Shown here: positions 1 through 64,000 of the stretch, piece after piece
How positions within the stretch are numbered: position 1 is the first letter of the stretch
Layout: each line of letters opens with the position of its first letter
Virus record (IMG/VR): IMGVR_UViG_3300021964_000019
Strand: one strand, 5' to 3'
DNA length: 64,000 nt
DNA from: an uncultured virus (IMG/VR IMGVR_UViG_3300021964_000019)
Taxonomy: Duplodnaviria > Heunggongvirae > Uroviricota > Caudoviricetes
Notes under the pieces: generated by a model
Told to the model about the DNA's origin: nothing
The model's input: only the letters and a program-made list of their open reading frames with translations
Database searches by the model: none
Translations under genes and position numbers: made by a program

Positions 1-126
1 ATCAAGTTTCAGATTCATCCTAAACCTTTTACTTGGTATATTTGGCACAGCGAATATTGGCATAGACCTTGTGCGGGACAGAGCACTTCAAATCGTTACA
101 TAATTTCAGCGGATTTAGACAAATGA
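1..126 (+). CDS. C-terminal fragment of a probable 2OG-Fe(II) oxygenase-like protein
   Basis: Frame 1 reads IKFQIHPKPFTWYIWHSEYWHRPCAGQSTSNRYIISADLDK*, resembling the distal His...Arg-x-x-x-Ser end of the DSBH fold; stop overlaps the next ATG (ATGA). Confidence 0.45.
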   Translation: MKFQIHPKPFTWYIWHSEYWHRPCAGQSTSNRYIISADLDK

Positions 127-692
127 CTGATGATTGGCAACTACAAGCAAATACTTGGATTAATATAGCCTACTCTTGTATGGAGACTCCTCTACTTCCA
201 AAATATCAATATCATGTGTTAGATCGTTGTTTGAGAGGTGCTTCAGATATTATTTCTTGTGAAACTACTGCTGTCCACTCTAATACAGCTTCTCTCATTC
301 AATGGTGTAAAATGTGGTCATCAGAAGCACTCTTTAAGTATCAAGAATTGAAAGATGAGATGACAGAAGAGCGTCAAGGCAAACCACCAACTCACCGTCA
401 AATTTGTAACTCTCGAATTCCAAATCGCAAAGGAATTAACTCTCGCTGGTTTACTTGTGAACATGAGTATCCGATGATTATTCCTAAAAAAGGAGTTCGA
501 GATCATGGCTGGACACTTGAAAAATTAAGAGAATGGATGTGGACATACTCAAAAGTAACTATTATCTTAAACTCTGAGAATGATCGACTACTTCCTTTTA
601 CCGAAGATATGGAACTTGCAGCAAAGAGATATGAAGATGCTGGTATCGTTATTTGTGAGCATCCCTACCATTTAGAAAAAGATGTGGCTTGA
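123..692 (+). CDS. Hypothetical protein, possible His-Me finger (EH-x-x-P...N) nuclease-like
   Basis: ATG at 123 is coupled to the upstream stop; motifs TCEHEYP and ILNSENDRL. Confidence 0.5.
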   Translation: MTDDWQLQANTWINIAYSCMETPLLPKYQYHVLDRCLRGASDIISCETTAVHSNTASLIQWCKMWSSEALFKYQELKDEMTEERQGKPPTHRQICNSRIPNRKGINSRWFTCEHEYPMIIPKKGVRDHGWTLEKLREWMWTYSKVTIILNSENDRLLPFTEDMELAAKRYEDAGIVICEHPYHLEKDVA

Positions 693-717
693 CAGTTATA
701 TTTTTATTTGATATTCT
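689..717 (+). promoter_or_regulatory. Sigma70-type promoter
   Basis: TTGACA-N17-TATTCT followed by AAGGA SD. Confidence 0.65.
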
Positions 718-738
718 ATAAAAAATAAGGAAATGAGA

Positions 739-858
739 ATGGAACCAAGAGACTTTATATATGCAGCACTAATGGCTGGTACGCCTCTCTTTACAATTAT
801 CATTGTTCATTTTCTTAAAATCTACAACTTACTTCCAGGATGGGCGCTAACACAATGA
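739..858 (+). CDS. Small membrane peptide (39 aa, not in ORF track)
   Basis: MEPRDFIYAALMAGTPLFTIIIVHFLKIYNLLPGWALTQ*; upstream AAGGA; stop overlaps the next ATG. Confidence 0.55.
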   Translation: MEPRDFIYAALMAGTPLFTIIIVHFLKIYNLLPGWALTQ

Positions 859-1097
859 AACGACAAGGATACTATTCAATTGGTGATACAATCTTAACTC
901 GTCATGGAGTTGCTAAGATTAAAGTGATTGAGAAAACTACTCCACAAGATCCAAAATATGGAGACTCTGTAGAAGAGATACCTGTCAGTTATCGAGGTAT
1001 GTGGGTAGTGTCAATGGATAACGGTCACTGGACTTATGGTCATTCAGTGATGGGTCATGCAGAGGATATTTATCATGAGTCCAACGCCATACATTGA
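855..1097 (+). CDS. Hypothetical phage protein
   Basis: ATGA-coupled start (MKRQGYY...), within a tightly packed operon. Confidence 0.6.
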   Translation: MKRQGYYSIGDTILTRHGVAKIKVIEKTTPQDPKYGDSVEEIPVSYRGMWVVSMDNGHWTYGHSVMGHAEDIYHESNAIH

Positions 1098-1257
1098 AGT
1101 GTTTGAGTTTAAGAATGATTGGCAACCTGCTTACCCTGCAAAGATGTGGCAAGTGATTGAGCGTGACTCTACAGGAGATATTGTCAATGCTCGTGCCGTT
1201 CCTTCTAAAAAAGAAGCAGAAGTTCTTAAATATCAGTTCCAACAAAATAAATCTTAA
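1075..1257 (+). CDS. Hypothetical phage protein
   Basis: GAGGA SD before ATG (MSPTPY...). Confidence 0.6.
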   Translation: MSPTPYIEVFEFKNDWQPAYPAKMWQVIERDSTGDIVNARAVPSKKEAEVLKYQFQQNKS

Positions 1258-1259
1258 AC

Positions 1260-1288
1260 TTGCTTAAAGCCTATTTTTATGAGATAAT
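1260..1288 (+). promoter_or_regulatory. T5-type strong promoter
   Basis: TTGCTT-N17-GATAAT. Confidence 0.6.
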
Positions 1289-1317
1289 TTATCATAATCA
1301 GAAAAAAGGAGCATAGG

Positions 1318-1536
1318 ATGAAATTTGACGAGTGGAAAAAACAGGTAGATGTAGTTTGTGTAAAGGCTTTTGGTCTTTCATCTGATGACTTGGAAGATTG
1401 TCTTTGGGCGGAATATCACAGTGACGAACTTTCTCCAACTGAAGCAGTAGAGTGCGCAGTAGAAGATGTGTGGGGTCCAAGTATGCCTTATATGTATGAT
1501 CTCTGGTATAAAACACCTTATTCAGAGGTGGTATAA
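1318..1536 (+). CDS. Small acidic hypothetical protein
   Basis: AGGAG SD; 72 aa. Confidence 0.65.
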   Translation: MKFDEWKKQVDVVCVKAFGLSSDDLEDCLWAEYHSDELSPTEAVECAVEDVWGPSMPYMYDLWYKTPYSEVV

Positions 1537-1910
1537 TGGCTGAGATGGCTAATGATGATAGGCTAAAACTCATAGATCACGGCAGACTAACCGAAATGAT
1601 AATAACACATGGTTATCAGTGGGTAGTTATAAATGCAAAAGATATCATTGTTGATATGGCTCGAAAAGAGTTAGAGAAAGGTAAAACGATGCAGATAGAA
1701 TTAACACCAGAACAAAAAGATGCAGTAACTATATCCTCACTACAAGAGTTTATGGTTTCTCTAGCTGAAGGACCAGAAGACGATGATACTTGGGATATGG
1801 TTGTGAATTTGTATTGTGCATTACAATACTATGTGACTGAAGATCAAATGGATGAATTTATGAATGAACATCCAGCCGTAGCAGAAATTTGTGAATGGGA
1901 GATTCAATAA
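1536..1910 (+). CDS. Hypothetical protein
   Basis: TAATG coupling, GAGG SD. Confidence 0.6.
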   Translation: MAEMANDDRLKLIDHGRLTEMIITHGYQWVVINAKDIIVDMARKELEKGKTMQIELTPEQKDAVTISSLQEFMVSLAEGPEDDDTWDMVVNLYCALQYYVTEDQMDEFMNEHPAVAEICEWEIQ

Positions 1911-2089
1911 TGTATGAAGGCGTAACACTTGATTGTGGATTGAAGGTTAAAAATGGCAAGATTGTGACTGAGCCACAGTTCAATCACGCAGAAATTAAAG
2001 CACGCATCGAAGGACTACAGGTTAAACAACCTTGGACTGTTGCGCGTATTAAAGCACGCGAAGAAGCACTTGCAAAGAAGCGCAAGTAG
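1910..2089 (+). CDS. Small basic hypothetical protein
   Basis: TAATG coupling, GGAG SD (MYEGV...). Confidence 0.55.
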   Translation: MYEGVTLDCGLKVKNGKIVTEPQFNHAEIKARIEGLQVKQPWTVARIKAREEALAKKRK

Positions 2090-2299
2090 ATGAGTGATAA
2101 TATCACTTTTTTCTATCGGTCGATTGATGACCCAATGGGGTGGACAGAAACTTTTGACTCACTTGAAGAAGCAAAAAAGCATTTTCTACACTTCATGGGT
2201 AAGACATATGATATTGGATCGTTATATGCAGTCAATGCTTATGGGGATGTGACTTGTGTGGTTGAAGGAGCTACTTGGCGTGAACTTGGACTAGAATAA
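2090..2299 (+). CDS. Hypothetical protein
   Basis: Starts immediately after the previous stop; last gene before the terminator. Confidence 0.6.
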   Translation: MSDNITFFYRSIDDPMGWTETFDSLEEAKKHFLHFMGKTYDIGSLYAVNAYGDVTCVVEGATWRELGLE

Positions 2300-2324
2300 T
2301 CCTATGTCTCTTAGAGACAAACTT

Positions 2325-2348
2325 AAGAGGGCGCAAGCCCTCTTTTTT
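2325..2348 (+). terminator. Rho-independent terminator at a convergent junction
   Basis: AAGAGGGC-GCAA-GCCCTCTT followed by a T-run. Confidence 0.8.
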
Positions 2349-2349
2349 A

Positions 2350-4869
2350 TTAGTTGCCTCTAAATCCTGTGATTTTATTACTACTGAGATCTATTCCAAA
2401 AACTACATTACCACTTTCACTTACCCAAGCACCTATTACAGCATTTGCAGTATCAAACTGCCATACATAATCTTCGTCTATAGTCATATAGTCTAAATCA
2501 TAAGGAACAGCCAATTTAAGCTCGCGGATGGAATGTTTTTGGTAGTCCATTAACCACAGTTTAGTGCCATCACTATTATATTGTAGATTATAAGCTCTGT
2601 TATTTAAAAAATCTGCTGGATCATCGCTCCAAACCTGTGTTGCATTGATGATGTCATGTGGTGTATCCATTACCCATTTTTGCATAACAGAATTTGTCCC
2701 TGCATACATAGATAAACCGTCTGGAGTAATAACAAAACTATATATATCGCCTCCTAACACTTTAGAATCACTAGTATAAGAGGCAAAATTAATATCCCAA
2801 GCAACAGTAGTATCGTATTTGTAGACTGTATCATTGCCTCCTGTTATGTAAAATATTGTTCCATTAGCAGACCAACAAATACCATTTGGTAATAGTTCTT
2901 GTGAACCAACATAAAAACTACCATTTGCAGTAGCTGATGCCACATTATAGGCTTCAGAAAGATTCCATTGTTGAACTGTATCTCCTGAGACTTCTACTCC
3001 CCACATACGAGTTCCATCATCTTTAACTACTATATCTCTCCATGAGGTAGAGATAGAAGAAGCGTCTAGTTCGTTAAATGTGATTGTAGAACTATCATAG
3101 GCTGCATTTGCTACTCTTAAGTTAGCAGATCTCAGTATGCTTGCTGGACCTTGTCCCCATACTACTTTACTTCCGCCGTCTACAAGTATGCCATGCCCAT
3201 AACCTGATCCAGAGCCTGTGCCGATAGATGCTTTTAATGTGCGTGTTGATGACAAATCATAAGGAGTTGAAAGTTCATAGACATCTATAGTTCCGTTTGT
3301 TTGCGTCCAATAAGATAAATTACCATCATCGCTTACTCGTATAGTTTTCCAAGATCCAGCAGTGACTGTTGTAACAACGGTACTACCCAATGCAGAAACA
3401 CTCCATCTTCCACTATCTCCAACAGCTGAATATACATCATATTGATAGACTGTAGTGCTAGTTACAAGATAGAGATAATTACCGTTATAGCTCCATTCAA
3501 CATCATAAGGAGATCCTGTTGAGTTGATGTTTCCAACTCCTACATAAGTAGCAGTCGAAAGATCCCAAGCAGTGCTTAAATTATATTCTCCTAGTTGAGG
3601 ATCTCTCATTGGGTACATTTTAGTTCCATCATATTTGAAGGCTAGGCCAAATAAATTATAAAAGCCCATACCTCCTTCAGTGTTTAACACTGCATACGGT
3701 TTGTTTGAGGCACTACTTAAAACCCAAGGAACATCAAGTTTCCACTGCGCTACTCTTCTAAGGTCTACTAAGTAAAGATTGAGCCCATCTGAAGAGAATC
3801 TTAATCCATAGATGTCAGAACTGTCTCCAGTACCACCCATATCATACGAAGTTGAAAGATTAGCTACATGGCTTCTTGTAGATAAATCCCACTCTGAACT
3901 CATTGTCCATAACTGCACATTATCTTGCGTGCTACTAGCAGTATAGAGATGATTGTTGGTTATATATAAACCGCCTGGATTTTGTCCAGTAGTTGTTCCT
4001 AAAGCATATTCTGTATCGAACGAAGCATTAGCAATATCCCAAGGAGTGGTCATTATATATCTATTGATATCATCTCCTGTTGTTCCAGTAACATACATCT
4101 CACTGCCATCTGGTTTGAATGATAGGCCTTGTGGAGCAGTTTCTTGACCTCCAATATAAAAACTAGCACCAGTTGCAGTAGCACTGGCTGCGTTTCCTGC
4201 AACCCATGAATACTCATAAACTGTGTCGGTTGTAGATCCTAAAACATAAAAATAGCTGTTGCTTCTTACATGAAGAGCTGAGGGAACTGTTAACTCTGAA
4301 ACTACACTTCTAGCATTAGCTTGGTTTATCCATTTGATAGTTTTAAGATCCCATGGTTCTGCTAGTGGAAATTCAAAAATCGAATCTAAGGTATTGTCAA
4401 GCAGATACATAGCTTTTCCGTCTGACCTAAAGTCTAAATCTACAGGAGACATACCCACACCATCATATTCAACAAAATGCCGTGTATATATACGCGCATT
4501 AGCTAAATCATTAGCTACATCTGATTTCCATTGAAATACTGAATCGTTACCACCATCAATTGTGAAGTAGTTTTTACCATCTGGAGAAACGGATATAGCA
4601 TAACCAACAGGAGGAGAGGCCCATACACCAGTAGATTCTGTGCCTGTAAGAGTAGATAGAGACCAAGCAACTGTTATTTCTTCTTCCACTACAGGAGGTG
4701 TGTATGTTGTACCAGGAGCGCTCACAAAAGTGTTACTGACATAGGCATTTGAGCCGTCATATAAAAATATGCGGTTCTGTTCCATGTCAATCACAACTTC
4801 GCCATTTGCTCCCAAATAGTTGTTAGCATGAGAAGTTTTGTTTGCTCGTTTCCACTTAATTGTTGCCAT
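2350..4869 (-). CDS. Virion protein: Mtd_N-like N-terminal adaptor plus beta-propeller repeats (putative receptor-binding protein)
   Basis: True start MATIKWKR (TAATG-coupled); N-terminal GANGEVVID...IFLYDG; many Y/W-x-L-S-T-A/P-W-D and F-x-x-D-G-x-x-M-Y repeats. Confidence 0.7.
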   Translation of the reverse strand: MATIKWKRANKTSHANNYLGANGEVVIDMEQNRIFLYDGSNAYVSNTFVSAPGTTYTPPVVEEEITVAWSLSTLTGTESTGVWASPPVGYAISVSPDGKNYFTIDGGNDSVFQWKSDVANDLANARIYTRHFVEYDGVGMSPVDLDFRSDGKAMYLLDNTLDSIFEFPLAEPWDLKTIKWINQANARSVVSELTVPSALHVRSNSYFYVLGSTTDTVYEYSWVAGNAASATATGASFYIGGQETAPQGLSFKPDGSEMYVTGTTGDDINRYIMTTPWDIANASFDTEYALGTTTGQNPGGLYITNNHLYTASSTQDNVQLWTMSSEWDLSTRSHVANLSTSYDMGGTGDSSDIYGLRFSSDGLNLYLVDLRRVAQWKLDVPWVLSSASNKPYAVLNTEGGMGFYNLFGLAFKYDGTKMYPMRDPQLGEYNLSTAWDLSTATYVGVGNINSTGSPYDVEWSYNGNYLYLVTSTTVYQYDVYSAVGDSGRWSVSALGSTVVTTVTAGSWKTIRVSDDGNLSYWTQTNGTIDVYELSTPYDLSSTRTLKASIGTGSGSGYGHGILVDGGSKVVWGQGPASILRSANLRVANAAYDSSTITFNELDASSISTSWRDIVVKDDGTRMWGVEVSGDTVQQWNLSEAYNVASATANGSFYVGSQELLPNGICWSANGTIFYITGGNDTVYKYDTTVAWDINFASYTSDSKVLGGDIYSFVITPDGLSMYAGTNSVMQKWVMDTPHDIINATQVWSDDPADFLNNRAYNLQYNSDGTKLWLMDYQKHSIRELKLAVPYDLDYMTIDEDYVWQFDTANAVIGAWVSESGNVVFGIDLSSNKITGFRGN

Positions 4870-5966
4870 TATGTTTGATTTCCTGTTATCCAAAAACGCC
4901 CGAGTACTAATTCTCCTATATCAACTGCATCTGTATCAGATGAAAAAGGAAACTTTTGTATAAAATCAACTACTGGACCATAACGACCTCCAAGAAAATA
5001 TCCATCAGTAGTAGAGCTTGCTCCGCCGCCTTGGTACGTTGCCGCCGCCATTTGTAAAACTTCAGTTGCAGGAGTATCTGATATAAAAGGAGCTTTACGT
5101 ACTGCAGTAGCTGGTCCAGTATAAGGGCTTGGGAACTGTCCATACATGTAAATATTTGTACTTGAAGACACAGCCATAGCATTTGGATGATCTACTCCTA
5201 TTTCTCCTACATCTATAGAAGAAGAGTCAGATGAAAAAGAAAATTTTTGTATTGCATCTCGAACTGCAAGCGTAGGCGTTCCTCCTCCAACTACATAACC
5301 GTGCGTTTGTGAGGATCCTCCGGCTACTCCAGGTCCTCCCCCTGTTACACCTAATTCTCCTACATCGCTTGCATTTGTATCTGAAGAAAAAGGAAACTTA
5401 TCAATAGTATCTACATAGGTAAGGGAGAAGGGTGTTGGTACCCAATCTATACCGCCAGAAGTGTATCCATGTGTAAGACTAGACTGCCCAGAAGTATAAT
5501 GTCTATCGCCTGTTAAAGTTCCAATATTTACTGCATCTGAATCGCTAGTAAAAGAAAATTTTTGAATTTGATCATCGGAACCCTGAGTTGGGATATCGAC
5601 CGAACCTCCGCTAAAATAACCATGAGTTGACCCTTTTTGTCCTGCCATTCCTATTTTAACTGTTGTTAGATTAGCAATATCTGTTGCAGAAGTATCTGAT
5701 GAAAAAGGAAACTTATCTATAATATTAGTATAGGTTGGGGTAGATGGGGGATTAGAGCCGCCTGCAGAGTACCCTGAAGTAGATCCTTGTAGAGGAGTAT
5801 AAATAGGTGTATCAGCCCCTTCTCTCGCTAGAGTATAGTATGTATTTGCAGTATTTGTCCAGAACACTAGATTGCCTGTTTCATAGTTGAGCGCTACTTC
5901 ACCTGCCTGACCAGCATAGTTTGCAATTGATGATGTGTTTCCGCGTAATACTTTAATTGTTGCCAT
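4869..5966 (-). CDS. Virion protein: Mtd_N-like adaptor plus IDKFPFSSD repeat (Kelch-like propeller)
   Basis: N-terminal IKVLRG...AGEVALN; six KF(P/S)FSSD-x-x-A...G(E/T)L repeats with GYxxGG. Confidence 0.7.
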   Translation of the reverse strand: MATIKVLRGNTSSIANYAGQAGEVALNYETGNLVFWTNTANTYYTLAREGADTPIYTPLQGSTSGYSAGGSNPPSTPTYTNIIDKFPFSSDTSATDIANLTTVKIGMAGQKGSTHGYFSGGSVDIPTQGSDDQIQKFSFTSDSDAVNIGTLTGDRHYTSGQSSLTHGYTSGGIDWVPTPFSLTYVDTIDKFPFSSDTNASDVGELGVTGGGPGVAGGSSQTHGYVVGGGTPTLAVRDAIQKFSFSSDSSSIDVGEIGVDHPNAMAVSSSTNIYMYGQFPSPYTGPATAVRKAPFISDTPATEVLQMAAATYQGGGASSTTDGYFLGGRYGPVVDFIQKFPFSSDTDAVDIGELVLGRFWITGNQT

Positions 5967-5974
5967 AGTTCCTC

Positions 5975-7288
5975 TTAGTTTGCAATATAACTTGGACTGT
6001 TTTTATTGTTGTTGTTGTTTAGTTCTCCAACATCTGTAAAAGTATCTTCTGAAGAAAAAGGAAATCTAGTAACACTCTGATATAGAGGACTATAGGGATT
6101 TTGTATTACTGAAAAACCATAAACAGTTGAAGAAGTTGATGGGCCATTTACAACAAATGAAGGAGGTCCTGTAGGTGTGCTAATTGCTCCTGAAAGCACT
6201 GTAAAAGGAGTGTCTGAAGTAAAAGGCATTTTCGCTATGTTATAAACAGCTCCTGAAGGTCCTGAACCTCCTGTTACATAGCCTGCTTCATTAGAATTAT
6301 GTGATAAACCATTACGAGAGCTTGCAGTTCCTGTATCTGCAATGTTTGCACTCCATGCGTAGTTAGAAAAAGCCATTTTATCAACTTGAGTTGTATTTAC
6401 TGAAGTGCTTGAGCCTGGATAATATAGAAATGCTGGAGACCCATCAGGATTAACATTTGTGCCTCCTGCTAGATAGGCAAAGTCTTCTGATGCAAATCCA
6501 TGGCGTGTAGTATTTTCCTGGTATGGATAATTTGGCATGGATTGCACTGTATCATCTGCTGAAAAAGGAACTCGTTTACCTCCAAACTGTTCAAGGTGAT
6601 AGTAAGAACGAGTAGTTGGATTGACTCCTGGTCCTGAGCGTGGAGTTTTACCTCCGAATACAAACCCATCTGATGGTCCTGCTAACGACTGTCCGCCGCT
6701 AGTATTATAGTTTGTATGACGCTGAAAGTTAGTTGGCGCCCCACTACCAGGAAAGGATGTATAGAGAAAGTATGGAGCTGTTGATTTAACACTCCAAGTA
6801 TCAGACGCAAAAGCAATCGCTTCTACACTAGAAGGTCCTATACTGTAAACAGGCGTGGGATTGATAAAAGGAGAGTTTGCAGTTGAGGTAGGCCAGTTAT
6901 ACCCAAAGGCGGTATATCCATATCCTTCACGCGAACTCCATCCAAACTTTGCTGCTCCAGTTTTAGTTGGTGTATTAACTGTTGCAGGAGTCTCACTAGC
7001 ATAAGCATATTTTTCGGTCGTGACAGGATCTGTAAGCGAGAATTGAGGAGCTGCGTAAAAAGTGTATCCAAAAGTATCACCTTGATTATTACGAGCAGCA
7101 ACTGCTACAGGAGCTGGAGTTGGAAATACATATCCAAAACCTGTGGGAGTAAAAGAAAATGCACGACCGCCTTCTGTGGCGCCGTCGTGCACTCGAAGTT
7201 TATATGCTTCAAAATCCCAAACTAGTGTTCCATTTGACTCTATTGCAGTAGCGTTAGCAGAGCGTTTTACTGTAATTCGTTTGGACAC
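5975..7288 (-). CDS. Virion protein: Mtd_N-like adaptor plus divergent FPFSSD repeats
   Basis: GTG start after GGAGG; LRVHDGATEGG motif; PFxSD repeats. Confidence 0.7.
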   Translation of the reverse strand: MSKRITVKRSANATAIESNGTLVWDFEAYKLRVHDGATEGGRAFSFTPTGFGYVFPTPAPVAVAARNNQGDTFGYTFYAAPQFSLTDPVTTEKYAYASETPATVNTPTKTGAAKFGWSSREGYGYTAFGYNWPTSTANSPFINPTPVYSIGPSSVEAIAFASDTWSVKSTAPYFLYTSFPGSGAPTNFQRHTNYNTSGGQSLAGPSDGFVFGGKTPRSGPGVNPTTRSYYHLEQFGGKRVPFSADDTVQSMPNYPYQENTTRHGFASEDFAYLAGGTNVNPDGSPAFLYYPGSSTSVNTTQVDKMAFSNYAWSANIADTGTASSRNGLSHNSNEAGYVTGGSGPSGAVYNIAKMPFTSDTPFTVLSGAISTPTGPPSFVVNGPSTSSTVYGFSVIQNPYSPLYQSVTRFPFSSEDTFTDVGELNNNNNKNSPSYIAN

Positions 7289-7297
7289 AGAACCTCC

Positions 7298-10200
7298 TTA
7301 TGCCTGAGATTCAGACCATGAAATTTTACCACTGACTTCAAAAGGAGTTGAGTAGGTCACTGAAGCCGTAGACTGTGGCTGCACAGCAACTGTAAGAAGG
7401 TCAGGACCAGCTGGGAAGATTCCATCACCACCTAAGATTGAGTTACCAAGCTCTAACAACTCTGCTAAGTCAATTTCTACAGAACCGGCAGAAGCTTTTG
7501 TAGCTAGAATTGTTGTACCACCAGTTAATGTTTCTCCAGCTGAGTGCTCAATAATCTCTGAGAGTGATGGTTTGTCAGCATCTTCAAATGAGAGTTGAGA
7601 TGGAAGTGCATTAATAATCAAGAACACTTCTACACCCTGATTAGTTGTAATACCAGCCTGTTTTAGAGCTAGCTGCATTCGGTTAATAATTTCACGCTCT
7701 CCAACTGATCCTGTTAGTGAAGAGTCAACTGAAGGAGCTAGTCTCAAACTAACGAGCGGTAGAGGACGAGTTAGGTCAATTGCTTCTTGTTCTCCAACTG
7801 TGATTGTTGCACCACTTGAGATATCATTATAGATAGCTGCAGAAGGCTGTGTAGCTAATGCTGGATAGTTAGTATAAATCTTTGAGTTCGATCCATCAAC
7901 TTTAATCTGTGTAACATAGGTTCCTTCTGGTAAGTTTGCATTACTAGCATCTCGAATCTGGTCACCTACTGTGGTAGCAGCTGCGTTTACATTAGATACT
8001 GGAATAGAATACACATACACACGCTTACCATTTAGAGTAATCTGTTCAAAAGTAGAAACAGCACTTGAGGTAAACGATGACGAACCACCATTAGTATAAG
8101 CCATTGGACGAGATTGACGAGTAAATAGATAGGCCTTATCATCATCAAATGTTCCGTCCATGATTACAGAAGTACCAAAGTGGAAGAGAGTTGGAGCTGT
8201 TGTAGCTTGTGGACCGTTTTCAATTTCATAGCGTCCTGGAAGGTTACCTGATCTAAAGTATGATTCATTCAAACGGTTGTTGTGTCTAAACTCATGCACA
8301 TACTTCACATGACCTTTTTGGTCTTTGAACCCAAAACGAATCTTACCTGCACCATACCAAGAGAAGTCTGAGTAGGCCATCTGAATCTTTGTAGTATTAA
8401 GAACGAATCCACTTGGGCCTGTTCCGTCTGCTACATCTAAATTCCACTCGTCTTGTGGAATGCGAGTATCGACAGTTTTAGTTACTTTAACTTTTGCGGC
8501 TGTTACTCCACGATAAGCAGGCTGCACAACCATGCGAAGATCTGAGGATACTTCTACAATTTGATAGGTTTGTCCACGAATTACTACTTTATCATCTCTT
8601 GAAAGCTGAGTAGTAAATGAGGTTAGCACTCCTTCTACAACTTGAGAACCACGAGTTACATTGACAGATCCTGCAATCTGCAGTGTTGAGGAGCGTCTTA
8701 CACAGTAGAGTTTTTGACCATCAAACTCCCAGAAGAATCCATTCTGATCATCAAACATTCCTGTGCGAACATAAGAATCTAACCATGATTTTCTAACATA
8801 GGTTGGAAATCCTCCTGCTTTTGCTTGTGTTGGTTCTGCTTCCATTACATACTTGAATTGGAAATCATTAGCAGTTTCACTGACAGCAAAATCACCGTTA
8901 AAGTAGTTATTACCTGTAGTTACCACAGCTCCGTCAATTGTAATTTCATCACCTACTTTTAGATTGTGCGCTTCTTGAGTATTTACAGTAGCAACATTAC
9001 CACTGGTTTTAATTAAGTCTTGCATAATCTTTGCTGGATTAAAGTTAATCGCAACTGAGTTTTGAATACCTTTACCAGACTGATATCTAAAATACTTACG
9101 TGTTTGACGAGTAATTTTTGAGTTTGGCGAAGTTCCGGCTGTAATGTCAACACCACCGTCAAATGGAAGGTGTAGAGAATAACCGTCTGGACGTAGAATT
9201 AACTGTGTTGAATATTGATAGGTCACATTAGCTGCTAGTGCTGGAGTTGCATCATAGAGTGTCATATTAGAATCAGTTGTAATCTGATCTACTGTAAATG
9301 GCTGAATATAACCATCGGTTGGAATATAGATATCATCAAAACGCTTGAAATCAGTTAAGAATGAAGTACCAGTTCCAGTCACTGAAGTTCCGTTAGCTGC
9401 TACACTGATCAAACCAGTTCCAGTAACAAGTTTAACGATACCATCACTTCTTACTGTGTGAGTTCCTGTTGGAGCAGTGAGTGATAGTTTTGAATTGTTA
9501 AGCGCGTTTTGAGAAGAGTCAGCAAGAGCAAATGTGTTAGCGGTAATACTAATTGCAAATACATTACCACCTTCACCAGCTGTAAGTATTGAGTCATTTT
9601 GTCCTGGTGAGTAGGTAAGTTCTTCTCCAGTCACAAGGTTATGATCATCAATGAGAGTGATTACTCCAGTTCCAGTGTCTACATTTGAAGAAATAAAGTC
9701 ATAGTGTCTTCTTGGAATCTTAAAGTCTGACTCAAAGGTAAATGTTTTTGGACTTGGTGTTGTGGTGATTGGGAAAACTCCATCATAGGCGCCAACTACT
9801 GAATCAACAATAAACTCCTGTTTACCACTAGTTGAGGCTGTGTTAAGAGTCACAGTACCAGCATCTCCGCTCACAGTAAATCTGATTTCATAGTATTTGT
9901 TTCCGGCTAAGTAGCGACCAAAGTTAACCTGTGAAGTTGGGTTAATTGTTACATCAAATCCTACTTTTCCACCCTCAGTTTTTAGAATTTGAGAGATATT
10001 TTTAGTTCCAAAGAATCCTTCTGTTAAGTAGTTTGAAGTATCTTGACCGCTTGTACCAACAAAATATTCATCGCCATCACTAAAACTCATCACAACATAT
10101 TCGTTCTGATTACCAAAGTCACCTCTGAACTCTACTTTTGTAATCGAAGCAGTTGTAACAGCAGATCCAAGAGGTGTTTCAATGTCTACAAAGTATGTGA

Positions 10201-13069
10201 CAGTGTTATTATTAGCAGCACCAATTGCTCCAGTGACATTTGACGCAGATACTGTGTTAAGAGCGCGTAGAGTGATACGAGAATCAGTTGCACGTGAAAT
10301 TTCGTAGAACTGACCATTAGACAGACCGCCAATTTCAACACCTTTGTCACGAATTTCAACAGTTCCATTCATGAGTGCATGCACACCACACTGATAGTAG
10401 AGTGTGTGAGGAGTAGAAGCACCTACTGCAAATACTACATTTCCAGTTTCGGAACGTGAGTTTGATACTCCTGTGGTATACTCTCCTACATATCCTCCAG
10501 CCGAGTATCCAGCTCCGTTATCAGTAGTAAAGTAGAATGGATGTCCAGAAGCATTTAAATCAAATCTATATGTTTCGCCACGATAGAGAGTGAGTGACGG
10601 GTTTGAGATGTTATCACCAATATCATACTCTGTGAATAAAAATGCTGCAGATCCATCCGCAGTAATTTGATACACACGATTGCCTTCATCATTACCTTCT
10701 GCAAAATACTGAGCACGAGCTGTACCAGAGATTTTGTGGTTTAGAATGTAGATTGAGTTGTAGAGCGAGTTTTGAACACGATACTCAATTGAAAAGGCAC
10801 TTGGAAATGACTGAATGTCATCTGTATTCGGAGTGACTGCTAGAGTCACTTTAATTATGTCTGCGGTGACTACTGTAACAGTTGCCTCAATAGTGGCCTG
10901 ATTGATAGTAGTTGAGTTACCAGTAGAGTCAGAGAAAACGAAACGTTCTCCTGCTGCATACTCTGTTGACGGAATTACAAGAAATACTGTGGCTCCAGAA
11001 GCGATACCGTGATTCGGAGCATAGATGGTGTTTCTGGCTGATGTGAGTGTTCTTGAAAATATATAGAATATCTCTGAAGCAGTTCCTGGTGTTACTGTAG
11101 AAGAGTTATAACCTACATTAAAACTGCCTGCTTCGTCTGTGCTAGCAAGAGGATAGTTATACTGTGCAGCAATAGTTCCGTGTCTGCCTTTTTCTCGCTG
11201 ATTTGCTAGATACGAAAACTGTTCTGAGGAGTATGCGTAGGTGCTCGACGGATCGTCTCCCTGAAACGCGATAAGACGATCTGGAGCTACTAGTCCTGCT
11301 CCATAGGCTTCACCATAGAGGTCAGATCCTGAATAAGAAAAATCAGCCTCTGTGGTAGGAGCTACGGTATATGTATTTGTAAGATACAAACGATAGTAGA
11401 TATAACTCACTGACGAACGGATATAGATCGACCAACGCATATAGGTGTTAGAACCTGATGTGTAGACAGAGTTACCATTCAACTCTAAGTTAGGATAGAT
11501 ATACCCATTATATCGTTGATAGTAGTTTCTCGCAGGTGTGTTGTATTGAAAGTAGTGATACATAAACTCACGATAACCGCCTAAATCACCATAGGTGTAG
11601 ATATTGTTTACACGAACGGTTCCAATGGGATTTGAAAAGTAGGATGAGAGGTTAATTGTGCGCAGTGAGTATGAATTCTTTGGATTATTCATATAGAAGT
11701 ATCCTGCATAACGATTCTCTGTACCTCCAGCAGTTGAAGTATATATTGTACGACGTGTCTGTCCAGTAGACGAGTAGATGCGATATACAAGTCCAAGACG
11801 GCACAAGCCATAGGTGTTAAGAGGAGTGGTGAGATTCACCTTTGAGGTGCGCGCAATATCTGAGTAGAGCTCAAAAGTATCATCATCAATGCGTGTCACA
11901 TAGTAGACAGTTCCATCAGTCATGCCACCATCACTCTCGCCTTTGCGCGGAGTGTTAAAGAGTAGGCAGAAGTTGCTGTAGAGTCCGTGCGCAGTCCAAG
12001 TGATTTGATCTGTGGCAGCGTTGACTGTGCCAGATGAGAGATAGAGTGAGTGTGTTGATTCCCAGTCATAGGCTACCACTGGTCCTGCCTGATAGGTTCC
12101 ACGACCTGTATCAGTATTTGAAGTGATGTTTGAGGTGAGTGTAAAATAGGTGTCAGTATCAATTGTGGGACGATTGTCAGCCTCATTTGCGGTAGAGGCT
12201 GAGTTAGCGAGTTCTAGTGTTTTTGGTCCCACTGTGTTGCGCACATAGAGTTTTGTGTTAGCTTGAAAACCATGAGTCTCATCTGTGGTCACAGTGATGG
12301 TAGACGGAGTACCCGCATCTGTTTTTGCACCACCTGATGTGCTCACTGGAATAGGCGATCCTTCAAAGAATCGAGCCGCTGTGAGAGTGGTGTAGGATCC
12401 TGAAATGTCACCAGTGGTTGATGCTGCCACGTCCAGTTCAAAGAAGAATGTGAGAGTGTCTGAAACTCCTGAAATAATAAAGAAACCTTCTGCCTGATAG
12501 TCACTCACACCTTGCACAGAGATTGGATTACCAATGCTCAGTCCGTGCGGAGTGGTGGTGATCACCTTTACCTGTTTTGATCCTGCAGTAGCTGTAACTG
12601 ATGTCACACCCTCGACAGGTGTTCCGCCAGTTTCTGCATACACTGTGGGAATGTTATTGACTAGCTGTGAGGTTTCCCACTTAGTAGACTGTAGTCCATA
12701 CTCAAAGTCAGTATCAATGAGGTTGCCAGGATTTGACACACGTAGCTTGCCGACAGCGTCTAAGAGGTCGTCGGTGGGTGAAAATGTCTCACCCTCATGA
12801 TTTTCTACTAGAATCTGCAGTGCATCATTGGCAGTATGTCCTAATGAGCTGCAGTTGGTGGATAGTTGGATTTGCGTTTCTTCACTTAACTGATCATAGT
12901 AAACTTGCACATACCCTTTTGTGGAGTCAGCAAAGTTATAGATAATGTCATTGTTGTTGCCAACGTTCGTGATCAATAACAGACGTTCTGCTAGAATGTT
13001 ATCATCTAGAAAAACAGTGTTAGTTGAGGGATCGTAGCGATACTTATTTAAGTGAAGTTTTTTAGCCAT
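7298..13069 (-). CDS. Large (1923 aa) virion structural protein with an internal cupredoxin-like domain
   Basis: LRVSNPGNLIDTDFEYGLQ and RYQSGKG motifs typical of marine-phage structural proteins; HGL/HGF repeats; GHPFY...YYQCGVHALM. Confidence 0.7.
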   Translation of the reverse strand: MAKKLHLNKYRYDPSTNTVFLDDNILAERLLLITNVGNNNDIIYNFADSTKGYVQVYYDQLSEETQIQLSTNCSSLGHTANDALQILVENHEGETFSPTDDLLDAVGKLRVSNPGNLIDTDFEYGLQSTKWETSQLVNNIPTVYAETGGTPVEGVTSVTATAGSKQVKVITTTPHGLSIGNPISVQGVSDYQAEGFFIISGVSDTLTFFFELDVAASTTGDISGSYTTLTAARFFEGSPIPVSTSGGAKTDAGTPSTITVTTDETHGFQANTKLYVRNTVGPKTLELANSASTANEADNRPTIDTDTYFTLTSNITSNTDTGRGTYQAGPVVAYDWESTHSLYLSSGTVNAATDQITWTAHGLYSNFCLLFNTPRKGESDGGMTDGTVYYVTRIDDDTFELYSDIARTSKVNLTTPLNTYGLCRLGLVYRIYSSTGQTRRTIYTSTAGGTENRYAGYFYMNNPKNSYSLRTINLSSYFSNPIGTVRVNNIYTYGDLGGYREFMYHYFQYNTPARNYYQRYNGYIYPNLELNGNSVYTSGSNTYMRWSIYIRSSVSYIYYRLYLTNTYTVAPTTEADFSYSGSDLYGEAYGAGLVAPDRLIAFQGDDPSSTYAYSSEQFSYLANQREKGRHGTIAAQYNYPLASTDEAGSFNVGYNSSTVTPGTASEIFYIFSRTLTSARNTIYAPNHGIASGATVFLVIPSTEYAAGERFVFSDSTGNSTTINQATIEATVTVVTADIIKVTLAVTPNTDDIQSFPSAFSIEYRVQNSLYNSIYILNHKISGTARAQYFAEGNDEGNRVYQITADGSAAFLFTEYDIGDNISNPSLTLYRGETYRFDLNASGHPFYFTTDNGAGYSAGGYVGEYTTGVSNSRSETGNVVFAVGASTPHTLYYQCGVHALMNGTVEIRDKGVEIGGLSNGQFYEISRATDSRITLRALNTVSASNVTGAIGAANNNTVTYFVDIETPLGSAVTTASITKVEFRGDFGNQNEYVVMSFSDGDEYFVGTSGQDTSNYLTEGFFGTKNISQILKTEGGKVGFDVTINPTSQVNFGRYLAGNKYYEIRFTVSGDAGTVTLNTASTSGKQEFIVDSVVGAYDGVFPITTTPSPKTFTFESDFKIPRRHYDFISSNVDTGTGVITLIDDHNLVTGEELTYSPGQNDSILTAGEGGNVFAISITANTFALADSSQNALNNSKLSLTAPTGTHTVRSDGIVKLVTGTGLISVAANGTSVTGTGTSFLTDFKRFDDIYIPTDGYIQPFTVDQITTDSNMTLYDATPALAANVTYQYSTQLILRPDGYSLHLPFDGGVDITAGTSPNSKITRQTRKYFRYQSGKGIQNSVAINFNPAKIMQDLIKTSGNVATVNTQEAHNLKVGDEITIDGAVVTTGNNYFNGDFAVSETANDFQFKYVMEAEPTQAKAGGFPTYVRKSWLDSYVRTGMFDDQNGFFWEFDGQKLYCVRRSSTLQIAGSVNVTRGSQVVEGVLTSFTTQLSRDDKVVIRGQTYQIVEVSSDLRMVVQPAYRGVTAAKVKVTKTVDTRIPQDEWNLDVADGTGPSGFVLNTTKIQMAYSDFSWYGAGKIRFGFKDQKGHVKYVHEFRHNNRLNESYFRSGNLPGRYEIENGPQATTAPTLFHFGTSVIMDGTFDDDKAYLFTRQSRPMAYTNGGSSSFTSSAVSTFEQITLNGKRVYVYSIPVSNVNAAATTVGDQIRDASNANLPEGTYVTQIKVDGSNSKIYTNYPALATQPSAAIYNDISSGATITVGEQEAIDLTRPLPLVSLRLAPSVDSSLTGSVGEREIINRMQLALKQAGITTNQGVEVFLIINALPSQLSFEDADKPSLSEIIEHSAGETLTGGTTILATKASAGSVEIDLAELLELGNSILGGDGIFPAGPDLLTVAVQPQSTASVTYSTPFEVSGKISWSESQA

Positions 13070-13077
13070 CTCAGTTC

Positions 13078-13275
13078 CTATCCTAGTGCAATTGCAAGAG
13101 CGGTGGCAGTTGCTTGATCAACTCCGCCTGCTGAAGTCCATGTGTTAGATGCACGAACCTGTAGTCCTGTTCCGACCACATAGTTGACATCACCGTCTGA
13201 AGCGCCTGTAGGCAGTTCGCTAGTAGAATTGCGTATTTCGACGACTGCGTGTCCTCTTAGTTGTGAATAGTCCAT
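13078..13275 (-). CDS. Small structural/adaptor protein ending in ALAIALG
   Basis: GGAGG SD; the C-terminal AIALG motif is common in phage fibre modules. Confidence 0.65.
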   Translation of the reverse strand: MDYSQLRGHAVVEIRNSTSELPTGASDGDVNYVVGTGLQVRASNTWTSAGGVDQATATALAIALG

Positions 13276-13287
13276 CTACACCTCCTA

Positions 13288-13325
13288 TATACTTACTACT
13301 ATACTATATTTCTCACGACCAGTCC
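13288..13325 (-). promoter_or_regulatory. Promoter for the leftward structural operon
   Basis: Minus strand TGGACT-N17-TATAGT upstream of the 13275 start. Confidence 0.5.
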
Positions 13326-13419
13326 AATCTTATTTTATGATATTTCTACACACTCTCCACCGCGTTTGATCTCCGATCAAAACCACAGTGCCACTCTTAA
13401 AAATTGAAAATGCACTACT

Positions 13420-14101
13420 ACACGAAGTGTTTTTAACTGCATTTGCTGTAGCATTATATGCATTATCATTTTTAAACTATTGCACACAAATATAAAATCT
13501 GTTACTCTACTATTGTGTCTACAGAAAATGAGTAGATCGCATACTAGTTGAACGCTGGAGTGCGGAGCTTCACTGCTGTTTCCTCTATGTTCACACTATG
13601 TTTCATCGCGTTATTGTAACTACGCAAGGCAACGAAGTTGCATCTACTGTGTTACAACGCGTTTCACCCGAAGGGTGAACTAGATGAACTACTTGCAATG
13701 TAATTGAATCTTTACGCGAAGCGTCTATCTTATTTTATACTGATATATAATAAACTATATCTTCCCTCAAAGCCGACGAAGGAGGCTTGATTTATTCATC
13801 AGAATAATCGCTCAAATGAACCGCGAACGGAGTTCGCAACGGTGGCGCAGCGTGCAAGCGATCTTCAACTTTTTTTGGTTGTGAGGGTGCAAAAATTCCA
13901 TTTTATCCTGATTTTTCCTTATTTTTACGATATTCCAACTTTTTTTACTTTTTATTCACTAGGCGCACGAAGTGCGCCGTATGTACACTTGCCAACAGGT
14001 TATTTGACATGCTATGATATAAGGGTGAGGAGGGAGGGAGACCTTGCGCAATAGACTAGGCTAAATAAGACTTCGTCTTTTTGAGAGCGCACGTAGTGCG
14101 C
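13420..14101 (+). repeat. Non-coding array of C-GNA-G triloop hairpins
   Basis: Hairpins at 13420, 13562, 13629, 13663, 13714, 13770, 13823, 13962 and 14087 (+), and 14067 (-). Confidence 0.75.
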
Positions 14102-14124
14102 GAGCTGTAGGAGACGGTGCGCAT

Positions 14125-14152
14125 AAAAAAAGAGGGAGATTGCTCTCCCTCT
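14125..14152 (-). terminator. Rho-independent terminator after A2 paralog 1
   Basis: AGAGGGAGA/TCTCCCTCT stem, GCAA loop on the minus strand, T7 tail. Confidence 0.85.
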
Positions 14153-14178
14153 AGTCTCCCCCTTTTATGAAAGGCTTA

Positions 14179-14487
14179 CTACTGAGCTACTACACCGATC
14201 AAGCGAGTGATAGCATCTTTAGTAGCACCTTCGAAGCCCTGAACATCAAAGCCAGTTGCTTCAAGGTCGCGAAGAAGTTCCTTCTTAGTTGGACCTTCCT
14301 GCTTACGAGCCTGCGCCTTCGGCTTGGCTACATAAACGCCTTCGCGAACGAGTTTAGAACGAACTGAACGCACGCTCTTCTCGATAGACGCAGCGATATC
14401 GTCAATCTCTACGCCATTCTGATACTGCTCAACAATCTGAGCAGTCATTTCTGCAGTGTAGTTCACTGCCTTTTGAGTATCAGCCAT
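14179..14487 (-). CDS. A2: T5 A2-like pre-early DNA-binding protein (paralog 1)
   Basis: IAASIEKSVRSVRSKLVREGVY resembles the T5 A2 IAK...SVRSKL motif; AGGAG SD. Confidence 0.7.
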   Translation of the reverse strand: MADTQKAVNYTAEMTAQIVEQYQNGVEIDDIAASIEKSVRSVRSKLVREGVYVAKPKAQARKQEGPTKKELLRDLEATGFDVQGFEGATKDAITRLIGVVAQ

Positions 14488-14559
14488 ATTACATCTCCTT
14501 ATGACTATGCTTTGGTGAGATCAGTCGTGAGGCGATCTCTTCCCTCATCTTCTTTATAT

Positions 14560-14588
14560 ATAATAGATGAAATTTATCTTTTAAGCAA
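14560..14588 (-). promoter_or_regulatory. T5-type strong promoter; a second tandem promoter (TTGCAT-N17-TACTCT) lies near 14653-14681
   Basis: Minus strand TTGCTT-N17-TATTAT. Confidence 0.7.
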
Positions 14589-15083
14589 GTGAAAAGTGAC
14601 GGTAGTGTGCACTTAATGGTTAGAACATTCATCTGTCTTAATCGTTATATAGAGAGTAACACATTTGAGGGCATGATGCAAGCGCAAATTGATTGTCTAC
14701 TTGCATCCATGCTGCAACATGATGTAACAAGACTTGGTGCTATCTAGCGCACACATTCATTTTCTACTTGACAACGAGGGGGGACTTGTGCTACACTACT
14801 GGCGCGGATACGATTGACCATGCATTTTAATAGTAGATCTACTACTATGGGCCGGTGCCAAAATAAGACTTACAATAGATCGACCACTTACTAGCAGCCG
14901 CATTAACTTTCTACTTGACAATCGTCGAACTACTACTGGTGCCGAGAGGCACAGTTAAAGTAAAATATTAAGAACGCCTCGTAGTGTTCGCGGCAACTTT
15001 AAGTTTGCTGCTTAAGTGCTTGGATTGATTTAATTTTGTTGGTTGAAGAACACCAGCGACATCATTGTTTTCATTGACAAAAC

Positions 15084-15113
15084 GCCGCCCCGGGGCTGGG
15101 TAAGTTGTTGATT
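15084..15113. repeat. Cassette junction element 1 (GC core plus IHF-like box)
   Basis: GCCGCCCCGGGGCTGGG-TAAGTTGTTGATT, a perfect YAA-N4-TTGATW match. Confidence 0.75.
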
Positions 15114-15124
15114 ATGAAGGGTTT

Positions 15125-15331
15125 TTAGCCCCCTTCATAAATTGGTAATTGTAGAGCATTGCCAACATCGCTGACCTCATAGTTTTTGCCAATGTTAGCC
15201 TGCTGTTCTGCTGTTTCGTATGGACAGCCATTCACGCCACAAGGCCAAATTGCAGGCTTGCCATTATCCCAACAGTTGATTCCACAGATATCACAAGTGC
15301 CTGTTTTAGTTCCAAAATTTTGTTTAGCCAT
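15125..15331 (-). CDS. Small Cys-rich (Zn-binding?) protein, 68 aa
   Basis: Start MAKQNFG after GGAGG; CDIC...C...C...C. Confidence 0.6.
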   Translation of the reverse strand: MAKQNFGTKTGTCDICGINCWDNGKPAIWPCGVNGCPYETAEQQANIGKNYEVSDVGNALQLPIYEGG

Positions 15332-15803
15332 TGATTGAATTAGCCTCCATGTGATTGTTAGCAGTGACAGCATCACAAGCAATGATGCCGATTTTAGAAA
15401 CTTCTTCTCTGACTTCTGGATTATCATCCCACATAATCTTTTTGTGGTTTTTCCAACGAGTGAGGAAAAAGTCTTGAAGCAATTCACGCTTCATCTGACC
15501 ATCTGGACGAGTATCACCGACTGGTCTTGAAATAATGTTAGCGCATCCAATAGCGTGTTTAGCAAAGAAACGCATATCATCAGAGGTGAGAGTTCGAGCA
15601 GTGCAGAACATTACAGGAACGCCTTCACGCTTTAATTTTCTGAAAAGTTTAGCAAGAGGAAGCAGAGTATCTTTTTCGATATTGTTCCAAGTTGCTAGTC
15701 TCAACCATTCGCTAAGAATTAACCGACCATTCTCATCACGAGGTGTGCGATGTTCAGAGTTGATTAGAGTTCCGTCAAGGTCAAAGATAAATACAGTTTT
15801 CAA
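15324..15803 (-). CDS. HAD-superfamily phosphatase (PNKP-phosphatase/dmp-like), paralog 1
   Basis: FDLDGT motif I, CTAR motif II, K motif III, WDD motif IV. Confidence 0.85.
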   Translation of the reverse strand: MKTVFIFDLDGTLINSEHRTPRDENGRLILSEWLRLATWNNIEKDTLLPLAKLFRKLKREGVPVMFCTARTLTSDDMRFFAKHAIGCANIISRPVGDTRPDGQMKRELLQDFFLTRWKNHKKIMWDDNPEVREEVSKIGIIACDAVTANNHMEANSING

Positions 15804-15835
15804 AATAGTCTCCTTATTTGTTTTTCTTATATATA

Positions 15836-15948
15836 GTTATAAACGAATTTTCACCAAATTGCAAGCACAAAATGGTCTTTAGACGCATTTTTCCTAGTTA
15901 GTGTTGCAAAAATGTCACAGCGCCCCGGGGGCCCGTAAGTCATTGAAA
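15836..15948. repeat. Minus-strand promoter plus cassette junction element 2
   Basis: TTGCAA-N17-TATAAC (-); TGTTGCAAAAATGTCACA (15902-15919); GCGCCCCGGGGGCCCG; TAAGTCATTGAAA. Confidence 0.75.
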
Positions 15949-16221
15949 TCGTTGACTTATTCGGTCTTCATCTCGCCAGATTGCTTCATCTGATTGATCA
16001 TAGTGATCTTGATCAGGATATTCTTCTTCCGAGAAGTGTTCATCCCATTCGTCTGGCAAGATGCCAGTCATGATGAATTCCCTGTCATCATCCGACAGGT
16101 GAGGAAACGCATCTTGGATGAGGATGCCGCCAGCCTCCCATGCCTCTAGTGTTTCTCGTGAAACATCAATTTCGCGAGTGTTGGTTGCACCAGAGATGAT
16201 TGATTTTTTAGTGATAAGCAT
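15940..16221 (-). CDS. Conserved hypothetical phage protein (LIQDAFPHLSxDDREFIMTG family)
   Basis: Start MLITKKS after GGAGG; the motif is familiar from environmental phage proteins. Confidence 0.65.
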   Translation of the reverse strand: MLITKKSIISGATNTREIDVSRETLEAWEAGGILIQDAFPHLSDDDREFIMTGILPDEWDEHFSEEEYPDQDHYDQSDEAIWRDEDRISQRFQ

Positions 16222-16233
16222 AGAGCATCCTCC

Positions 16234-16277
16234 AAGAAAAAGAAAAAAGGAAAGAGAGAGAGGCTTGCGCCTCTCTC
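16234..16277 (-). terminator. Terminator after A2 paralog 2
   Basis: GAGAGAGGC/GCCTCTCTC stem, GCAA loop (-), pyrimidine-rich tail. Confidence 0.7.
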
Positions 16278-16283
16278 GCACGA

Positions 16284-16595
16284 TTATTGCTTGACGACAC
16301 CCATCAGAGCAACAATCGCTTCTTTAGTAGCACCCATCATGCCATTGATAGGAAAGTCAGAAGGCAGAGTATCTTCCAAATCGCGAAGCAATTCCTTCTT
16401 AGTAGGCTCATCGCTCTTGCGAGCCTGTGCCTTTGGCTGTGCGACATAAACGCCCTCACGAACCAATTTTGACCGAACAGACCGAACAGTTTTGCCAATG
16501 GCTTCTGCGATTTCATCAATCGCAACGCCATCTTGATAGAGGTCAACAGCCTTAGCAGTCATTTCAGGTGTGTAGTTTACAGTTTTTTCAGACAT
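16284..16595 (-). CDS. A2: T5 A2-like DNA-binding protein (paralog 2)
   Basis: MSEKTVNYTPE...VRSVRSKLVREGVY...PTKKELL. Confidence 0.7.
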   Translation of the reverse strand: MSEKTVNYTPEMTAKAVDLYQDGVAIDEIAEAIGKTVRSVRSKLVREGVYVAQPKAQARKSDEPTKKELLRDLEDTLPSDFPINGMMGATKEAIVALMGVVKQ

Positions 16596-16669
16596 ATTTT
16601 TCATCCTTTGTCTAGAGTTGAACTTCATTTTATAGATAGAATATATCACAAAAATATCCAAAAGTCAAG

Positions 16670-16816
16670 TCAGTAATTTGACAGATTGCATCTTTTTGAG
16701 TCAATCTTTTGACGCTTGCGGTTGTAATGCTTTTTGGACAGCACAACCTGTGGGCGAAATTCTTTCACCACACGCGCCACTGGATTTCTTCTGGTTATCT
16801 TTGTTTTCTTCATCAT
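16670..16816 (-). CDS. 48-aa basic ArfA-like peptide, apparently leaderless (not in ORF track)
   Basis: MMKKTKITRRNPVARVVKEFRPQVVLSKKHYNRKRQKIDSKRCNLSNY*; extended -10 (TGTGA-TATATT) ends 7 nt before the ATG. Confidence 0.55.
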   Translation of the reverse strand: MMKKTKITRRNPVARVVKEFRPQVVLSKKHYNRKRQKIDSKRCNLSNY

Positions 16817-16867
16817 GAGTTTAATATATCACAAAAATAGAATCTTTCTCGTCTGAATGCGACTAAT

Positions 16868-16957
16868 TGTGTTCAGTATACGACAAAATGCAAATAAAAT
16901 ATTCAATGATTTCAATAGGTTAGCGGCCGCGGCCCGGGGGCTGGTAAGTGCTTGAAA
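16868..16957. repeat. Cassette junction element 3
   Basis: TGT-N12-ACA (16868-16885); TTTCAATAGGTTA, 22-bp GC core (GCGGCCGCGGCCCGGGGGCTGG), TAAGTGCTTGAAA. Confidence 0.75.
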
Positions 16958-16964
16958 TTGCAGG

Positions 16965-17594
16965 TCAAATCACGCTGTCAATTTCATTCACCACAATTCT
17001 CAAAGCCTCATCACGACCCTCAAAGCGGTTATCCATGTTCACAATATTCCAGTCGCCAAGTTCAAACATTGCTTCTTTTTTGAGAGTAAGAGCATCAAAG
17101 TTTGAAACAGCCTTTGCATCATTAGGCGAGTGCTTCCAATAGCGTAGAGGGTCATGCTCTCTGCGTGTCAACAGTGTGCGTTGCTTGGCTTCATCTATTG
17201 ATAGCCAAAGTTTGACAAATAGAATTGGGCGTTCTTGTTCCCATTTCATCACCTTTGCCATAAAATTCCAGTATTGTTTTTGAGAACACCAGCCCATGAC
17301 AGGTTGAAGCAGTGCGCGAGAATAATGCGAGCGGTCATAGAAAACCATTTCACCTTTTTTAGGAAGCAATCTTTGCCATTCAGCAAGCCATGATTTCATC
17401 ATGCGTTTTGTTGGCATAAATGACGGCACAATGCGATGAGCATATGGCGGCAAGTATCTGGTCAATTCGCGGATTGTACCAGATTTGCCAGCACCATCAC
17501 GACCCTCTAATAATACAGCCACACGATAGCCTTTGTCATGGATAGTTTCAGCAAGTTCATTTAGGCGAATAAGATTGTCAAGATTAGTTTTCAT
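16965..17594 (-). CDS. ppk2: Polyphosphate kinase 2 family protein
   Basis: Walker A LEGRDGAGKSG, YDRSHYSR (DRSWY-like), KLWLSIDxxxQ, DPLRYWK-SPND lid. Confidence 0.9.
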   Translation of the reverse strand: MKTNLDNLIRLNELAETIHDKGYRVAVLLEGRDGAGKSGTIRELTRYLPPYAHRIVPSFMPTKRMMKSWLAEWQRLLPKKGEMVFYDRSHYSRALLQPVMGWCSQKQYWNFMAKVMKWEQERPILFVKLWLSIDEAKQRTLLTRREHDPLRYWKHSPNDAKAVSNFDALTLKKEAMFELGDWNIVNMDNRFEGRDEALRIVVNEIDSVI

Positions 17595-17645
17595 TGTGTT
17601 CATCCTTAATTGAAAGAGTTGGGGGAATTTCACCCCCATATTTTT

Positions 17646-17951
17646 TTATTGCTCGTAGTGAGCCAAGATAGCCAACAGACAGGCTTTAGTTGCACCCATC
17701 AGACCATCAGCAGGAAATGGAACGACTTTTTCAAGTTCAATCATAATTTCCTTTTTGGTTGGTTCATCAGACTTTTTAGCAGTCTGTTTTGGTTGTGTCA
17801 CATAGACACCTTCACGAACCAATTTTGAGCGAACAGAACGCACAGATTTTCCAATCGCATCTGCGATTTCAGAAATAGCGATTCCCTCTTGATAGAGGTC
17901 AACAGCCTTTTGAGTGAGTTCTGGTGAGTAGTTAACATTTTTTGCAGTCAT
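17646..17951 (-). CDS. A2: T5 A2-like DNA-binding protein (paralog 3)
   Basis: MTAKNVNYSPE...SVRSVRSKLVREGVY...PTKKEI. Confidence 0.7.
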   Translation of the reverse strand: MTAKNVNYSPELTQKAVDLYQEGIAISEIADAIGKSVRSVRSKLVREGVYVTQPKQTAKKSDEPTKKEIMIELEKVVPFPADGLMGATKACLLAILAHYEQ

Positions 17952-18038
17952 TTTTAACATCCTTATGACTAAGAGAGGTTTCCATTTTCAGGACTAGTCA
18001 CATGACCTTTCTTAACGCTCTCTGATTTAATATATATA

Positions 18039-18192
18039 GTTATAAACGATTTTTTCCAGAAAGTAAAGCAAAAAATGCAGTGTGATTGCATTTTTTTCGT
18101 AAAAAGCCAAAAGTGTTGTATTTATGCAACACATTTTATCAATTAAATCAATGACTTAGCCGCTCCCCCGGCCGCGCCGTAACTGGTTGATT
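18039..18192. repeat. Minus-strand promoter plus cassette junction element 4
   Basis: TTTACT-N17-TATAAC (-); AAAAAATGCA-N7-TGCATTTTTT; TGTTGTATTTATGCAACA; AATCAATGACTTA, 21-bp GC core, TAACTGGTTGATT (both perfect IHF consensus). Confidence 0.8.
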
Positions 18193-18303
18193 TCACTTAA
18201 AAATCAGCCAGTATAACGCGCCTCCCCAAATTATCGTATCAGTTGCGACCGAATAGCCAAGATAGAGACCGACAGCCAACCGCTTAAATGTATTCTGGCG
18301 CAT
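18193..18303 (-). CDS. Small membrane peptide
   Basis: MRQNTFKRLAVGLYLGYSVATDTIIWGGALYWLIFK; GAGG SD inside the upstream gene. Confidence 0.5.
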   Translation of the reverse strand: MRQNTFKRLAVGLYLGYSVATDTIIWGGALYWLIFK

Positions 18304-18523
18304 CGTCGTAGACCTCCCCAAAATCTTCCCATTCTTGCGCCCAATCTGGCTGACCATCGTCTTGCCATTGTTCGCGCTCGTCAATTTCATCAAGCGCACG
18401 ATTTAGCAGTTGCGCTTGACGCTCTGAAGGTTGAGCGTTTTCCAACAACACAACCGCCTCATGCAGTTCGTCATTGGTGAGATTTTCGATTTCGTCATGT
18501 CTCAGATTTTCAAGTTTAATCAT
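18284..18523 (-). CDS. Small acidic protein (QPDWAQEWEDFGE motif)
   Basis: GGAG SD; very acidic. Confidence 0.65.
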   Translation of the reverse strand: MIKLENLRHDEIENLTNDELHEAVVLLENAQPSERQAQLLNRALDEIDEREQWQDDGQPDWAQEWEDFGEVYDDAPEYI

Positions 18524-18576
18524 TTTTCAATTTCTCCGCTAGTTTCATCAGTCTTTTCTTATTCACAAAATGAAGG

Positions 18577-19104
18577 TCATTTCTTAGTCTGGCGATTGAC
18601 CTTTTTGACCTTACGATTAAAGGGCGTTGTTCTCCAGACTTTTTCGCCATATTTATATTCTGCATAGTTGTCACTCCCAAAATGTTGTTGACAGAAAGTT
18701 TTGATGTAGTTCAGAATTTTGCGAAAATTCCAGTTGAATTTTTTGCATATCTGAACAGCCTTCCCTTGATAGCCTCTGATTTGGTTGAGCGATACAGCAA
18801 AAATTTCAGTCCATCCAGATTTGATGCCGACAGCAATCGCATCTGTTTGAGCCTTGAAATGGTCAAGCCCTTTGCGTGCCATCATAATCTGTGACAGTTG
18901 TTCGACCAAATAAGTTTTGCGATCATCATCCATCACCAAACAGTTGTGAAAGCCAACAGTCCAACCATTGCGACCATAAGAGCGCAAAAATTCCTTGAAC
19001 CGACCTTCTGGAAAGTTGTCGCCATCCAAGCGGTGATTTCCAGTCCAGCCAGTCTTGAACAGTGTTGAATTGCCATCGTTGATTGATATAATGTAGTTAG
19101 CCAA
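18577..19104 (-). CDS. GIY-YIG/T5orf172-like endonuclease
   Basis: YII...FKTGWT...RFKE...E...GWTEIF pattern; TTG start after GAGGA; own promoter TTGAAT-N17-TATATA. Confidence 0.5.
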   Translation of the reverse strand: MANYIISINDGNSTLFKTGWTGNHRLDGDNFPEGRFKEFLRSYGRNGWTVGFHNCLVMDDDRKTYLVEQLSQIMMARKGLDHFKAQTDAIAVGIKSGWTEIFAVSLNQIRGYQGKAVQICKKFNWNFRKILNYIKTFCQQHFGSDNYAEYKYGEKVWRTTPFNRKVKKVNRQTKK

Positions 19105-19173
19105 TTTTTCATCCTCGTTTTGTTGACTCTTTATATATAGGTATTTATAGACTAATATTCAAGGTTTTGCAAG

Positions 19174-19299
19174 AAAAAAATGCGCCTCAAACGCATTTTT
19201 TTTCAAATTATCCAAAAGTGTGACATTTATGCAACAGATTTTCCCAATAAAAACAATGGGTTATGGGTCGCGCCCCCGGGGTCTTGCAAGTCATTGAAT
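19174..19299. repeat. Cassette junction element 5
   Basis: AAAAAAATGCG-N7-CGCATTTTTTT; TGTGACATTTATGCAACA; AAACAATGGGTTA, 23-bp core with CCCCCGGGG, CAAGTCATTGAAT. Confidence 0.75.
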
Positions 19300-19407
19300 T
19301 AAATAGTCTTTTCAGACTATTTATTCTTTCTGTTCTTGCGGCGATTTTTACGCTTCTGCGATCCAATCTTGCGGCGACCTTTGCCGACAGGATTTCTTCC
19401 AGTTTTG

Positions 19408-19650
19408 CTAGGCATCCCACACCTTCCTTTCTAATGTTAGTTCAAAAGTATCCATCCCCTCATCTTCAGGTTCAAAGATAATTACCTGTCCAACATCATC
19501 ACGAGTTGTCAGTTGATGTTCTATTATAGTGATGCTGAAATCACAATATTTAATTTCTGCATCTTTCTTAACAGCGTGAGCAGTAAGTTCATCTGCACAC
19601 AAGTCTAAAATTTCGCCATGCTGGTCTTTAACAATCCAAATCGTGTTCAT
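19408..19650 (-). CDS. Hypothetical acidic protein
   Basis: AGGAG SD; 80 aa. Confidence 0.65.
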   Translation of the reverse strand: MNTIWIVKDQHGEILDLCADELTAHAVKKDAEIKYCDFSITIIEHQLTTRDDVGQVIIFEPEDEGMDTFELTLERKVWDA

Positions 19651-19653
19651 GTT

Positions 19654-19815
19654 CTATATCTCCTTTTCATCAACATCAATTTCTATTTCAACAATTTCTG
19701 CTTCACCATATTCAATGCATTCGTTACAAGCCGTTGCATCATCAAAGGTTTCAGTTAGCAGTTCACATTGTTCACAACCTTCAACAGGTTTCGCAACATA
19801 AATCTTTTTCTTCAT
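19654..19815 (-). CDS. 53-aa CxxC...CxxC acidic protein (not in ORF track)
   Basis: MKKKIYVAKPVEGCEQCELLTETFDDATACNECIEYGEAEIVEIEIDVDEKEI*; AGGAG SD; promoter TTGACT-N18-TATAAC upstream. Confidence 0.7.
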   Translation of the reverse strand: MKKKIYVAKPVEGCEQCELLTETFDDATACNECIEYGEAEIVEIEIDVDEKEI

Positions 19816-19877
19816 GGTTATATTCTCCTAATTAGATAATATAGTTATAACATAAACCAAAGGCAAAAGTCAACAAC

Positions 19878-19997
19878 AAAATTCATTTAATCGCATTTTT
19901 ATGTCTAACTGTTGCAAATATATCACACCTGTCTTAGTTTCTCTAATGATTTCAAGGACTTACCGACTTGCCCCGGGCAGCCTGTAAGTGGTTGATT
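19878..19997. repeat. Cassette junction element 6
   Basis: CGCATTTTT; TGTTGCAAATATATCACA (19910-19927); TTTCAAGGACTTA, 22-bp core with CCCCGGG, TAAGTGGTTGATT. Confidence 0.8.
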
Positions 19998-20053
19998 ACA
20001 TACGCTTTTTACCTAAAAATAGTAGAGATACCACCGGCGCCGATTGCGGCTGG

Positions 20054-20257
20054 CTATGCGCCTATGGTCAAGCCATAGATCGCAATGCCAAGCAAGATTA
20101 TATTTGTAAGCAAAATCCATTTATCTTGTCGCTGGTATCCATGCACCATCCATGCAATAGCGGCACCGCAACCCATAGCCAAAGCCCATTGGGGCGCGCC
20201 ATTTGCCAGCGCGCTCATTTGCCAGATAACCAAAACAGTTCCAATCATTCCAAACAT
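20054..20257 (-). CDS. Small membrane protein (3 TM)
   Basis: Hydrophobic; TAATG coupling. Confidence 0.65.
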   Translation of the reverse strand: MFGMIGTVLVIWQMSALANGAPQWALAMGCGAAIAWMVHGYQRQDKWILLTNIILLGIAIYGLTIGA

Positions 20258-20439
20258 TAGCGAAACCCTCTAATAGTTAAATGCGAAAACATTAAAGCCG
20301 AGATAATGCCCATCAGCATCATAGCCACACCGATAATCAGATTATGCGTTTCTGGCAATTCAGCAATAGCCGCACCGAACACAATCAAAGACCATCCAGA
20401 CATAGCGCAAAGCGCAAAGAAAACTCGAATTAAAAACAT
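20257..20439 (-). CDS. Small membrane protein (2 TM)
   Basis: Hydrophobic; TAATG coupling. Confidence 0.65.
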   Translation of the reverse strand: MFLIRVFFALCAMSGWSLIVFGAAIAELPETHNLIIGVAMMLMGIISALMFSHLTIRGFR

Positions 20440-20906
20440 TATGCAAACCTTTCTGCAATTTTTTCTGGATTGATAACCGCAATTCCAATCTTGCGAAGTG
20501 ATGAACGAACCGAAGCGGCATCATCAAACATAACCTTTGAGGCTTTTTTGAATTGCTTTAGATTGAACAGTGAAGCAAGTTGTTTTGCTTTCAGTTGTCC
20601 ATCAGGCTCATTGTTACCATCTGGACGACTGATAATCTTATCAGGACAAATGCCCTCATTCATCAGAAATTCAAAATCAGCAAAGGTCATATTGCGAGCA
20701 GTGCAGATTAAAACATAATCGCCACGCTTTTGACGCTTGCGGATTTGTTGAGCCAATGGCAGAACCTTATCCTGAAAAATCTTTTCAGGCGTTGCGTTTT
20801 CTTTCCAAGCGGCAAGATTGAGCGTGCCATCTGGAAGTGTAGCCTGACGATGGCTAGAGTCGATGATCGTGCCATCCATGTCGAAGATTGAGATATTTTT
20901 AATCAT
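20439..20906 (-). CDS. HAD-superfamily phosphatase, paralog 2
   Basis: FDMDGT, CTAR, IISRP...PDGQLK, FDD; clearly homologous to 15324-15803. Confidence 0.85.
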   Translation of the reverse strand: MIKNISIFDMDGTIIDSSHRQATLPDGTLNLAAWKENATPEKIFQDKVLPLAQQIRKRQKRGDYVLICTARNMTFADFEFLMNEGICPDKIISRPDGNNEPDGQLKAKQLASLFNLKQFKKASKVMFDDAASVRSSLRKIGIAVINPEKIAERFA

Positions 20907-20929
20907 GTTTAATTCCTTTCTATATATTA

Positions 20930-21054
20930 TATATAATCATTCTTAGGGTAAAAATCAAGGGGTAAATGAAAAAAAGTTTCGTTTGTTTTCAATGGGTTAT
21001 CATTTTTATTTCTCAATGAATTCAATGGGTTAGCCTGCCCCCGAGGGCAAGGGC
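20930..21054. repeat. Minus-strand promoter plus cassette junction element 7
   Basis: TTGATT-N17-TATATA (-); tandem TTCAATGGGTTA boxes; core GCCTGCCCCCGAGGGCAAGGGC. Confidence 0.7.
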
Positions 21055-21402
21055 TTATGCCCTCGCCTTGCGGTTTTCTTTCATCCGCTTGCGTTTGATT
21101 GAGATGCGGAAAACCTCGCGGTTTTCATTCACCATGTTAAGATATTCGCCAAGCGTTTGCGTCATGCTTGGGGCTTGGCGGATTGGCAGTGTAACCTCAA
21201 CGGCTTGTTTCACATTGTTGCAAACCGAGCAAAGTGTTTGCAGATTAGCAAGTTCATTCTTGCCGCCTTTAGTCACGGGCTTTTTATGATCGCCTTGCAG
21301 TGAAGCGCCAGTAGTGTCGTGATGACCACAAGCGCGGCAAGTCCAGTTGTCGCGTGTAAAACAAGCCTCGCGAAGCGCCCAAGTAAGTTTAATCCGTTTC
21401 AT
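21055..21402 (-). CDS. HNH endonuclease
   Basis: RDNWTCRACG...DHKKP...GG-N...NLQTLCSVCN; GGAGG SD; promoter TTGATT-N17-TATATT. Confidence 0.9.
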   Translation of the reverse strand: MKRIKLTWALREACFTRDNWTCRACGHHDTTGASLQGDHKKPVTKGGKNELANLQTLCSVCNNVKQAVEVTLPIRQAPSMTQTLGEYLNMVNENREVFRISIKRKRMKENRKARA

Positions 21403-21817
21403 GTCATGTCCTCCGTTGTTCATAGGTATAATATAGGTTCAATCAATCATTAAATCAACCCCAAAAATAAAAAAAATGTGTCAACAATTTGACAGGGGGT
21501 AGGGCGGTTATGAGGACTATGTCAATCTTTTGACGGCGGGCCCCTTCTCCAGAGCCTTTCACAGGGTAATTTTTGGAAAAACCTAAGAAAGTCGCCTGTG
21601 TTATTAACACCAATGTGTCATTTCCTATGAAATTTTTACATATATATTATAAGGTGTAAAAAAATTTAACATCAAAGGTCTGGCTGCATTGTATTTTTTT
21701 ATAGACTTGTTTCTGCATTTGATGTCGTCTAAAACCTGCATTTTATTTTGATGGAAAAATTTTGCTTGACGAGGGTGCAGATTTCTGCGACAATTACTTT
21801 ATATAAAGGAGTATTGG

Positions 21818-22039
21818 ATGGTACACGCTTTTTTATTGGTATTGCTGCTGGGAGACAAACCAGTTAGATTTGAACCAATGTATTTTAGAAGTATAGACAG
21901 TTGTAATTATTTTGCTGCTAGTGTAGTGAAGCGCTATGGTAATTATAACTATTCTTACATAGTACCAGAAGAGCACAGAGCAACTGCGTACTGTAAACCA
22001 GTTTATATTAGTGAAGAGACCGAAACTCTGTATGATTGA
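21818..22039 (+). CDS. Hypothetical protein
   Basis: AAGGAG SD; promoter TTGACG-N17-GACAAT upstream. Confidence 0.7.
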   Translation: MVHAFLLVLLLGDKPVRFEPMYFRSIDSCNYFAASVVKRYGNYNYSYIVPEEHRATAYCKPVYISEETETLYD

Positions 22040-22550
22040 AGAACATTTTGAAAATTTAGATGATCCACACACAGGACATTTAAAAGCTCATCATTTTGAA
22101 GTTTTTAGAGATATAATCAAAATAACTAAAGCTAAAACAATTTTAGAGCTTGGATTCTGTGTAGGACATTCTTCGATTATGTGGTTAGAAACTAATCCAG
22201 AAGTTTCAGTAGTTTCAACTGATATTGAAGTAAGACAAGGTTCGATTGATTATATTAATCAGCATTGGGGTTCTAGGTTTAAGTTTTTAAATTTAAATCA
22301 CTCTCTTATAAACCGTCAGTTTGATGTTGGTCAATTTGATTTAATATTTATTGATGGTAATCATGAGAGAGGACCTGCTTCTTCAGATATGGAAGCTTCT
22401 ATGAAGCTAAAGCCTACTTATATTGTATTAGATGACACTTCTCACTCAGCACACTTATATTTAAGAGAGTTTGCTAGAAACTATGGCTGGAGAGAAGTAA
22501 AGCACTATGAAAATCATTGGGGACAAACGTTATACGAGGTGGGAAAATGA
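22032..22550 (+). CDS. Class I SAM-dependent methyltransferase (Methyltransf_24-like)
   Basis: ILELGFCVGHS motif I; FDLIFIDGNH; IVLDD. Confidence 0.85.
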   Translation: MIEEHFENLDDPHTGHLKAHHFEVFRDIIKITKAKTILELGFCVGHSSIMWLETNPEVSVVSTDIEVRQGSIDYINQHWGSRFKFLNLNHSLINRQFDVGQFDLIFIDGNHERGPASSDMEASMKLKPTYIVLDDTSHSAHLYLREFARNYGWREVKHYENHWGQTLYEVGK

Positions 22551-23299
22551 ATAACGTAATTAACTACTATAGTAGTGTTGGTGAGTCACATTCTATTGAG
22601 TTTCATGATCTTTTAGATCAAGGACATAATATGGATATGATGATCCGTAATGGCACTCTTTTTAGTCGTCCTGATCATAACTACTCGGCACTTTTAAAAT
22701 ATTTGAAACCTGGAGATGTAGTGTATGACTGTGGCGCCTACATTGGAACTTTTGCAATACCTTTTGCACTTGAAGGAATGACAGTTCATGCTTTTGAAGC
22801 ATGGCCTGGTAACTCAGAAAGATGTGCAAAAAACTTTGCACCATATGATATTACCTTACATGAGATTGCACTATCTGATAAAAACGAAACTAAAGAAGCA
22901 CAGATAGTTCATTGTATGGGTTGGGAAAATCATGATACACAAGAGTTCAAGCATATTACATATGCACGTTTAGACGATTATATAGAACAGAACGATTTGC
23001 CTGATCCTCAACTAGTAAAAATGGATATTGAAGGCATGGAATCTCTAGCGATGTTAGGCTGTGGGCGACTCCTCGAAGAGGTTCGTCCTATTTGGCAAAT
23101 GGGACTACACTATCAGGTTGATCATGCGGTTGATATGCCAACCTTTCCTGGTTGGGTAGATGTATTAGATGGTGGGTTCGACTGGACAAATATTACTCGT
23201 CTAGATTATATAGTTTTAGACTACTTGGGACAAGAAGTAGGTTCATCAGCTCTTACACGCGGCGGAGAGTTGATCTTTGTCCCAAAGGAGTTGAGATGA
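22547..23299 (+). CDS. FkbM-family methyltransferase
   Basis: YDCGAYIG, AFEA, ALSD, LVKMDIEGME. Confidence 0.85.
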   Translation: MNNVINYYSSVGESHSIEFHDLLDQGHNMDMMIRNGTLFSRPDHNYSALLKYLKPGDVVYDCGAYIGTFAIPFALEGMTVHAFEAWPGNSERCAKNFAPYDITLHEIALSDKNETKEAQIVHCMGWENHDTQEFKHITYARLDDYIEQNDLPDPQLVKMDIEGMESLAMLGCGRLLEEVRPIWQMGLHYQVDHAVDMPTFPGWVDVLDGGFDWTNITRLDYIVLDYLGQEVGSSALTRGGELIFVPKELR

Positions 23300-23742
23300 A
23301 AGTAGGATTCACTTGTTCCACTTTTGATCTGTTACACGCAGGTCATGTTCAAATGCTACGTGACGCTAAGTCACAATGTGACTATCTTATATGCGGATTG
23401 CAAGTTGATCCTAGTGTAGATAGGCCATCGAAGAATCGTCCTGTACAAACTGTTGTAGAACGTTATGCACAGCTTAAAGCAGTAACATATGTAGATGAGG
23501 TCATTCCATATGGTACAGAGCGAGACTTGGAAGATATACTTCAAATGTATTCAATTGATGTGCGTATACTAGGTGAAGAGTATCGCAATCGTGATTATAC
23601 TGGCCGTCAGATATGTCTAGATCGAGGCATTGAAATATATTTCAATCAACGTGATCACCGTTTCTCTACCACGGCCCTTCGCATCGCTGTTGCACAAGAA
23701 GAGATACGTCGTCACGAAGAGTTTCAAAGGAGCAAACTATGA
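23296..23742 (+). CDS. tagD: Glycerol-3-phosphate cytidylyltransferase-like nucleotidyltransferase
   Basis: FDLLHAGH (HxGH), YVDEVIPY, RDHRFSTT. Confidence 0.85.
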   Translation: MKVGFTCSTFDLLHAGHVQMLRDAKSQCDYLICGLQVDPSVDRPSKNRPVQTVVERYAQLKAVTYVDEVIPYGTERDLEDILQMYSIDVRILGEEYRNRDYTGRQICLDRGIEIYFNQRDHRFSTTALRIAVAQEEIRRHEEFQRSKL

Positions 23743-24518
23743 TTTATGCGTTTGATGTAGACGGAACACTCACCCCTTCGCGTGGACAGATGGATGCACG
23801 TTTTCAAATGTGGTTCACGCGATTCACTCGATCACACACAGTGTGTTTAGTTACCGGAAGTGATCATGCAAAAACTGTAGAGCAGGTTGGTGAAATGATA
23901 GTTCGTCTCTCAACCTATACCTTCAACTGTTCAGGATCTGATGTCTACTACTATGGATCACATCAATCAACTAACAGTTGGGCCTGTCCTGACCATCTTT
24001 GGACATGGTTAGAAACACAACTCTATCAGTCACCCTATATGCACCGTTACGGACGTCATTTTGAAGCTCGTCCTGGAATGTTAAACTTTTCAATTGTCGG
24101 TCGTGATGCTCGTGGGGATGAACGTACACACTATTTTGACTGGGACAAACAAAAGGGTGAACGAGCACGTCTTGCTTCACTGATCAATGAACGTTTTCCA
24201 GAGGTTCATGCCACAGTTGGTGGTGAAACTGGAATTGATATTGGACCTGTGGGAGCTGACAAATCACAGATACTCACTCACTTTGGCGAATCGCCAGTTA
24301 CATTCTTTGGAGATCGCTGTGATCCAGACGGAAACGACTACCCACTAGCACGGGCACTCTGGAAACGCGAAGGATCTGCAGTTCATTCAGTGAGTGGCTG
24401 GAAAGACACTTGGGACATTCTAAAAAAGATTGAAGAGACAAATCATGAGTACGCGGAAAAAATTTCGCGTCAACGCGTGAAAGGGGATAGTACATATGCC
24501 GTCATCGCTAACCGCTAA
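23739..24518 (+). CDS. HAD-IIB phosphomannomutase (eukaryotic-type PMM-like)
   Basis: FDVDGTLTPSR, LVTGSD, RPGMLNFSIVGR, GGETGIDI, FFGD...GNDY. Confidence 0.85.
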   Translation: MIYAFDVDGTLTPSRGQMDARFQMWFTRFTRSHTVCLVTGSDHAKTVEQVGEMIVRLSTYTFNCSGSDVYYYGSHQSTNSWACPDHLWTWLETQLYQSPYMHRYGRHFEARPGMLNFSIVGRDARGDERTHYFDWDKQKGERARLASLINERFPEVHATVGGETGIDIGPVGADKSQILTHFGESPVTFFGDRCDPDGNDYPLARALWKREGSAVHSVSGWKDTWDILKKIEETNHEYAEKISRQRVKGDSTYAVIANR

Positions 24519-25266
24519 GACTAAGATACTTGACGCACTTCGTGGGCAACTTCTGTTAATTGGTGGAAGTGTATCTGGAACACCGGCTACTGGAACTGTA
24601 ACACTTGCTAGTGGAGCAATTGATACAATCACTCTTACTGGTGGAGGACGTGGTTATGAGTATGCTCCTGAGATAACTGTAGTTGGAGACGGTACAGGTG
24701 CGTCAATTCGTGCCATCAAGCCTGGAGATCAAGACTCTGTATCCTCTCTTGAAATTGTAGACGGTGGTTCAGGATATACCACTGCAACTCTATCAATCGC
24801 AGCACCTCCTCTCTCATTCAACTCTTCTATATATTCAAATGTGCATCGTGATTGGAAGTATCTGCAAGAGATAAACGACTTTCCAACAATCTGTTTTATG
24901 ACTGGACGAGTCAATCGTGAGCATCAAGGCGGTGGGCTACGCTATGACACTCTTGGCGTATCAATACGTGGATATGTGATGCAAGATGACTCAGTGTCAG
25001 CCTGTGAAGATTTAGCCGAAGATGTAGAGCAGGTGGTAAACAAACTGCGCGATGTAAAAACAGCTGAGAATGCGCAAGCTATAGTAGATTCGCGTGTATT
25101 ATCAATTCGTACAGATGAGGGACTATTTGAACCTTATGGAGTTGTTGATGTGCTAGCTGAGATAACCTATGACTACGATGTTGTAGTTAACACAGGTTAT
25201 TTATTGTTAGAGAGCGGAGACGGATTTATCATCTCTGAAAACGGCGATCTGCTACAGTATATATAG
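24496..25266 (+). CDS. Second tail-terminator-like (T5 p142-like) protein with an inserted GxGY domain and a C-terminal LLLESGD motif
   Basis: YLQEINDFPTICF and RTDEGLFEPYGV align with FLDEVNDFPSIYF and DTDEGLVKPYGI of 57713-58159. Confidence 0.7.
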   Translation: MPSSLTAKTKILDALRGQLLLIGGSVSGTPATGTVTLASGAIDTITLTGGGRGYEYAPEITVVGDGTGASIRAIKPGDQDSVSSLEIVDGGSGYTTATLSIAAPPLSFNSSIYSNVHRDWKYLQEINDFPTICFMTGRVNREHQGGGLRYDTLGVSIRGYVMQDDSVSACEDLAEDVEQVVNKLRDVKTAENAQAIVDSRVLSIRTDEGLFEPYGVVDVLAEITYDYDVVVNTGYLLLESGDGFIISENGDLLQYI

Positions 25267-25318
25267 AAAAAAAGATATATATAGTTGCCCCTGTATCAGG
25301 GTTGTTAAAATTTAAATA

Positions 25319-25347
25319 TTGCATTAACCGAATTTTAGGTGTAAGAT
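25319..25347 (+). promoter_or_regulatory. Late-region promoter
   Basis: TTGCAT-N17-TAAGAT, then GAGG SD of terS. Confidence 0.6.
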
Positions 25348-25360
25348 AGAGGAAGATAAG

Positions 25361-25819
25361 ATGAAAAAATCAGATGTTGAAGTAATTTCACCCACAACAA
25401 CTGTAGAAGCGATTGAGAGAGCTTTAGATTCTCCAGCAATTGATCCTATCGTATTATCAGTTGCTAATGAATACTTATCAGGAAAAACAATTTCTGCTAT
25501 AGCAGAGTCGTTTGACTTAAGCGAAGACCGTGTAGCTGCCATAATAGAGAAGAAAGAAGTCAAGTCATATATAGACAATGTATTTGTCACCCAGGGTTAT
25601 TTAAACCGAGTAAAGCGATTGCAACTGATTAACGCTGTCATAGATCAAAAAATGCAAGACGCTCTAGAAACCGGAGTATTTTCCAAAAAAGACCTCTTAG
25701 ATTGGCTAAAACACCTACATGACGTTGAAGGCGCAGTTCAGAAAAAAGAAAAACCAACCGTTGCAGTTCAGGTCAATAATAATTATGACTCTCTCATGAA
25801 AGGTTTATTAGACAACTAA
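25361..25819 (+). CDS. terS: Terminase small subunit (T5-like)
   Basis: HTH plus EVKSYIDNVF...GYLNR...VIDQK...LETG resembles T5-type TerS; C-terminal VQVNNNYDSLM. Confidence 0.75.
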   Translation: MKKSDVEVISPTTTVEAIERALDSPAIDPIVLSVANEYLSGKTISAIAESFDLSEDRVAAIIEKKEVKSYIDNVFVTQGYLNRVKRLQLINAVIDQKMQDALETGVFSKKDLLDWLKHLHDVEGAVQKKEKPTVAVQVNNNYDSLMKGLLDN

Positions 25820-25831
25820 GGAAGGGTTAGG

Positions 25832-28800
25832 ATGGCAAATAAGAAAATATCTGAATTAAATCAGATAGGAGCAGCCAATCTCACTGATACCGATCAACTA
25901 GTAGTCGTAGATGTTGAATCGTCTGCGACTCGTCGTTTATCTGTAGATAATTTACGTGCGCACATTCAACAAGGAATGTCCACTTCCGCAGACTCTAATC
26001 TCACTGCGTTTGCTTCTTATGCCAATTCAACATTTGTAACAACTGCTGCTGTTGGCGGTAATGCAAGTCTGGTTCAAGACAATCTCACTCTCTATGCTAA
26101 TACAGCTAACTCTTCAATTGACGTAGTTGAAGGTAATCTTACTGCGTTTGCCACTTATGCTAATACCTCCTTTTCTGGAGGTGCTGGAGTTGTACAAACT
26201 AATCTACATCACTTTGGTACTACCGCTAATGCTTCTATCGACACAGTTGAGAGCAATCTTAGCTCTTTCGCTACCTATGCTAATGCTACCTTTTCTAGCG
26301 GTTCTGACAGCATTCAAACTAATCTACATCATCTAGGCACTACCGCTAATGCGTCAATTGACGCAGTTCAGTCAAATTTAGACGCAATTGCAACTTCAGA
26401 CGGCACATCAGTCACAGTTACTGGTCAGCACCTACTTCCTTCTTCCAATGTTACCTTTGATCTCGGTTCTACAACTCTTAGATGGCGTGATCTATATCTA
26501 TCGGGCACTACAATTAATCTTGGAGATCTTCAGCTCTCAGACTCTAATGGCAGCTTTGTTGTAGCTTCAGCAGATGGATCTATCACCGAACTTCCAAAAG
26601 GTGTAGGTAACATTGCTCTTAAGTTTGGTAATGTAAATTTTGGACTTCAAGGTGCTAATACAAATATTGATATAGTTCAAGGTAACGCAGCCTCATTTGC
26701 TACTGGCGCTAATGCCTCTATCTTGTTAGTAGAAGGTAATGCTATTGCTTATGCTACCTACGCTAATGCAACATTTGCCTCTACTACTTATGTAGATACT
26801 GAGGTCGCCAATTTAATTAACGCAGCTCCTGCAGCACTAGATACTCTAAACGAACTAGCAGCTGCGCTCGGTGATGATCCTAATTTTGCTACTACAGTTC
26901 TGACACAGCTTGGAACAGTTTCTTCTAATACTGTTGTTAACAAAACTGTATCAGATCAGTTTGGTACTTATGCGAATGCAACTTTTGCAACAGGTGGTGG
27001 TGTATCAGATGTACAAGCTAACCTACACGCTTTTGGGGCATATGCAAACTCTACTTTTGCCACAGTTACTGATAATGTTCAGTCTAACTTGACTGAGTAT
27101 GCTTCTGTAGCTAATACAAATATTGACTCAGTACAGGCTAACTTAACTGCTCTCTTTACTTCAAACGGAACAGCAATTACAGTAGGCGGTTCAGCTGGTG
27201 CTAATCTAATTCCTCAAGCAAACAATCTTTTCTCTCTAGGCACTCCTAGTCTTGTATGGAAAGATCTCTATGTAGGTCCAGGCACTATCACTGTTGGCGA
27301 CATCCAGCTAAAAGATTCAGGCGGTGAGTTTCAAATCACCTCTCAAACAGATCCATCAGCAAAAACCGTCATCTCTGGTAAAACTGGTAACATTGCACAA
27401 CGCTTTGATAATGTGATACATGGTTTAGGTGGTGCTAATACTAACATTGATTTAGTACAGGCTAATGCAGATACATACGCTATCTTTGCTAATGCAGCAA
27501 TCAATACAGTGCAAGGTAATGTAGATGTATACGCTATCTTCGCTAATGCAGCTATTGATACTGTACAAAGTAATGTAGATACATACGCTACATTCGCTAA
27601 TGCAGCTATTAACACAGTACAGAGTAATGCAGATGTATACGCTACATTCGCTAACACTTCTATTGATACAGTTCAGAGCAATGCAGATACATACGCTACA
27701 TTTGCTAACACCTCTATCGACACAGTTCAGGCTAATACTGATTCGTTTGCTTCTACTACTAATGCTACTATTGCAGCTAATAAAGCTGTTGTAGATCAGT
27801 TCGGAACTTATGCTAACGCAACGTTTGCAACTATTACAAGTCTTAATACAGTTCAGAGCAATCTTACTACTCTTGAAACAACTGTCACCGCTTTAGACAA
27901 CGAAGTAGATGCTTTAGGTACATACTCTAATACAACGTTTGCAACTCAGTCATCTGTTAATACAGTACAAGATAATGTTGCAAGTATCAACACAACTATT
28001 ACTGCGCTAGAATCTGAAGTTGATACTTTAGGAACCTATGCTAACGCAACGTTTGCGTCTACTACTTATGTAGATACTGAACTAGCTAATTTAGTTAATG
28101 GCGCTCCAGGAACACTAGATACTCTAAATGAGCTTGCAGCTGCATTAGGCAATGATGCTAATCTATCAGTTACATTAACAAATCAGATTAATACAATCTC
28201 ATCTAATGCTTCTTTCACTGCAAGTGTTCAGAGTACTTTTGCAACCTATGCTAACTCAACGTTTGCTGCCGATACTTCAGTTAATACTGTACAAGGTAAT
28301 GTAGATTCTTTCGCTTCATACGCTAACTCAACTTTTGCTCTAGTGAGTGGCGGAGACCCTCGTGTTGACTCTTTAACTGATAATGTAAATGCCTTTGGTA
28401 CTTATGCTAACACAACTTTCGCTACTATTACATCTGTTAATACAGTACAAGACAATGTTGCTACTCTTGACTCAACAGTAACAGCACTTGGATCTGAAGT
28501 AGACCAGTTCGGTACATATACCAACTTAACGTTTGCTACCGATACTAATCTTAATACAGTACAGTCTAATCTTACTACCTTAGAAAATAATGTAACAGCT
28601 CTAAACTCTGAAGTTGATACTTTAGGCAATACTATGAATGGTACGTTTGCTACACGTACTGAGCTTAATACAGTTTCTTCTAATGTAGATGCAGTAGATT
28701 CTGAATTAGCCGCTTTTGCTACTTATGCTAATACTAACTTCTCTGGAGGCACAGGAGTAGTACAGGCTAACTTAGATGCATATGCTACTTATGCAAATGC

Positions 28801-31800
28801 AGAGATATCTTCTCTCACTGCTGGGTTAACTGGTGCTAATACTAATATTGATACCGTACAATCTAACCTAACTACTCTTGACGCTACCGTAGTAGCTCTA
28901 AATTCTGAAGTAGATACCTTAGGAAACACAATGAATGGTACGTTTGCTACTCGTACCTCTCTCAATGTTGTACAAGGTAATGTAGACGCGTTTTCTACAT
29001 ACGCTAACGCAACGTTCGCTACTGATACTAATCTTAATACTGTACAGAGTAATTTAACTACTCTCGATTCAACAGTTATAGCTTTAGATAGTGAAGTAGA
29101 CCAACTTGGTACTTACTCTAACACAACATTCGCTACTATTACTTCAGTTAATACTGTACAAGACAATGTAGCTACCTTAGATTCTACTGTGACTGCCTTA
29201 AATTCAGAAGTAGACCAGCTTGGTACATATGCTAATACAACGTTTGCAACTAACACAAATCTTAATAATGTACAAGACAATGTAGCTGCTTTAGAGACTA
29301 CAGTAACTACTCTAGATAGTGAGGTAGATCAACTCGGTTCATACGCTAACGCAACGTTTGCCACTATCACTTCAGTGAACACTGTACAGAGTAATGTCTC
29401 TACTTTAGAAACTACAGTTACTACTCTAGATAGCGAAGTAGATACTTTAGGATCTTATGCTAATTCAGAAATCTCAACCTTACAGACCAACATTAACACT
29501 GTTCAGTCTAATTTAAATACCATAGACGCTACTGTTACAGGTTTAAATGCTGAAATAGATCAACTCGGTACTTACGCTAACGCAACTTTCGCATCAACTA
29601 CATATGTAGATACAGAGCTAGCTAACCTTGTAGCTTCAGCACCTGAAACCCTAGACACTCTTAATGAACTAGCAGCAGCGCTTGGAAATGATGCTAATCT
29701 GTCTGTTACTCTTACTGCAGCTATTGGTACAGTCTCTTCTAATGCTGCAACTAATGCTACTAATCTTGATACACTAGGTACTTACACTAATGCAACTTTT
29801 GCTACTACGACATCAGTTAATACTGTGCAGTCTAATGTATCTACTCTGAATAGTGAATTAGATGCTTTTGGTACCTATGCTAATGCAACTTTCTCAACCG
29901 GAGTCAGTCAAGCAAGCGTAGATAGAGTTGAAAATAATTTAAGCGCTTTTGCTTCTTACTCTAATACTACTTTTGCTACTGATACAAATCTTAATACTGT
30001 ACAAGGTAATGTTTCTACTCTCGATTCAACAGTAACTACTCTAGATAGTGAAGTAGATCAACTCGGTACATACGCTAATGCAACGTTTGCTAATAAGACT
30101 TCGGTAAATACTGTACAGAGTAATCTAACTACTACAGACGCTACCGTTACTGCTCTTAGCTCTGAAGTTGATACTTTAGGATCTTATGCTAACTCAACCT
30201 TCGCCAACCAGACAGAAACTACCTCAATTATTTTTGGCCTTAGTGGTGCAAATACTAATATTGATACTGTCTCTTCTAATGTAGACTCAGTTGTTTATGG
30301 GTTAAATTCTTCTAATGTAGATATTGCAGATCTTATTCACAATGCTGTTGTTGCAAATTCAGAAATTAGATCTCATAAATACTTTAGAGAGGTACAAGTT
30401 GATAGTAAAGGGGCTGCTATAGCCCCGTCAAATGCTGCTACTCTAACTTTTGTTAGTGGATCTGCTATGAATATCGAGGTAACTGGTACTACTATTACCT
30501 TTAATGCAGAAAACGTAGCTGCTGGCGGTGGTGTTGTTACTCAAGCATTTAAAACTGTAGCTGTATCTGGCCAAGCGTCTATTACTGCTGATGGTCCCGC
30601 AGACACTCTTACTTTTGAAGTAGGGTCTGGCATTGAACTTACTACAAACGTAGCAACAGATACATTACTAATCTCAGCTGCTGGAGTAGATAGTGTTCAA
30701 GATAACCTACACCTATTTGCTTCGTACTCTAATACAGCTTTTGCTACTGATACCAACCTTAATACTGTACAGAGTAACTTAACTACTCTAGATTCAACGG
30801 TTACTAGTTTAAATGCAGAAGTAGATCAACTTGGTACATACGCTAATTCAACTTTTGCTACTGATACAAACCTTAATACAGTACAGAGTAATGTGGATTC
30901 CATTAATTCTACAGTAACTACACTAGACGGTGAAGTAGACCAGCTTGGTACATACGCTAACGCAACATTCGCTACTAAAACCTCGGTTAATACTGTACAG
31001 AGCAATCTAACTACAACAGACGCTACTATTACTAGTTTAAATGCAGAAGTAGATCAACTTGGTTCATACGCTAATGCAACTTTTGCTACTGATACAAACC
31101 TAAATATCGTACAAGCTAACGCAGATTCGTATGCTACTTATGCTAATACTACTTTTGCTTCTGTGAGCTATGTCGATCAAGAAGTATCAGGATTAGTTAA
31201 TGCAGCACCGGAAACCTTGAATACTCTTAATGAGTTAGCTGCTTCATTAGGAAACGATGCTAATCTTTCTGTAACTCTTACAAACGCAATTGGTACTGTT
31301 TCTGCAAACGCAGCTATAAACTCTACTAATCTTGATACTCTTGGAACTTACTCTAATACAACTTTTGCTACACAAACTAATTTAAATACTGTAGATGCAA
31401 ATGTTGGTACTCAAGTTAATACTCTTACAAATAGTATTAATATTCTTCAAGGCAATGTAGACTCTTTTGCAGTTTATGCTAACACAACATTTGCTACTGA
31501 TACCAATCTTAATACTGTACAAAGCAATCTTACTACTCTTAATACTACAGTAACTGCACTAGGTAGTGAGGTAGATCAGCTCGGTACATACGCTAACACA
31601 ACGTTTGCTACTATCATTTCAGTTAATACTGTACAAGATAATGTTTCAGCAGTATCTCACGGATTAACCGGTGCTAATACCAATATTGATACAGTACAGT
31701 CTAACTTAACTACTCTAGATTCAACTGTTACTGGCTTAAACTCAGAAATCGATCAGCTAGGCACCTATGCTAACTCAACATTTGCTACTCAAACATCAGT

Positions 31801-34800
31801 TAATACAGTACAGAGTAATCTTGCTACAACAGACGCGACTGCAACAGCTCTTAGTGCCGATGTAGATCAGCTCGGTACTTATGTTAATTCAACTTTTGCT
31901 ACTACCACCTCAGTTAATACAGTACAATCTAACCTAACTATAACAGATGCTACTGTAACAGCCCTTAACGCTGAGGTAGATCAGCTTGGTACGTATGCTA
32001 ATACCACTTTCGCTACCGATGTTAATCTTAATACAGTGCAAGCAAATGCAGCTTCATTTGCTTCTTATGCTAATGCAACCTTTACTACTGTATCAGGTGG
32101 AGACCCAAGAGTAGATTCAGTATTAAGTAACTTAAACTCTTTTGCTTCCTACACTAATACTACAATAGGTTCTTTAACACACGGTATTGAAGGATCTAAT
32201 ACCAATATTGACACAGTACAGTCTAATTTAACCACTCTTGATACTACAGTAACTGCTTTAGATAGTGAGGTAGACCAATTCGGTACATATGCTAATACAA
32301 CGTTTGCTACAAAGACCTCAGTTAATGGAGTCCAGGATAATATCGATGTAGTAAGTAGTCATGTTGATTCTTTTGGTACTTATGCTAATACTACTTTTGC
32401 TACTTCTTCTAGTCTTACTACAGATTATTTAAATAAGACTACAGGCACTACTCAATCAGTTGCTGCTGATGTAACTTTCCAGAATGATGTAACTATTGAC
32501 GGTGATTTAACAGTAACTGGTAATACTACAATTGTTAACCAAACAACTATTAATACAGAAGATGGACTAATTCATTTAGCTAACAATAATGAATCTGCTG
32601 ATACTCTTGATATTGGTTTCTTTGGTCATTACTATGATGGTGCTACATCTAATCACGCTGGTTTCTATAGAGATGCAGGCACAAAAGAATTCTATATCTT
32701 TAATACTTATAACGATGGTAATGAGGATACTGTAAATGTAAATCCTCTTCATAATACCTTTAGTTTGGCTAATGTTAATGTCAACGTTGCAAAAGCTAAT
32801 ACTATTCAGACTGATATTCTAACAGCAAATGGAATTTCTTATCCAACAGTAGATGGTGCAGAACGCGAAGCTATTATAACAGATGCTAGCGGCAACTTAA
32901 GCTTTGGTACAGTACAAAGGTCTAGATCTATAACATTCCCTGTTAAGAACTTTACAGGCAGTACTATTTCAAAAGGTAAAGCCGTTCATATTACTGGATA
33001 TAGCGGTAATCATCCTTTAATTGCTTTAGCTGATTCTTCAAATACGGCTGCTATGCCAGCTATTGGTCTAGTTGAAGAAGAAATTTTAACAAGTGGAGAG
33101 GGTAGAATAGTTGCTTTTGGAGAATTCAAAGGTTTAAATACTACTACCTTTAATCCTAATGAAACACTTTATGTTAGTACAAGCGGTAATCTAGCTAATG
33201 TTAAGCCAACAGGTTCTTCTGCATTAATTCAGAATTTAGGTAAGGTAACAAAAGTAGCTGCTAGCGGTATTATTGAAGTAATGGGTGCTGGTAGAACTAA
33301 TGATATTCCAAATCTAGGTTCTGGAGAAGTATTTATTGGTGACGGGACATACTATGAAAAGAGACAGTTAGTTTCTACAGATGTAATCGGTGTAGACACT
33401 ATCACATCCAACCTAGATTCGTTTGCTATCTCTACAAACACTTCTATTAACTCATTAACTCATGGAATTGATAGTGCGAATACTAATATTGACACTGTAC
33501 AAAGTAACCTTACAACTCTTGATTCTACAGTCACCGCACTAGATAGCGAAGTTGATCAGCTCGGTACTTATTCTAACACAACATTTGCTACTATTACTTC
33601 AGTTAATACTGTTCAGAGTAATCTAACTACAACAGACGCTACCGTAACTGCTCTTGACGCTGAGGTAGACCAACTCGGTACATACGCTAATACTACTTTT
33701 GCTACAGATACTAATCTTAATATAGTACAAGCAAATGTAGATAGCTTTGCAACATATGCTAACTCAACGTTTACTACAGTGTCAGGAAATGACCCTAGAG
33801 TAGATACCGTAACAGATAATCTAAATGCTTTTGGTACATACGCTAATTCTACTTTTGCTACAGACACTAATTTAAACGTAGTGCAATCTAACCTAACTAG
33901 CTTGACTTCAACTGTAACTGCTCTAGATAGTGAAGTAGATCAACTTGGTTCATATGCTAACTCAACATTTGCTTCTACAACTTATGTTGATACAGAGATT
34001 GCTAACCTTGTAGATTCAGCTCCTGCTACTCTTGATACTTTAAACGAGATTGCAGCCGCACTTGGTAATGATGCGAATCTTTCTGCAACACTTACTACAG
34101 CTATTGGCACAGTATCAGCTAACGCTGCAACTAATTCTACAAACATAAATACAGTTCAAAGCAATCTAACTAGCTTAACTACAACAGTTTCTACTTTAGA
34201 TAGTGAGGTAGATCAATTCGGTACTTATGCTAACGCAACCTTCGCTACTATCACTTCAGTCAACACTGTACAATCTAACTTAACTACTACAGACGCAACT
34301 GTAACTGCGCTTGGCTCAGAAGTAGACAATTTAGGTACTTACTCTAACGCAACATTTGCTACTATTACTTCGATTAATACAGTACAGAGTAATCTTACTA
34401 CAACAGACGCTACAGTAACAGCTCTTAACGCTGAAGTAGATGAGCTAGGCACTTATGCTAATACCACTTTTGCTACAGACACTAATTTAAACGTAGTACA
34501 ATCTAACCTAACTAGCTTGACTTCAACAGTTTCTACTTTAGATAGTGAGGTAGATCAATTCGGTACTTATGCTAACTCTACTTTTGCTACCATCACTTCA
34601 GTTGATACAGTACAGGGCAATCTAACTACAACAGACGCTACCGTAACAGCTCTTAACTCAGAAATAGATCAAATAGGAGTTTACTCTAATAATAGGTTTG
34701 TTATAGTAGAGTCTGTAGCAGATAATTTTGGATCCTATGCTAATACAACGTTTGCTACTATTACTTCTGTAAATTCAGTACAGAGTAATTTGACAACAAC

Positions 34801-37159
34801 TGAAGCAACTCTTACTGCGCTTAATTCAGAAGTAGATAATTTTGGATCATATGCTAACTCTACTTTTGCTACAGTTTCTGGTAGCGATCCTCGTGTTGAT
34901 AGTGTAGAAGATAACTTAACTGCTTTTGGTTCTTATGCGAATTCTACATTTGCTTCTACTACGTATGTAGATACTGAGCTAGCTAATCTTGTTAATGGTG
35001 CGCCAGGTACTCTTGACACCTTAAACGAGTTGGCAGCAGCTCTTGGTAATGATGCTAACCTTTCGGTTACTCTTACAACTAAGATTAACTCAATCTCCTC
35101 TAATACCGATATTGTAGAAACTAATTTAGACTCTTTCGCAACATACGCAAACGCAACATTTGCAGCAGCAGTTACACAATCTGATCTAGATGAGTTGAAT
35201 GGCAATACAGATGCTTTTGCATCTTATGCTAATACAACGTTTGCTACTAAGACCTCGGTTAATACAGTACAGTCTAACTTAACTACTACAGACGCAACTG
35301 TAACTGCACTAGGTAGTGAAGTAGACACACTAGGTTCTTATGCTAACGCAACATTCGCACTAGATACTAACTTAAACACAGTACAGTCTAACTTATCTAC
35401 CCTAGACTCAACCGTAACTGCTTTAGGTAGTGAAGTTGATACTATTGGAACCTATTCTAATACAACCTTTGCCACAATAGTATCTCTAGATTCGTTTGCT
35501 TCCTACGCTAATTCAACTTTTAGTGGTGGATCAGATGTAGTACAATCAAACCTACACGCATTAGGTTCTTATGCTAATACAACTTTTGCTGTAGCAACCT
35601 CTGTTAATACAGTTCAGTCTAATTTACACTCATTTGGTTCGTATTCTAATACTACTTTTGCTACTACAACATATGTAGATGCTGAAGTTGCTAACCTTGT
35701 AGCATCGGCTCCAGCAACTCTTGATACTTTAAATGAATTGGCAGCTGCTTTAGGAAATGACGCAAATCTTTCTGTTACATTAACAAACAAAATAAATACA
35801 ATATCTTCTAATACTGATGTTGTAGAAACTAATCTAAGCACTTTTGGTTCATACGCTAACACTACTTTTGCCACTGATACTAATCTAAATACAGTACAAT
35901 CAAACTTATCCACTTTAGATGCTACAGTAACAAGTCTTAGTAGTGATGTTGATGCTCTTGGATCTTATGTAAATACTACCTTTGCAACTCAAACTTCAGT
36001 TAATACTGTATCGGCTAATGTTGATACAGTGTCTCATGGATTAACCGGTGCCAATACTAATATCAATACCGTTCAATCTAATGTTACAGTAGTTGAAACT
36101 AATTTAAATACTTTTGGATCTTACTCTAATACAACTTTCTTAACAGCTACAGATATAGATGTATTAACTGGTAACTTAGACTCTTTCGCATCATATGCTA
36201 ATACAACTCTTGCTACTCAAACATCTGTTAACACAGTATCTTCTAATGTAGATGCTACAATTCATGGACTAACAGGTGCTAATACTAACATTAATACTGT
36301 CCAGTCTAACGTTACAGTAGTTGAGACAAATCTTGATACATTTGGAACCTATGCTAACTCTACTTTTTCAGCTGGAATAACTCAAGCAAGCGTTGATTTA
36401 GTAGAAAGTAACTTAACTTCTTTTGCCACCTACGCTAACTCTACTTTTTCAGCTGGAATAACTCAATCAAGCGTTGATTTAGTAGAAACAAATCTAGCCT
36501 CATTTGCTTCTTACGTTAATTCTACTTTTGCAACTGATACCAACCTCAACACAGTTCAAAGTAATTTAACTACACTAGAGTCTACAGTTACAGCACTAGG
36601 ATCAGAAGTCGATACGCTTGGTTCTTACGCCAATACAACTTTTGCTACGGCAACCTCTGTTAATACAGTATCTTCTAACGTAGATTCGGTAATTTATGGA
36701 TTGACAGGTGCAAATAATTCTGTTAACTTAGTACAGAGTAATGTTGATTCGTTTGCGTCATATGCTAATACAACTTTTAGCACTGGCAATGTTGATGCAT
36801 TTGCTAGTTATGCTAACGCAACTTTTGCCACAGGCAACTTAAATCAGGTAGAAAGTAATGCTGTAGCTTATGCTACATATGCTAACTCAACATTTTTAAC
36901 AACTACTGCTGCTAATGTAGCTAATTCAAATTTTCCAATAGATGCGTCTACTAACACCTTTACACTAACTCAAACAGTTTCTAACGTAAATAATATGTTA
37001 GTGATTATTGATGGATTAGTTCAATCACCAGACGCTTATACCGTAAGTGGTACTACTTTAACTCTTTCTAATTCAGCACCTTTACCTTCAGGTATTAATG
37101 TTGATGTAAGATATTTACAATTTGTGTTCCCAGGAACAATTGATGGCGGAGCAATTTAA
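25832..37159 (+). CDS. Giant (3775 aa) repetitive coiled-coil fibre protein
   Basis: Dozens of NTVQSNLTT...EVDQLGTYANTTFAT repeats; seven APxxL(D/N)TLNE(L/I)AA(A/S)LG fibre motifs; N-terminal ANKKISEL; C-terminal IDGG. Confidence 0.85.
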   Translation: MANKKISELNQIGAANLTDTDQLVVVDVESSATRRLSVDNLRAHIQQGMSTSADSNLTAFASYANSTFVTTAAVGGNASLVQDNLTLYANTANSSIDVVEGNLTAFATYANTSFSGGAGVVQTNLHHFGTTANASIDTVESNLSSFATYANATFSSGSDSIQTNLHHLGTTANASIDAVQSNLDAIATSDGTSVTVTGQHLLPSSNVTFDLGSTTLRWRDLYLSGTTINLGDLQLSDSNGSFVVASADGSITELPKGVGNIALKFGNVNFGLQGANTNIDIVQGNAASFATGANASILLVEGNAIAYATYANATFASTTYVDTEVANLINAAPAALDTLNELAAALGDDPNFATTVLTQLGTVSSNTVVNKTVSDQFGTYANATFATGGGVSDVQANLHAFGAYANSTFATVTDNVQSNLTEYASVANTNIDSVQANLTALFTSNGTAITVGGSAGANLIPQANNLFSLGTPSLVWKDLYVGPGTITVGDIQLKDSGGEFQITSQTDPSAKTVISGKTGNIAQRFDNVIHGLGGANTNIDLVQANADTYAIFANAAINTVQGNVDVYAIFANAAIDTVQSNVDTYATFANAAINTVQSNADVYATFANTSIDTVQSNADTYATFANTSIDTVQANTDSFASTTNATIAANKAVVDQFGTYANATFATITSLNTVQSNLTTLETTVTALDNEVDALGTYSNTTFATQSSVNTVQDNVASINTTITALESEVDTLGTYANATFASTTYVDTELANLVNGAPGTLDTLNELAAALGNDANLSVTLTNQINTISSNASFTASVQSTFATYANSTFAADTSVNTVQGNVDSFASYANSTFALVSGGDPRVDSLTDNVNAFGTYANTTFATITSVNTVQDNVATLDSTVTALGSEVDQFGTYTNLTFATDTNLNTVQSNLTTLENNVTALNSEVDTLGNTMNGTFATRTELNTVSSNVDAVDSELAAFATYANTNFSGGTGVVQANLDAYATYANAEISSLTAGLTGANTNIDTVQSNLTTLDATVVALNSEVDTLGNTMNGTFATRTSLNVVQGNVDAFSTYANATFATDTNLNTVQSNLTTLDSTVIALDSEVDQLGTYSNTTFATITSVNTVQDNVATLDSTVTALNSEVDQLGTYANTTFATNTNLNNVQDNVAALETTVTTLDSEVDQLGSYANATFATITSVNTVQSNVSTLETTVTTLDSEVDTLGSYANSEISTLQTNINTVQSNLNTIDATVTGLNAEIDQLGTYANATFASTTYVDTELANLVASAPETLDTLNELAAALGNDANLSVTLTAAIGTVSSNAATNATNLDTLGTYTNATFATTTSVNTVQSNVSTLNSELDAFGTYANATFSTGVSQASVDRVENNLSAFASYSNTTFATDTNLNTVQGNVSTLDSTVTTLDSEVDQLGTYANATFANKTSVNTVQSNLTTTDATVTALSSEVDTLGSYANSTFANQTETTSIIFGLSGANTNIDTVSSNVDSVVYGLNSSNVDIADLIHNAVVANSEIRSHKYFREVQVDSKGAAIAPSNAATLTFVSGSAMNIEVTGTTITFNAENVAAGGGVVTQAFKTVAVSGQASITADGPADTLTFEVGSGIELTTNVATDTLLISAAGVDSVQDNLHLFASYSNTAFATDTNLNTVQSNLTTLDSTVTSLNAEVDQLGTYANSTFATDTNLNTVQSNVDSINSTVTTLDGEVDQLGTYANATFATKTSVNTVQSNLTTTDATITSLNAEVDQLGSYANATFATDTNLNIVQANADSYATYANTTFASVSYVDQEVSGLVNAAPETLNTLNELAASLGNDANLSVTLTNAIGTVSANAAINSTNLDTLGTYSNTTFATQTNLNTVDANVGTQVNTLTNSINILQGNVDSFAVYANTTFATDTNLNTVQSNLTTLNTTVTALGSEVDQLGTYANTTFATIISVNTVQDNVSAVSHGLTGANTNIDTVQSNLTTLDSTVTGLNSEIDQLGTYANSTFATQTSVNTVQSNLATTDATATALSADVDQLGTYVNSTFATTTSVNTVQSNLTITDATVTALNAEVDQLGTYANTTFATDVNLNTVQANAASFASYANATFTTVSGGDPRVDSVLSNLNSFASYTNTTIGSLTHGIEGSNTNIDTVQSNLTTLDTTVTALDSEVDQFGTYANTTFATKTSVNGVQDNIDVVSSHVDSFGTYANTTFATSSSLTTDYLNKTTGTTQSVAADVTFQNDVTIDGDLTVTGNTTIVNQTTINTEDGLIHLANNNESADTLDIGFFGHYYDGATSNHAGFYRDAGTKEFYIFNTYNDGNEDTVNVNPLHNTFSLANVNVNVAKANTIQTDILTANGISYPTVDGAEREAIITDASGNLSFGTVQRSRSITFPVKNFTGSTISKGKAVHITGYSGNHPLIALADSSNTAAMPAIGLVEEEILTSGEGRIVAFGEFKGLNTTTFNPNETLYVSTSGNLANVKPTGSSALIQNLGKVTKVAASGIIEVMGAGRTNDIPNLGSGEVFIGDGTYYEKRQLVSTDVIGVDTITSNLDSFAISTNTSINSLTHGIDSANTNIDTVQSNLTTLDSTVTALDSEVDQLGTYSNTTFATITSVNTVQSNLTTTDATVTALDAEVDQLGTYANTTFATDTNLNIVQANVDSFATYANSTFTTVSGNDPRVDTVTDNLNAFGTYANSTFATDTNLNVVQSNLTSLTSTVTALDSEVDQLGSYANSTFASTTYVDTEIANLVDSAPATLDTLNEIAAALGNDANLSATLTTAIGTVSANAATNSTNINTVQSNLTSLTTTVSTLDSEVDQFGTYANATFATITSVNTVQSNLTTTDATVTALGSEVDNLGTYSNATFATITSINTVQSNLTTTDATVTALNAEVDELGTYANTTFATDTNLNVVQSNLTSLTSTVSTLDSEVDQFGTYANSTFATITSVDTVQGNLTTTDATVTALNSEIDQIGVYSNNRFVIVESVADNFGSYANTTFATITSVNSVQSNLTTTEATLTALNSEVDNFGSYANSTFATVSGSDPRVDSVEDNLTAFGSYANSTFASTTYVDTELANLVNGAPGTLDTLNELAAALGNDANLSVTLTTKINSISSNTDIVETNLDSFATYANATFAAAVTQSDLDELNGNTDAFASYANTTFATKTSVNTVQSNLTTTDATVTALGSEVDTLGSYANATFALDTNLNTVQSNLSTLDSTVTALGSEVDTIGTYSNTTFATIVSLDSFASYANSTFSGGSDVVQSNLHALGSYANTTFAVATSVNTVQSNLHSFGSYSNTTFATTTYVDAEVANLVASAPATLDTLNELAAALGNDANLSVTLTNKINTISSNTDVVETNLSTFGSYANTTFATDTNLNTVQSNLSTLDATVTSLSSDVDALGSYVNTTFATQTSVNTVSANVDTVSHGLTGANTNINTVQSNVTVVETNLNTFGSYSNTTFLTATDIDVLTGNLDSFASYANTTLATQTSVNTVSSNVDATIHGLTGANTNINTVQSNVTVVETNLDTFGTYANSTFSAGITQASVDLVESNLTSFATYANSTFSAGITQSSVDLVETNLASFASYVNSTFATDTNLNTVQSNLTTLESTVTALGSEVDTLGSYANTTFATATSVNTVSSNVDSVIYGLTGANNSVNLVQSNVDSFASYANTTFSTGNVDAFASYANATFATGNLNQVESNAVAYATYANSTFLTTTAANVANSNFPIDASTNTFTLTQTVSNVNNMLVIIDGLVQSPDAYTVSGTTLTLSNSAPLPSGINVDVRYLQFVFPGTIDGGAI

Positions 37160-38718
37160 TGGCTTTAGATAAACTAAATCCCAAACTCATTAATACTACA
37201 GGAGCTTCTGATGGAGATGCTCTAGTATTTCGTTCGTCTAACAGTCAAATTGAATTTGGTGCTGTTTCTACTGATACTTCTGGAATAGTCTCTGGCATTA
37301 GCGGTGCTAACACTAATATTAATACAGTTCAAGCAAATGCCGATTCATTTGCATCATACGCTAACTCAACATTTTCTACAGATACCAATTTAAATACTGT
37401 ACAAGGAAATATAGATGCTTTTGCTTCATACGCAAACTCTACTTTAGCAACAACATCTTATGTAGATACTGAGATTGCTGGACTAGTTGACTCAGCTCCA
37501 GCAGCTTTAGACACTCTTAACGAATTAGCAGCGGCTTTAGGTAATGATGCTAATTTATCTACCACACTTACTACTTCGATAGGAACAGTCTCTTCAAATG
37601 CGGCTATTAATGCTACTAACTTAGATACACTAGGATCTTACTCTAACTCAACATTCGCTACAAACACTAATCTTAATACTGTTCAGTCAAATGTGGCAAC
37701 TGTAGAAACTAACTTAGATACTTTTGGGTCTTATGCTAATTCTACTTTTGGTGACAGCACCTCAATTAATACAGTCTCATCTAATGTTGATGCAGCTGTT
37801 CACGGACTAACTGGTGCTAATACTAATATTAACACAGTACAATCAAATGTTACAGTAGTAGAAACAAATCTAAATACTTTTGGTACTTACGCTAATACAA
37901 CTTTTAATACTATTCAAAACAATTTAGATGCTTATGCGACTTATGCTAACACAACCTTTACGGGAGGAGGAGGAAGTGGAGATGCGGGAGTAGTAGAGGG
38001 CAATCTTAGTGCTTTTGCGTCTTATGCTAACTCAACTTTTGCTCTTAACACTAACCTTAATATAGTACAAGCTAACTTAGATTCATTTGCTTCATACGCT
38101 AATACAACTTTAGCCCCTAAAACCACAGTTGATCTTGTTGAGGGCAATCTTACTTCGTTTGCTAATTATGTAAATACTAATTTGCACTATACTAGTGAGC
38201 AATTTACTTCTGCTGCTGCAACTAATACCTTTGCTTTAGCAACATCAGTATCAGATGCTAACAATATTCTGGTTTCTATTTCTGGTGTAGTACAATCTCC
38301 AAACGATGACTATACAGTTTCTGGAAATACTTTAACATTAAATAATACTAACCCAATACCAGCTGATTTAAAAGTAGAAGTAAGAAACTTAGCTGTCAGA
38401 GGTAGAGTACCAATGTCTGGCACTATTGGTTGGACATACTTAACTACAAATGCTACAACATTAACAGCTAATGCTAGTTATTTTATTGATGTGTCAGACG
38501 GACCAAAAACAGTATATCTACCAAATTCTCCTGTTTTGGGAAGCACTGTTAAAATCGTAGACGTAGCTGGATTAGCAGCTTCTAACACTATCACTGTTGG
38601 AGGAAACTCAGAAAAAATTCAAAGAGAATCAACAGACTTATTAGTCACTTCAAATGCAGCTGGTTTTACACTAATTTACTCAACTGCTGCATATGGCTGG
38701 CTACTAGGAGAGGTTTAA
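37159..38718 (+). CDS. Fibre protein with the same repeat type
   Basis: YANSTF repeats, APAALDTLNELAAALG, C-terminal LP-SP-LG...GW domain. Confidence 0.8.
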   Translation: MALDKLNPKLINTTGASDGDALVFRSSNSQIEFGAVSTDTSGIVSGISGANTNINTVQANADSFASYANSTFSTDTNLNTVQGNIDAFASYANSTLATTSYVDTEIAGLVDSAPAALDTLNELAAALGNDANLSTTLTTSIGTVSSNAAINATNLDTLGSYSNSTFATNTNLNTVQSNVATVETNLDTFGSYANSTFGDSTSINTVSSNVDAAVHGLTGANTNINTVQSNVTVVETNLNTFGTYANTTFNTIQNNLDAYATYANTTFTGGGGSGDAGVVEGNLSAFASYANSTFALNTNLNIVQANLDSFASYANTTLAPKTTVDLVEGNLTSFANYVNTNLHYTSEQFTSAAATNTFALATSVSDANNILVSISGVVQSPNDDYTVSGNTLTLNNTNPIPADLKVEVRNLAVRGRVPMSGTIGWTYLTTNATTLTANASYFIDVSDGPKTVYLPNSPVLGSTVKIVDVAGLAASNTITVGGNSEKIQRESTDLLVTSNAAGFTLIYSTAAYGWLLGEV

Positions 38719-38721
38719 AAG

Positions 38722-40233
38722 ATGCCAAGATATAATGAAATTGCTTATGACGGAGTTCAAAGTTCACCAGACTTTTTACAGTTTTCAACTAGTGTTGAAC
38801 CAGAACAACTAGTATTAAATGTAGACTCAAATACTGCTGGCGGTCATGGAACATGGAAGTGGACTTGGGAACGTTCTGCACTACCTTTTGCAAGAAGAAC
38901 TGTACAAAACGAGGTATTTACAACTGTTCCTATTTATAAACAAGGCATCTATCAAATTGATAATTATGCAAACGAAATTCACGACGAGATGACACAGACT
39001 CATGCTTTTAAACTTAAGTGGATTGAAGGAGCAGGAGATGATAACTTAGTTAGTTGGCCAACTTACAGTTATGCGTCGGCTAGTAATCCAGCTATAAACA
39101 GTGGTAATACAACAAATGTTGCAAGAATAGCTTTTACAGTTCCTTCGGTCATTACACCGCCTACTTTAACAGCTCCAGAAATAACCTATGTAGTAACTAA
39201 TAATGCAGCCGGTGCATACAGTTTTTCTGCAAATGCACAAGGAGAAAATCAAACATTAGGTCCTTTATACAGAGGCGGTACGTATATATTTAAAGTAAAT
39301 GCTACTGGTCATCCTTTTTATATCACAGAGGATAACGGAACAGGCTTTGTATCAGGACAATATGTAGGAGAATTTACTTCTAATGTAACTAATTCAAGAA
39401 CACAATCAGGCACAGTTATATTTAATGTAGGAGCTGATGCTCCAGATACTTTATACTACCAGTGTGGTAATCATGGGTCTATGAGAGGTGCAATAAGAAT
39501 ACAAGATCTAGAAGTAGAACTAAATGCGCAAAATAACTATGTAATCTATGGTCAACATTCACAAGAACGTCATTCACAAAAAATTGAAATTAGACCGCTT
39601 CCTGAACTAGCAAGCCAGATGTGTTTAGTCTATGATGCTGTGTCAGGTAAATGGGGAGCGCAGGACCTATCTACTTATGTAGAAAATACTCCAAGCTTTG
39701 AAGATAAGATTAAAGAAGTAGCAGGTACAGCTACTTTAGTTGCTCCAGATGGAACGTCGTTAGTTGCTTCAGTTGAAATTTATTCTACAGAGTCTTATCT
39801 TCCACAGTTAGATAATACAGACGGTGATATTGCTTTTGCTCAAGATACAGAAAGTCTGTATATTTGGAAAACAAATCAGTGGTTAAAAGCCGGTGCTATT
39901 CCGCCTAGTTCAAACGCTTCTGTTCAACTTTCACAAGCTGGTACACTAGCAATAACTACTGGAACAGTTAAGTGGTTTGCTCCTTTTAATCTTACAGTAT
40001 CAAACGTAGTTGCTCGAGTTGCAACAGCTCCTGTAGGTTCAGACGTAGTTGTAGATGTAAAAAGAAATGGAGTTTCAAATAGCATAATCAGAGTTTCTGA
40101 CAATACTAGTGTTGCTTCTAATGCGACCAGTATTACAGTCTCAGAAGGAGACTATTTTACAGTTGACGTTACAGGAATTGGCAGTACTACTGCTGGAGCA
40201 GATTTAAATGTTACTATTAAATATTCAGAATAA
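38722..40233 (+). CDS. Virion protein with a cupredoxin-like domain
   Basis: LYRGGTYIF...GHPFY...LYYQCGNHGSM; C-terminal VDVTGIGSTTAGADL domain. Confidence 0.65.
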   Translation: MPRYNEIAYDGVQSSPDFLQFSTSVEPEQLVLNVDSNTAGGHGTWKWTWERSALPFARRTVQNEVFTTVPIYKQGIYQIDNYANEIHDEMTQTHAFKLKWIEGAGDDNLVSWPTYSYASASNPAINSGNTTNVARIAFTVPSVITPPTLTAPEITYVVTNNAAGAYSFSANAQGENQTLGPLYRGGTYIFKVNATGHPFYITEDNGTGFVSGQYVGEFTSNVTNSRTQSGTVIFNVGADAPDTLYYQCGNHGSMRGAIRIQDLEVELNAQNNYVIYGQHSQERHSQKIEIRPLPELASQMCLVYDAVSGKWGAQDLSTYVENTPSFEDKIKEVAGTATLVAPDGTSLVASVEIYSTESYLPQLDNTDGDIAFAQDTESLYIWKTNQWLKAGAIPPSSNASVQLSQAGTLAITTGTVKWFAPFNLTVSNVVARVATAPVGSDVVVDVKRNGVSNSIIRVSDNTSVASNATSITVSEGDYFTVDVTGIGSTTAGADLNVTIKYSE

Positions 40234-40247
40234 TTAAGGAGAGAAAA

Positions 40248-40529
40248 ATGGCATTAACACAAGAAGAGATTGATTTTATTTCATCAGTTACAGAATATGA
40301 TGAAAACTTAGGGTATTTTATCTACCATGTAACTGATGGTTCTAGAAATGATAAGCATAACTATATGGCTGAGAATCCAATTACAGACCATGTTGGCATT
40401 GTTAATTTAGAAACTACTGTAGGCGACAGAGGTCAACAATATTATCTAATTGTTATAACACCAAGCCCTGACGAATCTCCTACAGTTCCTGCTGATGCCA
40501 CAAGGATCATAGCAGGGTTAGGAGATTAA
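40248..40529 (+). CDS. Hypothetical protein
   Basis: AAGGAG SD. Confidence 0.7.
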   Translation: MALTQEEIDFISSVTEYDENLGYFIYHVTDGSRNDKHNYMAENPITDHVGIVNLETTVGDRGQQYYLIVITPSPDESPTVPADATRIIAGLGD

Positions 40530-40530
40530 A

Positions 40531-41592
40531 ATGGCATTTATTAAATATCAGTTTAAATCAGGACTATCAAAAAGTGCAACAACAATCAATGCATTTTTTG
40601 AAGATATAAAAGACATTTTAGAAGGCACTATAACCGCTACATCTGGTTTTAATTCAACCTATGCAGATGTTAATGGTTCTGTATTTAGAGGAACAGTGCC
40701 TACAGGTTATTATTCTAGTGTGAGCAAAAATACCAATACATCCTCCAATTCTGATAATACTTTACAGTTTCTTAAAAAACACTCAGAGATGACAGCTTAT
40801 AGAACTTTTTATCTATATGATACAGTTTCAGGTACTTATGATTGGCGAGCAAGAATGGCAAGTGCAGGAGGTACTAATCTAGTTCCTACTAATTCGACAT
40901 CAGGCTATTCTGTTACCACCTCCGCCACACAAACAATGGATGTAGACTATAACCAAACTCCAACTTGTTTTATGTGGATTAGTGAATCAATATTTCTCAT
41001 TCAAATAATTGATGGCAATAGTGCAGAAAATGCTTGTTCATTGGGTATGTTTGATTATCCTAAATCTGATTATGATGATTGGGCATACTCATCTGACACT
41101 AATACCTGTCCTACTATATTTATGGGCGATGTCAATGTTGGTCAGTTTAATAATGCTACTCAATCTAATACAGATAGTTACTTTGTAGTAAGTAACTCAA
41201 CATATCTTACATCTGCAGATGCTATTCAATCAGCTAGTAGCATTAGTCAGACGTATCACGACACAGTACAAACACATTATGGAGTAAACTATATAGCAAT
41301 ATACCCAAGGGCAATACACAACATTACTTCATTACCTTTATCCTCTGGAAAAGCACATCAAAGAATTCCAGTTATGTTAATGCCTTATCAAGGCGCTACA
41401 AATTCATTTCCTCTTTTTGCAAGATTAAAAGATCTTTATAGAACTACGGATGATATAGCACAACCAGGAACCTTAATTAATTATAATGGTGTGGAGTATG
41501 CTGTGTGGATGTTTCATAAAACAGGCGGTGCTACTTATAATAATAGCGAGGCCACAGAAAATTCTTGCTATTTAATACCAACAGGAGCGTAA
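40531..41592 (+). CDS. Putative virion/fibre-tip protein
   Basis: S/T/N/Y-rich; located in the fibre operon. Confidence 0.6.
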   Translation: MAFIKYQFKSGLSKSATTINAFFEDIKDILEGTITATSGFNSTYADVNGSVFRGTVPTGYYSSVSKNTNTSSNSDNTLQFLKKHSEMTAYRTFYLYDTVSGTYDWRARMASAGGTNLVPTNSTSGYSVTTSATQTMDVDYNQTPTCFMWISESIFLIQIIDGNSAENACSLGMFDYPKSDYDDWAYSSDTNTCPTIFMGDVNVGQFNNATQSNTDSYFVVSNSTYLTSADAIQSASSISQTYHDTVQTHYGVNYIAIYPRAIHNITSLPLSSGKAHQRIPVMLMPYQGATNSFPLFARLKDLYRTTDDIAQPGTLINYNGVEYAVWMFHKTGGATYNNSEATENSCYLIPTGA

Positions 41593-41593
41593 T

Positions 41594-42724
41594 ATGTATA
41601 TAAAAGTTAAAGTTCAAGACAATGGTAATTGTGATGGAGGAGCAGGGCTTATTACTGCAGTAGATTGGGCAATGAGAGCTGAGGCAGGAGCAACAGCTAA
41701 TGTGACTGCTTTAAACTCAAGCTCAGGACAAGGAGAAATAGTAGCACTTGAAGTAGTTTCTAATACAGAAGCAGGAGGGTGGTCTAATACTGCTTTTTAT
41801 GCTTCTACCAGCACTTACGATTTTGGCGGAAGTTGGCAAGCTGATAGTCCTAAAACAGGTAGATCGTTTAAAAAACGATTTCATATTAAGAGAAAGAACA
41901 CACAAACTAATTATAATAACTGGGCTCCTTTTATGTCTTTATATGATGCAGATAGCGCCACAGAAGTAATGGCTGAAAATTATCTAACTTACACAAAAAG
42001 CACATCAAGCAGTTCTAATTACGGAGCTTGGTTTAATAATAGTGAACCAGATGAGGCTGATTGGTGGCATGTGTCTGTAACTAGTAAATATGTGTTTTTT
42101 TGGTCTAATCATACAAAAGGTGTTGGATTTGAACGTATTTGTGGAGTAGCAGACTTAGCTGGAACTCCTGATCATTTTTTAGCTGCTGCAAATGACCAAT
42201 TTAACTCTATTGGTTTCTATAAAAGTGCAACAGGCGCTACATCATCTGCAGTAGGAACAGGAACAACTCCATATCACTGGGATTTTATAGCATATCATCT
42301 AACTCCAGACGCAGGTAGACAATATAATAATTACTATCTTCAAAGTACAGGTACATATTATACTGTTAATGGGACAAATCCCTCTAACAATAGTAATATA
42401 ATTCCTTGGAGAATAGGGCCTCATCATTACTTTAATAGTGTTAACACATATACACAAATGATACCTACAAGAGATTCTTCGGGTAATAAGATTGGTTCAC
42501 TAACACCAGTTATACTATTTAATCCTTTCAGAGGAATTCCTTATCAAACTATGGAAGGTCTCTACTATTATACAGACAGTGCATTAATTAATACCACGGA
42601 AGCTACTGCTTATCAAAATCAAAAACATAATGACGGAAAGATAGTTCAAGATGAAAATGGAGATAATTATATGCTGATAAAACAGTCACAAGATTGTGTA
42701 ACTTATGCTGTAAGGATAGAATAG
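41594..42724 (+). CDS. Putative virion/fibre-tip protein
   Basis: S/T/N/Y-rich; located in the fibre operon. Confidence 0.6.
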   Translation: MYIKVKVQDNGNCDGGAGLITAVDWAMRAEAGATANVTALNSSSGQGEIVALEVVSNTEAGGWSNTAFYASTSTYDFGGSWQADSPKTGRSFKKRFHIKRKNTQTNYNNWAPFMSLYDADSATEVMAENYLTYTKSTSSSSNYGAWFNNSEPDEADWWHVSVTSKYVFFWSNHTKGVGFERICGVADLAGTPDHFLAAANDQFNSIGFYKSATGATSSAVGTGTTPYHWDFIAYHLTPDAGRQYNNYYLQSTGTYYTVNGTNPSNNSNIIPWRIGPHHYFNSVNTYTQMIPTRDSSGNKIGSLTPVILFNPFRGIPYQTMEGLYYYTDSALINTTEATAYQNQKHNDGKIVQDENGDNYMLIKQSQDCVTYAVRIE

Positions 42725-42725
42725 T

Positions 42726-43025
42726 ATGACTTGGAATGCTTCTACAGATCGTTTAGCATACTCTAATGCTACAGCTAATGTATTAACTAATGTTGTGGCC
42801 AATGCAATATCTATTCCAACTACTATAAACTATAGTAATACTCTTACAAGACTCAGTATAAATGTTGCTACTCTTCCTGCTCAGGCAAGTTATAATATTG
42901 AATCTTATACTATTAACGTAGTGTCAAATGTAATAATAGGAAATAGTATATTACAATCTAAGCCTTGGTCAAATGTAACTGTATCAGAAAGTAGCAGTGC
43001 TCCAACACAAGTATGGATTGGATAA
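42726..43025 (+). CDS. Small structural protein
   Basis: N-x-S/T-rich; C-terminal QVWIG. Confidence 0.6.
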   Translation: MTWNASTDRLAYSNATANVLTNVVANAISIPTTINYSNTLTRLSINVATLPAQASYNIESYTINVVSNVIIGNSILQSKPWSNVTVSESSSAPTQVWIG

Positions 43026-43050
43026 TAATTAAGGGTTAAATTTATAATAT

Positions 43051-43079
43051 TTGCCAACTAAAATTAATTACAGTATAAT
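43051..43079 (+). promoter_or_regulatory. Promoter
   Basis: TTGCCA-N17-TATAAT. Confidence 0.7.
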
Positions 43080-43109
43080 AAAAAATAATGGCATAGGAGA
43101 AATTAATAA

Positions 43110-44645
43110 GTGTCTATAACAAGAATTGATGCAAGTTTACTTAGCACAATAGGTGCTTCAGAAGGTGACGTGCTTACTTATGTAAGTGCGAATAGCTCTG
43201 TTGAATTTGTAGCAACTAATTCTTCTGACGCTAATCTAGTTAATGCTAATCTAGACTCGTTTGCTAGCTACTCAAACTCAACATTTGCTACAAACACAAA
43301 TTTAAATACAGTACAGTCTAACTTATCCTCTTTAATAACCTCTAATACTACAGCTATTACTGTAGTAAATGCTAATCTAGTTCCTTCTGGTAACATTGAG
43401 TATGCTCTAGGTTCTCCAGATCATCTTTGGTCTGATTTATGGTTAAGCGGTGCATCTCTACATCTTGGTAACGTTCATATTTTTGAAACAGCAGATGGCT
43501 CTGGTTTCCATATGACTTCTCCTCATAGCAGTCATACTTTAACTCTTGATATAGCATCAGGTAACACATCAGAACGTTTTGGTAATGTAGAACACGCTAT
43601 AACATCTGCTAATACAAATATTAATACTGTACAGTCTAATTTATCTACTCTAGAATCTACTGTTACTAGTTTAGGCACTGAAGTAGATACTTTAGGATCT
43701 TATGCAAACTCAACATTTGCTACAGATACCAATTTAAATACAGTATCTGCTAATGTAGATGGCGTATCTTTTGGATTATCTGGTGCAAACACAAACATTA
43801 ATGTAATTGCAGGTAATCTAGATGCTTATGCAACCTATGCTAATGCTACTTTTTCTGGCGGTGGCGGTGGCGGTAGTGGAGATGCCGACTTAGTTCAAGG
43901 TAACTTATCAGCTTTTGCAACTTATGCAAATACTACTTTTTCAGGCTCTGGAGGGGGTAATACTGTAACAGCTACTTCAACTAGTACTGGTGATGGAGCA
44001 ACTGTAAACTATACCTTACCTTCAACAGCTTCTAATGCTCATAATATTCTAGTTACTGTAGATGGTTTATTACAAAGACCAGTTTCAGACTATACTGTAA
44101 ATACAACAACTTTAACTTTTGCTTCTGCTCCTCCTACAGGCACTGAAGTAGATATTAGACAACTTTCTGAAACAGGAGTAGTGAGTATTCAAGCTTATGC
44201 TTCTAATTCTCAAATACTTACCAGTAATGTACATTCTATAACTGTTAAAACTGCAAACCTATTACCAACACTTGGTTCTACTTATGATTTAGGATCGGAG
44301 ACTTACAATTGGAATAATATTCATGCTTCTAATATCATATCCCCTTCTGCAGGATATTATTGGGTAGAGGCTGCTTCTAATACTACAATGTCGGCTGGTA
44401 AAGCATACTTTGTTGATTGTTCTTCTCAAACAATCACAATGACTCTTCCAAGCTCTCCTAGTATGGGTAATTCTGTAAGAGTTATTGACGCAACAGGATC
44501 ATCAGAAACAAATAATATAACTATCGCTAGAAATTCTTCTAATATAATGGGACAGGCTGACGATATTACAGTAAATCAAAATAGAGCTGCTTTTATGTTA
44601 GTGTATTATAATACAGCACAAGGCTGGTTACTATCTGAGGTATAA
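43110..44645 (+). CDS. Fibre protein, paralog of 37159-38718
   Basis: GTG start; same N-terminal motif, YANSTF repeats and C-terminal GWLLxEV. Confidence 0.8.
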   Translation: MSITRIDASLLSTIGASEGDVLTYVSANSSVEFVATNSSDANLVNANLDSFASYSNSTFATNTNLNTVQSNLSSLITSNTTAITVVNANLVPSGNIEYALGSPDHLWSDLWLSGASLHLGNVHIFETADGSGFHMTSPHSSHTLTLDIASGNTSERFGNVEHAITSANTNINTVQSNLSTLESTVTSLGTEVDTLGSYANSTFATDTNLNTVSANVDGVSFGLSGANTNINVIAGNLDAYATYANATFSGGGGGGSGDADLVQGNLSAFATYANTTFSGSGGGNTVTATSTSTGDGATVNYTLPSTASNAHNILVTVDGLLQRPVSDYTVNTTTLTFASAPPTGTEVDIRQLSETGVVSIQAYASNSQILTSNVHSITVKTANLLPTLGSTYDLGSETYNWNNIHASNIISPSAGYYWVEAASNTTMSAGKAYFVDCSSQTITMTLPSSPSMGNSVRVIDATGSSETNNITIARNSSNIMGQADDITVNQNRAAFMLVYYNTAQGWLLSEV

Positions 44646-44648
44646 TAA

Positions 44649-45539
44649 ATGACAACATCATTAAAAAGAGTTAATTTAAAACTGTTATCTAATGCAAATG
44701 CTTTTGACGGAGCAGTGTTGTCTTATGTGAGTGCAAATGATTCTGTTGAGTATGTGTCTGGAGGAGGTAATTCTGGACTAATTCAATCTAACTTAGACTC
44801 TTTTGCTTCATATGCTAACTCTTCGTTTGCTCTTGATACTAATTTAAATACTGTACAATCTAATTTAACTACCGGAGTAAACTATGTTTCTGGTAATCTA
44901 GACTCGTTTGCTTCTTATGCTAATTCAGCTATTGCCAGTGCTGGAGGATCTGTAAAAGTAGAAAATGCTTCAGGAGTAATTAATTCAGCTGTAGCTTCTC
45001 TGATTTTTAGCGGTGGTTTAAACGCTACTCCGACAAGTGGTAACTCACAAATTGTTACAGTCTCTGCAACTTCTGTATCTTTAGCATATCAATTTGCGTC
45101 ACAACTGTTTACTGCCGATGGTAGTTCTAATACTTTTACCATGTCTCGTAGTGTAGCTAATGCAACTAATATGTTTGTAGCAATTGATGGGTTATTACAA
45201 AGTCCAAATGATGATTATTTTACATCAGCAACAACCCTAACAATCGGTAATACTGCTCCAATTGTAGCTAATACAGAAATTGAAGCAAGGTATTTAATAA
45301 CATCAACATCAACTTCTAATTTAACTAACGACTCTTATACAGCAGATGGAACAGCTAATACCTTTACTATGACTGAGACCCCCTCCTCAGCTTCTGCCAT
45401 CATGGTAACAGTTGGTGGTATATTGCAAACACCTGCAAATAACTATGTAACTAGCGGAACTACTTTAACACTTAATAATACCTCTCCTATTGTAGCAAAC
45501 ACAAAAGTAGAGATACGACATCTACCATCTGTAAGTTAA
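44649..45539 (+). CDS. Fibre-branch protein with two beta-sandwich repeats
   Basis: Two FT.DG..NTF...V..(D/G)G.LQ.P..(D/N)Y....TLT repeats. Confidence 0.7.
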   Translation: MTTSLKRVNLKLLSNANAFDGAVLSYVSANDSVEYVSGGGNSGLIQSNLDSFASYANSSFALDTNLNTVQSNLTTGVNYVSGNLDSFASYANSAIASAGGSVKVENASGVINSAVASLIFSGGLNATPTSGNSQIVTVSATSVSLAYQFASQLFTADGSSNTFTMSRSVANATNMFVAIDGLLQSPNDDYFTSATTLTIGNTAPIVANTEIEARYLITSTSTSNLTNDSYTADGTANTFTMTETPSSASAIMVTVGGILQTPANNYVTSGTTLTLNNTSPIVANTKVEIRHLPSVS

Positions 45540-45553
45540 AGTATGATTAGTCT

Positions 45554-45582
45554 TGACTAGATAAAATTTTTAATATATAATA
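45554..45582 (+). promoter_or_regulatory. Promoter
   Basis: TTGACT-N17-TATAAT. Confidence 0.75.
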
Positions 45583-45613
45583 ACATATAATCCAAAATTG
45601 AGGGGAGATTATA

Positions 45614-46360
45614 ATGAGTAATATAGCAGAAGTATTTAAAAATCAAAAATATATACTTTTTAATGATGTAGTCAGTCATGAGGTGTGTTCTCTTATGACT
45701 GATTATTTATTTGTAAAAAGAGATGCGGGACTTTTAGTCCCACCTGTATCTTTAGGAGGAGACGATAAACAGTGTCCAAAATCTTGGTCTATTTATGGAG
45801 ATCCATTATTTGACACTCTTTTAGCGAGACTAGCTGCTCCTTTAAGTAATCTAATCGGAGTATCATTAATACCGGCGTATACATACTCTCGTATTTATCA
45901 AAATGGAGAAGTTTTAGAGTATCATAAAGATCGTCCGTCATGTGAAATTTCTGGTACAATGACTATCGGTATTAAAGAAGGTGAACCTATTTGGCCTATC
46001 TATGTAGGCAAAGATGATGAAGATAAGGTCGGCAAAAAAATAGAAATTGGTCTTGGAGAGATGATGTTATACAGAGGCTGTGAAGTGCCTCATTGGAGAC
46101 CAGAATATCGAGGCGATTGGCAAGCTCAAGTATTTTTTCACTATGTAGATGCAAACGGTCCGTATGCACAAGAATGTAAGTTTGACGGAAGAACCTCTCT
46201 TGGAATTCCAAAAACTGGTAATCGTACTATAGTAAAAAAACCTTGGGAAGAGTCTCAAGAACTACATAGTATGTACGATAACTTATCAAAAAAGCCTTGG
46301 GAAACTACTCAAGAAAAGAAGCCTCTTCCAGAAAAATTTGAGTTTAAGGTAGGTGAATAA
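45614..46360 (+). CDS. 2OG-Fe(II) oxygenase-like protein
   Basis: YSRIY...HKDRPSCEIS...HWR...QVFFHY. Confidence 0.8.
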   Translation: MSNIAEVFKNQKYILFNDVVSHEVCSLMTDYLFVKRDAGLLVPPVSLGGDDKQCPKSWSIYGDPLFDTLLARLAAPLSNLIGVSLIPAYTYSRIYQNGEVLEYHKDRPSCEISGTMTIGIKEGEPIWPIYVGKDDEDKVGKKIEIGLGEMMLYRGCEVPHWRPEYRGDWQAQVFFHYVDANGPYAQECKFDGRTSLGIPKTGNRTIVKKPWEESQELHSMYDNLSKKPWETTQEKKPLPEKFEFKVGE

Positions 46361-46974
46361 TGGCAAAGTTTATGGCTCCAAGACAAAAACCTAGAACTCC
46401 TGGATTTGTGTTTCATAATGCTGAACACTCTAAAAGAGAAATGTATTTTACTCCAGATGAGTGTGATTGGGTTATTGAATATGGTAAAAACGAATATCCA
46501 GAATTTGCCTCTGTAGGAGAAAACGGAGGTGAAATTAGAAGAGAAACTCGTGACGTTTATGTTCGTAATATTTTCATCAACGAAAAAACAAATGGTCTAT
46601 TTGAAAAAATGATGTTTATAGCGGATGTAACTAATCAACATCATTTTGATTTTGAAATTGCAGGTATTATGCATGGGTTACAACTTCTAGAGTACACAAG
46701 TAATGAGACTAAACAACACTATGATTGGCATATTGATGTAGGAGGAGGTAATTCTTATGGAAGAAAAATCTCTATGGTAGTACAGCTCTCTGACCCCTCT
46801 GATTATGAAGGAGGAGAATTACAGGTTGATGAAGGTCAGCCAGTGACTATGCCAAAAGACAGAGGCAGTGTTATTTTATTTCCGAGTTATATGAGACATA
46901 GAGTAACCCCTGTTACTAGAGGAACAAGGTGGTCTTTAGTTATTTGGGTTCAAGGATATACTCATTTTAGATGA
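46360..46974 (+). CDS. 2OG-Fe(II) prolyl-4-hydroxylase-like (PKHD/YbiX-type) oxygenase
   Basis: WHIDV...RKISMVVQLS...YEGGEL...FPSY..HRVTPVTRGTRWSLV. Confidence 0.85.
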   Translation: MAKFMAPRQKPRTPGFVFHNAEHSKREMYFTPDECDWVIEYGKNEYPEFASVGENGGEIRRETRDVYVRNIFINEKTNGLFEKMMFIADVTNQHHFDFEIAGIMHGLQLLEYTSNETKQHYDWHIDVGGGNSYGRKISMVVQLSDPSDYEGGELQVDEGQPVTMPKDRGSVILFPSYMRHRVTPVTRGTRWSLVIWVQGYTHFR

Positions 46975-47540
46975 TAAACCATAATGATTTTTTAGAAAAC
47001 ATAATGCCCATACCGATTTGGGGGTTTAAACTGCCTAATTATGGATCTTTTAATACAGAACTAATTAAGTTTGCTTACTGGTTAAAAAATAGTTCAAAAG
47101 GTAAAAAACGTTCTAATTTTTTAGGCTGGCAAAGTCATGATTATATCTTTGAAGAGTATAAAGAATTATTGCATCCTTTAATAGATAAGTTAGATGAAAT
47201 TAGTTTTGGAATAGCAGAAGAGTTTTCTGAGAGAACAAAAGCTCCTTTAAATATAGATTCTATGTGGTTAAATATAAATTCACAATACTCCTATAATGCT
47301 CACCATGTACACAGTGGACAGCTTAGCGGTGTATATTATGTAAGGGTTCCAGAAAATTGTGGCAGATTAATTTTAGTCAATCCCGCTAGTAGGTCAGAGA
47401 CCAGCAGAATTAGAGTTAAAAATTATGGGTTGACACCAGAGTCAGGAGCTTGTATAATATTTCCATCATGGTTAGAACATTATGTTGAGCCCAATGAAAA
47501 TACAGAAGATAGAATTTCAATAAGTTTTAATATATCATAG
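46971..47540 (+). CDS. Putative 2OG-Fe(II) oxygenase (TIGR02466-like)
   Basis: GWQS, WLNIN...HVH..LSGVYY, FPSWLEHYV...RISISFN. Confidence 0.85.
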   Translation: MINHNDFLENIMPIPIWGFKLPNYGSFNTELIKFAYWLKNSSKGKKRSNFLGWQSHDYIFEEYKELLHPLIDKLDEISFGIAEEFSERTKAPLNIDSMWLNINSQYSYNAHHVHSGQLSGVYYVRVPENCGRLILVNPASRSETSRIRVKNYGLTPESGACIIFPSWLEHYVEPNENTEDRISISFNIS

Positions 47541-47552
47541 AATGAGGGGAAC

Positions 47553-48452
47553 ATGGCTGATATTACAATAACAAAAGATAATAAAGATTTAGTACAAGTA
47601 GCTGAAGAAGCTAGAGGTGTTACTATTTCTGAGGTTTTTAACACTAGTGATATGGCTAATGTTAAAAGTTTTGGCAACTTGACACTAGCAGAAAATGCAA
47701 AAAAAGTAGACATAGCTATAGCTAATGTTGCAGAGACTGAAAGAATTTGGAACAGATCTCATTCACAATGGACTTGGAGACATATTAACTTAAGTTATGC
47801 AGCTCCAATGAAAAATTTAAGACAAGTTAGTGCAGAAATGACTAGAAAAAGAGAAGCACTAGAAGAAGCAAAATGGAATTATTTAAAGAATGAGATTAAA
47901 CTAAAACAAAAAGAAGAGAGACTAGATAAAGAAAAAGATGTCTTAAAAAAGCAGTTGTTAGAGATAGATATTGCTCAACTAAAAAGCGGCATGGCTAATG
48001 GAATGAAATATGTTGAAGGTGCTATGAAAGATGTATTAACTTTATCTAATTTGTACGATGATTTAAAAGAAAATTATAAAGATTATACTGAACAAGACTT
48101 TGAAAAAGAAGAAGCAAGATCACACTTAAAAAGAAGCTTAGTTCAGTGTTTAAGAGATGTTAGACAAAGTGGAAGAATTACAAAAGGAGAGCAAGAGTAT
48201 CTAGAACAAATAGGAGTGAATCCTGGAAAAATACATTTAGATATGGCTGCTTTTTTAGAGTATGAACAAAAAATAGATGACTATACAATTAAGCCTATGT
48301 ATGAGTTTTTAGATGCAATGTGCGAAAAACTTCTTGATCAGTTAAAAGTAGACGAAGTAAGGATGAGTTTACAAGGCTTAAGAAATCACTATGATGAGGA
48401 TGCTCTGTTTCTTCCTAAAAACGATTTAGAGGAGAATTCAAATGATAGTTGA
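47553..48452 (+). CDS. Coiled-coil hypothetical protein
   Basis: Helical, K/E-rich 299-aa ORF. Confidence 0.7.
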   Translation: MADITITKDNKDLVQVAEEARGVTISEVFNTSDMANVKSFGNLTLAENAKKVDIAIANVAETERIWNRSHSQWTWRHINLSYAAPMKNLRQVSAEMTRKREALEEAKWNYLKNEIKLKQKEERLDKEKDVLKKQLLEIDIAQLKSGMANGMKYVEGAMKDVLTLSNLYDDLKENYKDYTEQDFEKEEARSHLKRSLVQCLRDVRQSGRITKGEQEYLEQIGVNPGKIHLDMAAFLEYEQKIDDYTIKPMYEFLDAMCEKLLDQLKVDEVRMSLQGLRNHYDEDALFLPKNDLEENSNDS

Positions 48453-48771
48453 ATATAAACTTCACAAAGTAAGAGCACGCTCAAATAATAAAAAAACCCC
48501 AATTTGGATTGATGATGGTGGTTACTGGTATAACTCAAATAATCATACCTATGTTGGATGTATTAGTGATAGTGCAGAACATTATATTCCTAGTACTTTA
48601 ACAGTATTTACAAAAGAAACTTTTAATACTAGAATATTAACTATGCACTCTGTTAATCCTTTTTCAACAGAGAGCGAAGATCCAGAAACAGATCCTGTAG
48701 TTATGACAGATGCAGAGGTTTCAACAATGGCTAATAATTGGTTTGATACAAAAACAACTGAGTGGTCATAA
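48442..48771 (+). CDS. Hypothetical protein
   Basis: GAGGAG SD. Confidence 0.7.
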   Translation: MIVEYKLHKVRARSNNKKTPIWIDDGGYWYNSNNHTYVGCISDSAEHYIPSTLTVFTKETFNTRILTMHSVNPFSTESEDPETDPVVMTDAEVSTMANNWFDTKTTEWS

Positions 48772-48801
48772 ATAAATTAGCGAGGGGGTTGGAGAATTCT
48801 T

Positions 48802-49101
48802 ATGGATACACAAAGAGAATTAGATCAGCTTCAAAACGATGTAGAGACATTGCACGAACGTAGCCAAAATACAAAACTCGAACTGTCCAAGCATGAAGCA
48901 ATTTGTGCTGAAAGATATGATAAAATCATGGAAAATTTTGAAAGACTTCAAGAGCAAATTCAGTATACTTTTGAAGAAGTACAAGATTTAAAAGTATTAG
49001 CTACTCAAGGTAAAACTAGTTTAAAAACTTTAATCTTTATCGGCATGTTTATCGGAGGTCTTGCTGGATTTATTTATACTATTTTAAATATGTATAGATA
49101 A
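48802..49101 (+). CDS. Coiled-coil plus C-terminal TM protein (XhlA/holin-like)
   Basis: HEAICAERY motif and a C-terminal hydrophobic helix. Confidence 0.55.
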   Translation: MDTQRELDQLQNDVETLHERSQNTKLELSKHEAICAERYDKIMENFERLQEQIQYTFEEVQDLKVLATQGKTSLKTLIFIGMFIGGLAGFIYTILNMYR

Positions 49102-50369
49102 TGAGTGATAAATTTTTTAAAATCAATTTAGAAAAACTTCTACATAGAATCCCTATGGTAAACCAGCTTGATTTAAAGCTGAATGAAAGCCAGTGGGGAA
49201 TGGTTGAAGGTTTAGAGAATAACCGATTTTGGGTACATATATCAGCACGTCGTACAGGAAAATCCTATGCCGCTGCCATTTTAGCCTTTGCTAAGCTTTT
49301 AGAACCTGGAACACAGGTAATGGTTGTTGCACCGAACTTTTCTTTGTCTTCAATTATTTGGGATTATACTACTCAAATAATTAGAGATTTAGCATTAGAA
49401 ACTGACAGATTTAATCAAAAAGATAAAGTCATTAGATTAATTAATGGAAGTACTTTTAGACTTCTATCTGCTAATAATAGAGATAGCTTAATTGGTAGAG
49501 CGGCTAATTTGTTAATAGTCGACGAAGCGGCAATTATTCCTAATGATGAGTATTTTACTAGAGATTTAAGACCTGCGCTATCTACCTTTCCTGATTCTCG
49601 TTGTTTGTGGATATCAACACCACGAGGAAAAGGTAATTATTTATATGAGTACTATATAAGAGGGCAAGATCCAGAATTTGAAGAGTGGGGAAGTGCTAGA
49701 TTTACTTGGAAATCAAACCCTTTACTAAATCAAAAAGATATCGAAGAAGCTCGTAAAAGTATGAGCCGAAACTTATTTGGTCAAGAGTATGAATGTGATT
49801 GGGTAACTCTAGAAGGTAAAATTTATAATATTGACGAAAATAAGCATTTAAGACAGATTGAAGAAATAAATCCGGGTGATTATAGATATGAGTTTATAGC
49901 AGGTCTTGATATTGGTTATAGAGACGAAACAGCTTTTGTTGTATTAGCTAAAAATAAAGATGATGAATACTTTGTTGTAGATGAATATGTAGCAAAAGAA
50001 GGAACTACTTCAGTACACGCAGAACACATAAAAGAAATTGCAGATAAATGGGATATTGATACAATTTATATTGATTCTGCAGCACAACAAACTAAAGCTG
50101 ATTTAGCATATGACTATGATATTTATTGTGAGAATGCTCAAAAAAGTGTAAATGACGGTATATTATCCGTTCAAAACTTAGTTGATAATGATAAGTTAAC
50201 TTTTGATATTGATAATGCTAGACATAGTTTTGATTCAATGGCTGCTTATAGATGGAATGAGAGAACGGAAAAACAAAAACCTTTACACGACTGGACTTCT
50301 CATTGTTGTGATGCTATAAGATATGCAATATATTCTAATATGAGAGGACAAGTTAGTATATATGCTTAA
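49101..50369 (+). CDS. terL: Terminase large subunit (T5-like)
   Basis: Walker A ARRTGKS, Walker B LIVDEAA, ISTPRG, nuclease GLDIG...HCCDAIRY. Confidence 0.95.
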   Translation: MSDKFFKINLEKLLHRIPMVNQLDLKLNESQWGMVEGLENNRFWVHISARRTGKSYAAAILAFAKLLEPGTQVMVVAPNFSLSSIIWDYTTQIIRDLALETDRFNQKDKVIRLINGSTFRLLSANNRDSLIGRAANLLIVDEAAIIPNDEYFTRDLRPALSTFPDSRCLWISTPRGKGNYLYEYYIRGQDPEFEEWGSARFTWKSNPLLNQKDIEEARKSMSRNLFGQEYECDWVTLEGKIYNIDENKHLRQIEEINPGDYRYEFIAGLDIGYRDETAFVVLAKNKDDEYFVVDEYVAKEGTTSVHAEHIKEIADKWDIDTIYIDSAAQQTKADLAYDYDIYCENAQKSVNDGILSVQNLVDNDKLTFDIDNARHSFDSMAAYRWNERTEKQKPLHDWTSHCCDAIRYAIYSNMRGQVSIYA

Positions 50370-50736
50370 AAGAATCCCTATAAAATATATACGAGATTAT
50401 ATCAAAAAAGAATATAAATATGATGAGTCTTGTTATATATGTGGATCAAAAGAGAAACTAGAATTACATCACATATATTCTATTTCTGAGCTCTTTCATC
50501 ACTGGTGTAAAGAAAATAAAATTGACAGAATAGATGATGTAGAGTACATTAAGAGTATAAGAATAAAATTTAAAGAAGATTATAAAGAGTACTTAAATAA
50601 TACTAATTTATACACTTTATGTAATTTTCACCACAGTCTTTTACATAATTTATATGGACAAGTTTATCCTATTTCTTTTGATAAGAAAATTATTAACTGG
50701 ATAAATATACAAAAAGAGAAACATAATGGGAATTAG
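50362..50736 (+). CDS. T5-like nicking HNH endonuclease
   Basis: KYIRD...CYICG...LELHH...TLCNFHH..LH; sits between terL and portal as in T5. Confidence 0.8.
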   Translation: MLKRIPIKYIRDYIKKEYKYDESCYICGSKEKLELHHIYSISELFHHWCKENKIDRIDDVEYIKSIRIKFKEDYKEYLNNTNLYTLCNFHHSLLHNLYGQVYPISFDKKIINWINIQKEKHNGN

Positions 50737-51973
50737 AGATTGGCTTGCTGACAGGCTTACTACAAGAGAAAAGCTTAACCCTGCTCAACCGTTTATTGCT
50801 TCAAGAGATCCTTACAATTTACCAGAGTCAATAGTTGATTTTGAATCAGCCTATAGACAGATAGAGATTGTTAATAGATCTATTGAAGTCATAATAAACG
50901 CGGCTACAAGCGTGCCTTTAATAGTAGACGGCGGTGCAGCTAAAAAAATTCACAAAATAATGAATGCTAAGCCTAATCCCTTTGAGGATAGAGCTCGTTT
51001 ATTCAGAAGGGCATTTTTAGATTTTTATCTTGACGGTAATGCATTTTTCTACTATGATAAAGAGAACGGTGGATTATATTTACTACCTGCAAACGATGTT
51101 GAAGTTGTTGCTGATTCAAAAACTTTTGTTAGTCACTACAATTACTTAATTCACAATACTAATACAGATTATTTTGGATTTTCAAGACAAACATCAAAAG
51201 CAGAAAGAATTACTTTTACTCCTGATGAAGTTATTCATATTAAATCAGACAATGAGGAAAGTATCTTTAGAGGAACCAGTAAATTAAGAAACTTAGAAAG
51301 ATTATTTGAATTATACTATCAAATGACAGAGTTTCAAAGAGTCTTTTTTAAGAATAACGCGGTTCCAGGACTTGTTCTTCAAACAGACAATGTTTTAAGT
51401 CCAAAAGTAAAAGAAAGATTATTAGAAGCTTGGAGAAGTAACTACTCTTCCTTATTTAAAGGAGCTAGAAGTCCTGCAATTTTAGATGGCGGGTTAAAAA
51501 TAGACAAGTTTTCTAATATTAGTTTTACTGAATTAGATTTTGAAAACTCTATCGAAAGAATTCAGCAAGACATAGCAAAATCTTTAGGAGTACCTTATGT
51601 TCTCCTAAAAAGCGGTAACAATGCTAATATTGCAGCAAACGAAATGTTATTTTATAATCACACAGTATTACCGCTTTTATCATTATTTTGTAGTGCTTTT
51701 TCCCACTATTTTAATGGTGGAGTAGTTATTAGGCCTGATAAAACAGCTATTTCTGCGCTACAACCTGATAATAAGACACAAGCCGTATACTATTCAACCC
51801 TTGTTAACACTGGTATTATAACAGTAAATGAAGCAAGATCTGGTTTAGGATTAGAGAGATTAGATGGCGAGGAAAACGATTCAATAAGAATTCCTCAAAA
51901 TATAACTGGAAGCGCTGTTGACCCTTCTTTAGGAGGTAGGCCTGAATCATTAGATTCTAGCGCTAACGAATAA
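50726..51973 (+). CDS. Portal protein (HK97/T5 pb7-like)
   Basis: EKLNPAQ, LDGNAF, EVIHIK, FFKNNAVPG, ITVNEAR, NITGSA. Confidence 0.92.
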   Translation: MGIRDWLADRLTTREKLNPAQPFIASRDPYNLPESIVDFESAYRQIEIVNRSIEVIINAATSVPLIVDGGAAKKIHKIMNAKPNPFEDRARLFRRAFLDFYLDGNAFFYYDKENGGLYLLPANDVEVVADSKTFVSHYNYLIHNTNTDYFGFSRQTSKAERITFTPDEVIHIKSDNEESIFRGTSKLRNLERLFELYYQMTEFQRVFFKNNAVPGLVLQTDNVLSPKVKERLLEAWRSNYSSLFKGARSPAILDGGLKIDKFSNISFTELDFENSIERIQQDIAKSLGVPYVLLKSGNNANIAANEMLFYNHTVLPLLSLFCSAFSHYFNGGVVIRPDKTAISALQPDNKTQAVYYSTLVNTGIITVNEARSGLGLERLDGEENDSIRIPQNITGSAVDPSLGGRPESLDSSANE

Positions 51974-51984
51974 AGGAAAAGAAA

Positions 51985-54723
51985 ATGGAAAAAACTTTTT
52001 ATTTAAATAGTAGTTTTGAAGCCAAGAAGTTAACAAAAACTTCTAGAGGATTAAAAATTGCTGGATACGCAAATACTACTGATAAAGACAGGGTCGGAGA
52101 TGTTGTTACTGCACAAGCGTGGGCTAAAGGAGTAGACAACTACAGAAAAAACCCTGTTTTATTATACCAACATAAACATGATCAGCCTATTGGAAAGGTA
52201 GAAAAAGTTACTGTTGATAAAAAAGGCATCTATGTAGAAGGTAATGTTAGTGATGCAGCTGAGAAATTACATGGAGTTCAAACTTTAATTAAAGATGGAG
52301 CTTTAAAGAGTTTTTCAGTAGGATTCAGAGTTAAAGATGGTAAATATGACCCTCACTCAGATTCTATGACTATTACCGATGTTGAATTATTAGAAATTAG
52401 TGTAGTCAGTGTACCCGCTAATCAAAATTCACTATTCAGCATTAGAAAAAGTTTTGAAGCAGACGATGAATATGATAACTTCGTCAAAAATTTCAAAGAA
52501 AGCGAGGAAGAAATGGAAACAGAAGATACCGTTTTAGAAGAGAAATCTGATGAAGCCATTTCTGAAACCGATGTTGAGGCTGTAGAAGAAATTACAGAGA
52601 CAATTGAAGTGGAAGAAAAAGCAACTGAAGAAACTTCTGAAGAAAGTGTCACTGAAGAAAAATCTGCAGAACCTGTTCTTGAAATGTCACAGGGCGAAGA
52701 AGAGGAAGAAGATTTTGAAGAGATTGACCCAATGGCGCCAATTCCTTTCGTAAATCTCTTATCTGCTGAGACTTCTAGTTTAGACACTGAAACCTTTGTA
52801 AAGTACGAAGGAAAAAGATTTAAAATTACTAAAATTGCTACTGCCGAATCACCAAACTTTAAATTTTTAGAAGTTGACGTTAATGGAAAAACAGTAGATA
52901 ATATAGTTACAGTTAAGGCTGAAGATATTGCTGTAGTGAATTCATGGGATATCGGTACTAAATACGATATTCATATGGTCAATACAGCTATTAGTACTTT
53001 AACTGATTCAGTCAGACAAGAAATTAAAACACACTACATGGAAACCAATACAGGTACTGAACAATCTTTATTTAACTTGAAAAGTGACGAGAGAGTTGTA
53101 AGTAGCTTTGATTTCCAAGAAAAACTAAACAAACTACTTAACCTAAAATCAAACGGAGACGATTGGTCTGATTCAGATTATGTCTTCGCAAATTACTTAA
53201 ATGTGATGGTAAACGAACTTTCTCAAATGAAAGAAAATGATCATAGAGATCTAGCCTTAAAACTACATGGGCATGAAATTAATACCGTAGAAAAGGAGAA
53301 TAACGACATGGCTACTCAAACTGCAGGTGATGTGCTAACTATTGACACAGGCGCAACCGAAAATAAACAAGCAGAAGCTAAAGCCGCCCCAGTAGAAGTC
53401 TCTGAGCCTAGAGTGGCTGAGTTAATCGAAAAAACTGGTCAGGCTATTTTAGCTGAAACAGATGCACAAGATAAACAAACTATCGTGCATGAAACACACT
53501 CAACCGCTTACACTCCTCGTGAGACCGAAGCTGTTGCTGAGTTAAAAGCTCAGATGGAAAAATATAGAGAAGAAATTGCTGCTCTTCAGAACAGCAAGAT
53601 GGTATGGCAGGAGTCTCAGCGTAACTCTGATCGTTGGAGTTCAGCTGATCAGGCAAAAGCTGTTATGCTTGCACACGCTCTTGGTAAGTCTAATCCAATG
53701 GACACCAAGTTTGGTGCTCGTATGAAAGCTGATGTCACAACTGTTGACCAGTTCCTTTCTAACTTCTCTTCAAATATTTATGAAGAGATGCAGCAGCAGT
53801 TAGTAATTGCTCCAATGTTTGAGCGTATTGCTGTTGATGCAAAAACCTTCAGAGTACCAGTTGCTGATGAAGATACCACTGACGACGTTGCACAGTTTGC
53901 TAACGGTACATATGCGTCTGGTATTGGAGACACAACTAACGTACCAACTTCTGGACGTAATAACCAGATCAAAGCTGTTGAGTTTACACCACACAAGTTT
54001 ATGGCTACAACTCATATTGCTAAAGATGAAGAAGAAGATACAATTCTTCCTGTTATCGACTTCCTCCGCGCTGGTGCAACTCGTCGTCTAGCACGTTCTA
54101 TCGATAAGTCGATCCTACGTGGTACTGGCGCTCTAACTGGATTTACAGCTAACTCTGTTGCTGCTATTTCTGGTGGTGCTGGATTCGCTTCTGTTATCAC
54201 AGGTGTTGTTGAGCTAGCTAACGCTGTTGGCGCTTCTGCACTTAACGTTCAAACTGGTGGTAACTCTACTAAAGCCTCTCCAGCTAACATTGCCTCTGCT
54301 CGTGCCCTACTTGGTAAGTACGGTCTACAGCTTGGTGATCAGCTAGTATACTTAACAACTGTTGAAGGTTATAACTCACTAGTAGCTGAGTCTGACTTCC
54401 GTACAGTTGATAAGTTCGGACCAAATGCGACCTACTTAACAGGTTCACTTGGCGCCATCTACGGAATTCCAGTTGTAATTACTGAATTCCTAGATAACGT
54501 TGGCGGTGCTGATTATGATATCGGCGCACTTGTCTACAAGCCTGGATTCATGATTGCTGAAAGACGCGGCATGGAAATCGAGAGCGAGTACGAACCACGC
54601 CAGCAGGTCACTGCGATGTACATGAGCACACGCTTTGACTTTAAAGCGCTAACCACGAACTCAAGTGCGGCTCTAGATGCTTCTAAGTATCCTTATGCAG
54701 CGGTTGTACGTTCTGGTTCCTAA
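51985..54723 (+). CDS. Prohead protease fused in frame to an acidic linker/extra domain and the major capsid protein
   Basis: IAGYAN..DR.GD, LLYQH, FSVGF, LEISVVSVPAN (HK97-type protease); C-terminal capsid domain. Confidence 0.9.
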   Translation: MEKTFYLNSSFEAKKLTKTSRGLKIAGYANTTDKDRVGDVVTAQAWAKGVDNYRKNPVLLYQHKHDQPIGKVEKVTVDKKGIYVEGNVSDAAEKLHGVQTLIKDGALKSFSVGFRVKDGKYDPHSDSMTITDVELLEISVVSVPANQNSLFSIRKSFEADDEYDNFVKNFKESEEEMETEDTVLEEKSDEAISETDVEAVEEITETIEVEEKATEETSEESVTEEKSAEPVLEMSQGEEEEEDFEEIDPMAPIPFVNLLSAETSSLDTETFVKYEGKRFKITKIATAESPNFKFLEVDVNGKTVDNIVTVKAEDIAVVNSWDIGTKYDIHMVNTAISTLTDSVRQEIKTHYMETNTGTEQSLFNLKSDERVVSSFDFQEKLNKLLNLKSNGDDWSDSDYVFANYLNVMVNELSQMKENDHRDLALKLHGHEINTVEKENNDMATQTAGDVLTIDTGATENKQAEAKAAPVEVSEPRVAELIEKTGQAILAETDAQDKQTIVHETHSTAYTPRETEAVAELKAQMEKYREEIAALQNSKMVWQESQRNSDRWSSADQAKAVMLAHALGKSNPMDTKFGARMKADVTTVDQFLSNFSSNIYEEMQQQLVIAPMFERIAVDAKTFRVPVADEDTTDDVAQFANGTYASGIGDTTNVPTSGRNNQIKAVEFTPHKFMATTHIAKDEEEDTILPVIDFLRAGATRRLARSIDKSILRGTGALTGFTANSVAAISGGAGFASVITGVVELANAVGASALNVQTGGNSTKASPANIASARALLGKYGLQLGDQLVYLTTVEGYNSLVAESDFRTVDKFGPNATYLTGSLGAIYGIPVVITEFLDNVGGADYDIGALVYKPGFMIAERRGMEIESEYEPRQQVTAMYMSTRFDFKALTTNSSAALDASKYPYAAVVRSGS
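53308..54723 (+). CDS. Major capsid protein from an internal start (471 aa)
   Basis: AAAGGAG SD 9 nt before an in-frame ATG (MATQTAG); IDKSILRG, GAIYGIPVV, RFDF. Confidence 0.75.
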   Translation: MATQTAGDVLTIDTGATENKQAEAKAAPVEVSEPRVAELIEKTGQAILAETDAQDKQTIVHETHSTAYTPRETEAVAELKAQMEKYREEIAALQNSKMVWQESQRNSDRWSSADQAKAVMLAHALGKSNPMDTKFGARMKADVTTVDQFLSNFSSNIYEEMQQQLVIAPMFERIAVDAKTFRVPVADEDTTDDVAQFANGTYASGIGDTTNVPTSGRNNQIKAVEFTPHKFMATTHIAKDEEEDTILPVIDFLRAGATRRLARSIDKSILRGTGALTGFTANSVAAISGGAGFASVITGVVELANAVGASALNVQTGGNSTKASPANIASARALLGKYGLQLGDQLVYLTTVEGYNSLVAESDFRTVDKFGPNATYLTGSLGAIYGIPVVITEFLDNVGGADYDIGALVYKPGFMIAERRGMEIESEYEPRQQVTAMYMSTRFDFKALTTNSSAALDASKYPYAAVVRSGS

Positions 54724-54764
54724 TAGTTTCGACTATTAAATCATTAACTAGGCGTTAATACAAC

Positions 54765-54797
54765 GGGGTAGGTGTAAAACAACGCCTACCCCTTTTT
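54765..54797 (+). terminator. Terminator after the capsid gene
   Basis: GGGGTAGGTGT/ACGCCTACCCC followed by TTTTT. Confidence 0.85.
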
Positions 54798-54811
54798 ACT
54801 AGGAGGAAAAA

Positions 54812-55030
54812 ATGGATCCAATTCAAAGATTATTATCAATTAGTGATTATCAAGAATTTCTTGAGCAAATGCTAACCTACACAGGAATTGATAAAGAAGA
54901 TATGAAAGCTAAGTGGAGAGCAAAACACAAAGCTCCAAAGCCCGCTGCTACTGTAACTAATAGAACAGTAAGCGCAACTACTAAAAAAGTTGTAACTGAG
55001 ACATCAAAAACTACTACTCTTGATGATTAA
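54812..55030 (+). CDS. Hypothetical protein
   Basis: AGGAGG SD. Confidence 0.7.
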   Translation: MDPIQRLLSISDYQEFLEQMLTYTGIDKEDMKAKWRAKHKAPKPAATVTNRTVSATTKKVVTETSKTTTLDD

Positions 55031-55041
55031 GGAGTATAATT

Positions 55042-56370
55042 ATGACACAATCAGTAACTGTGCCTTTTGTAACTTTAGGAGAGGTAAAAGAGTATCTTCA
55101 AATTAATAGTCCTACTTATGATACTAGATTAAGTAATCTAATTCATTATGCTTGTTCTGTTGTAGAAAGTTATATCGGCAGAGAAATAAAAAGTAATGTT
55201 TATACAGAAACTTTTGATGGAGGAGTTTCTCAGGTTTTTGTGTCTAGACTACCTATCAATAGCGTAAAATCAGTAACAGAATTTGACGGACAAAATCATA
55301 TGACACTATTTGGTCCAAGTAGTGACGGTTCGTTTGTATCTGATAATTTTGACTCTTCTACAGTTACAACTGTTGCTGGGGCGTCTCTAAACACTAGAAG
55401 AAAGAAGTTTGGAAAAAGTTCTTTACAGTTTAATGGTACTAGTGGAGCAATTTATGTAAACGATCCTGATTCTAATAATCAAAAGTTTGATTTTCAAACA
55501 GACGACTTTACTATCGAAGGATTTTTTAGATCTGAACTATTTAATAATACCAAAACTTTAATTAGTAGAGCCTCTAGTAATACTAATTATATGGAATTAA
55601 TATTTGATCCATATTTTGGTGCTAAATTTACAGCAAGAAGTGCAAACACTGAGGTTATGAATGTTTATCACACAACTGGTGTTGGTAATGTTAATTCTTA
55701 TTATCCTTCTAGAGCAAATACGTTTTTACATTATGCGGTTACTAGAGAAGATAATAGTTTAAAATTATTTGTAGAAGGTGCTTTAGTAGACACACAGACT
55801 ACAACTAACTCTGTTCCTTCATTCTCTTCTGGAACATCACTATTTGTAGGAAAACGTGATATTAGCGGTGAGGAAAACTATTTCAAAGGCTATGCTGATG
55901 AAATTAGAGTAACTATTGATGCTAAGTATACTAATACTTTTACTCCTCCTACTTATCAACACCCAACTGATGATAATACTGTAGTTTTACTACACTTAGA
56001 CGGTACTAATAACAGTTCTACTATAAAAGATGACTCTCGTGCTGATCCTCAATATATTTGGGATGGAGGCACTGGAGGTGTAAAAAGATATATAGGAGGT
56101 GTTAGAGGTACTCCTGATATTTCTGTGATTCCTAATATTATGTTTAAAGATTATCCATCTGGTATTAAGATTACTTATGATGGTGGTTATGCTATTATTC
56201 CAAGAGATATTAAAGTTGCTACTTTAGATTATATCAAAATTTTACATAAACAAACTCAGGAAAATGCAGGATTCTCTCTAAGTGGAGAATCAGGTAAGCA
56301 GCACTCATTAAGTGCTAACTTCCCTCCTCATATTCGTAGAGTTCTTGAAATGTACAGGATTGTAATGTAA
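55042..56370 (+). CDS. Head completion/head-tail connector with an inserted LamG/ConA-like domain
   Basis: VTLGEVKEYLQI...VESYIGR and FPPHIRRVLEMYR termini; FG.SSL.F, DFTIE, HYAVTR, GYADEIR insert. Confidence 0.8.
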   Translation: MTQSVTVPFVTLGEVKEYLQINSPTYDTRLSNLIHYACSVVESYIGREIKSNVYTETFDGGVSQVFVSRLPINSVKSVTEFDGQNHMTLFGPSSDGSFVSDNFDSSTVTTVAGASLNTRRKKFGKSSLQFNGTSGAIYVNDPDSNNQKFDFQTDDFTIEGFFRSELFNNTKTLISRASSNTNYMELIFDPYFGAKFTARSANTEVMNVYHTTGVGNVNSYYPSRANTFLHYAVTREDNSLKLFVEGALVDTQTTTNSVPSFSSGTSLFVGKRDISGEENYFKGYADEIRVTIDAKYTNTFTPPTYQHPTDDNTVVLLHLDGTNNSSTIKDDSRADPQYIWDGGTGGVKRYIGGVRGTPDISVIPNIMFKDYPSGIKITYDGGYAIIPRDIKVATLDYIKILHKQTQENAGFSLSGESGKQHSLSANFPPHIRRVLEMYRIVM

Positions 56371-57668
56371 TGGCAAAGCCTATTATAGCTTATCAAGTTA
56401 CAGTTACAGAACCAGAGTTATTAAATAATTATACAAATTTGTTTAAAGCTATGGGACAACTATCAGGTACTAAAAATGCTAGACAAGAAAAGTTATGGGG
56501 CGATAGAATTGAAGGAACTCTAGCAAAATATTATGGAGGCAGAGTTTCTGAACAAGCAGCAAAAAACGTAGCCGGTGTTCCTGATCTACAAATTGAAAGC
56601 CCAAGAATAGCTAGAGTTTTATCTAGAATTCTTGGAACTGACGAACAAGACATACTACAACCTGAAGTAAAAGCAAAAAGAGGTAGTAAGTATGGATCTA
56701 CTATCGGACAGGCAGCATATTCTGGTTTTAATAATAGTCTTTTAGATGCTATTAAATTGCAAGCAACTGAAGCTGAGCAAACAGGATTATTAAGACAAGA
56801 TAAAGATTTTGGTAAAGTAGGAAAACAATCTTTTGATGTAAATAACCCTGAAGAAGTATTAAAAGCAGCCAGAGCTAAAGTAGGAGGTCCAGGATTCTTT
56901 AACTTAATTAGAGATAATGATCCTGAACTACATATGCAGTTTTATAACAAGGCTAAAAACTTGCTTATCTCAAAAGCAAATATTGTAAAAGGTAAAGTCA
57001 CTTCTGTTAATGTAATAAATATATTTTTTCCAAAAACTGCTTTTACTTCTCCTCCTTTTGTTACTGAATTAAAAAAGAATAATATTCAATATAACTTATC
57101 TTCAACTTTTGAAAAAAACTTAATTAACCAATTAACAGAATCAGGAGCAGCTGTTACAGCATCTAGTTTAGAAGAGTTTCAAAAGGTTATAGAAAAAATA
57201 GATGGTAAAAGAAAAACTTCTACTCAGACATTTAAAAACGCTCCATCACTTGATTTTGAAATATTGTTTGGAGTTCCTACTGGTGGTAGTATTCCAAGAG
57301 TATCAGGTAAAATTAAAAGAGGAAACGTAAAAAGAAGAGAATCAGTAAAAGACACTGGTAGATTTATTTCTTCAATTCAACTAACTACTATTTTGAGAAA
57401 CAAAATTGAAGGCAAAATGCCTAGAATAGGTGATCCTAACCCTACTGAGGGATTAAAATATAGAACTGGTAAGTTTGTTAATTCTTTACAATTTATAGTT
57501 GATTATAAGAAAAGTTTAATATCTTATTATGCTGATCCCCCCGTATCTCAATATTTTGATAAATTTCATTCCCGTCCTTATGCTGTCGGACAAAGACTAA
57601 TCAGACCAACGATTAGGCAAACTGCTCAAGAATTGTTCGGCAGACAGTTTAGAATTATTAGGACTTAA
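56370..57668 (+). CDS. Tail completion protein (T5 p143-like) with an N-terminal extension
   Basis: C-terminal LKYRTGKFVNS...RLIRPTIRQ; synteny. Confidence 0.7.
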   Translation: MAKPIIAYQVTVTEPELLNNYTNLFKAMGQLSGTKNARQEKLWGDRIEGTLAKYYGGRVSEQAAKNVAGVPDLQIESPRIARVLSRILGTDEQDILQPEVKAKRGSKYGSTIGQAAYSGFNNSLLDAIKLQATEAEQTGLLRQDKDFGKVGKQSFDVNNPEEVLKAARAKVGGPGFFNLIRDNDPELHMQFYNKAKNLLISKANIVKGKVTSVNVINIFFPKTAFTSPPFVTELKKNNIQYNLSSTFEKNLINQLTESGAAVTASSLEEFQKVIEKIDGKRKTSTQTFKNAPSLDFEILFGVPTGGSIPRVSGKIKRGNVKRRESVKDTGRFISSIQLTTILRNKIEGKMPRIGDPNPTEGLKYRTGKFVNSLQFIVDYKKSLISYYADPPVSQYFDKFHSRPYAVGQRLIRPTIRQTAQELFGRQFRIIRT

Positions 57669-57712
57669 AAAAATTTAGTTTGCCAGAACCAATTACAGGT
57701 GCTATACTTATA

Positions 57713-58159
57713 ATGTCGAATCAGAGAAGAAATATTATTAATCATATTCTCAATAACTTAAAGTTGATAAATGAATCAATATCATCTTTAAACTCATCTT
57801 ATACATTCCAAAATAATATTTATGGTAATGTATTTAGAAAAGTAAAATTTTTAGACGAAGTAAACGATTTCCCCTCGATCTACTTTCAAGTCGGAGAAGA
57901 GGTTAGAGTATACAATACTTTAGGTAATACCACGGGTATAATAACTTTAACTCTTAGAATTTATGTCACAGAGGAAGATTCATCTAAAGGATTAGATAGT
58001 TTAATTCAAGACATAGAACACGTAATATATAATATGAACACTGGTATATATGATATAAGAGATATAACTATAAACAGTGTAGATACTGATGAGGGATTAG
58101 TAAAACCATACGGAATTGGTGAGATAGAACTTATCATTGAGTATGAACTAGATAATTAA
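57713..58159 (+). CDS. Tail terminator (T5 p142-like)
   Basis: RRNII...FLDEVNDFP...TDEGL..PYG; lies directly before the tail tube gene. Confidence 0.8.
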   Translation: MSNQRRNIINHILNNLKLINESISSLNSSYTFQNNIYGNVFRKVKFLDEVNDFPSIYFQVGEEVRVYNTLGNTTGIITLTLRIYVTEEDSSKGLDSLIQDIEHVIYNMNTGIYDIRDITINSVDTDEGLVKPYGIGEIELIIEYELDN

Positions 58160-58170
58160 GGAGTTAAAAA

Positions 58171-59475
58171 ATGGCGGGTACTCAGCTAAACTTACAAAGA
58201 AATACTACAGTCTTTTACTCAATAAAAGACTTGTCGCTGACTTCAACAGCAGCTGCTGATCTTACTCCTGCTAATACCTGGAGAATTGAGGTTTTAGCGG
58301 GGTACGCTCTTTCTGCTGATTCTGCGGTTCAAGATATCACCTCATTAGAGAGTGGATTAGACCCAGACAGAAGTGTACAAAGATTTAACACTGCACGTAA
58401 TCCTGTGGAGTGGAATTTTCAAACATATTTAAGACCTACTGGAGCAGAAGTAAATGATCCTTCTCAAGGTACAGGATTAGCAGAAACAGGAAATTCAAAA
58501 CCTGTAGCTGATTGGTATTTATGGCAATCATTAATTAGTAATACAGCTCCTGCATCTTCAAACGGTGGTGAACAGTCTGTGTGGTTCTATGATACTAACA
58601 CCTCTTCTGCTAAAATTAAATCAGCAAATACTGCAGCATCAGCAAACACACATTCAACTCGTTCTAACTTTGCTATTGCTCAAGAAAATCATATGTACTT
58701 TAAGCTTGATAACCTTGTATACCAAGTTAAGAAAGCGATTGTAAACAGTGGTGAAATCGATGCTTCTGTTGATGGAATTGCAACTACTACTTGGAGTGGT
58801 TTTGGTACAGAAATGGTTGAATTAACAGGCGATGCAAGAAATAAGGCTATTGCTGTATTTGGAGGAGTTAACAACGATGGTTCTACTATTACTCCTAATG
58901 CATCTATTACTACTACAGCCGCAGCTTCACACCATCCTTATGCAACAATGAACGTAGAAGGTTCAACTTATACTGTTGACTTTATTAAAAACCGTCTAAG
59001 TGCTATTGAGATTTCACATCAAGGATCTGCTGCAGAAGGCGCTAACGTATACTCATTCCCTGTAACTGGTCTAAGCTTTAGCTACTCTAACGATGTTACA
59101 TATCTAACACCAGAAGAACTAGCTGCTCTGAACACTCCAATTGGGCAGTTTACAGGATCTAGAACAATCACAGGATCATTTACTGCATATCTAAGATCTG
59201 CTTCAGAAAACTCCACAAGAGCAAACTCTGCACAGTTCTTGAACAAAGTTGTGAATGACTCTCGTGTGTCTCACGCAATTACTAGCTCTGCTAACATTCA
59301 AATTGGTGGTGGAACTGCTCCATATTTCCATATTGCAATGCCAGCAGTGCAGTTTAACTTTCCAGTTCATCAAATTGATGATGTTCTTGGAATGTCTGTT
59401 GACTTCCTTGCACAAGAAGGTCAGCGTGGTTCTGGAGACGAGATTGAGTTCTTCGTAAAAAGTGATAATAACTAA
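58171..59475 (+). CDS. Major tail tube protein (T5 pb6-like)
   Basis: LQRNT.VF, EVLAGY, FNTARNPVEWNFQTYLRP, FTGSRTITGSFTAYL. Confidence 0.85.
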   Translation: MAGTQLNLQRNTTVFYSIKDLSLTSTAAADLTPANTWRIEVLAGYALSADSAVQDITSLESGLDPDRSVQRFNTARNPVEWNFQTYLRPTGAEVNDPSQGTGLAETGNSKPVADWYLWQSLISNTAPASSNGGEQSVWFYDTNTSSAKIKSANTAASANTHSTRSNFAIAQENHMYFKLDNLVYQVKKAIVNSGEIDASVDGIATTTWSGFGTEMVELTGDARNKAIAVFGGVNNDGSTITPNASITTTAAASHHPYATMNVEGSTYTVDFIKNRLSAIEISHQGSAAEGANVYSFPVTGLSFSYSNDVTYLTPEELAALNTPIGQFTGSRTITGSFTAYLRSASENSTRANSAQFLNKVVNDSRVSHAITSSANIQIGGGTAPYFHIAMPAVQFNFPVHQIDDVLGMSVDFLAQEGQRGSGDEIEFFVKSDNN

Positions 59476-59477
59476 TA

Positions 59478-59610
59478 AAATTATTACTTGAGGGGGTAAA
59501 TAATTTCATGTGGGTGTTCATCATGAGCAACAACGAGCTTCCCCCTCAGCTCTGTTTTAGCTAATAATGATGGACACCCTTTTTTTATATTAACACCTAG
59601 TAGGGGGAAA
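59478..59610 (+). promoter_or_regulatory. Structured intergenic RNA: terminator with kissing-loop/anti-SD potential
   Basis: GGGTGTTCATCAT/ATGATGGACACCC stem with T7 tail; apical loop TTCCCCCTCA is complementary to TGAGGGGG (59489) and to the SD AGGGGGAA (59602). Confidence 0.65.
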
Positions 59611-59612
59611 AC

Positions 59613-60044
59613 ATGAGTAAAATTTCAAATTTAATTGCAACAGAAACTATCACTGAAGTAGAATATCCAGACATTGATGGTTTTATTTTAAAAATTGCGT
59701 ATCTTAGCAGAGAAGATCTAGTTAAGATTAGAAACCAAAGTTTAACTTATAAATTTAATAAACGTACTCGTCAGCGAGAAGAAGAGATTGATCAAGATAA
59801 GTTTTTAGAAGCTTATACTAAAAAAGCAATTAGAGGATGGAAAGGTTTAAAATTAAAAAATCTTCCACAACTCTTGCCTGTTGATTTAACAGGGGTTAAT
59901 CTAGAAGAAAACGTAGCCTATTCAGAAGAAGAAGCTCTTGAACTAATTAAAAACTCTTCTGTATTTGATCAGTTTATTACTGATTGTATGAATGATTTTG
60001 AACAGTTTTCAGTAACAAAAAAAGCTGAAGCGGAAAAAAACTAA
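59613..60044 (+). CDS. Tail assembly chaperone (gpG-like)
   Basis: YPDIDGF...YLSRE...IRGWKGLK; lies between tail tube and tape measure. Confidence 0.85.
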   Translation: MSKISNLIATETITEVEYPDIDGFILKIAYLSREDLVKIRNQSLTYKFNKRTRQREEEIDQDKFLEAYTKKAIRGWKGLKLKNLPQLLPVDLTGVNLEENVAYSEEEALELIKNSSVFDQFITDCMNDFEQFSVTKKAEAEKN

Positions 60045-60409
60045 TAAAATACCTCCAGTCTAATTTTGTAGGTGGAGGTATTACAAAAGAACAATATTGG
60101 TTAATGGCAGATCAAATGGGTTGGCAAGATTTTGATGACCAACCTCTTGATACTTCAGATTTATCTTTAGAGGCTCAACAAGCTTTAGTATTAATGAATG
60201 TATTACCTGATAAAGTTGAAGGTATGAATGGAGTTTGGTTAGGTAAAGAGTATGCGGGTTTATCAGATATTATGACAATATTTCAAATGGTAAACTGGAA
60301 AGATACTTTTGAAATGCTTCAAATTTGTATTCAAGAATATAGCAAATTTTATGAAGAAAAGCGTAAACAAGAAGAACGAAAAGCAAAAGCTGGTTCCAAA
60401 TTTAGATAG
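60035..60409 (+). CDS. -1 frameshift extension of the chaperone (gpGT-like)
   Basis: Slippery A AAA AAC at 60035-60041; the -1 frame is open from CTA 60041 into the ORF ending at 60409. Confidence 0.8.
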   Translation, partial: KKLIKYLQSNFVGGGITKEQYWLMADQMGWQDFDDQPLDTSDLSLEAQQALVLMNVLPDKVEGMNGVWLGKEYAGLSDIMTIFQMVNWKDTFEMLQICIQEYSKFYEEKRKQEERKAKAGSKFR

Positions 60410-60417
60410 GATGATTA

Positions 60418-63400
60418 ATGGCTAGTAGAATAAATGAGATTCGTACCAAAGCTACCACACAAGGTTTTGATAAAGCTGCTAAAGACGTCAATAAGCTGAA
60501 TCAAGCTCAAGAGCGTACTACTCGTTCCTCTCAAAATTTAGGAAAAGCTTCTGCTGCTTCAGGTAGACAATTTGCCGCTCAAGCCTCTGGCTTAGGCGGT
60601 TTTGTTGCTGCTTATGCTGGTGCAGCTGCAAATATCTTTGCAGTCCAGCAGGCTTTTTCTGCACTATCTCGCGCTGCTCAAGTTGAAACTACTATTAGAG
60701 GTACTCGTACACTTGCTGCTGAAATTGGATTAAGTGGTGATGCTATTATATCTAAACTTCAAGAAGTAACACAAGGTCAATTAACAGCCGCTGAAGCTGC
60801 TCAAAATGCTAACATTGCTTTATCTGCGGGTTTTAATACAGATCAAATTGAGCAACTAACTGAAGTAGCTACTAAAGCATCCAAAGCTTTGGGTAGAAAT
60901 TTAACTGAGTCTATTCAGCGTGTATTTCGTGGTGCTATTAAACTAGAACCTGAACTATTAGACGAAATTGGTATCTTTACTCGTATTGAGCCAGCTGTTG
61001 AAAAATATGCAGCATCGTTAAATAGAAGCGTAGGATCATTAACTGAGTTTGAACGTCGTCAAGCGTTTGCTAATGCTGTAGCTGAAGAAGGTCAGAGAAA
61101 ATTTAATGAAATCGACTTATCTTCTCGCAGTGCGCAAAAATCTCTCGAACAACTTTCCGCAAAATTCTTAGACTTAGCTACTAAAATTGGTATATCTATA
61201 GCCAATTTTATAGAACCTTTTGTGGCTTTTTTGTCAAAAGATTTTGGTAATACTCTTTTAGTTTTAGGAGGTATATTTACTCTTGTATTTAGAGGAGCAG
61301 CACAACAAGTAGCACAATTTACCCAATCTTCTGTTGTTGGTCTTAATAAAGCTCTAGGAACTTTAGAATCTTTTTCTCGAAAACTAGGAGGGACTTCAGA
61401 ACAATTTGCAGCTACAACTGCTAAAGCAACAGAAGCTGCTGGAGGCTTTGTTGGTCAAGGAGGTTTTGCAGGTCGTAGAGAGATAGCTGGAGAAGCTACA
61501 AAAGCTAAACAAGCTGTTTTAAGTGGTTCTATTGGTTCAGTAGCTGAGGCAAAAGCAGCAAGAGACGCATTAAAAGCTCAAATAGCTGAAGAACGTGCTT
61601 TTCAGGTTGCAGTTAGAGCAAGTAATAGAACTTTAGAACAGAAAAATATAGCCTTAGAAAAATCAAGAGGAAGAACACGAGCATTAACACAAACTGTTAG
61701 AGAACTAACCTTGGCAGAACAGCAAGCTGGAATAGCTTCCAGATTTTTAGCTAAAAGCACTAAGGTAGCTTCTGTAGCTGTTACAGCATTTGGTACTGCA
61801 GTAGGGTTTGCGCTATCTAAATTAAATCTATTGTTTTTTGCAGTAACTACAATACAATCTATATTACAGTTTTTTGGTATTGATGCCATTGGTTCAGTAG
61901 TTAATTGGTTTTCTAAACTTGGTGAAGAACAAAGAATGATAGAAAAAGGATTTAAAGGGTTAGTATCAGCTGTAACAGATGTAAGTCAATCAATGATTGA
62001 ATTAGCAGGACTTGAAGAAGCTGCTGATTATGCTGACTTAGTTAATACAGCTATAAAATCTGTATCAACTACTACTGTAGATAATATAGAAATTATGAAT
62101 GAGTGGGAAGCTATGCTTTTAAAAACAGTAGCTGTTCCTGTTGATGAACAAATAAAAGAATTAACAGGTCGCATGAGACAGCTTAGAGAAGAGATGGATA
62201 CTGGTACAGGGGATATAGCTAAACAAACTCTAGCTTATAATGCTTTAAAAGATGCTCTAAAAATTGTATCATCTGGTTTAGGAGAATTTAGTTTTCAAAT
62301 ATCTAGAGGAGCAGAAAACACTGGGTTATCAGAAAAAGCTTTCGCTGCTGCTATTATAAAAATAAAAGACGCTGGTAGATTGTCTAGAGAGGCTTCTGGA
62401 GAAATTCTAATATTAGGTGAATCAATAGGACAGGTTGGACAAGACGGAGTAGCTAGATTTACAGAATTTGGTGAAGTAGTATTCGATTCTGAAGCTAAAC
62501 TAGCGAATCTTAAAACTACTTATGATGATGCCTTTAATGCAGGAACTATTACTGCTGAGAAATCAGCAAAAACTCTTTTAGGATATAAAAATATATTAAA
62601 AGAATTAGAAGAAGCTCAAAAAGCTGCTGGTGGACAAAATAAAGCATTAGCAGAAAGTATTCTATTTTTAACTTATAGAATACAAACACAAAGTAAAGAA
62701 ACTGAGAAACTATTAGCAGCGGAAAAAAACTTAAAAACATTTAGAGAATCTTTTTCTAAAGAAATTAGAGCAGTCGATACTGCTATTGCTCAAGGTGTTT
62801 TAGGAATAGACGGTTCTCTAGCTAAAAATGCCGCAGAACAACAGGCTAATAGAGTTAAGTACTTACAACAAACTATTGATGCTTTTAATACTTTAAATGA
62901 TGAACAGAAAAAAGGTAAAAATTTAAATGGCGATACAGTTAATATTTATCAGGCTGGTATTGCAGCCCTTAAAGCTCAAGCAGGTATTATTATTCAATTA
63001 CCTGCAAAACTAGAAAAGATTAGACTAATAGAAGAAAAAAGAGCTATACAGATGAAACAACAGATTGACGCTCTAAAACTTCAAAACAAATTAATTGCTG
63101 TAAATGCGCTTGTATCTCAAAATAAACTTGAAAAAGAATTATTAGATGTAAGAATTCAGCGTATTAATAGAGAAAAAATTTCTTTAGAGCTACAAAAAGC
63201 AAGAAATCAAGCAGGAGTAAAAGAGTTAGAACAGTATAAAAATTTACTACAACTTGACCAAGAAAGAGAGTCTTTGCAAAGTAAGCTAGCAAGAGCACAG
63301 CTAGAGGGTACACAAATTACTAGCGAATTAGATGATCAAAAAGCGCTTTTAAATGCTAGAATAGAAGTTGAAAAGGCTGCTACTTCTACTTCTCAAAATC

Positions 63401-64000
63401 AGTTTAATGCTAGAATGAAACTATTAGAGGTAGAAAATCAAAATAATCTTAATGATATTGAAAGAAGACGTGCTATTGCTCAGTTTGAGTATGATGTGAA
63501 AAAAGTTGAACTCAGTAATCGAATGGAAATGTTACAAGCAGAAAAAGACATTAATGATGAAAAAATTGCAGCATTGAGAAAAGAAAATAATTTTGAATAT
63601 AATAAAATAATTCTTCCTTTACAAGAACTAGAAGATAAGAAAAGAGCAAACGAAAGAAGGGCTCTTGAATTGCAAATAAGTGTATTAAATACTCAAGAAA
63701 AAATCAACCTTGCTAAAATCGAAGCAGATAAAGATAACAGATTAGCAGAACTAAAATTAGTTGAGGCAAACTATTCTTTACTAAAAGGAGAAATAGAATT
63801 AGCAAAAAGCTACTTAGAAGGTAGAAAAAAATTAATTGAAGCTGAGTCAGATATAATTAATGGACTTTTAAAAGCTATCGGTATAATAAAAGAAGTTGAA
63901 CTTCCAGACATAGGTAAAATCAGTCTTGATATTGGAGGACAAAGTTTAGATGAGTATATTAAAGATGCTAAAGACGGTATTATGGATACTTATAAACTTC
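60418..64000 (+). CDS. Tape measure protein (T5 pb2-like), truncated by the window end
   Basis: MASRINEIRTK...GRQFAAQASGLGGFVAAYAGAAANIFA...KLEPELLDEIGI; no stop noticed and absent from the ORF track, consistent with running off the end. Confidence 0.88.
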   Translation, partial: MASRINEIRTKATTQGFDKAAKDVNKLNQAQERTTRSSQNLGKASAASGRQFAAQASGLGGFVAAYAGAAANIFAVQQAFSALSRAAQVETTIRGTRTLAAEIGLSGDAIISKLQEVTQGQLTAAEAAQNANIALSAGFNTDQIEQLTEVATKASKALGRNLTESIQRVFRGAIKLEPELLDEIGIFTRIEPAVEKYAASLNRSVGSLTEFERRQAFANAVAEEGQRKFNEIDLSSRSAQKSLEQLSAKFLDLATKIGISIANFIEPFVAFLSKDFGNTLLVLGGIFTLVFRGAAQQVAQFTQSSVVGLNKALGTLESFSRKLGGTSEQFAATTAKATEAAGGFVGQGGFAGRREIAGEATKAKQAVLSGSIGSVAEAKAARDALKAQIAEERAFQVAVRASNRTLEQKNIALEKSRGRTRALTQTVRELTLAEQQAGIASRFLAKSTKVASVAVTAFGTAVGFALSKLNLLFFAVTTIQSILQFFGIDAIGSVVNWFSKLGEEQRMIEKGFKGLVSAVTDVSQSMIELAGLEEAADYADLVNTAIKSVSTTTVDNIEIMNEWEAMLLKTVAVPVDEQIKELTGRMRQLREEMDTGTGDIAKQTLAYNALKDALKIVSSGLGEFSFQISRGAENTGLSEKAFAAAIIKIKDAGRLSREASGEILILGESIGQVGQDGVARFTEFGEVVFDSEAKLANLKTTYDDAFNAGTITAEKSAKTLLGYKNILKELEEAQKAAGGQNKALAESILFLTYRIQTQSKETEKLLAAEKNLKTFRESFSKEIRAVDTAIAQGVLGIDGSLAKNAAEQQANRVKYLQQTIDAFNTLNDEQKKGKNLNGDTVNIYQAGIAALKAQAGIIIQLPAKLEKIRLIEEKRAIQMKQQIDALKLQNKLIAVNALVSQNKLEKELLDVRIQRINREKISLELQKARNQAGVKELEQYKNLLQLDQERESLQSKLARAQLEGTQITSELDDQKALLNARIEVEKAATSTSQNQFNARMKLLEVENQNNLNDIERRRAIAQFEYDVKKVELSNRMEMLQAEKDINDEKIAALRKENNFEYNKIILPLQELEDKKRANERRALELQISVLNTQEKINLAKIEADKDNRLAELKLVEANYSLLKGEIELAKSYLEGRKKLIEAESDIINGLLKAIGIIKEVELPDIGKISLDIGGQSLDEYIKDAKDGIMDTYKL

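Follow-up and report, generated by a model that had tools for sequence, protein, structure and literature searches.

The window, by which is meant the whole 64,000-nucleotide stretch of viral DNA analysed here, contains a gene-free gap of 903 bp (13276–14178, according to its list of open reading frames), much as a first-pass annotation had described at ~0.85 kb. Joining the window to the near-identical record G001 (173.5 kb), which lacks window positions 12204–17600, gave a composite of 178,916 bp, and the source phage is, on its gene content, a marine T5-like siphovirus of ~179 kb and a distant relative of T5. Its TerL is ~41% identical to those of T5-like phages, and its replication genes are of the T5 kind (Pol A, DnaG-like primase, DnaB-like helicase, Mre11/SbcC-like proteins and FEN); a scan for tRNAs found none. 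The X1 DNA-run contigs over 11500–18500 were short, low-depth fragments of relatives without joints and have no bearing on expression or termini. Features of the gap and of the genes bordering it are collected in Table 1.

The 102-aa gene adjoining the gap and its two paralogues are A2-like. Alignment by hhalign against T5 A2 gave a probability of 82% (E 1e-5), PF26822 (Phage_T5_A2) occurs in 42% of members of the Atlas cluster nearest to the 102-aa protein, and tblastn with T5 A2 gave E values of 7e-4 and 3e-3. The Pfam scan of the A2-like proteins returned no match to the T5_A2 family and only weak matches to Sigma70_r4_2/HTH, a PDB profile search gave nothing useful, tblastn of the 102-aa protein against phages gave no match, and tblastn with T5 genes found no homologue of A1. 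Taken together, the TerL, A2-like and dmp-like matches indicate that a block of pre-early type has the gap at its distal edge, where the first-pass annotation had guessed it to lie.

Table 1. Positions of the hairpins, putative signals and bordering genes (window coordinates).
Feature	Position	Strand	Remark
1923-aa virion/tail-fibre-like gene	7298–13069	−	next after the 65-aa ORF; left border of gap
65-aa ORF	13078..13275	−	strong Shine-Dalgarno; left border of gap
TTTGATC-GGA-GATCAAA	13365–13381	−	GNA on − strand; absent from first-pass list
Hairpin 1, ACAC-GAA-GTGT	13420–13430	+	ATAT-GAA-ATAT in relatives L003 and L004
GC-GGA-GC	near 13565	+	2-bp stem only; within conserved block
Long-range helix, CGCGTT..TGTAAC with GTTACA.ACGCG	13607..13661	+	encloses hairpin 3
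Hairpin 3, GCAAC-GAA-GTTGC	13629–13641	+	enclosed by long-range helix
Hairpin 4, TTCACCC-GAA-GGGTGAA	13663–13679	+	variable hairpin
Hairpin 5, ACGC-GAA-GCGT	13714–13724	+	GCGAAGC mini-hairpin core inside
Hairpin 6, AAGCCGAC-GAA-GGAGGCTT	13770–13788	+	tandem G.A/A.G pair; stable on + strand only
Hairpin 7, GCGAAC-GGA-GTTCGC	13823–13837	+	invariant across family
Run of seven Ts, then T-tracts ~10–11 nt apart	13870..13960	+	read directly from the sequence
Hairpin 8, GGCGCAC-GAA-GTGCGCC	13962–13978	+	~10 nt upstream of P_B −35 hexamer
Promoter-like P_B, TTGCCA-N18-TGcTATGAT	13989..14018	+	10/12 matches plus extended −10 TG
Candidate short transcript	14025..14084	+	putative; purine/G-rich start GGGTGAGGAGGGAGGGA
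AAGAC-GAA-GTCTT	14067–14079	−	+ strand reads AAGAC-TTC-GTCTT
Hairpin 9, GCGCAC-GTA-GTGCGC	14087–14101	+	GCGC on both arms
Intrinsic terminator of the block, AGAGGGAGA-GCAA-TCTCCCTCT plus T run	14131..14152	−	GNRA tetraloop
Pre-early-type (T5 FST-like) block	14179..21423	−	PHROGs and Pfam scans, tblastn, hhalign, Atlas
A2-like genes (three)	17646–17960, 16284–16661, 14179–14487	−	in pre-early-type block
dmp-like genes	20439–20906 and 15324–15803	−	T5 dmp tblastn E 1e-11 and 4e-9
PPK2	16965–17639	−	in pre-early-type block
HNH gene	21055–21423	−	in pre-early-type block

A hairpin array unique in the genome

Every hairpin listed in the first-pass annotation was present at the place it gave. When hairpins were counted as perfect C-GNA-G triloops on stems of at least 4 bp, the gap held nine, against a mean of 0.096 and a maximum of two in 1000 dinucleotide-preserving shuffles of the gap. 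The 64-kb window as a whole held ten (3.3±2.0 in 30 shuffles), nine of them in the gap, and the 178.9-kb composite held 23 (18 on the + strand, five on the −), again with nine in the gap. A similar density elsewhere in the genome would have spoken against a special role for the gap, but no other place in the composite was as dense: the next densest had four hairpins in 490 bp and lay partly within genes. Hairpins elsewhere occurred in a 5′ UTR and at a terminator-like position. The array is real, and unique in its genome.

The T-tracts that follow hairpin 7 suggest, from their spacing, intrinsically bent DNA. The − strand hairpin at 13365–13381 stands just upstream of weak promoter-like sites on the same strand (13298–13359).

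Conservation and covariation in marine relatives

Mean column identity of the gap was 80% among five relatives. A search with a two-hairpin pattern recovered 17 viral and 83 metagenome stretches, and the element, as defined here, is by sequence conserved on ~100 marine phage contigs, where it takes two forms, referred to as the window type and the short type. The array was syntenic, ordered and single-copy even in relatives whose A2-like proteins were only 53–70% identical. In 56 non-redundant elements, 93.3% of cells were paired compared with 81.8% in shuffles, none of the 500 shuffles reaching the observed value, and both sides had changed in 24/38 pairs; sliding the partner by 1–3 columns, as a control, left 25–44% paired. 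Stems change by compensatory double substitutions. The stem of hairpin 4 was replaced in relatives, its loop being flipped to TTC in L004, and the long-range helix around hairpin 3 showed one compensatory change (TGGAAC/GTTCCA). Short-type relatives carried GCGACC-GTA-GGGAGC as the counterpart of hairpin 6, and GCGACC-GTA-GGGAGC was found also at the position of hairpin 8. Hairpin 7 was unchanged in 56/56 rows of alignment A4, although the search pattern had selected for it; of 41 loci anchored by protein, 17 carried it, in every case opposite in strand to the A2-like gene.

In short-type relatives, the A2-like operon and genes of the opposite strand converge on the element, a layout shared with T5 (T5.017 → Repeat Region 3 ← T5.018). 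Contigs of relatives often ended within ~220 nt of the core (19/28 on the 5′ side and 15/23 on the 3′ side, from 80 loci). These ends were considered as a physical terminus and set aside: they were enriched near the element but scattered on both sides of it, and so do not give a precise terminus.

The first-pass annotation had proposed that the hairpins are structures of DNA rather than RNA, and the pattern of substitution is in keeping with this. G-U accounted for 28 of the 1901 standard-pair cells (1.5%) in the 56 elements, with other mismatches in 136 cells; the leader terminator of the relatives had 37 G-U among 287 predicted pairs. A single mismatch was seen in 20/79 distinct GNA hairpins, only three being G.T and three A.C, with no bias towards G.T. 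Of the 56 rows of the variable hairpin, 51 carried either C-GNA-G (23) or the complementary C-TNC-G (28), and the true terminators of the genome have GCAA tetraloops, unlike the triloops of the array. The pattern of compensatory change in the stems, rare G-U, a GNA loop that can flip and terminators built on GCAA fits DNA-level pairing better than RNA pairing. Folding z-scores were alike on the two strands (−2.7 and −3.6), RNAalifold energies did not tell the strands apart, and a search of 12500–15000 against Rfam 15 at E up to 1 returned only a chance match to snoU13. Mini-hairpins of the GCGNAGC type are described in PMC13037366 as far more stable in DNA than in RNA and, as DNA, as poor binders of SSB.

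Transcription signals and alternative functions

That the + strand of the gap encodes one or more structured ncRNAs of ~330–470 nt running antisense to its neighbouring genes, and that P_B starts a further, short RNA rich in G, is somewhat unlikely, but this reading is kept alive by conserved sigma-70-type promoters on the hairpin strand. A strong promoter of the short type (TTGACA-N17-TGnTAnTAT, matched at ≥10/13 in 32/43 upstream segments) stands 246–279 nt upstream of the ACGC hairpin; P_B is kept in both element types, and the candidate transcript beyond it, conserved in sequence in relatives, would end in AAGAC-TTC-GTCTT plus a run of five Ts. A T run lies ~30 nt past the invariant hairpin in 55/56 rows, covariation extends to nested long-range helices, the hairpins with tandem G.A pairs are stable on just one of the two strands, and C-GNA-G hairpins elsewhere in the genome include those at the 5′ UTR and terminator-like positions given above. 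Against this, the window type has no convincing promoter upstream of hairpins 1–7, and in the short type a hairpin with a T8–10 terminator intervenes between promoter and array. The T run past hairpin 7 was rejected as a strong terminator, the stems before it being weak and heterogeneous (median −7 kcal/mol). The near-absence of G-U pairs, the flip of one hairpin from GNA to TNC, the choice of DNA-stable triloops over the GNRA/UUCG loops of the genome's own terminators, the similar z-scores of the two strands and the lack of an Rfam match up to an E of 1 also weigh against a structured RNA.

Other functions that hairpins of this kind might serve appear less probable. A replication origin or single-strand initiation site, with mini-hairpins as entry points for the DnaG-like primase and DnaB-like helicase that the phage encodes, is rather improbable; on this view the embedded promoters would be transcribed and the duplex thereby opened, perhaps by way of an R-loop where the G-rich transcript starts, and T-tracts, promoters and a G-cluster transcript start do occur in the region. 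GCGNAGC mini-hairpins, which bind SSB poorly, act on ssDNA as priming sites in the G4, St-1 and alpha3 complementary-strand origins and in RSF1010 ssiA (PMC13037366). The array is similar in kind, but these sites comprise one to three hairpins in ~40–140 nt and the present array is much larger. CAGC/ACACAGC motifs recur in short-type elements, in which words resembling DnaA boxes are also mildly over-represented (perfect boxes number 0.26 per element, shuffles giving 0.017). The window gap, however, has no iterons, no large families of inverted or direct repeats and no perfect DnaA box (TTWTNCACA), its boxes with at most one mismatch numbering 5.5 per kb against 2.8 per kb genome-wide; GC skew tracks gene direction with no origin or terminus signal at the gap, the replication genes are ~85 kb away, and T5 itself has its origins near the genome centre, outside the pre-early region (Davison 2020, 10.1101/866236). 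It is quite improbable that the hairpins are local transcription signals and nothing else, that is, terminators, insulators or upstream elements of promoters, keeping the pre-early unit apart from the late tail-fibre unit and setting up divergent promoters. The gap does lie between a terminator and the next operon, hairpin 8 and the 13365–13381 hairpin each stand ~40–63 nt upstream of a promoter-like start, and in short-type relatives a GNA hairpin precedes P_B at the corresponding position, but most hairpins of the array have neither T tail nor adjacent promoter, nine far exceed the need, and the terminators of this genome are of another design. Selfish or mutationally maintained palindromes of the REP/MITE sort, with no function of their own, are a very unlikely source: template-switch repair can yield loop flips and perfect stems, and the same 15-mer was found at four loci of one giant-virus contig, but the hairpins here are not dispersed through the genome and are kept, in order and in single copy, alongside A2-like proteins that have diverged to 53–70% identity. 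An N4-type reading, for which the first-pass annotation had named the precedent and in which a virion RNA polymerase would use the hairpins as promoters on an extruded template strand, fared worst and can hardly be right. In form the resemblance is close, since the promoters of the N4 enzyme have short stems and C-G-closed GGA/GAA triloops on one strand, and the array has stems of 5–7 bp and 3-nt GGA/GAA loops on the template strand of leftward genes; the short-stem, 3-nt-loop form of the N4 promoter hairpin is described in PMC13037366. The reading fails because scans of 42 window ORFs with PHROGs, and of 112 further ORFs with Pfam, revealed no RNA polymerase; two related records lacked PF00940, the 3775-aa ORF matched tail-fibre families, the flanks of the hairpins are not conserved, and the genes downstream are late and structural rather than early.

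Likeness to T5 Repeat Region 3

Repeat Region 3 of T5 (9194–10409) comprises iss and the inner end of the left terminal repeat, and is described in Davison 2020 (bioRxiv 10.1101/866236) as untranslated, filled with palindromes, bending, and conserved above the pre-early ORFs. The gap is likewise long, untranslated and palindrome-rich, and closes a pre-early operon at its distal end; it is similar also in being conserved above the neighbouring small ORFs, in its G/purine-rich tracts and probably bent DNA, and in having C-GNA-G hairpins whose stems covary between relatives. It differs in number, with 9–11 hairpins to the three of T5; the DRD/DRE direct repeats, the IRD′-spacer-IRC′ arrangement and the paired DnaA boxes of Repeat Region 3 were not found in the window. 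Polarity differs too, as the gap follows the A2/dmp operon, whereas in T5 the A2/dmp operon runs to the left terminus and not to iss. The comparison with the T5 iss region drawn in the first-pass annotation therefore stood in part: the same type of hairpin occurs at the inner end of the T5 repeat, but neither sequence similarity nor pairs of DnaA boxes accompany it, and a blastn search of 50,697 phage records, with the gap and with a short-type element as queries, gave no match.

In T5 itself (112.5 kb), five of the six C-GNA-G hairpins with stems of at least 5 bp lie in the first 10.3 kb, and three of these, at 9899–10251, lie at the inner end of the terminal repeat. In six other T5-like phages, hairpin A covaries, and hairpin C, which stands 20 bp past the end of the repeat, does not vary. 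A DRA-like motif is present at 9883 and 10222, beside hairpins A and C only, and is absent from the left terminus (T5 1–60,000 and 104,000–112,500 searched). All three hairpins lie rightward of 9618, the calculated shear point, and closer to the repeat end than the presumed iss (10.1101/866236). Phage My1 has one C-GNA-G hairpin 301 bp from the inner repeat end, but Erwinia phage KEY has a single one in its 115.7 kb, not near its A2 gene, and the 12 of Vibrio phage VspSw_1 are scattered, so that a link between hairpins and repeat is not general within Demerecviridae. The words ‘hairpin’, ‘cruciform’, ‘stem-loop’ and ‘secondary structure’ do not occur in the accessible text of Davison 2020 (10.1101/866236), whose supplement may catalogue the T5 hairpins as palindromes; a search of the literature found no paper joining GNA triloop, bacteriophage and hairpin.

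Tentatively, and with a probability that we put at about 0.4, the gap is read as a DNA signal that acts in cis as the equivalent of T5 Repeat Region 3, serving as an injection stop, a repeat boundary, or both. It would close the T5-type pre-early block as a control region that is untranslated and conserved, having as its core the one-strand-biased C-GNA-G DNA mini-hairpins, two of them with putative tandem sheared G.A pairs, and with phased T-tracts and promoter-like sites embedded in or flanking the array. Superhelical stress on entry, nicks, or transcription from the embedded promoters could leave the hairpin strand unpaired, whereupon the mini-hairpins would snap out; small hairpins of this kind reportedly extrude from supercoiled DNA, in work from the Rothman-Denes laboratory. 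Since SSB binds mini-hairpins poorly, they may then persist as a fixed, recognisable DNA structure, which would act in cis to pause DNA transfer and/or to mark the repeat boundary. Possible readers of the mark are the adjoining A2-like proteins, which would bind DNA here, and packaging and nicking enzymes.

To our knowledge, why T5 stops after 8% of its DNA has been injected, and how its long repeat is cut and duplicated, have been open questions since the 1960s, and the untranslated region responsible in T5 is known only as a tangle of repeats. The marine relative offers a much cleaner version, in which ordered, covarying DNA mini-hairpins stand beside three A2-like genes. This yields a definite structural hypothesis, open to testing in T5 itself through its three hairpins. 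We know of GNA mini-hairpins so far only from N4 promoters and a few priming sites; the array adds a large natural example. A stronger claim, that the array itself is the physical device of two-step delivery and/or of terminal-repeat formation in T5-type phages, a self-folding, SSB-resistant knot that halts translocation or marks cut or nick sites and is read by A2-like proteins, is distinctly doubtful. If true, it would make the three hairpins at the inner T5 repeat a reduced version of the array, and would account for the failure so far to define the T5 iss as a simple sequence.

A palindrome beside a terminal-repeat boundary is found also at the T7 concatemer junction, where it is proposed to fold back during processing, and Chung and Hinkle are said to have reported in 1990 a hairpin intermediate at this junction in duplication of the terminal repeat. 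T7 belongs to another phage family and has a single element, and a link to the array is only an idea. GCGC occurs seven times in 13845–14119, the joint maximum of the genome per 300-bp span; the Pu^GCGC nick consensus used here was taken from the annotation of the T5 record.

Hairpin array in the gap

The gap, 903 bp between a 65-aa and a 102-aa ORF (see table), contained every hairpin listed by the first-pass annotation and one more. Under our definition (perfect stem of at least 4 bp, 3-nt G-N-A loop, C-G closing pair) the 64-kb window held eight hairpins on the + strand and two on the − strand, 9/10 of them within 13365–14101; dinucleotide-preserving shuffles of the gap (n = 1000) gave a mean of 0.096 hairpins and a maximum of 2. 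For hairpins with tandem G.A, stability was confined to the + strand. At the gap, a tRNA scan found none and an Rfam search no family.

The near-identical IMG/VR record G001 (173,519 bp, linear, CheckV completeness 100%) was 100% identical to the window over the stretch up to 12203 and again from 17601 on, and the two were merged into a composite of 178,916 bp. This carried 23 C-GNA-G hairpins (18 on the window's + strand, 5 on the − strand), 9/23 in the gap, the second-densest cluster being 4 hairpins in 490 bp, partly within genes. The array is therefore unique in this genome, no other place in the composite being as dense. Window 12204–17600 (5.4 kb, gap included) is missing from the otherwise identical G001, whose ends fall at 12203 and 17601; the cause could be a break in assembly where paralogues occur, or else a variable region or a repeat.

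Borders of the gap, promoter-like site and C-GNA-G hairpins outside the first-pass list
Feature	Position	Strand	Remark
65-aa ORF	13078–13275	−	left border of gap
Additional hairpin	13365–13381	−	absent from first-pass list
P_B promoter-like site	13989–14018	+	counterpart in short-type relatives
102-aa ORF	14179–14487	−	right border of gap
Two tandem C-GGA-G hairpins	composite 77299–77336 (outside window, in G001)		between + strand genes, in a terminator-like place
One C-GAA-G hairpin	composite 165537–165551 (outside window, in G001)		5′ UTR

Conservation, covariation and promoter-like sites

An IMG/VR search with the 102-aa protein as query recovered 41 loci. GCGAAC-GGA-GTTCGC lay downstream of its gene, always on the opposite strand, in 17/41, the other 24 including some contigs that stop too soon and some loci whose gene context is paralogous; those 17 also had several further C-GNA-G hairpins at equivalent places, with differing stems. 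Five close relatives aligned over the whole gap showed a mean column identity of 80%. Here hairpin 4 occurred with the stems TTCACCC/GGGTGAA, GCACCC/GGGTGC, ATGAAC/GTTCAT and ATGCAC/GTGCAT, and in locus L004 its loop was flipped to TTC; the long-range helix surrounding hairpin 3 had one compensatory change among relatives.

A two-hairpin search pattern matched 17 viral and 83 metagenome stretches, of marine source wherever contig names state one. Covariation was tested on alignment A4, comprising 56 non-redundant elements of the shorter (short-type) version, against a structure of seven helices of our own naming, two of which are fixed by the search pattern and uninformative on their own. In this structure 93.3% of cells were paired, compared with 81.8% in shuffles (0/500 reached 93.3%), and both sides had changed at 24/38 pairs; when the 3′ partner was slid by 1–3 columns, pairing was only 25–44%. 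Nested long-range helices covaried both in the five-relative alignment and in A4. Contig ends of relatives clustered near the element, at scattered positions.

Conserved sigma-70-type promoter sites were present on the hairpin strand. In 32/43 short-type upstream segments, TTGACA-N17-TGnTAnTAT lay 246–279 nt upstream of the ACGC hairpin, followed by a 5–7-bp hairpin with a T8–10 run and then the array. In the short-type locus L014 (~6270–6330, − strand of locus), for example, a strong promoter, TTGACA-N17-TGcTAgTAT, leads into ~45–55 nt ending in such a hairpin and T run; the conserved 3′ half of the short-type leader hairpin is CACACAGCGTA. This unit, just ahead of the array, is possibly a small RNA or attenuator. 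The window's own type of element lacks it, and no convincing promoter was found there upstream of hairpins 1–7. Behind conserved promoter-like sites, a purine/G-cluster start was seen at window 14025–14084 (+; GGGTGAGGAGGGAGGGA) and at L014 ~5690–5740 (− strand of locus; GGGTGGGGAGGGG), which looks like several Shine-Dalgarno sequences stacked together or like a start prone to R-loops; tiny ORFs behind it showed no conservation in the relatives compared.

T5-like gene content and the T5 repeat region

The structural module of the window is of siphovirus type; the window also codes for a tail-fibre-like protein of 3775 aa, and its large terminase is closest to those of T5-like phages (~41% identity). 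In hhalign the 102-aa protein and two paralogues aligned with T5 A2 over its N-terminal half (probability 82%, E 1e-5), sharing the motif SVRSKL with it, and of the members of their nearest Atlas cluster 42% carry PF26822 (Phage_T5_A2). With T5 pre-early proteins, tblastn matched two of the A2-like ORFs and found no A1. The pre-early-type block begins, as in T5, with an HNH endonuclease gene. Two of its ORFs (20439–20906 and 15324–15803, −), labelled polynucleotide kinase by PHROGs, were matched by T5 dmp, the deoxynucleoside-5′-monophosphatase (tblastn, E 1e-11 and 4e-9), and may, on sequence similarity, be duplicated dmp-like pre-early genes. A PPK2 (polyphosphate kinase 2) gene (16965–17639, −; E 5e-41) sits between two A2-like genes of this block. 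The rest of the genome encodes replication proteins (Pol A, DnaG-like primase, DnaB-like helicase, Mre11/SbcC-like proteins, FEN) as well as RNR, ThyX, PhoH, Hsp20 and many 2OG-Fe(II) oxygenases. Two tail-fibre-like proteins (window 2350–5966, −) weakly matched Mtd_N, a domain that forms the N terminus of the major tropism determinant (E ~1e-3, below the Pfam cut-off); the ORFs scanned included no reverse transcriptase, so there is no sign of a diversity-generating retroelement.

In the T5 record, pre-early ORFs end at 9157, iss is annotated at 9140–10149, the major nick at 9748/9749 and the left repeat end at 10219. Davison (bioRxiv 10.1101/866236) describes T5 Repeat Region 3 as bent, untranslated DNA with a wealth of repeats and palindromes, more conserved than the pre-early ORFs and containing paired DnaA boxes; the text on this region makes no mention of hairpins. 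The first 10.3 kb of T5 holds 5/6 of the C-GNA-G hairpins (stems at least 5 bp) in its 112.5 kb, three of them at 9899–10251. In six other T5-like phages the stem of hairpin A varies (CGAAC/GTTCG, GATGC/GCATC, GTGC/GCAC), and hairpin B keeps its stem while its GGA loop becomes TTYA; hairpin C, GGGCC-TTC-GGCCC, 20 bp past the repeat end, is invariant in 7/7 T5-likes compared. In T5 (NC_005859), at 9883–9911 and 10222–10251, each of the two − strand C-GNA-G hairpins is preceded by the motif AAAAACTC.AG.CAATCA; one hairpin lies on either side of the repeat end, and their stems are unlike each other. Phage My1 has one C-GNA-G hairpin; it and the inner end of the repeat, whose length of 12.9 kb is inferred from the two copies of A2, are 301 bp apart. 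No such hairpin lies near the A2 gene of KEY, and VspSw_1 has 12, scattered.

The parallel between the gap and Repeat Region 3 is real but partial. The two share no sequence similarity, and the gap, unlike the T5 region, is without any perfect DnaA box. In short-type relatives, as in T5, the element is the point on which both the A2-like operon and genes of the opposite strand converge. In the window, the gap comes after the operon whose T5 counterpart extends to the left terminus. According to the annotation of the T5 record, the nick consensus has the core GCGC; this occurs 7 times in 13845–14119, the joint maximum of the genome.

Level of pairing and candidate roles

Our tentative reading (probability about 0.4) is that the gap is the counterpart of Repeat Region 3, a DNA signal that would act in cis where the pre-early block has its distal edge, with self-folding mini-hairpins, bent DNA and embedded promoters. 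The + strand would extrude or fold into mini-hairpins able to withstand SSB, and A2-like proteins might recognise these, whereby DNA transfer would be paused and/or the repeat boundary or nick sites marked. That the gap instead encodes one or more structured + strand ncRNAs is a rather unlikely alternative, favoured by the hairpin-strand promoter sites, the covarying nested helices and the + strand-only stability of tandem-G.A hairpins; these speak against a strictly symmetric cruciform and make RNA possible. Several marks favour pairing at the DNA level, however. In A4, G-U made up 28 of the 1901 standard-pair cells (other mismatches, 136 cells), and among the 20/79 distinct GNA hairpins (at least 6 stem positions) with a single mismatch, G.T accounted for only 3 and A.C for 3. 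Of the 56 rows of A4, 23 had C-GNA-G at the variable hairpin and 28 had C-TNC-G, which is exactly complementary, other loops being rare, a swap expected if the palindrome counts as DNA and loop inversion is harmless. This genome's undoubted terminators have GCAA tetraloops and purine-rich stems; the relatives' small leader terminator had 37 G-U among 287 pairs predicted by RNAfold, which has its own bias towards G-U. A 2026 review (PMC13037366) describes GCGNAGC mini-hairpins as having exceptional stability in DNA form and far lower stability in RNA form.

The same review reports poor SSB binding by such mini-hairpins and finds them in primase sites and in N4 promoters. That the gap is a priming site or origin is improbable, and an N4-type promoter role is unsupported, since no RNA polymerase was found among the ORFs scanned in the genome and PF00940 was absent from two related records; we give it almost no weight. 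Local transcription signals would be a still less probable function than priming. The terminator-like and 5′ UTR placements in the table, the latter directly preceded by the promoter-like TTGCAT-N17-TGcTATGAT, indicate that GNA hairpins also occur singly in this phage's transcribed contexts. That the hairpins are selfish palindromes is very improbable.

A 15-base hairpin, GCGAACGGAGTTCGC, unrelated to the phage element, was found on four loci (L053, L070, L081 and L108) whose contig label is that of one giant-virus MAG, together with other GNA hairpins.

Follow-up and report, generated by a model that had tools for sequence, protein, structure and literature searches.

What is the function of a short DNA element that recurs at every junction of an array of small host-takeover gene cassettes in the putative pre-early region of a phage? 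The window, the whole 64,000-nt stretch analyzed here, comes from an uncultured estuarine siphovirus with a genome of about 179 kb, a distant relative of T5 whose packaging and head module is T5-like. The initial annotation had read its positions 15084 to 21054 as a pre-early array of gene cassettes, which would be either a shuffling or recombination system or a periodic nucleoprotein scaffold. The pre-early identity was borne out as gene homology. One HAD paralog matched the Dmp annotated within the DTR of T5-like phages, and the three HTH paralogs matched T5 A2 in BLASTP with E values of 2e-7 (cassette 4), 4e-6, and 7e-3. The array and the left terminal repeat of T5 share, on one strand, the order HNH ... 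A2 ... dmp, and strong promoters are a further likeness to the T5 pre-early region. No A1 homolog was found in the window phage by a search run without a positive control. Judged by its HNH, A2-like, and Dmp-like genes, the region can be regarded as homologous to the pre-early (terminal-repeat) unit of T5.

The junction element is dyad-symmetric and about 60-65 bp long. Its first half, [YCAAYGAWW] TCAA-N4-TTA-S, is followed by a 19-23-bp GC core centred on CCSGG and then by the second half, S-TAA-N4-TTGA [WWTYATTGA]. Each inverted arm (TCAA-N4-TTA) has a second TCAAYGA-like half-site 9 bp further outward. When the 64 kb were screened for 12-mers in which 11 or more letters are G/C, nine stretches emerged: the seven GC-rich cores named in the initial annotation and two others, at 20031 and 21532. 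Five cores had been said to contain CCCGGG, and all five CCCGGG sites of the window lay inside cores (15089, 15924, 16933, 19275, and 19972). The four copies described as flanked by inverted boxes 21-23 bp apart were those at 16.9, 18.2, 19.3, and 20.0 kb, where TTR-to-YAA spacers of 22, 21, 23, and 22 bp were read directly. In E5 the arms are degenerate, with TTG in place of TTA and ACAA in place of TCAA. The remaining three copies each had a single arm, again as described. The copies at 15.09 and 15.93 kb had the arm on the upstream-gene side only, and in the latter (E2) an inverted copy of a TGTTGCA..GTCACA box replaces the promoter-side arm; the end type of E1 was also present in the relatives L004, L021, and L041. 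The 21.04-kb copy had only the promoter-side arm, the other being replaced by the 3' end of the HNH gene, whose stop codon (21055-21057) falls within the element.

The element was likewise found to adjoin the last stop codon of the upstream cassette, which lay 0-15 nt before the element start in six of the seven copies and 45 nt before it at 20.0 kb. E3 starts about 7 nt past the PPK2 stop codon, and the stop of the 35-aa hydrophobic ORF abuts E4. The promoter sits 70-110 nt and, in the window copies, the next start codon 80-170 nt downstream of the element; at three junctions a separate unit of A-tract, GCG hairpin, and T-tract is placed between the element and the promoter. Each interval contains 2-3 ORFs on the minus strand, together with a sigma70-like -35/-10 pair (8-10 of 12 positions, by consensus match only), which agrees with the earlier claim that each has its own minus-strand promoter and genes. 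The paralogs, two HAD genes and three HTH genes, do lie in different cassettes, with the third HTH gene outside the element-delimited array. PPK2 matched its Pfam family at 4.9e-41, and the 175-aa F11 had no family match. The coordinates are collected in Table 1.

Table 1. Junction elements and genes of the array, listed from its head to its end.
Feature	Position	Strand	Remarks
HNH endonuclease gene, array head	21055..21423	-	Family F10; Pfam HNH 4e-11
E7, first in array	21007..21062	-	Core 21037-21048, promoter-side arm; nhmmer E 2.5e-8
Cassette 1, HAD phosphatase paralog 2	20439..20906	-	Related to T5-like Dmp (deoxynucleoside-5'-monophosphatase)
Cassette 1, end	20054..20439	-	60-aa ORF 20257-20439; 67-aa F4, membrane-like, 20054-20257
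E6	19937..20005	-	Both arms; 22-bp core with CCCGGG; G/C stretch 19970-19982
Cassette 2	19313..19815	-	53-aa and 80-aa ORFs; 34-aa highly basic peptide 19313-19417
E5	19238..19305	-	Both arms; 23-bp core with CCCGGG; G/C stretch 19265-19283
Cassette 3	18193..19104	-	F11 (175 aa), F30 (79 aa), 35-aa hydrophobic ORF
E4	18133..18197	-	Both arms fit strict WATCAANNNNTTR; 21-bp core, CCCGG; G/C stretch 18159-18180
Cassette 4	16965..17960	-	A2-like HTH protein 17646-17960; polyphosphate kinase 2 (PPK2) 16965-17639
E3	16897..16963	-	Both arms; 22-bp core with CCCGGG; G/C stretch 16922-16944
Cassette 5	15940..16816	-	48-aa basic peptide; A2-like HTH protein 16284-16661; F20 (113 aa)
E2	15895..15957	-	Upstream-gene-side arm and core; G/C stretch 15918-15936
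Cassette 6	15125..15803	-	HAD phosphatase paralog 1 15324-15803; 69-aa ORF 15125-15334
E1, last in array	15059..15122	-	Upstream-gene-side arm and core 15082-15100, then TTTTGTCAATGAAAACAATG
Third A2-like HTH paralog	14179..14487	-	Outside element-delimited array

A profile of the seven copies was run on the window with nhmmer and matched only these seven sites on the minus strand (E 5e-12 to 2.5e-8), the weaker matches being the same sites on the opposite strand. The half-element pattern gave four matches in G001, the nearest record to the window phage (173.5 kb), and 29 in five larger records of relatives (218 kb), all within arrays, and the pattern read backwards gave none in either. The element occurred in only about 25 IMG/VR contigs, all of the clade of the window phage, and in 596 Gb of prokaryote genomes the strict pattern had only two matches, both on fragments bearing phage cassette genes. 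The element is real, position-specific, sequence-constrained, and clade-confined.

To the constraint on the element, the relatives contributed 144 sites, which gave 81 unique copies, 66 of them with both arms. The constancy of TCAA and TTA among these 66 is partly by construction, since both are in the arm-picking pattern. CCSGG was present in 57 of 66 cores compared to 25.9 ± 4.0 in shuffled cores, and in 45 of 62 copies the distance between CCGG and the stop-side arm was 7-8 nt. The conserved arm positions coincide with what we take to be the IHF consensus. On that assumed consensus, the window has 11 matches to strict WATCAANNNNTTR, of which 4 lie no more than 45 nt from a core (0.11 expected), and 14 matches to WWTCAANNNNTTA, 9 of them near cores (0.14 expected). 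The arms also hold conserved positions that the IHF consensus does not need (nnAC / nGRS and the outer TCAAYGA). The arms would be bound by an architectural protein with sequence specificity. The best guess for this protein is host IHF, since its consensus positions are the ones conserved and N4 is free; the other candidate is an A2-like HTH protein of the phage.

A conserved hairpin was rejected. The N4 stretches of the two arms showed no covariation in the relatives' copies (89 of 264 positions able to pair, compared to 108.7 ± 7.0 with shuffled partners), folding was near background, and in the subclade of the window no more than 3-5 GC pairs can form in a core and no U-tract comes after it. 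The RNA folding z of the window copies ranged from -2.2 to +1.0, E6 (-2.2) being the only one of the seven to fold clearly better than shuffles, and over the 81 copies the mean was -1.0, with 16 above 0 and 18 below -2. No Rfam family matched at the elements. The element therefore reads as a putative double-stranded protein-binding site.

These data make it unlikely that the element is a terminator or RNA-stabilising stem-loop, in which the GC core at the cassette 3' end would correspond to the stem-loop half of a PeSL (promoter-early stem-loop) and the AT-rich arms would be context. The site after stop codons and before the next promoter would suit such a role, as would the copies with z below -2, but the short U-tract-less cores, the mean z, the 16 copies above 0, the arms without covariation, and the missing Rfam match all argue against it, and the A-tract/GCG hairpin/T-tract unit is a more ordinary terminator candidate at its three junctions. 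In the more distant relatives, genuine GC-rich stem-loops replace the stop-side arm (z -4.1 for the L052 copy and -2.1 to -2.5 for those of L040 and L047), so a terminator-like role for the core is possible; polyG-polyC tracts are also described as frequent in PeSL stem-loops (PMC2839356).

The arrays of the relatives were then compared. Across the 21 mapped loci the families recur, but their order is permuted; the 62 junctions whose neighbours were assigned comprised 40 distinct neighbour pairs, and 53 junction pairs from 6 loci had one flank only in common. Alignment of the window by BLASTN with L004, L007, and L015 gave blocks that began and ended at elements and included a 1-kb cassette insertion with an element copy at either end. 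The ends of BLAST blocks fell within 20 nt of an element in 9.1% of cases compared to 3.5% for random positions, a modest enrichment. Logan contigs from the same estuarine samples diverged at the core edges 15920, 18162, and 21035, and in one contig the stretch between the boxes beside E4 and E5 was replaced. In 12 informative three-way comparisons (16 in all, 4 uninformative), the switch points, which are not independent events, lay from -48 to +85 nt around CCGG. The cassettes are reassorted among relatives, and the junctions lie within or beside the element. Intergenic breakpoints are the expected remnant of selection under any mechanism.

The shuffling alternative of the initial annotation is supported by the relatives. 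A dedicated site-specific or excision system is unsupported, since the switch points are scattered and no tyrosine or serine recombinase was found in the nearest record. Such a system, transposon-like or comparable to an integron array or to abutted inverted-repeat ends, with exchange in the GC core, is quite improbable. Inverted arm copies do flank each cassette, the array has a defined head (a half element beside a nuclease gene) and a tail type common to diverged relatives, some switch points fell inside the core (-5..-1, -5..-3, and -12..-10), and loose contig ends lie exactly at core edges. Yet the switch points extend over about 130 nt, with 4-5 of 12 outside the element; no Phage_integrase or Resolvase match was obtained in G001 (173.5 kb), and no tyrosine or serine recombinase in the window. 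Moreover, the cassettes bear their own promoters (consensus matches), the conserved hairpin that attC needs is missing, and the spacer, at 21 bp, far exceeds the crossover region of known core sites (6-8 bp).

CCSGG might instead be a nuclease target, of the HNH enzyme at the array head or of the MvaI/BcnI-family enzyme of some relatives. The resulting nicks or breaks would then promote recombination, label the first-injected DNA, or bring pre-early expression to a close. In the window 11 of 12 CCSGG sites were in cores, leaving 1 outside compared to 10.3 ± 3.3 expected (0 of 200 shuffles as low); the relatives had 108 in elements and 33 outside compared to 97.5 expected, and two of the three CCCGGG sites of G001 were in cores. 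This depletion was shared by other GC palindromes (GGCC 26 vs. 64, CCGG 19 vs. 34), however, and CCSGG is missing from E7 and from the cores of distant relatives. Three lineages of relatives had in their arrays a gene matching Pfam MvaI_BcnI (E 5.2e-12, above the cut-off), which in that of L007 occupies the HNH position, but no such gene was detected in the phage of the window (G001 search, without a positive control), and the enzyme of the relatives had no sequence match in the PDB. The annotated major nick of T5 adjoins a GC-rich palindrome in its terminal repeat. Taken together, we give this explanation a slim chance.

It is very improbable that the array is a periodic scaffold of the first-injected DNA, an analogue of the T5 injection-stop region. 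On such a scaffold, bound IHF or A2-like proteins would pace the terminal-repeat DNA as it enters, hold it, or protect it. In favour are the region's homology with first-step-transfer DNA of T5, the triplication of the A2-like genes, and a doubling of unitig depth across 14.92-21.0 kb in one run, which would fit a terminal repeat. But this depth pattern is missing from a second run, and the elements are spaced by gene content (0.7-1.2 kb in the window, 0.4-2.7 kb among relatives), not periodically. Nor does T5 have the element; its injection-stop region consists of different repeats and DnaA boxes (10.1101/866236).

Among known systems, integron attC arrays also have cassettes of about 1 kb in one orientation, in an order varying among relatives, with an imperfectly palindromic element abutting each stop codon. 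In contrast to integrons, no integrase and no conserved single-strand hairpin were found here, each cassette has its own promoters, and the exchange points are variable. REP/BIME elements with IHF sites (RIB/RIP) are extragenic and lie just past stop codons; an IHF consensus is joined in them to GC-rich palindromic DNA, and a role as boundaries of domains or transcription units has been proposed for them. The present element resembles them in its post-stop extragenic site, its GC-rich palindromic DNA, and its IHF-like consensus. In BIME-1, however, two REPs flank one IHF site, whereas here IHF-like arms flank a GC core, and outside the two phage-derived fragments above the element was not in prokaryote genomes. 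Unlike the T5 pre-early region, whose three untranslated blocks contain large inverted and direct repeats with paired DnaA boxes (10.1101/866236), the array carries the element, which was absent from the T5 left terminal repeat and the pre-early region of Vibrio phage AG74 (E<=10).

The closest parallel is the PeSL, a mobile regulatory cassette of T4-type phages (PMC2839356, PMC4122927). PeSLs are likewise conserved intergenic motifs, each with a stop codon on one side and a strong sigma70-like promoter on the other. They cluster where small, non-essential early genes lie, include a GC tract (polyG/polyC), bound insertions, deletions, and replacements in relatives, and are proposed to be exchanged by recombination at the common motif. 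The present lineage, however, is a siphovirus with T5-like packaging and head genes, and its motif is no stable stem-loop but dyad-symmetric, double-stranded DNA in which IHF-like arms surround a CCSGG centre. The promoter stands 70-110 nt downstream of the motif and is not interleaved with it. Terminator activity and mini-circles are features of PeSLs, whereas the present array is described from its sequence. The initial annotation did not recognise the architecture as described, and the element as such was not found by a full-text literature search, but the concept, exchange of cassettes with their promoters at conserved motifs between genes, is already that of the T4 PeSLs.

We consider it fairly probable that the element is a boundary element and homologous linker for cassette shuffling in a T5-pre-early-like module, with its arms protein-bound. 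A point against this explanation is the length of the conserved stretch, which is small for a substrate of RecA-type recombination, and the strong retention of CCSGG is left without account. The stop-codon-side arm would travel with the upstream cassette and its counterpart with the regulatory DNA of the cassette downstream, and an architectural protein on the arms may make the junction a boundary between strongly transcribed units. Since the same motif stands in register at every junction, whole cassettes could be exchanged by recombination. Non-allelic copies of the element would recombine by homologous or short-homology pathways, within a genome or between co-infecting relatives, and would thereby swap, insert, or delete whole cassettes with the genes left intact.

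At 30-46% G+C per kb, the window is rich in A and T, and scanning its 64 kb for 12-mers containing 11 or more G/C returned nine stretches, seven of which were the cores reported in the initial annotation. All five CCCGGG sites of the window lay inside these cores. On the minus strand, the sense strand of the local genes, the seven copies aligned as one dyad-symmetric element of ~60-65 bp (E1-E7, Table), and a profile built from them found those seven sites only, the weaker matches being the same sites on the other strand. Both inverted arms were present in four copies, with spacers of 21-23 bp, while two copies had the arm toward the upstream gene (stop-side arm) alone and one had the arm toward the downstream promoter (promoter-side arm) alone. 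The distance from the stop codon to the start of the element was 0-15 nt in six copies and 45 nt in the seventh. These results agreed with the initial annotation, which had described seven GC-rich cores, five with CCCGGG, four two-armed copies at near-constant spacing and three one-armed ones, usually abutting the upstream stop codon. E7, at the head of the array, has the promoter-side arm only, with the stop codon of the HNH gene inside it, and E1, the last copy, has the stop-side arm only and a tail, TTTTGTCAATGAAAACAATG, which recurs in diverged relatives. Thus, the stop-side arm belongs to the cassette that ends there and the promoter-side arm to the cassette that follows.

Features of the array, its relatives and the surrounding genes
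Feature	Record	Coordinates	Strand
Core of E1	window	15082-15100	
Core of E2	window	15918-15936	
Core of E3	window	16922-16944	
Core of E4	window	18159-18180	
Core of E5	window	19265-19283	
Core of E6	window	19970-19982	
Core of E7	window	21037-21048	
Second repeated unit	window	15869-15892, 18075-18100, 19176-19205	
Basic peptide, 48 aa	window	16670-16816	-
Basic peptide, 34 aa	window	19313-19417	-
HNH endonuclease gene	window	21055-21423	-
Third HTH paralog	window	14179-14487	
Mostly non-coding stretch	window	13300-15060	
CTAGC..TTCTACTTGACAA, two copies	window	14744, 14891	
Unitig breaks	window	14914-14934, 20984-21010	
Proteins of 847 and 365 aa	window	2350-5966	-
Virion structural protein, 1923 aa	window	7298-13069	-
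Auxiliary genes	window	22011-24518, 45614-47540	
Single ORF, 3775 aa	window	25832-37159	
Large terminase	window	49101-50369	
Portal	window	50726-51973	
MvaI/BcnI-family gene	L007	4431-5042	
MvaI/BcnI-family gene	L022	7153-7758	
MvaI/BcnI-family gene	L099	6906-7514	
Junction with GC-rich stem-loops (example)	L040	4005-4100	
Junction with GC-rich stem-loops (example)	L052	9440-9545	

Relatives were gathered with two cassette proteins, which gave 68 IMG/VR loci with 144 element sites and 81 distinct sequences, 66 of them with both arms. The sense-strand consensus was [YCAAYGAWW] TCAA-N4-TTA-(C/G) on the stop side and (G)C-TAA-N4-TTGA [WW-TYATTGA] on the promoter side; the constancy of TCAA and TTA in the 66 copies is partly by construction, as the arm-picking pattern demanded them. 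The N4 positions were variable, though one side preferred nnAC and the opposite side nGRS. The core was 87% G+C, and the TTR-to-YAA spacer was 19-23 bp in 55 of the 66 two-armed copies. In 45 of 62 copies, 7-8 nt separated a CCGG from the stop-side arm; its distance to the promoter-side arm was 8-11 nt. The element of some relatives was perfectly symmetric around the CCGG. CCSGG was found in 57 of 66 cores, compared with 25.9 ± 4.0 after shuffling each core.

Past the element, some junctions carried a conserved box, TGTTGCA-N5-GTCACA (once inverted), and some an A-tract/GCG-hairpin/T-tract unit, followed by a sigma70-like promoter (8-10/12) and a ribosome-binding site. A predicted -35/-10 pair matching the consensus (score 8-10/12) was present at six of six junctions and ended 7-78 nt ahead of the start codon, while a general promoter scan of the region gave 31 promoter-like sites against 23.9 ± 4.8 expected. 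The promoter-side arm together with the TGTTGCATAAAT box was considered as a promoter and dropped, as spacings and -10 matches were inconsistent across junctions. The second repeated intergenic unit, in which a short hairpin (GCG/CGC or TGCA) stands between an A-tract and a T-tract, sits directly before the -35 TTGCAA and is separate from the GC-core element. It is predicted to be a more ordinary terminator-plus-promoter unit, like the promoter-early stem-loops (PeSLs) of T4-type phages.

The arms match what we take to be the IHF consensus, WATCAANNNNTTR. Strict matches numbered 11 in the window, and four of these lay no more than 45 nt from a core, against 0.11 expected; the relaxed form WWTCAANNNNTTA occurred 14 times, nine within this distance against 0.14 expected. 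The IHF-like boxes of the initial annotation were thus recovered as a similarity of sequence. The flank positions -1, -2 and -6 of the arms were A/T in 64-66 of the 66 two-armed copies, and no HU/IHF-family protein was found encoded in G001, the nearest phage record. Since the outer letters are fixed, the middle is free and the whole has dyad symmetry, the pattern is that expected of a double-stranded protein-binding site, and we infer that the element is such a site, with fixed letters as in the IHF consensus.

The alternative that the element acts as a folded hairpin was weighed against these data. The seven window copies folded no better than shuffles (z -2.2 to +1.0), and the mean z of the 81 copies was -1.0, with z < -2 in 18 and > 0 in 16. 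The N4 positions paired across the arms in 89 of 264 cases, compared with 108.7 ± 7.0 when arms were randomly re-paired, so the arms show no compensatory pattern. A search of Rfam (E <= 1) gave two sub-threshold chance matches, neither at the element. A conserved hairpin in these copies is disfavoured by fold z, missing covariation, the missing U-tract and the missing Rfam match, and the cores do not look like intrinsic (rho-independent) terminators, as no U-tract followed them and a terminator scan reported nothing at any of the seven. On the other side, the distant relatives L040, L044-L047 and L050-L053 have true GC-rich stem-loops in place of the stop-side arm. These are built of GGGCCC- or GGCCAC-type units, with the core GGCCCCCGCSGC and without CCSGG, and the promoter-side arm TAAGTCATTGA..AAAGGGTTTTTT is kept. 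These stem-loops weigh against reading the element as a protein site alone.

ORF families were mapped on 21 loci, and recurring units were recognized: HAD (with small ORFs), NDT-like with DUF6899, F11 (with F30), A2-like with PPK2, basic peptide with A2-like and F20, and F9 (F numbers denote ORF families). Their order varied by locus, being F11 / A2-PPK2 / basic-A2-F20 in the window, basic-A2-F20 / F11 / A2-PPK2 in the relative locus L007, and A2-PPK2 / F11 in L015. With the near-identical locus L003 left out, 62 junctions had a family-assigned gene on each side, and 40 distinct neighbour pairs were found among them. In six loci, 53 junction pairs were homologous on just one of their two sides. 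When the window was compared with L004, L007 or L015, BLASTN blocks started and ended at elements; L004, for example, has an extra 1-kb NDT-like/DUF6899 cassette between two element copies. Contigs from the same environmental samples parted ways at the core edges 15920, 18162 and 21035, and in one environmental contig the segment between the boxes beside E4 and E5 was replaced. The crude count of all block ends showed no more than a 2.6-fold enrichment at elements, since any diverged intergenic stretch also terminates a block, and this measure was replaced by flank sharing and a three-way switch analysis. The initial proposal of cassette shuffling was supported by the blocks, the flank sharing and the permuted unit orders.

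In the three-way comparison, a junction was set beside one partner sharing its upstream side and another sharing its downstream side. Sixteen comparisons were made, of which four were uninformative. The twelve switch points, in nt from the CCGG centre, were -48/-45, -22/-17, -12/-10, -5/-3, -5/-1, +23/26, +26/30, +27/31, +33/42, +38/39, +54/85 and +81/85, and they are not independent, as several pairs reflect one ancestral exchange. Three of the twelve fell within -12 to -1 nt, as breakpoints inside the GC cores would require, but the others were spread from -48 to +85. The F20/F11 junction of L007 takes its left part from the F20 junction of the window and its right part from the F11 junction, the two meeting inside the core. 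The switch points rule out a single crossover point and place the exchanges throughout the element and the adjoining conserved box.

No tyrosine recombinase (PF00589) was matched in G001, while the positive controls were matched in 14 of 14 genomes, and no serine recombinase was found there. Of the shuffling or recombination system first proposed, the reassortment of cassettes with junctions at the element therefore stands, but neither a fixed crossover nor a tyrosine or serine recombinase was found. The array differs from integrons in the missing IntI-type match and the scattered crossover points, and the element differs from attC in having no folded single-strand hairpin with paired R/L boxes, as judged by the fold and covariation tests. 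Breakpoints between genes are also expected from selection alone. Junctions with unrelated neighbours nevertheless still carry exactly one normally spaced element, which argues for in-register homologous exchange.

A nuclease-driven origin of the exchanges was considered on the basis of the CCSGG sites. In the window, 11 of 12 CCSGG sites lay in cores; the single site outside compares with 10.3 ± 3.3 in dinucleotide-preserving shuffles, none of 200 being as low. In the loci of 20 relatives, elements contained 108 sites, and the 33 that lay elsewhere compare with an expected 97.5; two of the three CCCGGG sites of G001 were in cores. Other GC palindromes of the window were less depleted (GGCC, 26 against 64 expected; CCGG, 19 against 34), and GCGC and GCSGC were not depleted. 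The depletion of CCSGG and other GC palindromes suggests that a restriction system has exerted pressure. In three relative lineages, a gene of the Pfam MvaI/BcnI restriction-endonuclease family (E 5.2e-12) is an array cassette, and in L007 it holds the head position that the HNH gene has in the window. This protein had no match among PDB sequences, and PF15515 had none in G001 in a search run without a positive control. In such a system, two IHF-type bends would present the core, whose CCSGG would be almost the sole such site in the ~179-kb genome; it would be nicked or cut by the nuclease at the array head, which is HNH here and of the MvaI/BcnI family in some relatives, and whole host-takeover cassettes would be swapped when the break is repaired from another copy or from a co-infecting relative. 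If true, the array would be a programmed diversity generator, integron-like in function without an integrase. We regard this reading, in which a nuclease drives cassette exchange within the first-injected DNA of a T5-like phage, as quite unlikely. An analogy with T5 nick sites was set aside: the one T5 nick examined (9748/9749) lies by a GC palindrome and then GCGC, and only three GCGC occurrences of the window are in cores.

The large terminase and portal were 41 and 38% identical, respectively, to their counterparts in Demerecviridae (T5-like phages), and a siphovirus tail module is encoded in the window. The GenBank phage set contained no close relative of this phage, and the array region gave no megablast match and one 81-nt blastn match to GenBank phages. 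G001 was used for whole-genome searches in place of the window's own genome; as this 173,519-bp record misses window 12204-17600, the genome is ~179 kb. The public runs containing the stretch were mostly estuary metagenomes, with no RNA runs among them.

The minus-strand genes of the 15-21.4-kb block encode an HNH endonuclease, two HAD phosphatases, two HTH proteins, PPK2 and several small ORFs, with a third HTH paralog just beyond it. The HAD protein matched the deoxynucleoside-5'-monophosphatase (Dmp) of T5-like phages, annotated within their terminal repeats, and the three HTH proteins matched T5 A2 (BLASTP E 2e-7, 4e-6 and 7e-3). In the left terminal repeat of T5, the order HNH ... A2 ... 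dmp is likewise found on one strand. No T5 A1 homolog was found in G001, in a search without a positive control. Because of the Dmp-like and A2-like matches and the shared order, the pre-early label of the initial annotation is reasonable by homology. The repeats of T5 are of another kind: its iss/repeat regions have IRC/IRD inverted repeats and paired DnaA boxes, according to one account (10.1101/866236), and the element profile matched neither the T5 left terminal repeat nor the pre-early region of Vibrio phage AG74. Depth was read from assembled contigs of public runs, in which read starts and ends are not visible. In run X1, unitigs at 14.92-21.0 kb had ~2x the depth of the flanks, which is a hint of a terminal repeat; X4, where the right flank was deeper than the array, contradicts it, and depth in X13 was uneven. 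The points where unitigs break are possibly the ends of such a repeat.

Other features of the window were also recorded. The mostly non-coding stretch after the last element contains two copies of CTAGC..TTCTACTTGACAA and three AATAGTAGATCTACTAC-like words. Two very basic, R/K-rich peptides open or close cassettes, one with a weak DUF7230/phrog_20887 match. The best GenBank matches of the 1923-aa protein were cyanomyovirus structural proteins (~36-42% identity across about half its length), which indicates a putative mosaic structural module. The 847-aa and 365-aa proteins had weak, sub-cut-off matches (E ~1e-3) to Mtd_N (major tropism determinant of Bordetella phage, N-terminal domain) and may be receptor-binding proteins. 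The 3775-aa ORF, unusually large for a T5-related siphovirus, combines repeated tail-fibre-type matches with an SbcC-like coiled-coil stretch, and more fibre genes follow. Auxiliary genes amid the structural genes encode Methyltransf_24 and FkbM methyltransferases, a phosphomannomutase-like HAD protein, two 2OG-Fe(II) oxygenases and a member of a PHROG that is labelled ferrochelatase.

The strict pattern of the element gave 38 stretches in ~25 IMG/VR contigs and, in 596 Gb of prokaryote genomes, two matches, both in short MAG contigs with phage cassette genes. The half-element pattern matched 29 times in five larger relative records (218 kb), always within arrays, against no control matches, and four times in G001, all in the array. 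Full-text literature searches returned no account of the element. As with PeSLs, indels and replacements among related phages are bounded by the element. Unlike PeSLs, the copies of the window's subclade have no stable terminator or attenuator stem-loop (the fold, arm and U-tract results agree), whereas distant relatives do have GC hairpins at the same place. With T5, the array shares dmp and A2 homologs on one strand in the same gene order. We think it rather probable that the element is a clade-specific, putatively protein-bound boundary element that doubles as a homologous linker for modular cassette shuffling. It would then be a variation on the PeSL principle in a T5-related lineage.

The modular theory of phage evolution predicts conserved linkers that let modules recombine in register. 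To our knowledge, clear examples are few, namely the T4 PeSLs and the boundary sequences of lambdoid phages. The element is a well-delimited second linker case in an unrelated lineage, and it adds a ~179-kb estuarine phage group, in which A2 was multiplied and A1 was not found, to the range of the T5 pre-early module. With a short, easily recognised motif present 144 times in the relatives examined and host-takeover cassettes this heavily reshuffled, the array is a tractable system for asking whether linkers are bound and function as boundary elements or are homology that is simply tolerated, what part IHF-like bending plays beside strong early promoters, and why the restriction-type site CCSGG is purged except at the joints.
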